A stretch of DNA of 64,000 nucleotides, taken from assembly GCA_030704615.1 (NCBI GenBank), contig CM060731.1, positions 46,128,001 to 46,192,000 on the forward strand. Direction: 5' to 3'. This document shows positions 1 through 64,000 of the stretch, piece after piece. This DNA is from Takakia lepidozioides. Its lineage: Eukaryota > Plantae > Bryophyta. The notes below the pieces were generated by a model, which was not told where the DNA came from, made no database searches, and was given only the letters and a program-made list of their open reading frames with translations. The position numbers were made by a program, and so were the translations under genes. Positions within the stretch are counted from its first letter, which is position 1; each line of letters begins with the position of its first letter.

Positions 1-1771
1 AGCGCTGATAACATAATGCTGGTCCTTAAACCTACATTCAGTTTCGTTTAAATTGGATTGTTGTCGGCTATCAGCTTGCAGCTTCTTAGAGACTTGTGTT
101 CCTCCTCTGAGTGTGAAAGCCAGTTGTTGTTACTCAGGGTTCTTGCATTTGTGAGGTATGTTGGACACCTTCCAGGGTACTGTTCGGTCACAAGGGAAAA
201 CCTGAGCTGGACACAAACAGGTGATAATCTGTTGTGATGTTGCAGGCTGTATCATGAGAACTAGATGGGATTGCAAGCTGCTCAGATCAAGCATTCTTTC
301 GTAGCATTGGATCTTTTCTTTTGGCAGTTGGATGCAGTAACGTCATGCTCGGCAATCTTGAGATATCTGGGGTGCTTTGCTTGAGGACATAATTCACAAG
401 GTAAGAACAAACTTGGAAATGCATGCTGCTCAGGGCACTGTTTATTAGGATATTCCCACTCGAGGCTTACCGGTGTAAGCAATGGCTCTGTCACAATGGT
501 AAAATGGATCCTGTTGCAAAATCTTCTCACCAATACTCTCACAAGAGCACTCCTGAACTCCAAACTTGGTTCAACATATATTTGTTTTAACCTTTGCAGG
601 TGGTGTTCCAGCCTACCAGATGGTGAATATGGCAAAGTTAGAGCATACGTCATGTGGTTGTTGGAGAGCAATTCTACCAAAGCAATGTTAAATCTTCACA
701 GCTGCACAGGTGAGGATCAGTCGTGGACAAATATTGCAATATTGCACATGCTATGTTGTCCCTCTCCCCTCTAATACCATGTATTGGGTCATGTGCTAGA
801 AGAATCCTAATCCTGTATTAATTTCCCTATCCAGCGTACAATCCATGTTGCAAAATATCTACAGTCTTCAGGAAGGTCATGCAACACCTTCACAGTAGAG
901 AGCGCTTGTGTTAGAAGGTGTTGCAGGTTTAAATGCAAGGAAAGTCCTTCTGGTGTGTATGCACGGTTAGGAGGTCTTCAAGGAGAGCCTAGTGCAATGT
1001 TTGAGAGCTAGTATATCCCAAGGCTTGCATGGTGTTGCAAGGGAGAGTGCTTGTATGTGCACTTAGGGTTTCAGAGCTTGAAAAGAGGGCTCTTGCATCA
1101 CAAGAGGAGTGTCTTGTGTATGGAAAGAAGAGAATATAGGGTTTTTGGAGCTTTGCAAGGCTTTATGGAGTGAAGGCGTGTATGTTACGACATTTGGATA
1201 GCCACCAAGAGGCTATGGAGTGCTTCTTCTTGCTAAAGTCAAGCTAGATTCAAGGTTTCCATGGTGTGGAAGGAGAGCCAAGGAGCGGCGCGAGCTTGGG
1301 CTTGAAGCACAAGGAAGGAAGAGGGCTGATTTCCCTTGTGAGGAGGGAGTGCATGTGTGGAGCATGCTTTCAGCCCATTGAGCCCATTGAGGCTTGTACT
1401 TTAAGTTTTTGGAGTGCAAGAAAGGAAGGAAGGGGCTGATTTCTCTTGATTAGTCACACTATTGGACAATGTAATTGATAGAATACAGTACAAAGGGTCA
1501 AACTTCCCTATAGCAATAGCTTGCAGCATAGTTTTGCTGCAAACTCTTTGGGTTCTCTGTTGCCTTAGCCAAGGCGGTTGGTGTAATCTGGAAGTGTGAT
1601 CTAAATGACTCTAAATGACTCTACTACATCCAAGATCAGTTGGATAACCAGATGAGAGAAATAGATCATCTTCTCGAACAATTATCAAATATGTCAAGCA
1701 CGACTGCCAGGGCTATTCCCACTATGATGGCTCATGAGTACGTGGAGTTTCAGACTGAACTCGAACTCGAT

Positions 1772-1857
1772 AGAGAGAGAAGACTCCGGCCGTAACCGGC
1801 GTAACTAAGAGCCACTTCACCTTGCAGCTACCACCCCCTTTGGGGGGTGGGCCCTAT
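1772..1857 (-). mobile_element. 86-bp, extremely 5'-truncated copy of the RLE-LINE 3' end ((TC)n tail)
   Basis: Matches ~17435-17524 (agagagagaagactcc...actaagagccacttcaccttgc...ccctat). Flanked by the 8-bp direct repeat aactcgat (1764-1771, 1858-1865). Contains the hairpin ccaccccc-tttg-gggggtgg. Confidence 0.8.
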
Positions 1858-2352
1858 AACTCGATCTGAATATTGGACGATCTGAATATTGGACGAGAGG
1901 TCGATTTGGAAGATGACATTTTGGAAGATGACAATTTGTCAAAAGCTCAAGAACCTATTGTTACATATTACTGTGTGTGCAAGCCTAGCAAACCTTCGCT
2001 TGTATCTAGAGCAACATAGTTGCAATAGCACTACTTTAGTCAATAGGCTTGAGGTGCTTGAAAAAGATCTATCAAATTTGCATTGTCAGTTTGGAACCCA
2101 TCAAACCACACTCATTTGCTACTTTCAATGAAGTTTATTGGCCCTAAGTTGAGCACGGGCTATGCAGTTGCAGCACAAGTACCTTACCTACCGGGTATAT
2201 CTCAGGTCCTGGCTGGGCATAGAATGCCTCTGTAATACCTAACTTAGAAATGACCTAGATTTTTATTTTTATTTTATTTTTAAGGAAAGGGACAGAAGCC
2301 CTGTTGATCAAATTAAATAAGAAGGAGTTACACAAGGGTGGAAAAATAACCA

Positions 2353-2383
<31 letters not shown>

Positions 2384-2769
2384 CTTACTGAGGGGGAACT
2401 TCCCCGGAACCAAAGCGAACATGCTAAGGGAAATGAGCAAAGAAACCCAAAGAGATGACTTTGAGAAGGATGGGTCGAGAGAGTGGTGTGGGGGGCCGAG
2501 AGAGATGTGGTAGGGATGGGGGGGATTAGAAGCAGGATTCACTGAAGGGAAGTAGACAATGTCAGGAAAAAACAATGAGCTAAGTCTTGAAAAGGACTTG
2601 AAACCAGCAGGGAATGCCTGGGGACGATGGAAGTAGATTTTGAGGGTGAAGCATCTCGGAACCATCGCAGAGGCGAATGCAGATGCCAGACTTCTAGAAC
2701 TGTAGTTGCGCGCGGAATTTGAGGGCTCTTGCACGTTTATGGCGCCAGTTGCAATCTCCCTCATCACCT

Positions 2770-5359
2770 TCACCAGGGGACCTCCCATTGAGAGGGGATG
2801 GAATGTTGCCAAGTGAATTTAGAGTTGGAAAAACCGGCGCCAAGCATGCTGCTTTTGCCCCAGGTGTCATGGAAGTCTTGAAGCAATTTCCTCCCTCGCT
2901 GCTCCGAAGTTCTGGAAACAGCTGCACAGACAATTAACCAAGCCTTCCGCCACTCAGTCAACAGATCTTGGTAAATATTGAATAATACCGATCTGCCCCT
3001 GGGGGGTTTTCCCTCATAAATCCAAGCACATCTTGTTTTCGATAAGTTCCACAAGGTAAGCGCTCTAAGAGCAGCCCAAACCGGGCAAATAGTCTGCACT
3101 TGACCCACGGTGAAATTTAGAAGCAACAGAGAAGGTGGGGGGGGAGAGGGGAAGCTATTCCAGCGGGAGTAGAAACCAAGAACCAAGTGCCCGACTCTAA
3201 CAGCTAGATTGCAAAACATCAGGCAATGTTCAATGGATTCGAGAAGAACCGCACAGAGAGCAGTTAGGGTTGTCTTCATGGGTGCGTTCTCTGACTAGAA
3301 GAATTCTATGCACGATTTTCCATAGAAAACCAGATAGCCTGGCTGGTCTGTCTTTTCTCCAGATGTCTCTGCAGATTTTGTCCCATCCTAGGCGGTCTAG
3401 CAGCGGGATGTTCCATTTTGCTTTCCACTGAATTCAAACGAGCGGGAGGGGTTTAGGAGAGAGTATCCCTTTTTCACAGAGTACGCAAAGAAAGGGGTCT
3501 TTTTCTTATCCATCCATCCCCACTCCCCGGGATCAAATTGCAGGTCCACCAATGGGCAGCTCAAAAACCAGGCGAGGTTTTCTTGTCTCGCCCATTGGGT
3601 CTCCATACCTTGCGGGGGCAGCGGGTTTGGGTTGCCCAGATTATCCAGAACTCTGATGTGAAAGAGGCTGCAACCTCAAAGCCAGGGTCTTTGCGATAAT
3701 CTTGTAAGTTGAGTTTAGCAAAGTGATTGGCCGGTAGTTGGCCATATCTTCTCTATCTCCTTTCTTAAAGACTAGAGTAATGAGACCTTCCGCCATCTGC
3801 GAGGGCATTATCTGTTTTACCAGAATATCATTAGCCATATGGAGGAAGTCCTCCCCAATTGTATGCCAAAGTGCTTTAAAATGTTCAATTGGGAGACCAC
3901 CCAGTCCTGGCGACTTTTGTGATGCCAAAGAGTTGACCGCCTGCCCCAATTCATACACTGACAAGGGGGCCGCCAGGTTTGATTTGTCCAGTTGAGAGAT
4001 CGAGCAGGGGATGTGGTGCAACAAAGCCGCTGCTGCTTCATGTTTTTGCTGCGAATCATCTTGCTTTTGAAACAGAGCTTGAAAATATGAGGCTGCCACT
4101 TCTGCAATGATTTTTGGCTTATCTACTCGATGTCCATCTGCATCTCGCAAAGCTGGGACCATTGTGGCAGCTCGCCGCTGCGCAGCCTTAACAAAGAAAT
4201 ATCTATTCATCTTTTCCCAAATAAGGCTCCAATTGACTCCAGCTTTGACTCTGGAGAATTGCTCCTTGGCATGTAACAGCGTGGAGAGATTTCTCTTGGC
4301 ATCCTTGTAAGCAGATATGGTGTGCGCTCCCTCCAGACCCGATTGTAGCTTGAACAGGCAGACTTCTAAGCACTTAGTCAGAGCATTTTGTCTTCTAGTA
4401 TTGTCATCTGCCTTTTCCTTTGCCATGACTTTACAAAGGTCTCTTAAAAGTTCCATCTTCGCCTTGAATCTGGCAGTAGGAGAGACTAGCTGGGTGGTTG
4501 CCGATTCCCAGGCATTCTGAAGGGTCTGTATGACGAAGGGGTCCTGCAACATGATTGGGTTAAGCTTGAAGAAACCCCTGCCTCTCACCTTGGACCCTGG
4601 GGTGTTGAGCATCAAATGCACCATGGCATGGTCAAACTCCGGGAGGATAGGCTGCAGCGGGACACTGGTTGACCACGACTTCAGAGTGTAGGAGCAATAA
4701 AATCTGTCCAACCGAGCCTGGCACAAGTGAGGGGGGTCCCTGTTGTTCGACCATGTGAATTTCAATTCTCCCTGGCTTGGAGACGAAGCGTCGAGCAGCC
4801 CCACTAACAAGCACAAGGCATCCCAAGTGTTCTTTTCTGTCATGGAGAGACCATTCACCAATCTCCCAATCTTGTCTCTTTTATCCTCCACTATATTGAA
4901 GTCGCCGCCTAACAGCCAGTGCTGGAGATGGTGTCGCTGCTGCATGTTACATCTGATCTGGTTCCAGAGGTCTATCCTGTTTTCCTCCCCATTTGGAGCA
5001 TAGATGTTTAGAAACCCCACCTCCCCCAATGATTGACCTATGTTCAAGACAAGAAGCTGCACTCTGCCTTGCAACCAAATCTCATGGGAGATAATGGATT
5101 GTTGTAAGGAGGGGGAAGCAAGGATTGATGTGCCCCCTCTGGAATCCGAGATGGTGGGATTCCAGAAGGCAGTGGCCGCTGGCCAAATGGAGGCACCAAG
5201 GGAAGCAATTTTTTGTTGATTTAATTTATGTTCTTGGAGAAAGATTATATTGGAACCACGTAACAAAGTGGAGGCCCAAGCTCTGACCCTTGCCCTTTTG
5301 GGGGCAGAGTGGTCAGAGCCGAGACCTCGCACATTCCAGGAGACAAGAGACAGATTCAT
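2770..5359 (-). pseudogene. L1 ORF2: APE endonuclease and RT start, deletion at ~3660, then zf-RVT C-terminus
   Basis: Motifs WNVRGL, LQEHK, NIYAP, GGDFN, ARLDRFY, SPGLGG, NYRPITLLNSTYKIIAK. The sequence then jumps to DPGEWGW..YSVKKGY, ESIEHCLMFC and LWNLSKTRC. Confidence 0.88.
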
Positions 5360-8300
5360 GTAAGTGTGATTATCAGGCCCACGCTTTTTGCGTGACTTGA
5401 TGGCCATTGTGGGAGGAAGAAATATTTTGAACGCTTATCGGATGGTGGCGGGGTGGAGAACCACTTAAACCCTTGTGGAGGATGGATCAAAACAGGGAGC
5501 TGACAGGTGAACACAATCGTTGCCTTTTTTCGTTTACAGTTGTTTTGAAAAGGTACGAAGTGGGTCCCTCCGTCTCTAAGAACTGAAAACATGTCTGCAG
5601 AGATGTCCCAGGCTAGAGCTTTTGAAAGGCGGGAGAGAGATTGTGGGGAGGATGGAAGGCCTGCTGAGGTCCACTAGGCTGGCAGGATTTTCTGCTTATG
5701 AACACTGTCCAGCAGCAAAGTCCATACCCGTTTACAGTCTGAGTGGTCAAGCACATAAAAGAAGAGGGGGGAGCACGCAGTAGAGATGCTCGCCTGTGGG
5801 GGTGAGTCCACTATCTCTTCCGGTAGCAGAAAGGTGATGGCTGGATCTGCTGCAGCATTGGAGGATGCATTTGAGTGATTCGTGTTTGCCAGCACCATTT
5901 GTGTGTTGAGATTTGGCTCCTGCTAGGGTTGCCCAGATTGTCGCGGCCCTTTGCCTTGAGGGCAGGGGGTCGGGACACATGAGGGGCTGCCCCTGTGGTG
6001 GGGGCAGCGGCAGCGATAGGTATGGGGGGCTGAAGCACCCTTGAGTGCCCAAGGCACTCAAGGAGGCGGAGGCGCTCACTAGGTGGAGCCCCGCACACCG
6101 GGTTGCGGTGGAGGTGGCTCCACAAGGGGTGGTGGTAGCTTAGTGGGACTTAGTGGGGGTGGCATAGGACTCACCATGGGGTGGAGACCTCGAGGTGGGA
6201 GTCGTGGGAGTCTTGGGACTCATCACGGTCCATTGGGGCCGCGGTGAGTGGGCCAAGACTCACCGCGACTCACCACCGGGAGTCGAGGGTTTTCGTGGTG
6301 GTTCGCCATAAAATGGCATGGCTGGTTATGAAACCCCCGCGGACAGCTACAGAAGTATATATAAGGGAGTAGTAACCCCGAGAACGGTGCAAGCCCGTTG
6401 GTGACCAAAAACTAGTGAGTAAGCGAGCGAGCCGGAAAGCGACCAAAGAGTGGGGAGCTGTTCCGGACTGCCATCTACCAAAGGGAATTCTCCTAGTCCC
6501 AAATAGGTGGAGGGTTTAGAGGGAAGCGGAAGGGGACCGTTATGTCCCGGTGAGCAGCCGAAACTCCAAGTTGGCCCGGCGGTCAGGTTGGGAGTCAGGC
6601 GCGCGCATCAAAGCGAGTAACTATGACTTGAAGGGGAGTTTACCGAACTGAGGTGTGCGACACAGATTCCGTCTGAGGATGTAGCAGCTGGTAATGCTCA
6701 TATACCAGCTTGGAACCAACCTCCATTATTTTCGTGCCTCTTGCCCACTCAATGGGGTCTTTGACTCTGCAAGACAGGTCGTGCTTACTCACCCAAATCC
6801 ATGAGTTATGAGCCCCAGAGGTATCCAAGCCCCTACCGAAAATAACGGGCATGACATGAACAACAGCAAGATCTGAAAGAGAGGCAATATTTTCAACCAT
6901 TATGCCAATATGCTCCATATGAGATAGAGTCAGGTTCAGTTTTGGAAAAAAGTCCTTGAGAATGTTTTGCGTGAGGGTCAATGCAAGCTCTCTTTCTTTC
7001 CCAATGTCGAACTGGAAAGCCAGAGCTTCCGAAACCCATGCAGACTGGAATCCTTCCTTCACACTTGGCAGGAAGAAACTGGTGTAATCATCTACAAAAT
7101 TGTAGAGCAGGGGGGTGACACATATTGCCGCCTTTTCTCTCTCAAATGAGGAGCCTGGTTCCCACCCTGGCAGGGGGCTGAGCTTGAAAGAATGCAGCTC
7201 CAGAATCGTTATTGCCAAGCTGGTAGAGTCTAGCTGCTGCATATCAGAGACTGAGAAAGGGAAGGAACCCCAAGCCTCCATGATGCGCATTGGGAAGAAG
7301 CCCGATCCTGTTGGTTTAATGGGGGACACCGCTTCAATCAATACGGAGCCTCTTTTTCTTTTCTTGGAATGTAGCATGTCAACCATTGCTTGATCATCTG
7401 AATTTCTATGAGCTTCTTTCTCCTGCTGCGTTTGATTGGCCATGGAGGTATCAAGTAGCTGGGAGGAGCCGTCCTCCTTTCTTGTAAACTCGATGATTGG
7501 GCACTCAGCCTTGATATGCCCTTCAGCATTGCAGTGGTAACAAATCACCGAGAGAACCTCCTCTTTCACTGCTACTACAATGTAAGAGTCATCCAGGGTG
7601 GGGAGTTTGATAGAGGTGCCAATGGCTGCGTTTTTAGGCATGAGCACAATGATTTTGGGGATGCCAATGTCCTCAGTAGCCTGAGAATGTGTGACCTTGG
7701 TATCAACATTGAGAATTTTGTCCTGAGCTGGCTCCAGAACATTGATTGCCCCTATGAATGAGCCAAAACTGGCACCTATCTCTGGTAGCGAAGTCAGATA
7801 CGTGGGAGGTAGCAAGGGGATGGCAATGACTCTCGGCTTCCACAAGATGCCTTTCTTGTGTCCCCAATCCTGGGTCCAAGGAAAAATGTGGACTTTGGAG
7901 GCGGATGTCTGGGTGTTGAAGCGCAGAGCCTTTTCTGCATCTGCTGGCGAGCTGAAGATGATAGTGTAGAAGCCTTTCCCCATTGAAAGGCTAAAGTGTT
8001 GTGCCAATCCACCAGCAGTTCCTAGGTGCTCGATAATCCAAGTACGAATGGATTTTCTCATCCGCAGCTTTCCAGGGAAGTACAGGAGGATGCCTGTCTT
8101 TGTTAACTTTTGCACTTGAGTCTACAGCTTAGCTTTGTTCAAATTTATGACAGGCTGCTCCTTGTCTTCTTGCACCGTTGTGTCCTCCCATGCGTTTTCA
8201 GTCATCAACGGTGAGGGCGGGGGGGCAGAGCCTGAGGGGTCCTTTCCTAGAATGGAGGCAGCTTCGACTTGCAGCATGGAAGATTTCCTGGTCCAAATCT

Positions 8301-8385
8301 GATTTTTGGCTTTCGCTGTTGGAGACAAAACGCCGGACATTCCTCCACGTCTCGCTTTTCTGGAACCACGGCCTCTGGAATCCAT
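5356..8385 (-). pseudogene. L1 ORF1 (N-terminal domain, CCHC knuckle, long C-terminal extension); two in-frame stops and an LTR insertion
   Basis: ORFs 8122-8385, 6640-8115, 5674-5898 and 5356-5592 share one frame once the LTR plus one TSD (729 bp) is removed. Knuckle CYHCNAEGHIKAEC. The stop overlaps the ORF2 start as ATGA (5359-5356). Confidence 0.82.
5939..6662 (+). mobile_element. Solo LTR of the chromovirus family at 30412-37369
   Basis: TGTCGC...GCGACA termini, 5-bp TSD cagat (5934-5938, 6663-6667), and high similarity to LTRs 30412-31139 and 36645-37369. Confidence 0.95.
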
Positions 8386-9379
8386 GGGACAGAACTGCGA
8401 TTAGCAGGCGTTTCAGGTAGACGGCAGGCGCGAGAAGTAAGAGTGGGGATAAGAATTAGAGCGGAGGGAGGAGATGAATGAGGTAGTGAGTGGAGAGGTG
8501 GGGTAGACGTGGATTATGCCAGGGAACGAAGTGGAGTGAAGACCGCAAATGCGACAAGCTGTTAGAGAAGAAAGATAACTGATTCAGCTGAATGCATGTA
8601 GAATTGCATCAACACCAACATTTAGAGAAAACACATGAACTCGCCTCAATCCTTGGTCTATGCAACAGATATGAAGGGGTTAATAGAAGAAGAGAAGTCT
8701 TCCCTTCTTGTAGAGAATGCATGACAGCTTGGCAGCGTCTCCCTACTGCACTCTTTCAAGGCTCATTATGAGCCACTGCATCGAGCAGACCGTAGCAGGC
8801 CTCGGGGAGTCACCGATTAGCGACAAGAGCTTAAGTGCCTGAGACAATGGCAGAGTAAGGGTGTGTGAGCGTGGCGGCTCATTAATCCAACATGGGAAGC
8901 CGGGGGGGGGGGGGGTGTGGGAAGAACTCTGTTGGATCTTATGAATGAAGAAAGACTTGAGAAGAGAGGCACATGAAGATGAACACTGGGAAGATGAAAT
9001 CTCAGCAGATGCTTTAGGTTTTCCTTTTTCGTCATTGCTTTGAAAGAGAGCGCAGGGGGGGAGATGGTAGGGGTAACGTGGCAGGACTTGCTCAAGTTAC
9101 CGCCTGAAGGGGGAACTTGACTTGCAAGAGAGATTGAGGGGGGGGAAGCAGGATGGCCTTTGCATCGTGAGACCCATTCCTGCTGAGGGAGAGGTTGGGG
9201 AAAGCGGCTAAGTCCCAGGATACACTCACCGCAAACTGCAGAGCGCCATCCCGAAGCCCACGATACCTCTTCGATTGTCCCTAGACTGGATAGTCATTAT
9301 ATTTATAAAGGTGATGTAAGTGGGCCCACAACCTCTCTACAAGTTACTGGTTACATTACTGGTTACATTATCTCTACTG

Positions 9380-9870
9380 GTTAACTTTTCTCTACTCCCA
9401 ACCATAAAAGAGGTTCGACTCTGCAGTGTTTTGAACTCAAGTTTGAGTCTGAGTATGTGGAACTGCAGGAAACATTATGGAACAAATGTCTAATGGAAGT
9501 CTCAGAATGAGACCTGATCTCGTGCATCTGCATAACAACTCCATCAGTAATGACATGATCTCTTACTCGGCACATGCAAATCTGTCTATTCCACTTGATT
9601 GTTGTACAAATGAGTGCTAAAACTTCCGCTCAACATTATCATGAGTACCCAGTGCGAATGGACCTCACATCTAAATAGAGCCCCACTTTCACTGCAGAAA
9701 GTCTAGCTCACTTCACTTATCTCATAGATTATGATTGTAAGGAGGGTGACTCCGAAACAATACTCTCGATGTGCGCGGTGTGGAGATGTAGGTAAATGGA
9801 GTTGATTCAGTAGCTCAGAAGGAGAATAAACCGTCCACACTGCTGTCTCGTGCTACCTGTGCATAAGAAC
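9380..9870 (-). mobile_element. Possible highly decayed Copia remnant (RNase H C-terminus and PPT)
   Basis: Minus-strand pieces RVRDHVITDGVV and FHILRLKLEF followed by purine-rich ggttggggagtagagaaaag. Weak. Confidence 0.3.
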
Positions 9871-11484
9871 GAGCGGGTCTTCTCGTCGTTTCCCGCGAAG
9901 ACACAGTCACAGATTGACCCTATCGAAATACTCATGCAAAAGACCCAGCCAGTACCGCCATGGAAGACTCCAAAATTTGCCCTCAGGGCTGATCAATCTC
10001 CTAAAAACAGTGTGAAAATTGAGCCAGAGTACTCGACCCCCAAAGACAAGGCAGCAGAAACAGCAACAAAGCATAATCAACCAGACAGACAGACATACAA
10101 TGGGGCAAAAACTAGATAGTGACGCAGAGATAAGGGAGACAAACAAAGCAGAAACAAATGGGGAAAGAAAGCCTGTGTGGGAAAAATTTAGAAACCTTGT
10201 GCGAATACATGATTGAGTCTAATATGTAGAGCAGTTTCATTCGGCCCAGTTAATTCTAGAGTGGTCCAGGAATTAGCGTGGTCCAGGAGTTAAAAGAGGG
10301 GGCCAATGTATTAAGGCCACTTGTTATTTAATGAAATGAAGGGTCCAAAAATTAAGGATTGACTTTCTAGCATGGGCTTTCTAGATAGTTCTAGTTCTAG
10401 TTGACTTTCTACATAGTTCCAGTTTCTAGATACTTCTACTAATATGTCGGTCCGGTGAGAAGCAACTGACTAGTTGCTTGTAACTTGTGTCTTCAACATG
10501 CTGGCACAGGCACTAGTAGCGTGTCTCACTAGTGGTTTGAGAGCCAAAGCCAACGTGAGTAGTTGTTTGCTATGTTGGGGGTCTGGCCCGGTATGGCAGG
10601 TAGGACCAAAGTGGCTGCAAGAGGGAAAGACAAGGCGGCGGAGGGTGCAGAGAACTTGTGCAGAGAAGTCATAGAGGCAAGTGTTACCTTTATTCCACTT
10701 GATTTAGTGACACTCACCATGCATTTTAGTGATTGGTGGCTTCATGTATAGCAACCTGCTGTAGGTTGAGTCTCGGTTCTCATTTATGCAACTCTTGCGT
10801 TATCCACTTTTCAAACTTTCTATACTTTATTAATAAAGTTTGACACTCGACCATCCAACAATTAAAAGAAATCTCAATATGTATTTTTGAGTCTACAAAG
10901 ATCCTACGTGAAAACAAAGGCGAAAACCAACAGATCTTCTCTTCAATAGGCAGCAGTCAAACTAGTTAAAAAGAGCGGCGAGACGGCGAGACCACAAGCC
11001 CCACAACGATTTGTCGACCATCAAAGGGGATAATAAGCTGGATCCTCCATGTATCGGGTGCCCACTTGGGTATTGGGGAAGGTGTACCATCCTACTGTAG
11101 GGATATTGAAGCCCGTGGGTTACACACAATGTGTGCTCTGCCTCTTTTCTACATCACGCAATCGGTGGAACACGAAGGAAGACAATCCTTGCCAGGCACC
11201 AAAGTGTCCGCGCTGAAGATGTAGCAGCTGAATTTTGGCAATGGGCTTCCAAAGAAAATCCTGCAGTGTTCGGTACTCTCTATCTCCACCTCTCTCTCTA
11301 TCTCTCTTTGTTTAGTGGTAATCGACCAAGAACCTGTACAATTGTATGCTCCTTTCCGGGAGTCCAATTGAAAGAGGTGTAAATTTGGGCATTGATCTGC
11401 GGGTGTTTCTGATGCAGGGCGGTCGTATTTCAAGTCTGGAATCAGACCGAGTTGTTTCTTGGGCATCACAGTGGGGCCAAGGGT

Positions 11485-13689
11485 ATGAGTATTGGCACCG
11501 TATCTGATGGAGCGCATGAATTGACAGAAAGGGGGCAAGGGAACAACAAGCACGCTTGTGGAGCCTGCGGGGATGTCGGTACAGTGTTGAAGGAGGGGAG
11601 ATTGAAGGAGGCTGTGCACCTTTTGGATGTGATGGAACAACGTGGCTTCTGGGCATATTCCGAGACGTGTGGTCGTCTCTTGCAGGGGTACGCAAAGACG
11701 AAGGCCCTAGCAGATGGCAAGGCTGTCCACGCCCACATCGTGAAAAGTGGATTTGGCTCAAACATCTTCCTAGCCAACACCCTCGTCAGCATGTATGGTA
11801 AATGCGGAAGTGTTGAGGATGCGCGAAAAGTGTTTGACAAAATGCCCAAACGGAATGTTATTTCATGGACTGCGATGATTGCAGGATTTGCTCAGCAAGG
11901 GCTTTGTGAAGAGGCATTTGACCTCTTTCGACAAATGGAACGAGAAGGAGTCAAAGCAGACAAAGTCACTTTCATGAGCATCCTGAGCGCTTGTGTTAGC
12001 CCATCAAACCTGGAAGAAGGCAAGTGGCTCCATGCTGGCATCATAAAAGCTGGATTAGAGTCAGACGTGCAAGTCGGGACTGCCCTTTTCAGCATGTATT
12101 GCAGGTGCGGGAATGTTGTGGATGCGCGCAGAGTCTTTGATAGACTGCCAAATCGAGATGTCATCTCATGGAATGCGATGATCGCAGGATTAGCTCAGCA
12201 AGGGCGTGGAGAAGAGGCATTTGACCTTTTTCGGAAAATGCAACGAGAAGGAGTGAAGGTAGATAAGGTCACCTTCATGAGCATCCTGAGCGTATGTGCC
12301 AGCCCACTTGCCCTGCTACAGGGCAAGTGGCTTCATTCCAGAATCATTGAAGCTGGATCTAAGTCAGATGTTGAAGTTGGGAATGCACTTGTCAGCATGT
12401 ATAGCAGGTGTGGGAGTGTTGTAGATGCACGACATGTGTTTGACAAGATGCCTAAGCGAGATGTGATCTCATGGAATGCTATGATTGCAGGATTAGCTCA
12501 GCCATGGCATGCTGAAGAGGCATTTCAACTCTTTCGCCGCATGCAACTACAAGGTATCCAACCTAACAAGATCACTTTCATTCACATCCTCAATGCTTGC
12601 TCCAGCCTAGCAGCCCTGGAGGAGGGCAAGTGGATCCATACCCTCATCATCAAATCTGGATTCGAATCCGATGTCCGTGTGTGTAATGTCCTTGTTGATA
12701 TGTATGCCAAGTGTGGCAGTGTTGAAGATGCACGGCAAGTGTTTGATGCAATTTTGGAACGAGAAGTTGTCTCTTGGAATGCGATGATTATAGGATATGC
12801 TCAGCATGGGCGTGGCAAGGAGGCACTCCAACTCTTTGACCACATGCAGCAGGAAGGGGTGAGGCCGGATGAAGTCACATTTATTGGTGTTCTTTGTGCA
12901 TGCAGCCATGTGGGCTTGGTTGCCAAAGGCCGTCATTACTTTCTCTGTATGAGTCAGAATCATGGCATTGCACCAACTGCAATGCACTATGGCTGCATGG
13001 TTGACCTTCTTAGCCGTGCAGGGCACTTGGATGAGGCAGAGGACTTTATCAGCAAAATGCCATTTGAACCAGATGCCTCAATGTGGAGGCCCTTGCTTGG
13101 TGCCTGCAGAATCCATGGCAATGCAGAGTTAGCAGAACGCACTGCAGAGTGTATCCTCAAGCTGGAACCAGGAAATGCTGCAGTGTATGTCTTGCTCTCA
13201 AATGTCTATGCTGCGGCTGGGAGGTGGGATGATGTAGCAAAGGTGAGAAGAGCAATGAAGGACAGAGGTGTGAAGAAGGAACCAGGGCGCAGTTGGATTG
13301 AGGTCCAGAACATGGTACATTCATTTATCGCTGACGATAGATCACATCCACAAACAGATGACATCTACACTGAACTGGAGAGATTGGGTAGGCAGATGAA
13401 GGAGGCGGGATATGTACCTGACACAACATTTGTGTTGCATGATGTTCATCAACAGACAAAGGAAGAGGCTCTCTCCTATCACAGCGAAAAACTGGCCATT
13501 GCTTTTGGGCTGATCAGCACACCCCCTGGGATGGCTATCCGCATAATCAAGAACCTTAGGGTATGTGGTGATTGCCACACTGCCAGCAAGTTCATTTGCA
13601 AGATTGTTGGGCGAGAAATTATCGCCAGGGATGCCACCCGCTTTCATCACTTCCAGAATGGGGTGTGTTCTTGTGGGGACTATTGGTGA
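11485..13689 (+). CDS. PLS-class PPR protein with E1-E2-DYW domain; putative organellar C-to-U RNA editing factor
   Basis: Uninterrupted ORF: partial P, L-S, three P-L-S triplets, P2-L2-S2, E1, E2, PG box ([11 protein letters not shown]), HSEKLA, CGDCH and terminal CSCGDYW. First ATG at 11485; an upstream exon is not excluded. Confidence 0.95.
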
Positions 13690-15129
13690 GGATGAGCATG
13701 CAAGCGACAAATGTCCTCCTTGAAGGCCTTCACTACAGCCACACGAGAATAAAATGATTTCATGCCTTCAAAGGCGTTGTGACCTCTTGACACCATCTCT
13801 ATGAAATGCAGGGTCGACAAGCTCGCCATCACATTTAACAGAGGGCTTGCGGCAGCTAAAAGGGTGCACTACAAGTTTTTCACAAGGATTTTGGTAGTAC
13901 TGGTCCTCAGGGTTTACAGGTATGACTGTATCTACGAGCGAAGATGGCCACTGCAATTTTTCACATCTCATCACCAACAGGGTACTTCACAGGTAGCAAA
14001 TGATGTGATCTCCGCCTATTCCACATTTGCTGGCACCTTCAATGAAGTCCTGCCTTGTAGCTCAAGGTGCTCCACCGTATGTGAGAAAAGCAGTCGAGAG
14101 CACGGAATTCCGGTTCGCTCTGTGCATCAGGGCTGCTCATGCCACCCTCACGAATGCTTCAGTTGCTGCCTTGTCTAAAAAACATTCTTGGAACCAACAT
14201 AGAGAAGCTCCAATGTAGCAGTACTCATTGAAAATGTGAATCTTTCCGTATTGCTCCATTTATACACCTTGGTGACTTATCGACACAACCCAAGGTACTC
14301 GCGATTTATGTCTCTCTCCATCAGTATCTTCTTCTCTAACACCTCCTGGATCTTGCAGAGAGTAATATACCACTCTCCAGCCACTACCTCAGAACTGTAT
14401 GGTCAATGGAGAACCCTCCTGTCATGTCCCCGGGCCATTGATTCATGAGGGGTCAGGATCTGCTTGGGTTTGTGCCAGCCATTTGGCTTGCAGGTGTTCC
14501 GGGGCTCTGGCCCGTGGTCTTGTAATGCAAAGGTGCGGTCTTTGGGGTGTACAACCTGGTTTATTCCTGGTGTACATGTATGATATGAACTCTATGGTGG
14601 CTGGATGGTATAGAAGATACCAGTCAATTTGCATGTTGATGCCTCATTGCATAGCAAACTGCAACTCTTTCTAACTACACTTCCCTTTTATCTTGAGCGA
14701 CCTCGTGAGGCTGAGAACATGTGAGGCACACTCGAAATGAGCTTTCCCAGAACTACAGACTGTTTGAAGCAGGGCACAAACAAAGAGGTAGGATGTGTAA
14801 TTCTACCATCAATATATGAAGGGAGACGTTTGTTTTGTTTTTTTTGCAGCGTCCTCAAACTGCGGGGCCCAGCCCCGGTGCTTGGTGCCGTTGGAGAGCC
14901 CTCGATGAGGAGGGCTGCACCGGCTTGGTCTCATGATTTTTGGACCCACTGCTTGGGAGATGTGGAATTTCAAGTGCTTTGGGTCACTGGAAATTCGGCA
15001 AAGTGGGCTTTCCTGCAGCAGTGATTGGCCTTCACATGGGAGATTTGGAATTTTAAGTACTATTGGTTGTTGGAAATTCGTAAAAAATAACAAAATGGAT
15101 ATAGCAATATACGAAGCTTCGACAAAATA

Positions 15130-15640
15130 GCAAATTGGGCTTACCTGGACAATGCTTGGAGCCTCAATGGGAGATATATCAATGATGCTTGGATATATTA
15201 CTACTCAATAAATTTCATGCAAAGAAATAAATTGGGCCTTGACATGGGAGATGTACTTGGATACATAGGAGATTGCACTTGGGCTTAGATGACACTAGAC
15301 ACTTGGGCCTCTACATGGGAGATGCACTTGGATACATGAATAGAAGATTGCACTTGGGCTTAGATATAGGAGACGCACTTGGATACATAGGAAATTGCAC
15401 TTGGTCTTCGATTTCAATTCGTCACACATGGGCCGACGGCATAGGCTACACTAGAGGTCGCACTTGGGCCTGGACATAGGAGACGCACGGGGATACATAG
15501 GAAAATTGCACTTGATCTTAGATTTTCAATTCTTCACACATGGGCGTCCTAGAGGTTGCACCTAGGCCTCAACATAGAAGACGCACTTGAATACATAGAA
15601 GATCTTACACTCGGATTGGACACTTGGGCCAACGGCACAG
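15130..15640. repeat. Degenerate tandem repeat array, ~21-23 bp subunits
   Basis: Recurring gcacttgg(g/a)...acat(a/g)ggaga units, e.g. gcacttggatacataggaaattgcacttgg. Confidence 0.75.
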
Positions 15641-16076
15641 GCTACCCTAGTATGTACTATTATACATATATATATGTGTATATATAAAGTGAACAGGGAC
15701 AGAGGCCCTCGTAAAAACTTTATTTGGAATTATTTGCCAAAAAAATTAAAACCCCTTATACACCATGAGGTACATGCACCATTATCAGTGAATGAAACGA
15801 ACTAGACCTTTTGGAGAGAGAATCAATCCTAGAGCGAACTATGACTGGGCCTGAGGTCCGTGCCTGTCATGTAGAATTGTAGGACTCTAACATTTTAATT
15901 GTCTTCTAAGTAGTATTAAGAAGTTAACAATGAACGAATGTTGTGGTTATTCACAGAGGGTATTGATTAAGGGGAACTACTCAAAAGTCATCGGTAATGA
16001 AGTCTCGAGGCGTTTGCGAAAGACTTGAGGTGCTTTCAATTGATGTCACGCTCGAACTCGGGGGGAGGATGTGGAG

Positions 16077-16754
16077 TGTCGCACACCTCACTTCGGTAGA
16101 CTCCCCTTTAAGTCATAGTTAGTCGCTTTGATGCGCGCGCCTAATTCCCAAACTAGCCGTCGGGCCAACTCGGAGTTTTGGCTACTCGCCGAGACATAAC
16201 GGTCCCCCTTGCTCCCCCACGGAACCCTCGATCACTCGGGCTTAGTGGAAATTTCCTTTGGTTGTAGGTAGTCCGGAATAGCTCGGTCGTTTTCCGGCTC
16301 GCTTGTTTGTTCACTAGCTTTTTGGTCGCTCAACATGCTTGCACCATAATTCTCAGGGTTACTACTCCTTATATATACTTCTGTAGGTGTCGGCGGGGGT
16401 CTCACAAACAGCCAAGTCCTTTTCTGATGAACCACCACCGTGACCCTCGATTCCCTGTGATGATTCGCGGTGAGTCTTGGCCCACCTACCATAGCCCCAA
16501 TGGACCGTGGTAAGCCCCAAGACTCCCCACGACTCCCACCACAATGAGTTGAGTCATATCTCACCCCCACTACGACTCCCTACGCTACGACCACCCCCTG
16601 TGGAGCCCCCACCACAACCCCGCTTGCGGAGCTCCCCCAGTGAGTGCCTTCGGCCCTCAAGGGTGCTTCAACCCCCATTCCTACTTGCTGCTGCTGTCCC
16701 CTAGCACAGGGGCAACCCCTCTTGTGTCCCGAACCCCTGGCAAGGGCTCACACA
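16077..16754 (-). mobile_element. Older, diverged LTR related to the 5939/30412 family; no TSD
   Basis: Reverse complement of the same LTR (tgtcgcacacctcacttcggta...agtcatagtt...tgtgtcccgaacccct). Flanks tggag and aataa do not match. Confidence 0.8.
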
Positions 16755-18330
16755 AATAAAATAGTTAACTGGTCATGGAGAATGGCGCGACCCCATAAGT
16801 TGGAGAGATGAGACTTATGCCTTGTCTGTAGAATTTGAAGCCAAATAGGATTAATGGATTGAATGAGATCATTGTAACCATGTTTGGCCCTGGCCGTTCC
16901 AACCTTTTCAGCAACAACAACATTGATCACGAATTTGGGAAATGTCTAGTCTATCTTATGCAGACCAGCGTCTAGCCTGGTTACGTTGGGAGGGGGAAGG
17001 TAGATTAGAGTTGAGGATCAATAGGTGCTGGCAAAGAGTTTCATAGAAAGTTTTTGGTTCTGTTTTTTTGAGGATATGTCTGAGTTGCCCCCAAGCATGC
17101 CAGATTGCCGCCCAGAGGGTGGAGCCCACTGTTTTGTGTTTGAAACCTTGTCCAATCCATCGTAAGGAAGGCTGACATAGTACCAGGTTGAGAGGAGAGG
17201 CGTTCGTGATGTGGTGGGTCACTAGGAATTTCCACCAACCTCCCTCTAGCCCCAGAAATCATGGAATCTATTTGCCAAGGGTGCTGTGATTTGGGTTTCG
17301 GGGTCTAGAATTCCAATGCAACCTTTCTTCTTTGGGAGACAACTCTATTTCCAAGCCACCCGATGTATTTTTTTTCTGTACTGAGGTTTCAACTCCCCAG
17401 ATGAAATTCCTTAAGAGCCATTTAACTTCCTAGAGAGAGAGAGAAGACTCCTGCCAGAGCCAGCGTTACTAAGAGCCACTTCACCTTGCGGCTACTGCCT
17501 CCTTTCAGGGATGGGGCGCCCTATAAGAACATATGTGCCGTAGCACCTAAAATTAAAACCTTATGCATGAGTTTGTTCTAGTTTGTGTTTGTTAGTGATG
17601 AGGGCTGTGACAGACCGGATGGTGGTAAGATGGATACTGCGGAAACAATGGTGGATAACTGTAATAGGGATGCTAAAGTTGTTATATAAAACGTTTAGGT
17701 TGGCGTTGTGAATGCCACCTCGGGTGCCTGCTGTGATGACTATTAAGGGGCCAGTACGCCAACCGTGTTGTCTAATTGCAAGGATGAGGGGAGCATATTT
17801 TTGGTGTTTACTTAGGATGGCTGTGCCCGGGTACCTATCATGACAATACATAAATTCTACAAAGTCAATGATAAGACTGCGTGATGGAGTGGTGGGGGGA
17901 GTGGCATTCAGGGGCAGACACGTAGCTAAGTATGTCTGGGCAAAGGCAAATGGGGCAGGTGCACGGTGTGGTGGGGCAGTGGCATGGGAGCAGCCATGCC
18001 TGAGTAATATGGTCGGGGGGTGGACCTTAATAAATGTAGCATTGATGAGGGAGAACCATCGAGTGTCTGTGTGGTTCATGAGGAGTTTGTGAAGGTGCCA
18101 TGTATTGCCTGGTTGTGTCGGATGATCCTCAGCCCGTGTATAATAGAATGGGTGCATCGGCTTAGTAAATGGGGCCAAGTGTCATGAGCTGGCGGAAAAT
18201 GAGTGTTTAATTTCCTAGATCTAGGAAGAGCCTGGTTGCCACGAGGTAGCGTAATCCCAGATGCCAGCAGATAGGATTTTGATTGGCAGTGAGAGCTCGG
18301 CCAATTATGGAAAGGTGATTGGAGCCCCAT
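16755..18330 (-). pseudogene. Second L1 ORF2 remnant (post-RT region), interrupted by the RLE-LINE
   Basis: RALTANQ (right of the insertion) continues as EVKWLLRNFIWG..HRVAW..CLPKKKGCIGILDP, then LWAAIWHAW. Confidence 0.75.
17435..18205 (-). mobile_element. 5'-truncated non-LTR retrotransposon with CCHC and restriction-like endonuclease (Dualen/RandI-like)
   Basis: DTWPHLLSRC..IRHNQA, WLLP..CPDIL and IIDFVEFMYCHD..KHQKYAPL..HGW..ITAGTRGGIH. (TC)n tail. TSD tttaa(c/t)ttcctaga at 17421-17434 and 18206-18219. Confidence 0.8.
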
Positions 18331-19359
18331 TAAGCTAGTTTCTGCTTAAGCTTTGTGAGAATAAGAACAAATCTTTGCTGGTCCGTGAGGTTGATTCCAA
18401 AGGTGTAACCAAGGAGAGTGGTTGATTGGCCTGGTTCTGACCCTCACGAAGGGGAAGCCCCAAGAGAGGAGGCAATGAGATCCCTAACTAGAAGGGCAGA
18501 TGTTTTACTCCAATTAACTTTAAAGCCCGAAGCAGAGCAGAAGGTATTGAGGTTGTTAGCCGCCCTACAAGTGATACTTCGGAGGTCTTTTATATGTTTC
18601 ATAGACATGACAACAATATTTATGGCGAGAGCATTGTTCTCATTTTTGGCAAATTTTTATATTTTTTACCTCTAAAAATATAATATAATATTTTGTCATA
18701 AATTCATGTTTTTCCATGGATGATACCTCCAAACTTGTCCAAATACAATGAACATAATGGATGAATGTGCCAAATATGGATGATATGAATGGATGCTAGT
18801 ACAGAGGAGGATGATTCTATCCAAATTTCAGTGGATGAACAGAGAATATGGCTATTTCCTACAAAACTCAGTAGCCACTTGTGCCATTTTCCAAATTTCA
18901 AAAACAAATCGCCTGGGCGAGAGCCACTCTATAATTAAGTAATTGTAGGATTTTCGGTTTGTAGCTATCTACTACTTTTAGCGCTCCTACTTTAGACTCC
19001 CCCCATTTTACATGCATCCTGCTCATCCCCACTAGAGGTTCCCTTAAACTAGTGTTCGCTATCGCCGCAGCAGCTATGGCCGCCACTTGTATGCTGCCTC
19101 TTCTGGCTCTCATTCTTGTGCACCACCTGTGGCTGCTTCTTCCCTTCACAACTTTCCCCCCTTCTTATTCTTTTTAAGATCTCTCTTCTATGATTTACAA
19201 GGTGCTTCTCCATGTTTTTGGCCTGTTATGAAATCGCGTTGCCCATATGCTGCTCCCTTTTCCTCCTTACTGTTTTACTCGCAAGCTTGTTCATGATCGC
19301 CTGCGTGCTTGGACAAGCCTTTCACTTGTCCTTTTGGTCTTCTCCGATGGGGCCTTGGG

Positions 19360-22180
19360 TGTTGGCCGACTAGCATGTAGAAATAACAGACCACCTTATC
19401 TGTAACTATAAAGTCAGGGTTATCTGTAACACACAAATAGAACTAGAGTCAGCAAGATTTGTTGTAAAGTAGTAATGAAAGAGACAACTGGGTAGATAGA
19501 AATTAAGCCGATAGAGTTATTAGCACACGGCATGCTAGGTGAGGTAACCGATATAAGACCTGTAAGTCTGTGTCTCAGATGACCGTTCTTGTAGAGATCT
19601 ATTATAGTAAAGCTTGAGCTTTATGTGAGTTTTTAACATGGTATCAGAGCCAGCCATTTGATCCTTAGCTTACAGATAGATACAAGTGTCCACGGTCATG
19701 ACTTCAAAGATTTCAGTGGAAGAGCGTGGTGTTCAGGAGTCATAGGTGACTAGTCATGCAATGATAACGACGCTCAAAGCACTCGAAATTCCACACCCGT
19801 CGAGAATGACAAAAGGTAGTGAGGGAGCTATCTTTGAAATCAACAAGCTGGCGGGAGTAGCCAATTATCAGACTTGGAGGTTCAGATTGAAGAATCTGAT
19901 CGTTCGTGACGATCTCTGGAACATCATCACCGACACAGAGCCGGAGGATGACTCGGAGCTGACAAATCGCAGGAAGCAGAGGCTACTCGCCATGATTAAT
20001 CTTTTAGTGAAAGATGAGATCATACCATACATCTCTGAGATTGATGATCCTCGTCAAGTCTGGAACAAGCTAGAAAATTTGTTTGCCTCAGCAAGTCCAG
20101 CCAGAAGACTGTTGATCAGGAATCAATTGTATATTGCCAAGGTGACTGAGGGTAGTAGTGTATCTGACTACCTAAGAAATGTGCAGGATCTGCACCAGCT
20201 GCTGCTAGCGATGGGAGATGTCATACCAAATGAAGATATCGTCATGGCGATACTCAATGCTCTACCTGAGAGCTATGAGTCATTTATACAAAGCATCTCC
20301 AGTAGGGATGAATTTCCTACATTTGACCAGCTTGTGACTCGAATCCATCACGAAGAAACTAGGAGGGAGCTGAAGGGAACCAAGAAGGTTGAGCAGGAGG
20401 CCTTGATCATGAAGTTTAAGAAGCTATAAAAAAAGAATGATGAGCATAGGTCGACCAAGCCAAAGCCTGGCAAGTGCTACAATTGTGGAGAACCAGGTCA
20501 CTGGGCCCGTGAGTGCACTAACCAAAAAAAAATGGGGAAGAGACCACATCAAACAAATAGTAGCACCAAGGCAAAAGGGAAGCAAGTTGCAAACATCGTG
20601 CAGACTGAATCAAGTGATGAAGACAAAGAGTCTATTGAAGAGGGATCTGATCTGTTTGAAATGGCAGTGGCCTCTCTTGAGATAGAGAAAACTCACGATG
20701 GAAGCCCCTGGTACTTTGACTCGGGGGCATCCAAACATGTGACGGGAAATAAAAGTAGTTTGGACAGCTTTGAGGCCTCTGTGAATGATGGACGTGTGAA
20801 GTCTACATGAGGGCAAACTCACACTGTGAAAGGCAAAGGCAAAGCCACATTTGTAACCCCTTCAGGAATAAAAAGGATTGACGAGGTTCTCTACGTACCG
20901 GGTCTGACCAAAAATTTGTTGTCAGTAGGATCTATAGCGGACAAGGGACACATCGTTGTGTTTGATTCGCATAGATGTCTGGTAATGTCCAAAAATGGCC
21001 CAAACAGATAGTAGCAAAAGGGATTCGTGACCCTAGAAATAGTCTCTATAAGATGAATATACAACAGATAGAAGTAAATGTTGTGTCATCGAGAGAGAAG
21101 GAAGTCATGTTATGGCATCAAAGGCTGGGGCATTTAGGCTCTCAGAACATAAAGCTACTGGAAAAGCAAAATCTTGCAGAAGGGTTGCCAACGCTTGATG
21201 ACCTAGGTGAAACCTGCGAACATTGCATGGCAGGGCGACAAGTCCGAGAGCCAGCTCCGAAAATCAGCACAAGAAGGGCGAACAGGCCGCTCAAGTTGAT
21301 TCACACTGACCTATGTGGACCATTGCCAACAGCATCATTACGCGGTTCTAAGTATTTTGCTACCTTCACTGATGATTATAGCAGATTCACTTGGATATTT
21401 TTTCTCGAGAAGAAGTCAGAGACCTTGGAGAAATTTAAACAATTTAAGCTACTTGCTGAAAATCAGACCAAGGAGAAGCTAGTAGCGCTACGATCAGACC
21501 GTGGAGGTGAGTTTACATCATCGGCCTTCGTCAATTTTTGCAAAGAACATGGGATTAAGAGGGAGTTGACACAAGCATATACTCCTCACCCAAATGGAGT
21601 TTCTGAAAGGAAGAATCGAACGCTGTTGGAAAAGGCTCGGAGCATGTTTCTACCCAGCAAACTCCCAGATTATCTTTGGACAGAGGCTGTGAATGCGGCA
21701 AACTATTTGGCCAATAGACTTCCTATTCGTGCAAATGAAGGTATGACTCCCATCCATAAGCTTACAGGCGAGAAACCTCGGCTAGACCATTTGAGAGTCT
21801 GGGGTTGTGAGGCGTTCATGCATGTTGCCAAAAATAAAATAAATAAACTTCAATCCAAGTCCTAGCAACGCCTTCTAGTAGAGTATGACGAGCAGAGCAA
21901 AGCATACAGGTTGTTTTATCCAAAGAAGAAAATCATTGAAATTAGCAAGGATGTCAGATTCAATGAGTCCCAATTTGGATTTAGGTCAAATGACGTTGAT
22001 GCACTACAAGGACCGACACAAATCAGTCCGTTTGTCTTCGGGGAAGTGAAAGATGACTTGAAAACTAAGCTTCTTGCATCACCTGCTACAATACAAAAGC
22101 GTGCTTTGTCAAATGATGGAAACACCAATGCATCTGAAGGGTTTTCTGACAGCAAAATTGAGACGATGCAAGGAGTGACA
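19360..22180 (+). mobile_element. Ty1/Copia element, 3'-truncated: 5' LTR, PBS, gag, protease, integrase; no RT
   Basis: LTR 19360-19638 (TG...CA), PBS tggtatcagagcc (tRNA-iMet) at 19639. Gag ILNALPESYESF, CYNCGEPGHWAREC, WYFDSGASKH, LWHQRLGH, IHTDLCGP, RSDRGGEF, NGVSERKNRT. Confidence 0.93.
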
Positions 22181-25100
22181 TCACAAAGGGTTTGCTCGAG
22201 GATGATGACCATAATTGGAGAAAAATATAGTTTGTTTGGTCGAAGAATGTATAGTGTTGTTGTAGGCAAACTCAGCCAATGACAGAAGGTCCGTCCAATT
22301 ATTTTGGTAATAGTTTATCGTACAGCGAAGATACTGCTCCAAAATCTGGTTTACACGTTCGATTTGACCATCAGTCTGTGGGTGATTAGCTGTAGAGAGG
22401 TTGATCTTACTATCCAATATGTGAAATAATACTCTCCAGAAATGTGATATGAACTGTGGTCCTCGATCAGATACGATGTCATTCGGGAGTCCATGAATGC
22501 GATAGATATTATTGAGGAAGAGTCTTGTAGTTTCCTCGCCGGTAACCGTCTTATTACATAGAATGAAATGTGTCATCTTCGTAAAACGATCTACAATAAT
22601 AAGGATTGAATCGGTGGTCTTGGAAATTGGAAGGTCCATAATAAAGTCCATAGACACGGACGACCATGGACCCTTGGGAATGGGTAATGGTTGAAGAAGG
22701 CCGTAAGGTCGATGTTGTGGTCCCTTCGCTCTAGCACACGTGTCGCAAGATTTTATAAATTCTTTTACGAGTTTCCACATCTGCGGCCACCAATAGTCCC
22801 TGGATATCAATTCCATTGTTTTGTTGAAGCCAAAATGTCCTGCAGCCGGAAAATCATGACATGTTTGAAGAATTCAAAGTCGTGTAGGTCCTGAAGGTAC
22901 ATAGAGAAGTCCCTTGAAATAAAGTAAGTCATCTTTGAATTCGAAGTCGTTTGTAACATGTGGGTTGTCTCGAAGTCAATTTAGTTGACTTCGTAGTGTT
23001 GTAGCAAATTGGTCGCTCTTCAGTGCTTCCTGAATCTCCTTTATGATCTCTGCATCATCATAGGTGGACATGGATAACATATTCAACTGGAGATTTGCTG
23101 GTTTCAAGATGATGGATTTCTGTTGGTCGAAAGCTGTCTCCTTTTTTTTCGGCGCAAGATACGATCGTCGAGAAAGAGCATCGGGTTTCCCTTCGAGATG
23201 TCCGGGGCGATAGGTAATAACAACATCAAACCTTGCTAGTGACATACCCCATCTTGCTTGACATCGATTCAAAACACAAACACTTATAAAATATTCGAGG
23301 TTTTTGTGATCGGTGTAGACAATGACCTGATGTTTAGCTCCCTCCAATAGATGACGTCACTCCTCAAAAGCATCGATGATCGCTAGAAGTTCTTTGTCAT
23401 GGATTTCATAATTGATCTCTGCAGCGGAAAATTTGCGAGAACGAAAACCAACAGGGAATAGGGGTTGAATACCTTTGATATTTCTACATTTTTGTCTTGC
23501 AAAAAAATTTCGCGATCGCCAGTCGATGTCAGGATTGTGAAGTACGAACCAAGGAAGTCCAAGGATCACATGATTCGTTGGAGACTGGATGACGTTGAAA
23601 ACAATATGTGATGCTTGAACTTTAAGCTTTACTTCAAGTGGTCGAGTTTCATGGTCCACATTTTCTGATGCTAACGGTCGTCCATCAATGACTTCAACAT
23701 GGGCCGAAAGTTTCTTCTTTACGAGCGTTAAATTGTGTTGATTCGCAAAATTTTTGTCCATAAAACATGCTGAAGCCCCCGAGTCCAAAAGTGCTTCTAC
23801 AGAGATATCTCGATTTTGCACTCTGATTTTTACCAGAACTGTGAAGCAAGGTGTAGGGTCTGGAGGTAGAAAGAGACATTTTTTCGGTGAGGAATTTGTG
23901 GTGTCCAGCCGCATGGTCCCTACTGTGACTGGACATCTTCGTTTTCTGACCTCCTCGTATCGAACACTTGAGTTGCGCCCCGAGCTTTAAATCTTCTCTT
24001 TTGGGCAGTTTAATGCTATATGATCTTCTTCTCCGCAATAGAGGCACAATCCATTCTAGCGTCGTCTTTGTTTTTCTTGTGGCGTCAATGGCTTGAATCG
24101 GACAACATCAATCTGCATAAGATCACTACCGGATGTCTAATGGATCATTGTGCCGTAGGTTAAAAACATGCTAATGTGTACCACTGACATTCCTGAAAAT
24201 GACTAAATTTTGACTGCTGGCGCGTTACACCGCGGCGCGTGGACATGACATGTTGCGATGAAAACGTGATGAAATTTACAGATGATAGTGGGCACCTCGA
24301 CCCCATCCATCGGATGCTCGTACACCCTTTTGTACACCTCCAATTTTGCTCGTACACCGCTAATTTTGAGTTTACGATACTAACTCGACTTCCATTTACC
24401 ACCATTTGTTTTCCCCTCATCGCATCCAAGCCGGGTTTGGTGTGTTTGATGCCTACTTCAGTGCTACAGATGCTCGTATAATTTTTAGGAGTTTATTTGA
24501 TATATTTTTAATATTAAAATAATTTGCTATGACCTTCACATGTTATGGGTGTGAAAATGAGTCCTAAATGACTACAACATTTTGGGACATTTGAACCTTG
24601 TGCTATTCAAGACTCCTTTAGGACCCCTTAGACTTGTCAAATCACAAAACAATTTATATGGGCACAACAAGAACTTCAAGGGCTTTCTAATGATATAATG
24701 TGTCTATGGTTTCATACTGAACTCGATATCCTAAATTTGGATTGATTGCGCCATATGTGCTGGAAAACAGTTTGTGACATCATTTTTGGGTCCTGTTAGT
24801 GTGCTTTGACCCCATAGTAGCAGTGGCATGATGCATCGTCCACCATCCAGATCGCTTCTCTTGACGTCTTTCGAACAAACGATTATCGCATGCATTGACT
24901 TGGATGATGAATTCACTCAGTGTGCTCATGTTTGGCATTGTCAGCAACAAATCTTTTACATCCTCTTTTAGCCCATATCGAAACTGACTAATGAGACTCT
25001 TCACATTCCAGTCGAGGTCGCACGCAAGTTGTCGAAATTCGTCAGCATAAACGGAAGCATGACGTGCTCTTTGTCGAAGATTTCGCATCTTTGTCTCTGC

Positions 25101-26283
25101 AACTCTCTCTCTATCATTATCTCCAAACGTTGTAGTGAACTCGGACATAAATGCTTCAAAATTATATAGTAAATGCGAATTTTTTTCTAATAGCGGTGCA
25201 AACCAAGGTAGGGCAGTGCCTGATAGAAGGGTGCCAACGAATCCCACTTGAATACCTTCATCGGGGTAGCGTTGTGGATGTAGTCGTAGGAACAGTCGTA
25301 CTTGTTAGACAAAACCGCGAAATCTTGATCTCGTACTACAACAGCTCCTACTGCAACAGTTCATTTTCAACAGATTACGAGAGAACCAAAGATCAGCATG
25401 CCCGAGAAATTTGATGGTTGAAGATCGATTGTTCGACTCCTTTAACTCTGAAATTTGTTATTGCAAATCGTGGAGAACGTTGCCAAGATCTTGAGACTGA
25501 TCAGCTTGCAATTGGGCAGTAGAGGTACAAAGTTCTTACATCTGGAGCTGAAAACTCTGCAATATGGCGACCATTTCCGCAAATGTGCCTTCCATCTTAA
25601 TTAACTAAGGAACAAACTTTAGTCTCACCAAACTGTCAAGGATGAGAACGTGACTGAACACAAACAAGAGATCAGACTAGAGGTACAATACTAGACAATA
25701 AGTCAAGGTCGGCATGGCCGAATGCATGGGGGTAAACATGAATCAAGATGATCTTTATAACAATGGACAAGAGTACAAGATACTGGAACTTGACTCGAAT
25801 ACTGGAATGTTGGAAACTGGACTGGGGTACCAGATACTGGAAACTGGATGAGAGTATTGGAAGCTGGACTGGAGTACTGGGACTGGGAACAAGAGTAGAA
25901 TGAACTTGTGTTGGAGAGACTGAAGAGTGTCCAATCTCGCCTCCTATATATACTAGCTACTAAGAAGTTCCCTCAGAAGCTTCCCTTATAGAGGTTTCTT
26001 TGATGGAGAAGTTTCTAAAATTAAACAAATGTTTCTTAATGAAAAAGTTTTCTTAAACAAAGGAAGTATATTGATGGAGAAGTTTCTTCCAAATGAAGCT
26101 TCCTCAATAGTTTCCCAAGTTACTCTTGGTAATTTGATAAACTCTCGGTAACTTGGTAATTAATGGTAAAACATGATAGATTATGATAAATCACGGTAAG
26201 TCATGGTAACTTCCGGTAACATGATAACTTGATAACTTCTGGTATTTATTCCTGGTAAGTTCCTCTGGGCTATGTCCGTGACA
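22181..26283 (-). mobile_element. Ty3/Gypsy (Tcn1-like) remnant: 5' LTR, gag, protease, RNase H C-part, integrase; RT deleted, 3' end lost
   Basis: LTR 25634-26283. Gag LLSGTALPWF..FRYGL, MQID, CLYCGEEDH. ALLDSGA protease is fused to NYEIHDKELLAI. YTDHKNL, VSMDFI, VSDRGPQF, HPQTDGQIER. Confidence 0.9.
24182..24801. mobile_element. ~620-bp non-autonomous CACTA-like insertion in the Gypsy gag
   Basis: Ends cactgaca..aaaatga and (reverse complement) cactaaca..aaaatga. Flanks tac/tgc would be a 3-bp TSD with one mismatch. Interrupts gag. Confidence 0.55.
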
Positions 26284-26867
26284 TAGGGTGTCATAGTGCC
26301 ACGTCATTGTCGCCACGTTTCGTAGCCACCTGTCATTGCCATCTGTCGTCGCCACGTTTCGTATATTGTCAATTTCTTTCTATCTGCCCGGATTGCCCGA
26401 AAAATCCCAAATAAGTTATTGAACGGTACTTCGTCGAGACTGACCTTTTCTTCTCTGCTTCTGTTTGATGTTCAAAGAAAGGAGAGAGAGAGCGCAATGG
26501 CTACATAGAATGATAAGGCCTGGCATTTAGAACAGGTTTAGATAGGTTTGGCTTGACGAGGCAATCTATAATATACAGCCATGAAGTGTCAAGAAGGGTT
26601 AGAAAGAGCTCGACTGTGCAGATGACATTTCTTCAAATGACGCATCCAGGAGAGCGTTATCCAGTGAGAATCCCAGGAAAAAAGCTGAGCATATTTCAAA
26701 AGTTCTTGAAAGAACCCTTTGTGTGCCAAGACCAAGAGGGATTGATTTATAATTGTCGGAGGGTGAGTATAGAACATTTCGTTTAGCAAACGGGATTGCT
26801 TTAGGATTATTGTTGGCTGGTGTTGGAGTCCAATGTGGGCTATTGGCTCCTGTTAGTACCATGATTT

Positions 26868-27475
26868 GGTATTATTCCTGATGTTTACAAGGTTCTTGCG
26901 AGAGTCAGCTTGGTCTTGCCAGGCCATGTTTCAATCTCTGCCTACTTAGCTGCACCGTGGTGGTTCTCACAAACCGATCCGACATTACCTGACTACGGAC
27001 ACAAGCAGCACACACAAGAGGTCCTTTTGGGTTGATGGTCTCCATGGGTCATGACACAACGTCAAGGACAATGTGGTGAGGGCACCTTCTTCTTCAACTT
27101 ATTTCCGCCTGTTTTGCCCTCTCATCAGACTCGGCCCTGAGATGCATATTGAATTCTGTAAGTTAGCTCGTTGGGTGGATCTGAGGTGGTTTGGAGTGAC
27201 TTGGACAAGTTACTGCCGATGTGGCAGCAGGAAAGTATCCAGAAACAGATAACAGAGATGAGGAGAAGCTTTGGAATGAACACTTTTCCGACATCAGTCA
27301 ATGGTAGGACGATGGAGACAAAAAAGTGAATGCCTGTTGGACTACAGAGAGAAGCAGATGCAATTCAAATTACCTATGATTCCCTGTGGATCAATAGCTA
27401 CAGAAACCTACATTGGTAGATGGTCAACTAAAAGCAGCAGCTGCAGCGGCGCAATTGATAATACAGGCACCTGAC
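26868..27475 (+). repeat. Recurrent cargo module (probably fragments of an unidentified host gene), copy 1
   Basis: Repeated directly at ~55455-56155 and in inverted pieces at ~50575-50730, ~50880-51140 and ~48360-48470. Confidence 0.85.
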
Positions 27476-27784
27476 AGAATTGCATTGTGGGTTGTGGGTT
27501 AACGTCGTGGGCTGTGCATCAAGGCTGCAGGCAGACACCCACACTCTCCCAGCGACCAATTCTGCGACATGTCTTGGGCTGGACATGTGGGCTGTGTTCT
27601 TAGTAGGGGGTATGAGGAGGGAATGAGCAGTGGGGGAGCTGAGAGGCGCTGATCCGGGTCGCCTGATGAGCTAATTCTTCCCAATGCCAGCGGCATTGAC
27701 AAGTTTGGCAAGATCTGGAGGTTTCAGGCTTTTGGAGCAGTTTGTAAAGGAAGAATTGTATTGGGTTGGAGAGGGGGAGGCATT

Positions 27785-28245
27785 ATGTGGCACCTCAAGC
27801 AGTTTATTGCCAAAGAGCAAGGGACCTTGGAGGGGAAGTCGGTGGACGTCGGATCCCTGAAGCTGCAAGTGCGAAGCATTATAGCTCAGGGTGGATTCTC
27901 CTGTGTGTATCTAGCCAGAGATGCACAATCAGGGAGAAACTATGCATTGAGGCACATTATATGTAATGATATGAAGTCCGTGGATCTGGTGAAAAAAGAA
28001 GTTGCAGTGATGAAGGTGTTGCGAGGCCATCCAAACATCGTGACGCTGCATGCCCAGGTCGTTTATGATATGGGACGGACCAAAGAATGCTTCCTCGTCA
28101 TGGATTTATGTGACAAGATGCTTGTAAGTGTGCTGGACGACAGAGGGGTTGACTTCCTCGAGGAGAAACAGTTGCTTCTCATGTTCCGGGAAATTTGTAA
28201 TGTTGTGTATGCTATGCATTGTCAATCGCCTCCAATAGCTCACAG
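27785..28245 (+). pseudogene. Isolated first exon of a NAK-family (AAK1/BIKE-like) Ser/Thr kinase
   Basis: MWHLKQF..IAQGGFSCVYLA..YALRH..GHPNIVTL..AMHCQSPPIAHR, ending at AG|GT. No downstream kinase exons. The catalytic Lys position reads R. Confidence 0.85.
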
Positions 28246-28516
28246 GTTGACGACTCACCTTTTCGCTGTTCTGCATTGTTGCTTCTCTGTTGGGTTGGTG
28301 GCAATGGATCACTGCGGGTGATGTCTTGCAGAAAAATCGTCAAACAAATCCATGACCAATCTTCCCTTTCAATTCAGTTGTTTGCTGAACACCGTCAGCT
28401 ACGAAGAGTTTTCTGAAGTTGAATAGCTGTAATTGACGATGGCAGGAACAAAAGCAAAAAAAAATGGTGCTAGCTTGTTTGACCGCCACATCTCTTTTTC
28501 CTCTGCAGAGTTTGCC

Positions 28517-29947
28517 ATGACCACAGCTTCGGAAAGAGGATCAAGAGAAGGAGTCCACAATGCCTCTTCTGGCACTTCTAGGGCATGTGAAGATACTTTG
28601 TGCGGCAGGCAGACTGACAGAGGCTCTACAGACTTTAAACCAAGGAGGCATTTCAGCAGATTCAGATACGTATGTCTGTCTCTTGCTTAAGTGCATCAAG
28701 ATGGATGGTCTGGAAGCTGGAAAGCAGGTGCACACCACATTATCCTAAGTGGATTCACGCCAAATGTTTTTCTACTCAACACCCTTGTCAACATGTATGT
28801 TAAGTGCGGGAGCAGCATGCTCACCAAGTGTTCAACAGAATGCCTCAACATCTTTGATCACGTGGAATATAATGTTGGCAGGATTTACCAAGCATGGGTA
28901 TGGTAGGAATGCTTTGGACATCTATGAGCAAATGTTGCGTGAAGGGGTGAAGCCCAACCACGTCACATTTGTTTGTATTTGCAATGCGTGTGCAAACCTG
29001 GGAGCTCTGGAAAAGCGGAGAGAGGTCCATGGTGACATCACCAAAGCTGGAATTGTACCAGATGTGATTCTGAACAATGCCCTCGTGGACATGTATGCAA
29101 AATGTGGGAGCATTGAGGATGCGGAGGGAGTGTTCAACACTATGGCTGAACAAGATGTGGCACGGGTTGGAGTGGACACATTGTCACGTGCAGCACAGGC
29201 TGTTTCTGTGGAGCGACGGACTGAACACCACATCAAGTGTTTGACAAGATGGCTGAACAAGATGTGGTCTCACGGAGCACAATAATTGTAGGATATGCAC
29301 AACATGGGAGTGGCAGGGAGGTGTTTGAGATGTATGAGCAAATGATTAAAAAATGTGTGACACCCAACAAGGTCACATTTGTTTGTCTTCTCACCGCATG
29401 TGCCAACTTGGCAGCCCTGGAAAAAGGCAAAGAGGTTCATGCTGACATAATCAAAGCTGGAATTGCACGAGATATCATTTTGGAGACAACCCTCATTGAC
29501 ATGTATGTCAGATGCGTGCAGGATAATGAAGGATGTCCGTGAAGTGTTTGACAAAATGGACAAAATGGACATCACGTTTGTGTGTGATTGCAATGCTTGT
29601 GCAAGTCTGGCAGCCCTGGAAAAGGGCAAAGACGTGATCAAATGATGGGGGAAGGGGTGAAGCCCAACCACACCACGTTTGTGTGTGCATTTGCAATGCA
29701 TGTGCAAGCCTGGCAGCCCTGGAAAATGGCAAAGAGGTGCATGGTGACATCGCGAAAGCTGGAATTGTACCATATGTCATTCTGAACAATACCCTCATGG
29801 ACATGTATGCCAATTAATGTGGGAGGCATTTCAGGAGATTCAGATACGTTTGCTTGTCTCTTGCTTAAGTGCATCAAGATGAAAGGTCTGGAAGCTGGAA
29901 AGCCGGTGCACACTCACATTATGTAAAGTGGATTCATGCCAAGGATG
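28517..29947 (+). pseudogene. Scrambled PLS-PPR pseudogene array, left part
   Basis: MTTASERGSREG N-terminus, GRLTEALQTL, repeated LEKGKEVHGDI / [16 protein letters not shown] pieces with frameshifts and deletions. Confidence 0.9.
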
Positions 29948-30297
29948 TGTCAAGTTAAATAAACACGGTGTGAAACTAACTAGAATAAAGCTAGTTATTT
30001 GTATTTAACACTTGGATTTAGTTCAAGTGTTAAGTCAGGTGTCAAGTTTAGCTTGACACCTGAACCATCTTATATTCACGAGAGCGTCAGTCGTGCGGCT
30101 CATCTCTCTCGAGTTGAGCCTGCACGACCGAGCTCCTTCACTGCTTAGATTCTAAGTGTGCTTATGAAGGGAGAATAGGATGTTGTGGGGTGGAGTCCCC
30201 ATAGCTTGCGGTGCCCCTGGCTCGACTCGTAGTTTTAATGAGTGATTGTGTTGTATTGAGTGTTTTTGTGTGTCATAGTGTGATTTTAGTTTCAATC
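29948..30297 (+). repeat. Terminal repeat A1 (350 bp) with tandem hairpins
   Basis: Roughly 96% identical by eye to the reverse complement of 45459-45808. Stems aactag/ctagtt, ttaacacttg/caagtgttaa, tcaggtgtcaag/cttgacacctga, gtcgtgc/gcacgac. Confidence 0.9.
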
Positions 30298-30411
30298 ACT
30301 CGAGAGAGATGACTTGCATTTGTGAGTGCCAGAGGTGAGTTTAGTTTTAGCACTTGTGGGTTTTTGTTTGAAAGTGAGAGAAGAAAATTATGGTGGTTTG
30401 TAGATTATGTT

Positions 30412-33400
30412 TGTCGCGGCCCTTTGCCTTGAGGGCAGGGGGGTCGGGACACATGAGGGGCTGCCCCTGTGGTGGGGGCAGTGGCAGCGATAGGTACGGG
30501 GGGCTGAAGCACCCTTGAGTGCCCAAAGCACTCAAGGAGGCGGAGGTGCTCACTAGGTGGAGCCCCGCACACCGGGATGCGGTAGGGGTGGCTTCACAAA
30601 GGGGTGGTGGTAGCTTAGCGGGACTTAGTGGGGGTGGCATAGGACTCACCATGGGGGCGGAGACCTCGTGGTGGGAGTCGTGGGGAGTCTTGGGACTCAT
30701 CACGGTCCATAGGGGCCGTGGTGAGTGGGCCAAGACTCACCGCGACTCATCACCGGGAGTCGAGGGTTTTCGTGGTGGTTCGCCATAAAATGGCATGGCT
30801 GGTTGTGAAACCCCCGCGGACAGCTACAGAAGTATATATAGGGAGTAGTAACCCCGAGAACGGTGCAAGCCCGTTGGTGACCAAAAACTAGTGAGTAAGC
30901 GAGCGAGCCGGAAAGCGACCAAAGAGTGGGGAGCTGTTCCGGACTGCCAACTACCAAAGGGAATTCCTGCTGGGCCCAAATCGGTGGAGGGTTCTTTGGG
31001 AGATCAAAGGGGGACCGTTATGCCCCGGTGAGCAGCCGAAGCTCCAAGTTGGCCCGTCGGCCAGGTTGGGAGTTAGGCGCGCGCATCAAGCGAGTAACTA
31101 TGACTTGAAGGGGAGCTTACCGAAGTGAGGTGCGCGACACTTGGTATCAGAGCTTAGAGTTCAGTAAGTGATCGTCCTTGGGAATGGCCTCATCATGGGG
31201 TCGGGCAAGCCAAAGCGAAAGCGGAACGGCCCAAAAGATGATGATCCTGGTGAGCCCGATGGGGGCGACGTTCACCGATGCGGCCGTTTGAGGAAGCGAT
31301 GCATGTTTTCCGAAAAGAGGCCGCTCAAGAGCGGGAGGAATCCGAGGATTCGGAGCCCGAGGAATCCCTGAAGCTGCCGACCGACCAACAGATGTCTCCC
31401 ATGCCGGCAAGCCTTTTGGGAAGGGTTGTTGGCGCAGTTTTGGCGGGATGCTGAAAGACGTGTTGCAGGCGGCTAATGCCACTTCCACTAAGGCAATTTA
31501 GGTGAAGCCTAACAAAACCCGGCACCTTCGAGGGCATCCAAAATCGGAAGGCACTCCACTGGCTCCTGGAGCTAGAGCAGTACTTCCGGGCTGCCAAGTT
31601 GAGTGACGAGGACGGGTGGAAGTGGCTCCCACCTATTTGAGAGGCTATGCTCAACAATGTGGCAGAAACGCCTTCACGACCGAGGTCCAAGCCCGGAAAC
31701 CTTGAACTGGAGTGGGTTCAAGGAATTGATGAAGAGACAGTTTGTGCCCCTCAATGCGTCCTGGCTTGCCCGGGACAAGATGAGGAATTTGAAGCAAACA
31801 GATGACATTCGGGGATGTCCAGGCTTTCAATGTGCTTTTGCTTGAAGTCGCGGACATGGCAGAACCGAAATGGTCTTCAACTTTGTGGCGGGACTGGCCC
31901 ATGGGCCAGGCGGAAGTTGGAGGAGAAGCCACCTAAGACTTTGAACGAGGCAATTGAGAGGGCTGAATTTTCTCTCGGATATCCCTAGGGGTGAAAGACA
32001 AGGTCGTACGGAGCTGAACCACAAGAAGACCCGGCGGGAAGGTGACTCCTTCCGACCGGAAAAGAAGTGGGATAGGCCACGCGGCGACAATGGCACGTGG
32101 AAATCGAAGGGAGGGCCATCACAAGTCAAGGCGGCACCCGGTGCTTCGAAAGGAAAAGCGGGTGGAGCGGCCTATGGCGGATAGAAGGCAACCTTTGATG
32201 GAGTGTGTTTCAATGCGGGGAGCCCGGGCACATGGCCAAGAAGTGCACGAAGCCCCGGCAATTGAACATGACTCGGGCGACCACAGAGCTGTCGGAAGAT
32301 ACCATCAGTCGCTTGGTGGAAGCGGTGGTCGCCAGGACTTGCAAGGTAGGCAAATTTTCTTGTGAGTTGTATCAGAAAACTGGCGCCCGCCTTAACGTAA
32401 AGGGAGTCAGTTATTGTTCGTGGATGGGATATATCCGGAACTACGTGTCGTTGTTGGTGGACACAGGAGCGTCGCACTCCTTCTGACACCCCGGCAACGG
32501 CAACAAAATTTGGACTTCCCGACAAGTGACGTGGGGGCCTCTATTGAGGTGCGTTCTGCCAAGGAAACCACAATTGGCGACGATGTTGGCGTTTGATGTT
32601 CCTCTTCAACTGGGGAGTTGGGAGGGACGTGAGAACTTCACCATCTGCGAGATCGATGGAGTGGATCTCATTTTGGGGATGACCTTTTTGGAGCAAATCC
32701 GGAGCGTCATAGATGGCCGCAAGAGAGTAGTCACGCTGCCATGTGGGAATGGTGGCGAGTCTTACGAGTGTCGGAAATGCCCAAACCCGTGGGAGGGCGA
32801 TAAACCTTCTGTCAGCAAGGGAGTGGGCCGTGGAGGAGGCACATGAGCCCCAGTTTTTGCTCTACATTAGAGAAGTGAAGGGAGAAGGCGATGGGGAGCC
32901 GAGCCCAGATTGGATCAAGGGATTTTGGAGAAATACCAGGATGTGATGCCAGAGGATTTACCAAGCGGTTTGCCACCGCGAAGAGGAGTTGACCACAAGA
33001 TTGAGGTGATACCGGGATCGGAACCGCCTGCCAAGGCGCCCTACCGTTGAGCCACAGAGAGTTGGTCGAGCTGAAGACTCAGCTCAAAGATCTAATGTCA
33101 AAGGGTACATCCGGTCGAGTAAGTCACCTTACGGAGCCCCGCGCTATTTGCAGATAAAAAGGATGGGACGCTGCGGATGTGTGTCGATTACAGGGCTCTG
33201 AATAAGGTGACTATAAAAAACCGGTACCCTTTGCCAAGGATCGACGACCTCTTCGATCGGTTGGCAGGAGCGAGTATTTCATTTCATTTTCAGCCAGATC
33301 ACTTGCGCTCCGGCTATCATCAAATTCGGGTGGCGGAAGGAGATGAGGAGAAGACCGCGTGCAGGACAAGGTATGGTTCATATGAGTTCTTGGTGATGCC

Positions 33401-36400
33401 TTTTTGGGCTCACCAATGCACCAGCGACATTTAGCACGCTGATGAACAGCCTTTTTTCAGGAGTGTTTGATGACTTTGTGATCGTGTACATCGACGACAT
33501 CTGGTGTACTCGAAAACAAAGGAGGAGCACCTAGAACACCTGAAAAGGGTGTTTCCAAAAATTGCGAGAAGGAAGTTGTATGCCAAAGCTGTTCAAAGTG
33601 CAAATTCGGGTCACAAAGTGGAGTTCTTGGGGCATGTGATTACACAGGATGGGATCAGAATGGATGACAGGAAGGTGAGGGCAATCTTGGACTGGGAGCC
33701 TCTGACTATCGGTCCCGGGAGTGCGATCCTTCCTAGGACTCGCCTCCTATTACCGGAAGTATGTGAGAAATTTCACCAAGATCGCGGGGCCGCTGTCGGA
33801 CCTTCTGTGTAAATCCAAAGTCTGGGCATGGAACACCTTTTGTGGCCAAGCTTTTGCTAATTGAAGCAGCGGGATGGCGGAAGCTCCAGTCTTGAAAATC
33901 CCGGAGTTCGATCGTCCGTTCGAGATACATACAGATGTTCGGACTTCGCGATTGGGGGTGTACTGATGCAAGATAGACGTCCAGTGGCTTACGAAAGTAA
34001 GAAACTGAATGAAGTGGAGCGACGGTGGCCGACGCACGAGAAAGAGATGAAGGCGGTGGTGCACTGTCTTGAGCTTTGGCGCCACTATGTTGGTTCCAAC
34101 CCAGTGAAGGTGTTCACGGACAATGTCACGGTGAAGTATTTTGCCACACAGCCCAAGTTGTCCCCAAAACAACTTAGGTGGCAAGATACTTTGGCGGTGT
34201 TCAACGTGGATATCCAATACAAACCGGGACGAGACAACGTGGTGGCCGATGCTTTAAGTAGAAAGCAGCAGCTCTTGTTGGTGTACAAGGGCGAGACGGC
34301 GCTCCAAAGGAAGATCCGGAAGGCTTGCCGGAACGATGAACTGGCGAAGTCCGTGATGCAGGACTTGAGGATGGGGGTTAAATCGCAGTTCCACTTGCAA
34401 AATGGGTTGCTCCGGTATAAGCAAAAGCGTCTCTACGTGCCGAGGGAGGGATCAGAGATAGCCTCTTGAGAGAATGCCATGATAGCCCGCTTGCGGGCCA
34501 CGGCGGAGCCAAGCGCACTGCGGCACTCTTGAAGAAAGAGTATTTCTGGCCCAAACTGAGGGAGGAGGCAGAGGAGTATGTCAAGACATGCACCACATGC
34601 CAACAAACCGGAGCGAGTACAAAAAGCAAGTGGGGCTGTTACAACCCTTGCCGATTCCAGAGGGGACTTGGGAAAGCGTCTCGATGGATTTCATGACTGC
34701 TATGCCGCTGTCAAAAGGATTCGATGCAATCATGGTGGTGGTGGATAGGTTCAGTAAAATGGGTCATTTCATCCCCACCAAGGAGACGGCAATGGCGCAG
34801 GAAACAGGGCGACTTTACTTCGCCCACGTCTTAAAGCATCATGGAGTCCCGAAGGATATTGTCTCGGACCGCGATCCAAAGTTTACGAGTAAATTTTGGA
34901 GGGCACTTTGGAAGAAAATGGGGACGAGGCTGAAGATGAGCACCGCCTTCCGACCTACGACCGACGGCCAAACAGAAAGAGTGAATTCTGTAGTGAAGCA
35001 GATCTTGCGGAATTACGTGTCGGCAGACCAAAACGACTGGGTGGAACACTTAGACGCGGCATAGTTCTGTTATAATAACCCGCAACGGGAGTTTCCCCTT
35101 TCGTATTGGTCTATGGAAAAGCACCTCTGGTGCCGACAAGTTGGGCCGCCCAGGACGTTGAGGAACCGGCAGTAGCGGCGGTACTGGAAGAACGCGAGCG
35201 TTTGTTGAAGCTCGCAAAGTACAACATTGCCAAAGCTAGGAAACGGTATGAAAGGCAGGCGAATCGGAAGCGGAGGGAAGTGAAGTTTGAGGCAGGCACG
35301 GAGGTCTGGTTGAACATCAAGAATTTCCGACTACCTCCGGAAGTGAGTCCAAAGTTCGTACCTCCGTATGCGGGACCCTTTCGCATCCGGAAGGTTATGA
35401 ATGAGGATGTGTATGAATTGGAGCTGCCGGCAAACAGCAAGGTGCATCCAGTATTCCACGTCTCCCTTTTGAAGCCTTACTTCAAAGATGAAGCGCGTCC
35501 GAATCGGCATCAAGTGTTGTGTCCGCCACCTGTGCTGTTGGATCATGAAATGAACCTGAGTACGAGGTGGAGGCAGTACTTAAGTCGAGGAGGTTCAAGA
35601 ACCGAGAAACGGAGTATCTCGTCAAATGGAAGGGCTATCATCATGTGGAGGCATCTTGGTGCGTGCCTCAGAAATGGGAAACGCATCCGAGGCGGTTGCA
35701 GTTTTTGAAGGGCGACCTCAAAAGCGGAAGAAGCGTTGATGGGGACATCAACCTTGGAGCGTGGGGGAGGAAATGCATGCTTAGCCCGGCTTAGCTAGCT
35801 CAGGAATCCGATTGCAAAAACTTGTATTGTACAAAAATTTGTTATAAAGGAAATGGGTTCCAAATGTTGTGCGTCCTATTTTGTGTTGGAATGGTGATGC
35901 ATGGTGTGGTTTGGCTAGTGTGTAGAATGCATGCTAGCTTACAAAAGTGGGAGAGTAAATTGGGTTAATCGTGTGTTTGCGCAGTGCCGAAATCGGGTGA
36001 CTCCCATCCTAGGGGCAAGGAAACATGCGCCTTCTTTGGGAGTTCACGTGCTAGTGCGCACCTGGCGCGTGCACGTACTATAACTGCGCTACCGAGGTGG
36101 TTGCCTTGTAGTGCGGGCTAACGCGGAAGCTACGTGCTTCCATTCACGTACTACAATCGTGTAGCCTCGGGACGAAGTCGGAGTGCGGCTTCGACGTGTT
36201 CCCGTACCCAGGCCAGCATTCCAAGACGGACCCAATTGTAGTGATTGGGGCGCACGGTTGGTTCAAGGTTATCTTCCTAGTCAAAGGGGTTCAAGGTGAA
36301 CCCTTGCGCAAGGTGATGCCAAAGGCGGCATCATGAGCGATCACAAGCAATGTTGTTGCAGTAAGGCGATTCGATCCTCGGGGAGGATCATTCCTTGGCC

Positions 36401-37369
36401 TTGAAGTAGGCCAAGAAGAGTGCACTGGGAGGAGCTTGAGAGGCTCCACCCCTAGCCGGGACTTGGAGAAAGTCGGCCAAACTAGCTAGTGGAGAGTAGA
36501 GTCAAGTGTGGGGTTTGGTTCTTTGCCTTGGGACGCCATGGTACGGAAACAAACTCCTTGATGTGGGACGCCACAACTTGGATGTTCGTTTCTACAAAAT
36601 GGACAAGTCGATGAGGACATCGACTCCTTGTTGGTAGGGGTGTGTGTCGCGGCCCTTTGCCTTGAGGGCAGGGGGTCGGGACACATGAGGGGCTGCCCCT
36701 GTGGTGGGGGCAGTGGCAGCGATAGGTACGGGGGGCTGAAGCACCCTTGAGTGCCCAAAGCACTCAAGGAGGCGGAGGTGCTCACTAGGTGGAGCCCCGC
36801 ACACCGGGATGCGGTGGGGTGGCTTCACAAGGGGTGGTGGTAGCTTAGCGGGACTTAGTGGGGGTGGATAGGACTCACCATGGGGGCGGAGACCTTGTGG
36901 TGGGAGTCGTGGGGAGTCTTGGGACTCATCACGGTCCATAGGGGCCGTGGTGAGTGGGCCAAGACTCACCGCAACTCATCACCGGGAGTCGAGGGTTTTC
37001 GTGGTGGTTCGCCATAAAATGGCATGGCTGGTTGTGAAACCCCCGCGGACAGCTACAGAAGTATATATAGGGAGTAGTAACCCCGAGAACGGTGCAAGCC
37101 CGTTGGTGACCAAAAACTAGTGAGTAAGCGAGCGAGCCGGAAAGCGACCAAAGAGTGGGGAGCTGTTCCGGACTGCCAACTACCAAAGGGAATTCCCGCT
37201 GGGCCCAAATCGGTGGAGGGTTCTTTGGGAGATCAAAGGGGGACCGTTATGCCCCGGTGAGCAGCCGAAGCTCCAAGTTGGCCCGGCGGCCAGGTTGGGA
37301 GTTAGGCGCGCGCATCAAAGCGAGTAACTATGACTTGAAGGGGAGCTTACCGAAGTGAGGTGCGCGACA
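30412..37369 (+). mobile_element. Full-length chromodomain Ty3/Gypsy (Galadriel-like); gag-PR-RT-RH-INT-chromo, heavily frameshifted
   Basis: LTRs 30412-31139 and 36645-37369 nearly identical; TSD atgtt; PBS tggtatcagagc. Motifs [44 protein letters not shown]. Confidence 0.95.
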
Positions 37370-38199
37370 ATGTTTGTGACAAGGCTGGTGGAGCAGCAGG
37401 ATGATGCGCAAATGTAAGGAAGAATAGGCTGTTGATTTTTTTTTCCTATTATGGGTGGTGTCGAGCTCGGTTTCTGAGGAGCGTAGAGGGTTGTCGTAGA
37501 ATCTGGTATTCATGTCGGCTCCACAAGCTTGGCATCTCGTGCTATACCGGCGCTCGACGGACAGGGCCTCGTTCGGTGGTCCAAGGTTGCGATTGTTGCT
37601 TTGAGCATGTGTTGAAGTTGGGTGGTAGGGGAACTACTTGTTTGCAGGCAGAGAAGCATCTCTCCAGGAGGAGGCTCTTTCCGGAGTCTCGGAAGTGAGT
37701 CCTTATTTGGTGCTTTGTCGAAGTTTCCTGCCTCAGCCATGCTCTCGAGTGTTGTTTGTGTCCATTAGAGCATGAGTCTCTGTGTCCCAGACTTGGATAG
37801 GCACGCCGTTGGACTGGATGCAGCCTTACCAGCGAGTAATTTCGTTCGCTCAGTGAAAGGAAAGTGGGAACCAGTGCATCGAAGCCGGGGTCACTGTCCA
37901 GATTTGCCGATCGTGCCGGACAATGAATTCGTGGATTGGCCCTGGACTGAGCATGCGCACATAGCAATGCAGGGCCATCGCATCAAAGGCACTAAGCCCC
38001 AGTGGCGCCAGAACTCTAATCCCCACTGGGGCAACAGGCAAGAGACTGACGAAGTAAGATATGCAAGCTAAGAAGTTGAAGGTGGGAGCTAAAATCTTTG
38101 TCTACTGGCCGGAAGACAACCTGTATGGACACTCCCATTTTGCTGGGGGGATAGCTGCAGAAAGGGGAAATCTACCTATCTAGACCTAGTTTTAGTTTT

Positions 38200-39153
38200 T
38201 TGGACTCTGCTAAAAATCTATGGAATTTTTTGATTGTGATTGTGCTATTAAAGATCCACAATTCTGTTTCTAGAACCTGTTGTGGTCTACATGAGAGAGA
38301 AATTTGGGGATGTCCTCCTTGTATGGCTGGGAGAAATGAGGACGTAATTGAAGGGCAGGTCTCTTCTCTTAGCCTGTGCACACAAGGGGACAGGATTTAT
38401 GTTTCTCAAGGAACTCAGATTGATTTGATTTGGGAGCAGTTGGACGAGTTGATTGCATACTAGGAGTCGGGCATTAGCAATAGACAACAAACTGTTGTAG
38501 TTGGCGTTGCGGGCCTCAATATTGCTTTGGACAGTCAGAACTCTGTTGGAGCGAGCAGTTCAGCAGCTGTAGGTGAAATACCAAAGTGGGTGGAAGCTAG
38601 GCTTGGAACGCAGCCAAAGACAGCCCCGGGGACCAAGGTGTGCAGCCACAAGGCCGTGGTGTACTGGAGCAAAGGAGTAGGAGCTACACAAGTTTTTGCA
38701 ATCAGACATGGTTGCAGCCGGATACGCTCTGCATAAGGCAACCACGAGCGGGGGTTCATTAGCAATGACAAGTTTGTTCTCCTTGAAGGAGATGCAGTCA
38801 TTCGCAATGAGGACACTCGTAACCGTCTCAAAGCTTTCAAGTTGAGAGACTGTCAGACCCTACCTTTATTTTCTTTATTATTCAGTGAGCGGGAGATAGG
38901 GAAGTATTGCTTTGTCTCTACCTGGCAGAAAGAAGAGGAGGGTTGGTTAGAGCGAGCTACTGTAGCTTGGGACAAGGTTAGTGGCAGGTTTCTGGACATA
39001 GATATACCTCCTACCTACACCTTACCATCATGCAGAGCGAGGCACTTTGAGAGAAGTCTGGCAGTTGATAGCATAGATCAGGATTTCTTGCTTGGTCGGG
39101 CCTCTATTCTTCCCCTCCCTTTTTTTACTATTTTCATTACTTTGTACTTGTAG
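38200..39153 (+). pseudogene. Additional ORF of unknown function upstream of gag
   Basis: ORFs 38200-38463, 38527-38736 and 38842-39153 are in one frame, separated only by single TAG/TAA stops. Confidence 0.5.
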
Positions 39154-39802
39154 TTTCCAAAGCCTCTCTTGGTGGAGGCCAGTCAGTCCGGGGTTTTGGG
39201 TTGGGATATTCTGCAGGATCAGCACTGCAGATGGATTTTGGTGTGGGGGTGTTGATGTTTTGATTTCTTGTGTTTGGATCCCCCCAACACCTACATGCTT
39301 GACTGTGCGCCATGTTGGTTTTGTGTGGGCGCTTGTTTTCATAGGGATTAGGCCGGATTTGATCACCGATCAATCCTAGAGTATGCTGTCGGTGGTGAGG
39401 CTGGTGATGACCAACAAGACCACCACCAGTGTTTTCTCTATGGTGAGACTGGGTTGATGACCAGCCAACCATAGGAGTCTTCTTGCGGTGGATGCAGGTG
39501 CAGGTGCCCTGAGCCACTGGGATATGACCCTTAAATTGCAACAGGTGCCCACCCTTGTCACTATTAGAATTAGTACTAGAGCCTTATAGTGTCACGTAGG
39601 GGAGGTGCACGTTGTGAGTGTCATCACGGAGTTACCCAAGGGTTTTTGAGGAGTACGGCTACAGGCAGTAGCAGTGAGAGTGGGTTCACAAGATGAGGTA
39701 TTCAGTTCAGACCACCTTCACCTCCATCCTCAACTACTGTAGAGTCTGACACAGACCCGGAGGCTTCATCAACAGTGTGGCAATTTTCTCTTCGCCATTA
39801 TT

Positions 39803-42350
39803 GTGGGACGACATGGAGGAGATGTAGGAGCTACTAAGGGGCCTCGTAGGTACTCTGGAGCTGTGGGCACAATCGAGCTGGATGACTTTATCCAGGAGTT
39901 CGACAGCTGGTGTGATTTGCAGCAGATGCGCAATCCACAGCTGTTCACTCCATTCATGGCGTGGAAGGGATTGTTCCAGCATTTGGAAGGCCCGCCTATG
40001 GACGATTACCATGAGTTCAGGCGAGGACATGAAGCAGAGATTGAGGAGTGGAGGATGTATTGGTCACCTAACTACGTCTCCATTACTCGAGGAACCACGC
40101 GACCAGTAGCGGCATCAACACTAATACCTCCCATGGCCAGCACTAGTAGTGGAACAAGTAGTGTCGGTACTTCTGCAGAAGGTGCTACTACTCCTCTTGC
40201 CACAACTACCACACATATGCCTAGATTCAGCCCGGTGGTGGAGTTCTTCCAGGAGTTGCGGAGGAACTACCAAGGTCTACGGACAGAGAAGCTGCGAAGT
40301 TTGTAAGACTTCCAGCGCAAATCCAGTGAGAGCCTGCGAGAGGCCTACACTCGTATGAGGCGCTTGATAAGTGTGACCCAAGGGGTTACTGAAGCTCAGG
40401 CAATCCAGTTCTGGTATGGAATTTTGGACAAGGAGCTCAGGAGAAGGGTGCGGGATGCAACCCTGTTACAAGCAGCCCAACCCATATTAGCAGATGTGTT
40501 TCTGCTGGCTGAGCGGATTGAGCTCAACATGGTGGAGGAGCGAGTTGTTACCATTGGATTTGGCAAGGACATGCCTCCACGAGGCGCTGCTGCCAGCCAA
40601 CAGGCACAAGGGACTGCCCAACAGTGTGGTCAGGGGGGCAAGGTTCCCCAACCCAAATTTCATAGAGCTTATAGGGGACCTCAGGTGCAGAGGCCAGTAC
40701 CATCTTTTGCAAGCCAACAACAACCAGGGGTGATATGTTGGACATGTGGAGAACCCCATGTCAAGAAAGATTGCCCAGAGAGTGGAAAAAGACCGGCACA
40801 AGCACAGCCTGCACAGTTGCAGTGTGGGCATTGTGGCAAGTATGGGCATGGAGATGCCCAGTGTTATGACTTGCACCCTGAGTTGCGGCAAGGCCAGTTC
40901 CAAGGGAACAATGGTGGCCGAGGGCGAGCTGGAGCAGGGCTGGAGCACCTCAGAGAGGATGAGGTGGTCAGGCACGAGGTGTAGGACAAGGGCAAGCACA
41001 GTATGGCCAGGGACGTGGAGGTCAGGGCGTTGACCAAGGCATGGCCAACCGGCTTTAGCAACTAGAGCAAAGGCTTGCTGCCATGGCCACAGCTCAGGTG
41101 GTACCAGCTCCAAGACCTGAAGGTCCACCTCATATTCCTCCTCAGCAGCGTCATCCTGATGGAGGAGACATGGGAGGCATGGAATTTATGTGTGGGTCAG
41201 CACTACCACTAGTGCAGGTGGAGTCTGTTGCAGCCGTCACTCGAGGAGCAGCACGAGTTCCTGAGCCACGAGGTGCAGAGGTGGAGTTAGATCCACAGCG
41301 TGGGGAGGCAAGCCGTCAGGCTAGGTTGCCTCAATCATTCATCTTGGGGGAGACAGTGTCGACGACATCCATGGCACCTAGTTCTCGTCCGACAGATACA
41401 GAGGCCGTTATTGTGCCATTGGGGAGAGCTACACATGCAGCACTAATACCTACTGCCAAGGCTAGTGCAGCCAGTGTGTTGTTGGGGGCAGCCACCTCTG
41501 TGTGTCAAGCCCCACTGTTCTCGGCAACCATGATTGCGACGCCGGGGGTAAGACCAGCTGCAGCGTTCAGACTAGCAACAACACTCTGCGAGAGTGGGGA
41601 GGTCACTTCATCTTCTGCGGAGTTAGTGGAGGGTGTAGTGGCAGAGGGATCCTCAGATTTGAGGGTCAAGACTGCCACGGCTGTGCCATGGCAAGCTGCA
41701 GCTGCCAGGTTGACGGAGCTGCCAGCTAGGCCAGCCTTTGAGCGTGCCATGATGACACCTGGAGTTGTCTTGTTAGACAACCAGGATGGCATTTTCTCTT
41801 TGAGTGGACTGGCAGGCAAGAGGTACCGGCCACTGCGGGTCTTGTTGGACTCGGGAGCTTAGCCACTGATGTTGGGCAGAGCTGCTATTGCAGGTTTGGG
41901 CCTCATGGAGGCGGACATGGAGCCTTGTCCTTTCCAGATACAGACATCTCTGGGAGGATCAGAGCAGGCTCGGGGCATGACACGGCGTGAGTTGGCCATT
42001 AGACTACAGCCGGATCATCCTATAGATGGCTCAGTGATGCAAGCCAAGGCCATTGTGACAGATGCGGTCTCTTACGATGTCCTTGTTGGTGGGGCAGTGT
42101 TATATCTCATGGGCTTCACCCTGGATTTTTGGGAGGAGTCAGCATCCTACAGGCCTGGATGGCAGTCAGAGGATGGTCGTCGTGTACAGCTCCCTATGAC
42201 ATTCATTGGGGGTGTTGCTGCTGCCCAGCAGGGCAAGATGCTAACACTAGCAGCCTTCACAGCTGCAGTTAGTTGGCCTGGAGAGTTGCTGGAGGGCAAT
42301 GCCCATGCAGAGGATGTGCCACCTCCAGCAGAGCAGGATGACATGCATGG
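39803..42350 (+). pseudogene. gag (two zinc knuckles) and aspartic protease of the split-repeat element
   Basis: TIELDDFIQEFDSWC, SLREAYTRMRRL, CWTCGEPHVKKDC, CGHCGKYGHGDAQC, VLLDSGA*PLMLG, YDVLVG. Confidence 0.85.
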
Positions 42351-42734
42351 TACGACGGCTACTAGGCCTTCGCGTTGCTCCACACTACTAGCGACGACTT
42401 CTGAGAAGGACGTCCAGACGGATGGGCCATACTCAAGGATCATGAGAGAGAGTACGGATCATGCATCCTGCCAAAAATGTCGGTCACGCAGTTCCGATTG
42501 GTGTGGTTGGGGGGGGAGTTGGAGGGGTTTTCCATGCCAGGTAGTCTTGGTACAACAAGTAGATTTGGACTATGATAAATCAGTATTTTTTTATTATCCG
42601 TTGTTAGCATGCATTGGGACAAAATATAGACTTTTTGAAGAGGAGAAGGAGGATGGTCTTTATAAAATATGGTGGCCCTTACATGGAATGTTTAGATATG
42701 TCTAATTGAAGCTCTACCAAGCTATGCTTTTGCT

Positions 42735-43459
42735 CTAGTTGTCATCATTGGACTCTGTCTCCTCTCGTGCTTTGGCCAACACTTTGACCCCTTTTAGTTG
42801 GAATGAAAGGCCGTGTTTCTTGTAACGGAAATTCATCCAATATCGGATGTTACACTTGACTGCAACGAGATCCCCTGAACGTACGGATTCTCCATCCATT
42901 TTTTGGCTATTTTCGTTAAGGACTTCTATTGTATTGTACATCTCGTCGTTGTTTGTTTTTTGACGTTTGTTGTTACTGGACGTCGAGCCAGAGTTGTTTA
43001 CGTTAGTTTTTAGGAGCTTTTTCGTGAAGCTCATGTTGTTTCCACCCATCCATGTCATGTCCTCGCCTCTCCTCCTTCAATTATCGAACCATTATGTATT
43101 GTATTTGCGTAGTCGAACAAGAAATGGCTGTCTTCTATCAATATTGTGAATTTTGCGTCTTTTAGTTCTCTGGCGAAAGTCACGAATCTGTAATTCCCGG
43201 TTTTGCCAAGGTAGGGGAATTTTGCAATACCTACGAAGATTGCTATTTCTTCACGGTCCAAAGGGACGTTCCACAAGGCGTTGTGGAAGTTTGTACTGTA
43301 GGGCAGACGCTTCCATGTGTTCCCCACCTTTAGGGCATGATGGTCATTGGACGTGAAACTGTCGTATATCACGTTTGTCATGTCTTGGTGGGTTATTTCC
43401 TAGATTTGTTGGTCCGTTATAGTATCTATTGTGTCGGCTATTTCCGTCGACATTGACAT
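42735..43459 (-). pseudogene. Putative OB-fold ssDNA-binding protein (T7 gp2.5/Enc34-like); one stop and one frameshift
   Basis: GIAKFPYLGKTGNY..AKFTILI and VRSGDLVAVKCNIRYW..HGLSFQLKGVKVL with acidic tail EETESNDDN. ATG at 43459 is in frame with 43381 through one TAG. TATA-like and CT-rich leader upstream. Confidence 0.5.
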
Positions 43460-43759
43460 GGTTGTTTGTATGTATGGTGCACAGAGAGAGAGAAAGAGAT
43501 AGAGAGGCATGGGCAGATGAAAGTATATATCGGTGGGTTTTTTAGGAGAATTATACCTAAGAGTGCGATTTTAAGAGTGCGAACCTCACATCAGAACGTA
43601 TAGGCTTACAAATACATACAGATCCATCTGCACTTTTTCAGTGCTCAAAGACTGGCACAGGCATCAGAATACACATGAGGTTCACCTACCAAGCATCACC
43701 CATTCACAATCTCCAAAGCCTCCCTACCACACCCAATATATAAACAGAGTACACATAAG

Positions 43760-45370
43760 TTCATTTCTTTGCATCCTCAATGCACCCACATTGGGCATAC
43801 ATGTCCACCAGGGCAGAGTTCATAATGACATCTGGTACTATTCTCTTTGACAATGTCACCATAGACCTCTTTTGACCTTTTCCAGGGCTGCCAGGCTTGC
43901 ACAAGCATTGCAATCACACAAAAACATGATGTGGTTGGGCTTCACCCATTCCCCCATAATTTGATCATAGGTCTCCAAATCCACCATCCCACGTCTCTGC
44001 TATGCATACCCTGCGATGCTTGTGAGTGTGCACTTGCTTTCCAACTTCCAGACCTTTCTTGGCGTGAATCCACATCAGAGTTTGTTGGCACTAGGAAAGG
44101 GTTGAGACTGAGCTGCTCAACTACTCCCTGGTCTTACTGGGTTTACATAGTGTGCCAAGCACAACATCTGGTGCCAAAGCCTCCATCCAGTGCCCCTGCT
44201 GTGCATACCCTGCAAGCATCGAGTTCCACGACACCACATCTCGTTCAGCCATACTATTCCCTTCATACATGTCCACGAGGGTATTGTTCATAATGACATG
44301 TGGTGCAATTGCAGCTTTGACAATGTCGCCATGGACCTCTTTGCCATTCTCCAGAGCTGCCAGGCTTGCACACGCATTGCAAACTATCAAAGGTTCACTC
44401 AAACAGTAACTTGCAGAAATCAACATGAAAATTTAAGGACGATTTCGATAAGAGGGGAAAACATGATGAAATGTTTTGAAGGCACTTCATCTGCCTAGAC
44501 AATCTTCTCAGCTTAGCATGGATTTCCTTAATTTTGGGATGCAACCTGTCATCTACAGCGAAGGTGTGCATCCTGTTGCAAATCTCAATGGAGCAGCGAC
44601 CTGGCTCTTTTCTAACCCCTCTGACCTTCATCATTCTTCTCACCAACTTGTGCTTTTGCGATGCAACCATGCACCCCTTCGCTCATTTCCAGGGCTGCCA
44701 AGCTTGCAAACACACAGATGTGATGTGGTCGGGCTTCATCCCTTCCCCTATCATTTGCTCATAGGTCTCCAAAGCCTCCATCCAACGCCCCTGCTGTGCA
44801 TCGCGTTCCACGACACCACATTTCATTCAGCGATATAGTTGAACACTGCCTTCGCATCCTCGATGCTCCCACATTTGGCATACATGTCCACGAGGGCATT
44901 GTTCAGAATAACATCGGGTACAATTCCAGCTTTGACGATGTCACCATGGACCTCTTTCCCCTTTTCCAGGGCTCCCAAGCTTACACACACATTGCAAACA
45001 CAAACTAAGGTGATGTGGTTGGGCTTCACCCCTTCGCAGAGTACACAGAAGTTCCTTGCTTTGCATCCTCAATGCACCCACATTTGGCATACATGTCGAC
45101 CAGGGCAGAGTTCAGAATGACATCTGGTACAATCACAGCTTTGACAATGTCACCATGGACCTCTTTACCCTTTTTCAGGGCTGTCAGGCTTGCACAAGCA
45201 TTGGAATCACAAACAAACGTGATGTGGATGGGCTTCACCCCTTCCCCCATCAATTGATCATAGGTTTCCAAAGCCACCAACCCACGTCCCTGCTGTGCAT
45301 ACCCTGCAATCATAGCGTGCCACGACACCACATCTTGTTCAGCCATAGTGTTGAAAACTCCCTTTGCATC
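43760..45370 (-). pseudogene. Scrambled PLS-PPR array, right part (inverted continuation of 28517-29947), with E2/PG-box fragment
   Basis: DAKGVFNTMAEQDVVSW, repeated triplet pieces, and RGVRKEPGRCSIEI..DRLHPKIKEIHAKL at ~44480-44670. Confidence 0.9.
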
Positions 45371-45897
45371 TGTCGTGCGCATACGTATTGCTACACAACT
45401 ACATCGTTGTCCAAACTACACCACACATATATGGACAATAAAGTAGTCTGCCACAATAGATTGAAAACTAAAATCACACTGTTGACACAGAAACAGTCAA
45501 TACAACACAATCACTCATTAAAACTACGAGTCGAGCCAGGGGCACCCCAAGCTATGGGGACTCCACCCCACAACATCCTATTCTCCCTTCATAAGCACAC
45601 TTAGATTCTAAGCAGTGAAAGAGCTCGGTCGTGCAGGCTCAACTCGAGAGATATGAGCCGCACGACTGACGCTCTTGTGAAGATAAGATGGTTCAGGTGT
45701 CAAGCTAAACTTGACACCTGACTTAACACTTGAACTAAATCCAAGTGTTAAATACAAATAACTAGCTTTATTCTAGTTAGTTTCACACTGTGTTTATTTA
45801 ACTTGACAGCTGTCGTGCGTATACGTATCGCTACACAACTACATCGCTGTCCAAACTACACCACACATATAAGGACTATAAAGTAGTCTGCCACAAT
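45371..45897 (-). repeat. 3' terminal block B1-gc-A2-B2 of the split-repeat element
   Basis: B1 45811-45897 and B2 45371-45457 (87 bp, ~5 differences). A2 45459-45808. Spacer gc at 45809-45810. PPT-like G-run immediately upstream of B1 on the minus strand. Confidence 0.9.
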
Positions 45898-47176
45898 CGC
45901 CCCCCTAGCTGGTGGATAGGTCCCTCTAACTCCAGATAGCTACAAGATGTAATAGCCACAGTCGTACTAAGTCCTCTATCACTGTCCCTATTGTACTCAA
46001 ACTCTATAGACCAAGAGGCCGGGTACATGAGTAGCCCCATCGTTAGTCGCCGTCTTGCAATCTGTGAACTTGAGCTAGGATCTCGTGTGTTCAAGGTCTC
46101 CTAGTAGCTTGGGCTTGCATTTCTTGTTAGCCTTCCATGGTTGTATCCACTCCCACTATCCAATGCAATGCGGATATAACCAATCCCCATCAGGAACCAT
46201 CTCAAGAGGTGGAGTCAAACATCCCATATGCCAACCTCTAGAGCATTGATCACACACCAGCATGGTGGCTGCCCCTCTAGCAGACCCACACAACATGCAC
46301 CTCAAACTTGTAGGTACAACTGCCAGGTTTGGGTCAATCCTGCCATCGACATTCGGAAGGTGATATGACGCACAATTACGCACATGGTCCTTCCAAGTTA
46401 TGCCATCCCGACCCTCCAAGATCAAGACGCCTGAGGGCAATACCTCTCGAACCCTCAAAATAACACGTCCTGCAGTCACATCCAAGGTCGTAGGAGCAGT
46501 CTGCTGCAGATAAACCCTGGGGGGTGCACTCTTTATAAAATGTCCGTATAAACCCCCTATATACGGGTCCTTGGATCATTTATACCCCCTCTGTACATAC
46601 ATTTTGAAGATTATAAAACCCCCTCCTGTAAATATATAGAAATTTGTAATTTTTAAAAAGTACCCCTTATGTATGTATATTTCCCTTTTCAATAATTAAA
46701 AAATACCCTCAAATATGTATATGTATGTTTTTATATTATATCAAGTTTATTTATTTAAAATCGAATAAAATCTAATAAATTAATTTAAAAAATTGTTTGC
46801 CCTCAATAAAACTTGTTGTGGAATCTCACTTTGAACAATATTCAGATGCAGAGAGGAAAGGGACATTGTCAATGCCCGATGTGCAAGAGGCCTGAAGAAA
46901 GTTTCCATTTTCTGATATACAATCCTGGGTATTTTCATCAAAGAGTGATCCTCTTGAAGACCATCAAGACCTAGTCACTGCACCTCTGTTCATCAACTAG
47001 GACAGTTTCTAAACTTGTTCTACAGTTTCAACCTTTGCAAGGTCCAATTATGTTCAAAACCTACTGTTGAGAATTCCTCTCCAAAAGAGATTTCGTGCAC
47101 CTTTGCTGCCACTGTTGGAGTCCAACCTGAAGCTGATAGAGTTCAATACATTCAATTAGGTGACAAGCATTTCATT

Positions 47177-48660
47177 TCACCAATACTCCCCACAAGAACA
47201 AACACCATTTTGGAAGTGGTGACAGCGGTTTGCATCCCGTACAACAATCTCTTGCTTAGTTATCTTTGAGATGAATTTGGTGGCTGTGTGGCAATCACCA
47301 CACATCTGAAGATTCCTGGTGATCCTCAAAGACATCCCAGAGGGTGTGTTGATAAGCCCAAAAACAATGGCCAACTTCTCATTGTGGTGGCAAAGAGACG
47401 ATTCTTTAAGCTCTTCCTCAACATCATGCAATGCAAAGCCCGGGCTTCACTCCTTTGCACATCATTTGCTCATAGGTCTCCAAAGCCTCTATCTCGCGCC
47501 CTTGCTGTGCATATCCTGCAATCATCACACTCCACGACAGCACATCTCGTTCAGCCATACCGTTGAACACTCCCTTCATACATGTCCACGAGGGTATTGT
47601 TTAGAATGACATTTGATACAATTGCAAATCTGACAATGTCGCCATGGACCTCTTTGCCTTTTTCCAGAGCTGACAGGCTTGCACACGCATTGCAAATGTA
47701 CACAAATGTGATGTGGTCGGGCTTCACCCCTTCCCCCATCATTTGATCATAGGTCTCCAAAGCCTCCATATCACGTGCCTGCTGTGCATACCCTGCAAGC
47801 ATCGCACTCCACGACACCACATCTCGTTCAGCCATGGAAACTCCCTTCGCATCCTTAATGCCCACATTTGGCATATATGTCCACCAGGGGAGTGTTCAGA
47901 ATGACATCTGGTACAATTGCAGCTTTGACAATGTCACCATGGACCTCTTTCCCCTTTTCCAGAGCTCGCAGGCTTGGACACGCATTGCATCCTGCCAACA
48001 TTATATTCCACGTGATCAAAGATCGTTGAGGCATTCTGTTGAACACTTGGTGAGCATCAATGATGCTCCCGCACATAACATACAGGTTGACAAGGGTGTT
48101 GAGTAGAAAAACATTTGGCGTGAATCCACTTTGGATAATGTGAGTGTGCACCTGCTTTCCAGCTTCGAGACCTTCCATCTTGATGCACTTAAGCAAGAGA
48201 CAGACATACATATCTGAATCTGCTGAACTGCCTCCTTGGTTTAGAGTCTGTAGAGTTTCTGTCAGGCTGTCGCACAAAGTATCTTCACATGCCCAGAAGT
48301 GCCAGAAGAGGTATTGTGGACTCCCTCTCTTGATCCTCTTTCAGAAGTTGTGGTCATGGTTGAGGTGCCTGATTTTATCAACTGTGCCGCTGCAGCTGCT
48401 GCCTTTAGTTGACCATCTACCCATGCAGGTTTCTTGTAGCTACTGACCCCCACATGGAATCAAGGTAATCTGGAGCTTGAAGTCCAGCCACTCCCTCCGC
48501 ATCCTCAATGCTCCCACAATGGCATACATGTCCACAAGGGTATTGTTCATAATCACATCCGGTACAATTCCAGCTTTGGTGATGCAACCATGCACCTCTT
48601 TGCCCTTTTCCATGGCTGCAGGCTTGCACACGCACTGCAAACGCACACAAATGAATTCAA
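47177..48660 (-). pseudogene. PPR N-terminus, PLS pieces and DYW C-terminal part inside the TIR element
   Basis: MTTTSERGSREG N-terminus (as at 28517). LHDVEEE..HHNEKLAIVFG..CGDCHTATK..CSCGEYW at 47177-47431. Confidence 0.9.
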
Positions 48661-49076
48661 AGGTCAGATGGTGGGGTCAGCTACAACATATGTCCAACAC
48701 CAGATATCCTAAGTTAATCGACTCTATATCTTAAAACTACATGCTCTAGCTTAGGCTTGGATTTCATGGCTAATGGTTCCATCTCAAGACTTGATAACAG
48801 GGGTACGTTGAAGGTTGCAATGACCAAAAGTGCTTCTAATTGAGTCCCACATCAATTCAATCTCAAAGAAGTTCGTCCCTTGACTGGCTGGAGAGCGGTC
48901 TTAGACATTGGTGATTCAATGGGGCGCTCTAGGAAAACAACCAAGGGCAAGGACTTCAATTTGAGAGTTTCTAATCGGTTTGATGCTATGAATCCATGGG
49001 GTAACTGTCCCCCCTTTGCAGAACGGTTGGCCGTCTAGGAGCAATCACAAGCTACCTAGAACGACAAACAATTCAC

Positions 49077-50230
49077 ATGCAAAGGGCTGGCTTGCGGCTG
49101 GCCACTTTCAACTTCTCAGGGTTGACCAACCAAAGGAAACAACTCGAAGTGGGACAAGTTCTTCGGACTAATGATACTCATATCTGTGTTGGGCAAGAAA
49201 CATGGGAAACGGCGGATAAACTGGTTGGAGATGTCAATGGTTATAAATGGGCAGGTAAGATGTGTACTCTCAAGGCAGCCTCTGCCAAACGCAGTAAAAA
49301 AGGGGCTGGATTCTTTGTCCATGATTTCTTGTTTGACAATTGTGAAATTATCAACAAGGGTTTGAGGTACGAGCATAGTATCTGGCTAAAACTGAATCTG
49401 AAGGGCAGCTTGAGTACGAAGGACCTCTTTGTGGGTTGTGTTTACATGCCCATAGAGGGGACCCTTAGTGCTGACGCAGACAAAGCCTTCGAAGATGTAA
49501 AACTGGACTGTGCTTCGTTCCTTGCCAAAGGTCAGGTGGTGCTATTGGGTGACTTCAATGCCCGGGTGGGCAAAGGGCTCCATCAGGACGATATCACTAG
49601 GCCTTCTGGTGAGGACGAGCTGAATTCTAATGGCAGACGGTTAATTAACTGTCTGGAAGAGCTTCATCTTTTGACCTTGAATAACAGGACAAGAGGTGAC
49701 CAAGTGCATTGGACTCGTGAGAAATCCCAAACAGGGGAACGTTCCATTGTGGACTATATCATAATGGACAAAAATTTGTTCCCCCAGTGTGCCAATGTGT
49801 TGATCGACAGAACTGATATTGGTGCCTCTGACCACTTCCTGGTTTGGACTGAGATCAAAAGGTGTTTTCCCAACACCAGAGTGAAAGAGATTCTCAAGGA
49901 CCTGGACCTGGATCCGCAAGTCTTGACCCTGCTGGATAAATCCGACTTAGAGGCTGTAGTGTCCAAAGCCATGTCTGTTGCCATGAGATTGTCTGATGAA
50001 AATGAAGTTGGGCAGAAAACTTCCCTGAACTTGTTTCCAGTCAGTGACATGGGGGAGGACATCATGGATGACCTCAATGGTCCACCCACTCTCGGCACTA
50101 GACTGAAATTTAAACTCAGGGTAGGAAGCCTACCTTTGAACATCAAACAGAAGCAGAGAGGAAAGGGATAGTGCACTTCCCATTGTGTGGGCAATCTGAA
50201 GACAATATTCATTTTCTGATACACTGTCCC
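49077..50230 (+). pseudogene. LINE-derived APE endonuclease fused in frame to the LINE C-terminus, RT absent (RTE/RTEX-like)
   Basis: ATFNFSGL, GQETW, GCVYMP, LLGDFNARVG, NSNGRRL, SIVDYII, SDH, then RLKFKLRVGSLPL and a degenerate PLC..ED..HFLIHCP. Confidence 0.8.
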
Positions 50231-52244
50231 GGGTTCTCTCATTGATAACAGGTGTACGTTGAAGGTTGCAATGACCAAAAGTGCTTCTAATAGAGTCCCA
50301 CATCAATTCAATCTCAAAGAAGTTCGTCCCTTGACTGGCTGGAGAGTGGTCTTAGACATTGGTGATTCAATGGGGCGCTCTAGGAAGACAACCAAGGGCA
50401 AGGACTTCAACTGCAGGTGACCAAGTGCAGTGGACTCGTGAGAAATCCCAAACTGGGGAACGTTCCATTGTGGACTATATCATAATGGACAAAAATTTGT
50501 TCCCCCAGTGTGCCAATGTGTTGATTGACAGAACTGATATTGGTACCTCTGACCACTTCCTGGTTTGGACTGACTCAAAAGAGGACCTCTTGTGTGTGCC
50601 TACTTGTGTCTGTAGTCAGGTAAGGACGGATTGGTCAGTGAGAACCACCACGGTGCAGCTGAGCACGGCCTGCTAAGACCAAGCTGACTCTCCCAAGAAC
50701 CTTATAAACATCTGGAAGAATACCAAATCAGGTACTTATAGGAGGCAAGAGCCCGCAATAGCAGGATGGAAAAAATTCTTCACATCGTACCTTAAGAAAA
50801 CGCCACACCTTCCATTGCAGTTGTCCCACCATTGTCAATCTTCTAAAAACTCATACCAGGTCTGCTCAGTGCTGCAAATTCAGGGCCGACTCTAATGAGA
50901 GGGCAAGACAGGCTGAAAATAGGTCAAAGAAGAAGGTGCCCTCACCACATTGTTCTTGACCTTGTGTCATGACCCATGGAGGATTTGCCCTCCCATCAAC
51001 CCAAAAGGATCGCTTCCGTGTGCTGCTGGTGTCTGTAGTCAGGTAATGTCGGATTGGTCTTTGAGAAACCACCACAAAATGGCCTGCTAAGACCAAGCTC
51101 ACTCTCCCCTAAACCTTGTAAACATCAGGAAGAATACCATGCCCAGTGGAGAGGAGGGGAGAGGAGAGGAGGGAAAAGAGAAAGCCCGCGGAAGGGAAGG
51201 CGAACGCAGGAGAGGAGTGGAGAGGAGATAAGAGGAGGAGAGGGAAGGGGAGAAAGATCGCGGATAGAAAAAAAAAACAAACAAACAAACAAAAGGATGA
51301 TCCTGCGATTTGATCCCGTGGTGCATCGCGGCCTAAACACCGCTCTTACCACTACACTACCCCTTAAAACTCAACAACCCCCTCCTGTAAAATTATATTT
51401 AAGGTGTTTTAAACCCCCCCTCTGTATGTATAATGTTGTACATGGGGGGGTTTAAAATACCCCCTCCTGTGCACGCACGTGGCTGGTACATTTAATGAAG
51501 AGTGCACCCCCCAGGAGATAAACATAGTCACCACGGTTAAATCTCCGGATCCCAGGACGATAGCCCCCACCACGTATGGTAGCATACCTCAACGTATCAC
51601 GATGTTGTGCAATGGCAAGATTCTCGAAGCCATGGGCATGACTTTCTTGAACAACTCTGCACGCTGATCACATGCACGTGCCCACACGTCCAGATCATCA
51701 AGGTTAAGAACTGTAGCAGCTTCTCTACGAATGGATGTAGGCAAATCCGGCTCTCAGCCAAAGAGAAGAAAGTATGGTGAGAAAGAGGCAAGTGATGCTT
51801 ACTTGCTGAACCTGTAGCCCATGGCTAACCAGGGTAACTGAAGGTCCCAATCTCCTAGGTGTCCCTTCTGCAAGCCATACTTGCGCAAACCCCTCTTTAC
51901 AGTCTGAACAACCCTCTCTGCCAAGCCATCGGCCTTAGGATGATCCTGAGAAGTGGTGCGGTGGTCTACCAAGGCCTTGTCACACAAAGCCTGAAACTCC
52001 CCCAAGAACTCTCTCCCTTGGTCCGTGAGTACCTCAACTGGAGCACCGAATCGGCTAAGTACACAATCCAAGAATGCATATGCAGCTCCCTCACTAGCCT
52101 TATCAGGCAATGGAACCAACTCGATCCACTTGGAGAAGTGCTCCACCATCACCAACACGTACTTGTTGTGGCGCATGGTTAGGAGCAATGGCCCTGCGAA
52201 GTCAAGACTCCACCTGTAGCCCAATCCCATGATCGGATGAGCCT

Positions 52245-54872
52245 GATGACTCCGCGCCCTTTGCCTGAGCATGTACAGCAAGCGGCGTTCCCCTAACTCC
52301 CACAGAGCTCTCATCCAATCCCTGGCCATGACCCCCCCCCCCCACCCATACTAGTGCCCTGTAGCGCACTCATCCCCTCCATATTGGCCATGTTCTTCAT
52401 GAGGGCTTGCCAACCATGCTACTTGGCGTAGTCGTACTCTATTGGAGATGGCTTCCTCTCAAACGCGGTTTCCTACATATGCCAAAAATTAAAGTCAGTT
52501 CCTCACGATGATGGAGCGAGAAAGAAGACATAACAAAATACATAGGGAAGTATGACTTACAAATCGCAAGATAAAACCCTTGGATCCGGCAGGGCCCCAC
52601 TTGTGTGTGGATTCGTGCTTCTGAAAGCAACTGTTGTTGCTTCGCGTGCCTTCTCAAATTTGGCCTTGGGTGCCGCATCCTTCTCTCCTGCAATAAGTGC
52701 ATCCCACGATACCTATGCACCCCCCCCACAATTAGCGAATTACACACATACGTTGCATCGAATCTACCTGATTAATGCATATGCAACAAATGGAAGGTGA
52801 AATAATTCAAGGATTTGCCAACCTGTGAAACTCCAAAAGGTGGTTTGGGTTGGACCCCATTTGCCTTTGTCTTCCAAGCTTGCAAAAGTACAACTGTCAC
52901 ACCTTGTTCCATGTTTTGTCGTTTCCTTTCAAATGCATGTTTTTCTTTGTTGTTTGTTTCTTTTTTATTTTATTTTGGGGGGTTATTCGTCTTCAGGAGG
53001 CAGCAACATTCTTGGCCACATTGGTGCAATCCGGTGGGGTTGCCAATGAAGGAGGGCACGTGGTGTTCATGAAGGACCCGAACACCAAAGGTAAAAAGAA
53101 GAGGCCTCGACCTCCCGAGGTCCCTTTTCCCATCAATAAAAGGGCTGCCGAGGAGAGAGAGAGAAGGGAAAGAGAGGAGAGAGTGGAAGTAGCGGGGAAG
53201 GGGAAAGACATAGTGACGGAGAAGGGGAAGGAAAAGAAGAAGAAGAAGAAGAGGTCCCATGAAGACGAAGTGGTGATTGTGCATGCGGGGGAGGCCAGTG
53301 GGGTAACAAAGGTGGAGGGGAAGGAGGTTACAAAGCAGGGAGAGGGTGGGTCGAAGAAGAAGAAATTCCGGGGGATAGAGAACGTGGAGTTGGCAAAGAT
53401 TGTTGTGCCACCGGTGGAGGTCAATAAGCATGGTGACCCCTGCTTTGCGTTTTAGGTGGCTATGAAGAAGCCAGCCTTCAAACTCGCATTGTTGTGGTTC
53501 CCTCTACACATTGAGTGGGCTGATCAGCACTATGGCCAAAAGCGGGCGTATGCCCGTGAGTTACACCGCCGGTTTCCGGGCAATTGGAGTGAGACAATGG
53601 TGATGGAGATGGTGGGGCGGAACTTGAAGGACAAGGGGTACCGTGCCAGAGAGAGAATTCCGACTCGGCCTCGGTGTCACCCAATGTGGCTTGACCTTGG
53701 GCCTTGGCAAGTGCGCCTTTGTTGCGGAGGAAGGGGTCTCTATAGGGGTGACATCCAAAAGTTGTCCAAACCGGGCCCCCGAACGGGTGATGCGCTTGCC
53801 AAGGTACATTTCACCCGTCTTGGTGGTCGGGGGTGTGCTCAACTGAGCGTCCGGACCAGCAACAACCTCCCGAATATGAGAGGTGGCTGAGCCGGCCACT
53901 GGCGAATCCAAGATGGGGAGAAGAGGGGGGTACTAACCTAAGGGGGCAGATGAGCCCTCTGGCTGCGGTTGCCGACGGGGCTGGTACACCGTGAGACGCC
54001 AGCCCCCGTCACACATGCCGGCAGAGCAAACGGGTTCTCCGCCCTTTTCTTGGGGCAGGGGACTTCTTCTCTTTCCCCATAAACCTGACACCTGTCATGC
54101 AAACCCAAAAGTTAGCCTCACCTGGAAACAATCTCAACATTCCAGATCCGCGGAAAGAGACGCGCGAAGTCTTGGACTTTGTGGGGATGGCTATAAGATT
54201 TTTCATGCATGTCCATGTGATAAAACCCTATACTACGGAGATGATTCGCGTCTGACAAAGTGTCCAAAGTGCAAGAAAGACCAATATCGGGATGATGTCC
54301 AAGGGGGAAAAAGTACCACACAAGGTATAAGCGCCATTTCCCCTCACATGGAAACTATTTTCTTTAATCTTCTCAATGCATATAAAGTGTATTCCACAAA
54401 GTTTAGGGTTTAGAGAGTAGTACTCATGCAAGATCTGATTGTGGCTTTGGAAGGAGTGAGTAATATTAGCGACGTTTGGTTTGATCATTATTTTCCTAAT
54501 GAGGGAGAGGGTGCATGAAGGGAAAGACATAAGGGTGTTGTATTATGTGTGCTAATGGAATGATAACATGTGGGGGACGTGGGGTATTTTTCATCCTAGA
54601 AAATGCATTACTTTCCGATCATCCCGCGATTGAAGGCACATCCAAGGCCGGTTACTAGGCGCCCTCGACAAGGAGCGGGCCGCCGGAATATTCCTTCACA
54701 AGATTTTGCCCGCGGAATTGCAGCCTCTAAGTTCATTCCAACAGTGGCTCAAGACTTCAGTTTATGATGCCGTTGCTCAAGGTGAGGTGGTTTCAGATAT
54801 GGTGCAAGACCTTGCAAGGGGCCCCTCTCAATTCGCGACCTCATATACGGCGGTTTGGGATCACGGTCGTTA
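52245..54872 (+). mobile_element. Heavily deleted CACTA (En/Spm) remnant with TnpA-like and TnpD fragments
   Basis: YKIFHACPCDKTLYYG..CPKC, HYFPIIPRLK and FQQWLK..LARGP. TnpA-like ELHRRFPGNWSE..VGRNLKDKGYR. Confidence 0.7.
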
Positions 54873-55454
54873 CACTACAAGAGATGAGCGTTTTTAGGAC
54901 TACGGCTTTGGCGGAGTCATAAAAACTGCACTAGGTAGATGACTATAGAGCGCTGAAATGCATTACAGTTTTAGTTTTATGACTTTGTAGTAATGGATAT
55001 CACTACATGATTCCGGAAAGTTAGGGAGCATTGGTCAAACATTGTTGACCATGATGACAGGGATGGTTTATATGACTAGTGAGATATGTTTGACTACACG
55101 TGGACGACATTTCATGGAATCTTATGACTCCATGACTGAAGATGGTTTCAGAGCTCTATTTATACGACTACATCATTACACGTGTCATTTTGAAGGCACA
55201 TATAATGCAAATAAGGTTGCCCATTAGGTTTAAAAAAGTTAAAAAAATTGCTAATAAGGTTGCCCATTAGTGTAATCGTGAACAGAAAGGAGGGCTGGGA
55301 CTTGGCGTTTTTTTGTCTCCTGCGCCACACCACATAGTTGAGGGATGGAACGCGATGATAGCAGGATATGCAGGGGCGTGGGATGGAGGCATTGAGCAAA
55401 TGATGCATGAAGGAGAAGAGGAGGAAGAGACGAGACGAGGAGAAGCGAGCTCGC

Positions 55455-56155
55455 CGTTCTTGGGAGAGTCAGCTTGGTCTTAGCAAGCGTTTCAATCTCT
55501 GACTACTCAGCTACGCCGTAGTGGTTCAATCTCACAGACCAATCCGATATTACCTGACTACAGACACAAGCAGCACACACAAGAGGTCATCGGTCAAATC
55601 CTCCATGGGTCAGGACAGGTCAAGGACAATGTGGTAGGGCACCTTCTTCTTCAACCTATTTCAGCCTGTGTTGCCCTCTCATCAGACTCGGCCGCAAGAT
55701 GCATATTGAATTCTGTAAGTTAGGTCGTTGGGTAGATCTGTGGTGGTTTGGAGTGACTTTGGCAAGTTACTGCCAGTGTGGCAGCAGAGAAGTATCCAAA
55801 AACATATAATAGAGGTGAGAAGAAGCTTTGGGGTGAACACTTTCCGACCCCAATGGTGGGACAATGGAGACAAAAAGGCGAATGTCTGTTGGACTACAGA
55901 GAGAAGCAGATGCATTTCAGATTGTGATAAGTAGGGTTGGGGTGTTTTGGGGAAGAACTCCACACCAGTATGGTTGGGGTGTTTGCTAGTATAATTGTAG
56001 GCTGTCAGAGGCATGGATAGCTGAAGGAGCAGGGATAGAGTGTGGGTCCAGATTCATCCAAGAGGGCTGGATTTCAAGCTCCACATTACCTATGATTCCC
56101 TGTGGAAGGATAGTTACAAGAAACCTACATGGGTAGATGGTCAACTAGAAGCAGC
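55455..56155 (+). repeat. Recurrent cargo module, copy inside the CACTA element
   Basis: Colinear with ~26895-27440, plus a ~150-bp extra segment (55925-56080) whose end matches the inverted copy near 48470-48490. Confidence 0.85.
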
Positions 56156-56295
56156 ATGTTGTACTATATGTCATTACTGTACTATATGTCATTCCAGAGA
56201 CTGTCATTGTTGGTCCATGTGTTTTACAACAATGCTATCAATATAAGACTTCTGGTTCGCATTGGAAGCTCAATCCCTGTAAGTTCATTGTGTGT

Positions 56296-57154
56296 GAAGC
56301 TCAAACTTGTGATTTGAAGGATCTTGTAGCCAAGTTCATTCAACCGGAAAGGAAAAATTCTGAAAGCTCCCAAATTTGATGTGGGCAAGCTTTTGGAGGT
56401 AAGACTTAGCTTCCCTCCTCTGATGTAAGTGTTGGATAAGTTTCATTTAGTGTCGACCTTCACTGCATATATTGGCTCTTTTCTTGGCTGGTTTCATATT
56501 TTCTTGGCTGGTATGTTGTTGGTTGGCTTCTTTCATTTCACGTGTGTAGTGGAAGGGGAGAAGTACTTTCCTAAGTTCTGCTGCAACAATGTCTTTTTCC
56601 AGCCTAGATGTTTTCGATGGATACAAATTGAAGTGTTTTGAATGTTGCTGCAATACTATAATAAAGTGGAGGGTGCTGAATGCAGTTGGCCTTGCTTCGT
56701 GCAGGCATAATCCAGGGAAATGTGGACATAGCTGAAACCCCATGATAGCATTTCTAGAGGACGGTGTGGATGGCCTCACAATCCAACATGCAAAATCCAT
56801 GACAATGTGGAGATGGCTGAATGGGCAAACAGGTTAAGTGGCGAACAAGCCACGTCACTGGTACATAGTTGCATGCTTACATAGTACATGAAAGCGTACT
56901 ATATGTCATTCCCGAAATTGACCATGTTGGTCCATGTATTTTACAACAATGCTATCAATAAAAGACCAATGGTTCGCATTGGAAACTCTATCCCCGTAAG
57001 TGGCTTGTGCGTGATGCTCAAACTTGTGATTTGAAGGATCTTATACCCCAGTTCATTGCAGAGGTGATTGGAAAAGACATTGAGAAGGAAACAGTCGTTA
57101 TCTATAATCTACAGATCCCCTTCAATTTGATGTGGGAAAGCCGGCTGGCTGGAG
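56296..57154 (+). pseudogene. RPS3A: Two captured fragments of 40S ribosomal protein S3a (eS1), with PPR E1-like scraps nearby
   Basis: EAQTCDLKDLVAKFI..KILKAPKFDVGKLLE|gt (56296-56398) and DAQTCDLKDLIPQFIAEVIGKDIEKET..IYNLQ (57010-57154). Confidence 0.85.
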
Positions 57155-57499
57155 GTCTAGTCTCACTTTCACTCATCTAATGTCAGTGTTGTATCCATTG
57201 CAATGTGGAGATGTTTGAAACAACATTGGAGCATTTCCAGAGGATGGTCTGGATGGCCTTTCGTGGCGTGTGCCGAATCCATGGCAAGAAAACATTGCAG
57301 GCAGAACCCATGGCAATGGTACCAGCACGGGTTGGTCCAAAGCCAATTGCAACAACAAATGAATAAAGGGTGCTGAAAGGAAAGCACTCCATAATTGATC
57401 ATAAAATCCAGTGTCCAAGCATGATATCTTAATGGGAATGCGAAGGGAGTGTTACCACCTTAAACTATCATGCATGGTCTATAACTGGAGTGCACAAAT

Positions 57500-60400
57500 C
57501 TAGCATATATAATCATCATCATCCTCATCTATGTCTGGGTCACTACATGTATCACTGTCTTCATCACAGACTTGATCTTGTCCAAGGGTTGGCTGAACAT
57601 CATCACCACGTATACGGAGTGTTCGGAGGTACAAGGAGGCCACCTGCTCTGGAGTAACCAGTACCGCTCGGCTGCATGTTGGGCCATCAGTAACCAGAGT
57701 CTCATCTAGTCTTTGTGGGGCTAACAATCCTTCCACTTCCGCCACATCATCATTATCAATTGATATGTCACAGACCACTCTACGTGCTCGGGGGCTCTTC
57801 TCCAGGACGACTTTCCACCCCGGCTCCTTCACACAATCAGAAAAAAACACTTGATCAACCTGGCCAGGAACACAAAAGGTTGCTCAGAAGGTGGAAGCAT
57901 ACGGTTAAAATTGACAAGTGTGAAGCCAGCATCATCCTGCTTCATTGACATAGGTTGACGACCACGCGACTCGCCCGTACCCACGAACACAAAAACACTA
58001 TAGGTTGTGTTTGGCCATAGTCAATTTGCAAAATCTCCCTTATAAGACCTACATATCTTGTAGGTTCTTCCATGTCATTGCCTGAATTGTTGGTAATGGG
58101 CTGGTGCTGGAAAACAGTTGAGACTCCACAATCAAAAGACACCATACTTGTTGTGTTCATGCTGGGGGATGTAACCCTGTAATGGTTACCATACGCTGTC
58201 ATACTCTTGAATGACAGGGCAGTAAATGATGGAGGCCTTGAAAGATCCAGTAATTCCTCACGTGTTGTAGGATCAAGCCCATCTGATTGAATTGAGAGAT
58301 GATCCCGTACACCTTGAGGGAGCCAAACAGCAAATGGAGGACAAGGATGCAAATCAGGAGGGTACTGAATTGCCGTGGGATTGCTCATGCCTTCCAGCCC
58401 TTGCTCCTCACAAAACAAGCGTCGTCTGGCTTCTATCCGTGTGGACTCTGCTTCATATATCCTATCACAATCCGAGGGTCAGCCAAGAGATTGACAGAGG
58501 TGGCGTGGGAGATTTGAAAAGACGCCATATGCCAACTAATGATAAATGACTAAAACTTGGAAATTTGAATGTCAATGAAGTAGATTTCTTACCCCAACAT
58601 GACTGACAGACGAGGATGGTTCTGAATGATGTACTCATGTACAATATCACACAGGTCATTAATTTTCGGGCTTTAGAACTTCCTTCCACAACTTCACGTT
58701 CCACAGATTCTGCCTCATCTGCATCCCACACCCTTCATACACTTCCATCAAATCCTGCCATATACTCTGTGCAAAAACCCAATGCTTCTTCAAATTGGTA
58801 TCCTTCTGCCATGCTCCCCTCGGGCCTTGCCATGTTTCTTACGTAGCCCTTCATATCTTTCATTGCCCGCTCCATGGGGTACATCCAACGAGATGCTATG
58901 GGCCCGCATAAGTACAACTCTCAACCAGATGTGTCATCACATCAAAAAATGATGGTGGGAACTCTTTCTCTATAAGACACAGAGTGAGAACTGCTTCAGT
59001 TCTCAATTCCTCATACTCTACAGGATTCACCACTTTTGCACACAACTTCTTAAATACACGACATGCTCGCAAATGGCCCTTCGAGGACCACTTGCCATGA
59101 GCCCACGGATAGCAAGCGGTATAATTTGCTGCATGAGCACATGATAGTCATGTGATTTCATGCCAGACAACTTCTTCTTCACCACATGCTTTTTGAAAGC
59201 TGATGCGTAGCCTGTTGGCACTTTCAAGTTCTGCACAATCTCCAGAAAGACTTGTAACTCAGCCTCAGTGAGGACATAAGGGGCAGGAGGCATAATTAAC
59301 GTATCTGCTCTGTCAGGATCACATTGTAGCCACAATTCCGGGCGCATCCCAAGTACCTCCAAATCACGGCGAACTTTCAATGTGTCTTTCTCACCAAAGA
59401 TAGTTTTAATAATATTTTCAGCCAAGTTCTTCTCGCAATGCATTGCGTCAAACGTGTGGCGGATGAGGAGACCCTACAAAATGAACACATAAGCTATTGA
59501 GCATTTACTCATCACAATTTAAACAGAAAACGCAAAAATGTACACAGCCAATTTAAAGGCCATGAAGGAATTACCTCCCAATAAGGTAAGACATATAAAA
59601 TTGACAATCGCTTAACTCCATGAGTTTTTGCTGGGTCTGTCCTGCTATCTGGCGTCCCTCCGTTTTCCACCCATGCAGTGCGAGCTGTTGCAAGCTCCTT
59701 GATTTGTGTTCCAGTCTGCGTTTTTGGAGGAGTTCCATGCTTAGTAGCGCCATTGAACATTCTTGGATATTCTTCGATATACCTTCTATACGGATGATTG
59801 CGGGCCAAAAATCTACGGTGGCCTAGGAAAACAATTTTTCTACATGTGTGTAACTGCTGTGAAGTCACCCCGGGTCCACAAGCTGGACAACCAGCATAAC
59901 CTTTCGTCACTTGACCTAGAGCAAGCCATATGCAGGGTAGTCATGGATTGACCACATCAACACTGCCCTCAGTGCGAATTCGCGTTGACCACGAGGACGG
60001 GAAACATCATGAGCTGCAATCCCTCTCCATAGTTCCAGTAGCTCTTCCACTAGGGGCATCAGGTAAACATCTACGTTGTCCGAGGTAACAGACTCCTTAC
60101 CAGGAATCAGTAGCGCTAACATGACAAAGAACTTTTTGGTCATTAACCACGGAGGCAGATTGTAATTGACCAAGAGAACGGGCCATGTGCTCCAACTTGT
60201 GGATTGAGCTCCGTAGGGATTTACACCGTCTAAGGCCAATCCAAATCGCAGAGATCGTGGCTCTGCAGCAAAATCCTCAAATGTGGTGTCAATGTGTCTC
60301 CATGCTTTGCTATCAGCTAGATGTCGAACCAACCCATCCTGGCTCTTATGTCTGTCGTGCCATGTCATGAGGTTAGCGATCGATTTACATCGGTACATAC

Positions 60401-61640
60401 GTTTCAACCTTGGAATGACAGGGAAGTGTCGCAATACTTTCTTGGGCACACTTCCACGACCTGGAATGTAACGGGAACTGCGGCACACTGGGCAAATGTC
60501 TACATTCTCATACTCCCCATGGAAGAGTACACAACCACGCTCACAGGCATGAATCATGGTGTACTGCAATCCCATCTTGGCAATCATGGTTTTTGCTTCA
60601 TAGTGAGTTTTCGGCAATGAATTCTCTTTAGGCAAAAAACTCTTACGCAACAATCCCAGAAGCTCATCCACAAATGCATTGGTGCACTTGTGGGTAGTGC
60701 ATGCGTTCAGCAACGTCAAAGTTGCTTGCACCGGCTGATGGAGCACCCTTCAAAAAGTGGACATTGCGACTGTCGGAAGAGTTTATCATACTCGGGATCA
60801 ACGTGCAGGTGAGCATTCTCATCAAATTCATTGTCTCCGGAATCGTCGAGATCATCGTCATGATCAGCAAATGTGTGATCGGTTCCACCATGAATGGGGT
60901 CCTCTCTGTTTGCATCTGCAAAGAGAAACGCTTCCTGCAATGCACGCTGCATTTCTACCTCCAATCCACCACTCTCATCTGCGTTCTCTGTGACATTGGG
61001 CTCCCGCTGTGCCGCAGGGCCTTCGTCTTCGAATATTCACATCCCTGCATCCCAATAGTCATCTTGTGAGTGGACCAACAACGATGTGACACTTGTTCAT
61101 ATTATGACATAGGAGGCACGGTGACGTTGCAGTGATGCAGTCATATTTACGTATGTATCTTATGAATATACACCCAATCAAAACACGACATTTGTAACCA
61201 TTGAAGTCATAGTTGCAGTCACTTACTTAGTCATATATGACTACATGACTACACATGACCAATGAAAACACGACATGTGCATTAATTAAAGTGATAACGG
61301 AAGTGGCGTAGTCATAGTCACGTCTGTATCTTATGACTTCTTGACTACAATCACCCAACGAAATGTCGACATGTGGAGAAGAGGATCGTTGCATTCAAAA
61401 TTCAAACTAAAGTGTTGAAGGGAAAGTGACGATCTTACCGGAAGAGAACAGCGTCGGAGAAGAGGATCCCTCCCGTGTATCATGTAATGATTCCTCACTG
61501 TTTCCAACAACAGTATTTTTCCTCCATGACACTCATCGCAGTTGCATAGCATTTTTGTATGCCCATTCCTTGTGGCAAATTCGCCATAGACGGTCATCTA
61601 TTCTACGCCTACGCATCCGGTCGCCACCTGCACTGTACAT
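57500..61640 (-). pseudogene. CACTA transposase TnpD, intron-containing, frameshifted
   Basis: CNCDEC..VRNHYMIHG, IHACERGCVLF, HLADSKAWRHID, ALDGVNPY, WSIHDYPAY, MHCEKN, GMKSHDYH, WMYPMER, PEGSMAEGY, PGWKVVL. Confidence 0.93.
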
Positions 61641-62077
61641 GCTTTGAACGTCACCCCTTCCCTCTTTGCATGCTACGCACAGTGCATTGTCTCTAGTTTT
61701 GCACCAGCTGCCAATGTGCTATTTCTATATCTATAGTATACTATAAGTATCGTTTCTGAGTGTCCATGGTGAAGCGGAAGGTCTTCGAAGTGACAGTCCC
61801 TCTCACTGAGTACGAGAAGTTCCGAGAGCGCCGGATTGCTGCCATAAAGGAGGTGGAAGCAACGTTCAAGCAGTCGATAGATGGGTGAGTTTAGTTCCTG
61901 ACTTTGGATACCCACCCACTAAACTTGCAATTCGCCTTATCCTCTAACCTTCCTACAGCGATCATAAGCTTCATAGCACAAATGGGGGCGAGTAGCTGCG
62001 ACTTGTACAAACAGAGAGGCAAACAACATGCAGTGAGTGACGATTAGGTTTGAGGAGGGTGTGTCATTAGGCGGGAG

Positions 62078-64000
62078 ATGTCCGCCGTCATTCGTGGGCA
62101 GCCATTACGTCCTGGTAAGGTGCGGCTGTGGTTCAGCGTAGGCTTAAGAGTATTAGGGTATGTATGCTTGCATTTGTTTGTGATTGTTTGAGAGGGAGGT
62201 CATGGAGGTGTTTGTGCAGGCTTGCGGGAGCGAATCGCCCTCGCAAGCCACGCGCTCCGAAGGAAAAAGCTAGGGATCAAGGTCCTGCAAGGCAAAGTGC
62301 CAGACTGAAGACGATGAAGACTACGATTCTGCATGAGGGCTCTTCTGAGGACGATGAGGACGATCCACTCCTCCCACGCCAGTGCGAGGCGAGTGCGTTG
62401 TTGGCGGATGCCACGGCAAGCCGAGGAGAACATGCCCATGCTCATGTCGCAGGACAAAAACGCCCATCATCTACACTACAAACACCTTCTCCGTCTGTGA
62501 GTTATAGTTCTTCACAATGACCATGATTCAAATTATGTATGTTTTTGGTAAAATCACGAAGAGATAGGGTATGGTAAGATCATGAAGAGATAGGGTATGT
62601 CTGTCAAGACAGGGAAGTTGGACAATGCAGGGGTCAGCCAAGGCACAATCACAAATGATTTCCACTAGACAAATTGAAGTGCCAAAGGCATGATGTCAGG
62701 CCAATGTAGACTTCAGGTGTGTTCAAATTCTTTGCCCCATGAAACCAACGTCCTGGTACTAAGCTACAATGGCTACTTATAGAGATACTTGGGTTACTTA
62801 TGCACCCAGAATATCAGTAAAACTTGGAGGGATACTTCTCATGGACCCATCAGGTTTGTCCATTTGAATTCTTGTTATGGATTTCAGGAACACCCCAAAC
62901 CTAAGAGGGTTCAAAAATGTACTGGGAGGACATCATTGGGGCCAATCAAATTTGGGAGATTTACTGCCCAAGATCATACTGAGTTTTGGGTAATCTTGTC
63001 TTTACAAATGATATGTGCTTCCAGTTTGTTATATTGAATTCAAGGATTTGCTGCTTGCTGCCTATATGTATGTGTAATCACCCACATTGTACTGGGGAAA
63101 TTTCTTTTCAGGGCAAGCACAAGCGCACTGGATCCACGATCCCTGCTGCTAGCAATGGAGATGGCGCCCACAAGAACGCAGGAGGTGGCCCTAACTCTCC
63201 CATCGTTGTGGGTTCTGTGCCACCAGTACCCCCACCTTATTATGGTATGCCTCAATACCCACAGTCTGGCACTCAATATGGTCAGGGTCAATATGGTGCT
63301 CCTCCATATGGGCAGTATGGCCAGTATCCTCCTCCACCATATTTGCCACCCCCTAATAGCTATGGGGGTGGCATGCCACTGAAATATTCTCCTGCTTATG
63401 GACAATATGGCCAGTATGGTCCTCGGCCTTCTGGCCAACAACCATGGCCACCAGTCCCTACTTGGCAGGATCCTGCTTTGAATTCTCCTGAGCGCACGGA
63501 AGGTCTCTGAAGGAGGGGAGGGTGCCGTTTCAAAGAATGATAGAACCAATGCTTTAAGGAGGGCTAATAGCTCAGCCAAAATTGAAGCTGCCAAGGTGAA
63601 GGAAGAGATAATAGTTGCAGGTCTTCCTCCCACGGTGATTTTGACGAACCTCAAAGGAGCCCCGTATGGTCAGACCTGGAATGTATGGCACGCTGCCCTT
63701 AAAGGACAGGCTTATCGCAAGCTAGATTGTTCCCTTGCCATCAACAACCAACCTGATGAAGTTGTATACGAAATCAGAGATCACCTAGCTAAGCTATTTT
63801 CATATACGCCACACAAGTTAAAAGACTTCCACCTAAAACAAACAATTGGCAGAATAATGAAGAGCCAGCGTTATGAAGCACACACTGCGTGGTTGGGTGG
63901 TAAGGGGAAACCCATTACTGTGTCTGACGAGGTATGGAACAAGCTTGTAAGTTACTGGCAGACAGAGGTGTTCCACAAAGTGTCGGGCAACATGAAGAAG
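62078..64000 (+). pseudogene. CACTA TnpA/Ptta-like gene (multi-exon, partial)
   Basis: ATG 62078 with GT-AG-bounded exons and a P/G/Y/Q-rich segment, then WHAALKG..IMKSQRY..VSDEVWNKLVSYWQTEVFHKVSGNMKK. Confidence 0.7.

Follow-up and report, generated by a model that had tools for sequence, protein, structure and literature searches.

A probable Pack-type DNA transposon framing a dead PPR-DYW gene copy in Takakia lepidozioides

PPR-DYW genes occur in thousands in some early-diverging land plants. Among the DNA transposons of plants, MULEs are the classic gene capturers, with TSDs of about 8–11 bp, typically 9–11 bp, and long TIRs, and hAT elements usually show an exact 8-bp TSD together with short TIRs and repeats in the subterminal regions. 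Rice Pack-MULEs are described as transduplicating DNA transposons (Jiang et al., 2004, in the portion relayed by PMC3814199 and PMC2869330). With regard to the PPR family, retroposition is the accepted route of expansion (O'Toole et al., 2008, in the portion relayed by PMC3814199; PMC13386178). For the moss Takakia lepidozioides, the sole moss analysed, 2,016 PPR genes have been reported, and the spread of PPR genes has been ascribed to dispersed duplication by retroposition (PMC13386178). The literature searches turned up no description of PPR-DYW sequence being carried by a DNA transposon.

The window analysed here, a stretch of 64,000 nucleotides (64 kb) of T. lepidozioides DNA, contains an element of 5,000 bp at positions 46516–51515, the features of which are collected in Table 1. 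The outermost 18 nt of its TIRs (CCTGGGGGGTGCACTCTT) are perfectly paired, 26 of the 28 TIR positions are complementary, and the similarity between the two ends ceases beyond these 28 nt. The TSD, AGATAAAC, is perfect and exactly 8 bp long, and the bases adjoining it differ between the two sides. At up to three mismatches, the TIR 18-mer occurs in the 64-kb window at the two element ends only (expected 0.06), and short-word BLAST with both ends revealed no further end copies in the window. When the window was scanned for perfect inverted repeats of at least 16 nt, spaced by 0.3–15 kb and adjoined by a perfect 8-bp direct repeat, the pair belonging to the element was the sole match, and none was obtained in 20 shuffled sequences. 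A metagenome scan with a 27-mer of the TIR gave 0 matches. Five metagenome matches to the 18-mer were dismissed as chance, the sequence beside each of them being unrelated.

Table 1. Features of the element and of the flanking host gene (positions refer to the window).
Feature	Position	Strand	Remarks
Host gene downstream of the insertion: SH3-like stretch of the integrase C-terminus, and PHD finger	46159..46507	-	
Left TSD copy, 8 bp	46508..46515	.	AGATAAAC
Left TIR, 28 nt	46516..46543	+	first 18 nt perfect
Left subterminal region, AT-rich, with 3–4 A(A)CCCCCT(C)CTGTA copies	46544..46800	+	copies at 46550, 46584, 46615; weaker at 46662
Putative LINE ORF2 C-terminal zinc-knuckle-like fragment	46810..46971	+	73% DNA identity to 50134-50242; without Pfam match
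DYW deaminase domain, last 86 aa and stop codon	47177..47446	-	HxE (HNE) and CxDCH kept; ends EYW
PPR N-terminal region and PLS repeats, same pseudogene	47427..48359	-	internal deletions/duplications, at least 3 frame breaks
Module M part a, upstream region contiguous with PPR N-terminus	48363..48489	-	also 27366-27472, 56065-56156
Stray PLS piece, out of gene order	48489..48676	-	joined to M part a at 48489
LINE 5' region with open 388-codon endonuclease ORF (49005-50168)	48791..50242	+	runs into ORF2-tail motif
Second, internally deleted LINE copy	50242..50581	+	of 48791-48959 (98%) and 49694-49861 (96%)
Module M part b, copy 1	50579..50757	-	80% to 26834-27028
Module M part b, copy 2	50880..51139	-	77% to 26867-27140; 78% to copy 1
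Purine-rich low-complexity run, then A-rich/(CAAA)n	51145..51300	+	
Right subterminal region with 3–4 motif copies	51355..51487	+	copies at 51376, 51411, 51459; weaker at 51359
Right TIR	51488..51515	-	
Right TSD copy, 8 bp	51516..51523	.	
Host integrase of decayed retrotransposon, upstream side of insertion	51524..52350	-	rve core 51802-52350

Domain scans of the host gene, for which the two flanks were scanned separately and not as a joined protein, identified an rve integrase core at 51802–52350 on the reverse strand (E 1e-13) and a PHD finger at 46159–46515 on the same strand (E 1.8e-9). Joining the flanks with a single copy of the TSD yields one open frame that reads ...FNRGDYVYL/QQTAPTTL... 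across the junction (slash), so that the integrase C-terminal/PHD frame is open again once the element is excised in silico. The element is thus a real TIR/TSD-bounded insertion that landed as one unit, and it entered the C-terminal coding part of a retrotransposon integrase gene that was already resident. That the inverted repeat arose by chance and marks no mobile element at all has in its favour that a single copy was seen and nothing else; it is refuted for practical purposes by the uniqueness of the inverted repeat plus TSD in the window and its absence from shuffles, by the exact interruption of the reading frame and its restoration upon removal, and by the enrichment of a sequence motif at both ends.

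This motif, of the type ACCCCCT(C)CTGTA, is present in three to four copies within about 150 bp of either end, nearly all of them oriented in the same direction at both ends, and six of the 15 occurrences of CCCCCT in the entire 64 kb fall in the two terminal 300 bp of the element. The right subterminal region furthermore contains an 18-nt hairpin (51403–51420/51444–51461). As a miRNA-like structure, the hairpin at 51400–51472 scored 24 bits, the threshold being 93.5, and was set aside as chance, and a tRNA- or SINE-like reading of 51300–51368, suggested by a box-A-like string, was abandoned after neither ARAGORN, with relaxed settings as well, nor Rfam returned anything.

Because of the 8-bp TSD, AGATAAAC on both sides, the short TIRs (28 nt, within the range of about 8–30 bp for hAT elements) and the subterminal repeats, the hAT superfamily is the most likely source of the transposase; a hAT transposase is not encoded in the window. 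The hAT terminal sequence, given as (T/C)A(A/G)NG or [T/C]AGNGNNG (PMC6027215), is a consensus and no absolute rule, and the ends of the element, CCTGGGGG (CCTGG...), differ from it at positions 2 and 3. This departure would fit better with a short-TIR Mutator-like element or another superfamily producing 8-bp TSDs, as would the fact that MULEs make TSDs of about 8–11 bp and are classic gene capturers of plants (PMC3814199). However, the element shows neither a TSD of 9–11 bp nor TIRs of at least 100 bp, its end similarity is lost after 28 nt, unlike in the typical long TIRs of MULEs, and its exact 8-bp TSD, short TIRs and subterminal repeats are those usual for hAT. We consider an origin outside hAT possible although rather unlikely; the Pack-type reading would otherwise be unchanged by it. 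The preliminary description of this locus had proposed a 5,000-bp TIR unit with a perfect 8-bp TSD, which is confirmed by TIR pairing, TSD and uniqueness scan, and its placement inside an integrase gene agrees with the rve and PHD flanks and with the frame restored without the element. Its further statements that subterminal repeats are present and that the start departs from usual hAT ends are borne out by the motif enrichment at both ends and by the misfit of CCTGG to the consensus, respectively.

Inside the element, a DYW_deaminase domain (PF14432) was matched at 47180–47446 on the reverse strand (E 2.5e-39) and PPR repeats at 47427–48340 on the same strand. Compared with the intact PPR-DYW gene that is present in the window, N-terminus, PLS pieces and DYW C-terminus follow gene order on one strand, an equivalent of residues about 472–660 of the intact gene is missing, and at a junction near 47440 the end of a GVKP repeat runs into the DYW tail, the frame being shifted by +2. 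Instead of a single open frame comprising PLS array, E1/E2 motifs and an entire DYW domain, as expected for an editing factor, there are at least three frame breaks and a DYW domain reduced to 86 aa. No poly(A) tract is present downstream of the pseudogene stop codon. A protein word search with the PPR N-terminal ORF (47858–48340, reverse strand), limited by length window and word index, gave 17 candidates, none of which scored. Judged by their sequence, the PPR-DYW parts look like one decayed gene copy plus one stray PLS piece and not like recombined modules, and this cargo is dead and would have no present function. The cargo listed in the preliminary description (PPR N-terminus, PLS pieces, DYW C-terminal part, LINE endonuclease and a recurrent module) was indeed found in the element; its interpretation as recombined RNA-editing-factor modules is not supported, as the collinear parts on one strand look like a single deleted, duplicated and frame-broken copy.

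The recurrent module, M, is present in four copies in the window and encodes no known domain. It adjoins the PPR N-terminus in the element, and at a second locus a 1,042-bp insert bearing a kinase sequence lies between M and PPR N-terminus. PPR fragments and M are also found elsewhere in the window, beyond the bounds of the element, and are regarded as common repeats of this region and not as special cargo. The two copies of M part b within the element have diverged by 22%, which is too much for a duplication in place given the state of TIRs and TSD. As to the LINE sequences, an EEP endonuclease (PF14529/PF03372) is encoded at 49005–50168 on the forward strand, its ORF being continued by 50134–50242, and a reverse-transcriptase domain is absent from the LINE region 48791–50242. 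We take 46810–46971 to be a probable LINE ORF2 tail on account of its similarity to 50134–50242. The LINE piece represents the 5' part, lacking 3' end and poly(A), and hence is not an ordinary LINE insertion. The two pieces of the second LINE copy are joined by a 4-nt filler (CTGC, 50411–50414), and the junction between LINE and M part b, at 50581, shows CAAAAG microhomology. The interior junctions examined are marked by microhomology or filler, and neither a poly(A) tail nor any TIR copy or target duplication was seen inside the element. Such repair-type junctions would equally be expected had filler DNA entered a short element after landing.

None of the 26 interior ORFs scanned, including all ORFs of at least 100 aa, matched a transposase family, in accordance with the earlier claim that the element lacks a transposase. 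TIRs and TSD are thus combined with the absence of transposase coding, and the interior consists of host-gene fragments, with PPR and DYW Pfam matches collinear with the intact gene of the window; these are the hallmarks of Pack-type elements. The element probably is a non-autonomous 5,000-bp cut-and-paste DNA transposon, likeliest mobilised by hAT, that had its mosaic cargo aboard at landing. Its TIRs, and probably the subterminal motif, would be read by a transposase supplied in trans, and the mosaic may have arisen when an ancestral copy was mended after a double-strand break, through template switching or end joining; its presence on board when the present copy landed would amount to Pack-type transduplication. 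The Pack-type reading put forward earlier is upheld for a non-autonomous TIR/TSD unit with an interior derived from host and repeat sequences, and is not supported for reshuffled PPR modules, the parts looking like a single decayed gene.

Alternatively, a short MITE-like element of about 0.66 kb (285 bp left plus 375 bp right) landed, and about 4.3 kb of filler were added later during repair of an internal break, such that the mosaic of PPR-DYW, M and LINE sequence never transposed with these ends. The interior junctions are of the repair type and silent on timing relative to insertion, PPR pieces, M and LINE scraps are strewn over the surrounding 64 kb, including 1.1 kb to its left, and a second copy of the element was found neither by BLAST of the window nor in the metagenome TIR scans, all of which is compatible with filling in place. 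On the other hand, the window contains no donor for the interior at 95% identity or above; the best reaches 92.5%, compared with 93–100% for TIR, TSD and internal duplications. With near-perfect TIRs and TSD, this argues against recent local copying. Moreover, transposase breaks fall at element ends, and an internal fill of 4.3 kb requires an unrelated break. Later filling is therefore judged unlikely. Far less probable still is a composite (macro-)transposon, in which the outer ends of two copies of a short element moved the intervening repeat-rich DNA as a block: the interior does resemble ordinary local repeat debris more than selected gene fragments, but inner TIRs and inner subterminal arrays are absent, the 18-mer search and short-word BLAST of the window having located no inner end copies, and this reading was rejected.

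Were the ends of the element those of a multi-copy family with 8-bp TSD and CCTGG termini that repeatedly carried and reshuffled PPR-DYW sequence, which we regard as doubtful, cut-and-paste transposons would have had a measurable part in dispersing editing-factor genes in this PPR-rich non-seed plant, and perhaps in their birth. A vehicle acting at the DNA level could duplicate a gene along with the sequence upstream of it, and the repeats of the gene could be rearranged by repair, which is a plausible source of new site specificities. A single dead copy demonstrates that PPR-DYW sequence can occupy a transposon frame, and demonstrates neither amplification nor function. As the cargo is dead, a route to working editing factors is unsupported here, and the DNA-transposon route for editing-factor modules proposed in the preliminary description is not sustained by one such gene copy.

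When compared with known systems, the element resembles retroposed PPR copies in containing a dispersed intronless PPR-DYW copy among transposable elements, but this copy is broken, framed by a DNA transposon together with an upstream module, and without poly(A) after the stop codon. A mosaic cargo including PPR-DYW sequence is shared with Helitron-type capture; perfect TIRs and an 8-bp TSD are lacking in Helitrons. Non-autonomous hAT elements of the Ac/Ds type have in common with it the 8-bp TSD, short TIRs, subterminal motifs and deletion or filler derivatives dependent on a transposase supplied in trans, whereas its CCTGG ends do not fit (T/C)A(A/G)NG and its subterminal motifs are nearly all co-oriented at both ends. 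Pack-MULEs differ by typical TSDs of 9–11 bp and long TIRs, compared with 8 bp and 28 nt here, and the cargo of the element is essentially one decayed gene copy plus its upstream region and LINE scraps. With Pack-MULEs and Pack-CACTA elements it shares the TIR/TSD bounds, the lack of a transposase, host fragments joined at the DNA level and a cargo that is usually non-functional. The element is thus a genuine, though dead, representative of a known kind of gene carrier, and its cargo would probably have transposed with the ends.

The element, a 5,000-bp DNA transposon, starts at 46516 with CCTGGGGGGTGCACTCTT, the exact reverse complement of which terminates at 51515. As delineated by a repeat finder, the arms of the terminal inverted repeat (TIR) comprise 28 nt, 26 of which are complementary, and no inverted-repeat alignment of the two ends was obtained past these 28 nt. 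The flanking target site duplication (TSD), AGATAAAC, is exactly 8 bp long because the adjacent bases differ both outward and inward. The whole window was scanned for perfect inverted repeats of at least 16 nt that are 0.3–15 kb apart and abut a perfect 8-bp direct repeat, and the pair bounding the element was the sole result, with none in 20 shuffles. In full agreement with the preliminary description, we therefore regard 46516–51515, with its 18-nt perfect ends, as one TIR/TSD-bounded unit. With up to three mismatches allowed, the TIR 18-mer matched only the two element ends in the 64-kb window (0.06 matches expected); no other end of this TIR family is present in the window. Scans of metagenomes for the TIR yielded zero matches and then five chance matches, and a word-based protein search with the element's PPR N-terminal ORF gave no scored match.

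The subterminal repeats proposed earlier are represented by the motif A(A)CCCCCT(C)CTGTA, which is common to both ends, with AACCCCCTCCTGTAAA occurring identically once per end, at 46617 and 51376. Six of the 15 occurrences of CCCCCT in the 64-kb window fall into the two terminal regions of the element (600 bp in total). Nearly all motif copies at both ends point in the same direction on the plus strand, which is unusual, while one inverted copy gives rise to a small 18-nt hairpin (51403–51461) in the right subterminal region. A match of this hairpin to MIR5148 (24 bits vs. a threshold of 93.5) is most likely due to chance.

Features of the element, its flanks and related loci (window coordinates)
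Feature	Position	Strand	Remarks
TIR arms	46516–46543; 51488–51515
TSD copies	46508–46515; 51516–51523
Subterminal motif, left end	46550, 46584, 46615		weaker copy at 46662
Subterminal motif, right end	51376, 51411, 51459		weaker copy at 51359
ORF ending in PHD finger	46159–46515	minus	119 codons; PHD 46159–46380 (PF00628, E 1.8e-9); left of element
Integrase core	51802–52350	minus	rve, E 1e-13; right of element
LINE ORF2-tail-like fragment	46810–46971		no Pfam match
M part a	48363–48489		directly upstream of cargo PPR N-terminus
Stray PLS piece	48489–48676
LINE 5' region	48791–50242		open endonuclease ORF; reverse-transcriptase domain absent
M part b copies	50579–50757; 50880–51139		78% identical to each other
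M, contiguous	26834–27472; 55456–56156
Transposase_21	59916–60743	minus	E 9e-50
Cys-rich N-terminal-like ORF	53937–54410	plus	no Pfam match

The element is an insertion within a host integrase gene, as had been claimed. When the flanks were joined by script with one TSD copy retained, a single frame crossed the junction as ...FNRGDYVYL|QQTAPTTLDVTAGRV..., as is usual for retroelement integrases in their SH3-like tail. The host gene itself is decayed, with stops and frameshifts at other places, and neither reverse transcriptase nor RNase H was found upstream of its integrase. The integrase is followed by the PHD finger at the position where chromoviruses have a chromodomain.

No transposase-family match was obtained for any of the 26 interior ORFs scanned, including all of at least 100 aa. 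The interior instead holds the cargo listed in the preliminary description: a PPR N-terminus, PLS pieces, a C-terminal part of DYW, a LINE endonuclease and module M, a recurrent upstream region tied to the PPR N-terminus. The PPR and DYW parts form one pseudogene on the minus strand in normal gene order. Its N-terminal region is 92.5% identical at the DNA level to the PPR N-terminus at 28515–28884, and its PLS repeats show a 32-residue deletion and repeated units. At about 47440, FALHDV... follows directly on the GVKP end of a repeat, with a +2 frameshift at the fusion point. Only the final 86 residues of DYW are present, ending in EYW (stop codon 47177–47179) and retaining the HxE and CxDCH motifs. 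With at least three frame breaks, and without an equivalent of residues ~472–660 of an intact 745-codon ORF at 11452–13689, which comprise the final repeats, E1/E2/E+ and the beginning of DYW, the cargo is dead. With only 66% protein identity between the DYW parts, the intact ORF is not the parent of the cargo copy. This uninterrupted PPR-E-E+-DYW ORF (plus strand) lies amid pseudogene debris, matches PPR, E_motif, Eplus_motif and a complete DYW_deaminase (E 8e-43), and may be a working editing-factor gene.

Module M, in which no Pfam domain was detected, is split inside the element, part a being separated from two part b copies by the stray PLS piece, the LINE 5' region and a second, internally deleted LINE copy consisting of two LINE segments (96–98% identical). 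The endonuclease ORF (49005–50168, plus strand) is open over 388 codons despite the missing reverse-transcriptase domain and decayed surroundings, and suggests a young LINE derivative lacking reverse transcriptase. A 4-nt filler, CTGC, marks the rejoining point of the deleted copy, and CAAAAG microhomology is present where it meets M part b; such repair-type features characterize the interior junctions that were examined. No poly(A) tail was seen in the element, nor any TIR or TSD in its interior. Its M–PPR junction is uninterrupted, unlike that of a second M-plus-PPR locus (26834–29942, plus strand), where a 1,042-bp stretch (27473–28514) with a protein-kinase fragment (Pkinase, E 2.7e-13, 27653–28318) parts M from the PPR N-terminus. 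No TIR or TSD was seen at the borders of this stretch, the right one of which resembles a splice acceptor. A 350-bp repeat (29948–30297 and 45459–45808, 96% identical, inverted orientation) adjoins a PPR-fragment array downstream at one locus and upstream at the other, an arrangement expected if the two loci derived from a PPR-X-PPR-X array.

Taken together, the element is most likely a non-autonomous cut-and-paste transposon, the interior of which was reassembled through template switching in the course of break repair. The resulting mosaic would already have been aboard when this copy landed, and a transposase supplied in trans would recognize the TIR along with the subterminal motif. That a short element was filled in place after landing is conceivable because only a single copy was seen and the same repeats surround it (PPR pieces at 43767–45370, 28515–29942 and 11.8–13.7 kb, plus M), but we consider this less likely: the window offers no donor above 92.5% identity, as compared to 93–100% for TIR, TSD and internal duplications, the divergence between the M part b copies is far greater than an origin in place after insertion would allow, and the LINE piece represents a 5' part, whereas normal insertions are 5'-truncated. 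All three observations argue for a cargo that arrived with the element.

Other mobile elements in the window include a young LTR retrotransposon at 30411–37369 (730-bp LTRs, 98.6% identical, TG...CA ends, 5-bp TSD ATGTT) with a third LTR-like copy (94%) at 5938–6663, and CACTA-type transposase remnants at 57500–60746 (minus) and 53937–54410 (plus).

PPR expansion is ascribed to retroposition in section 6 of PMC13386178 and by O'Toole 2008 as cited in PMC3814199. The literature searched contained no report combining PPR-DYW with Pack-type or hAT capture; the element is thus a known kind of transposon with a cargo not described there. In its 8-bp TSD, its short TIRs and its subterminal repeats, the element agrees with hAT transposons and may well belong to that superfamily, but the terminal CCTGG, as remarked at the outset, departs from the consensus (T/C)A(A/G)NG or [T/C]AGNGNNG (PMC6027215). 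For this reason the element is termed hAT-like by its TSD and is not filed as a hAT member. MULEs typically feature TSDs of at least 9 bp and long TIRs, both of which the element lacks. The proposed DNA-transposon route for PPR-DYW modules is upheld only in part, as the cargo is a single, dead pseudogene in gene order. What stands is the likeness to Pack-type elements, i.e., transduplicating, transposase-less DNA transposons, which present the same picture of a break-repair mosaic inside a non-autonomous cut-and-paste frame.
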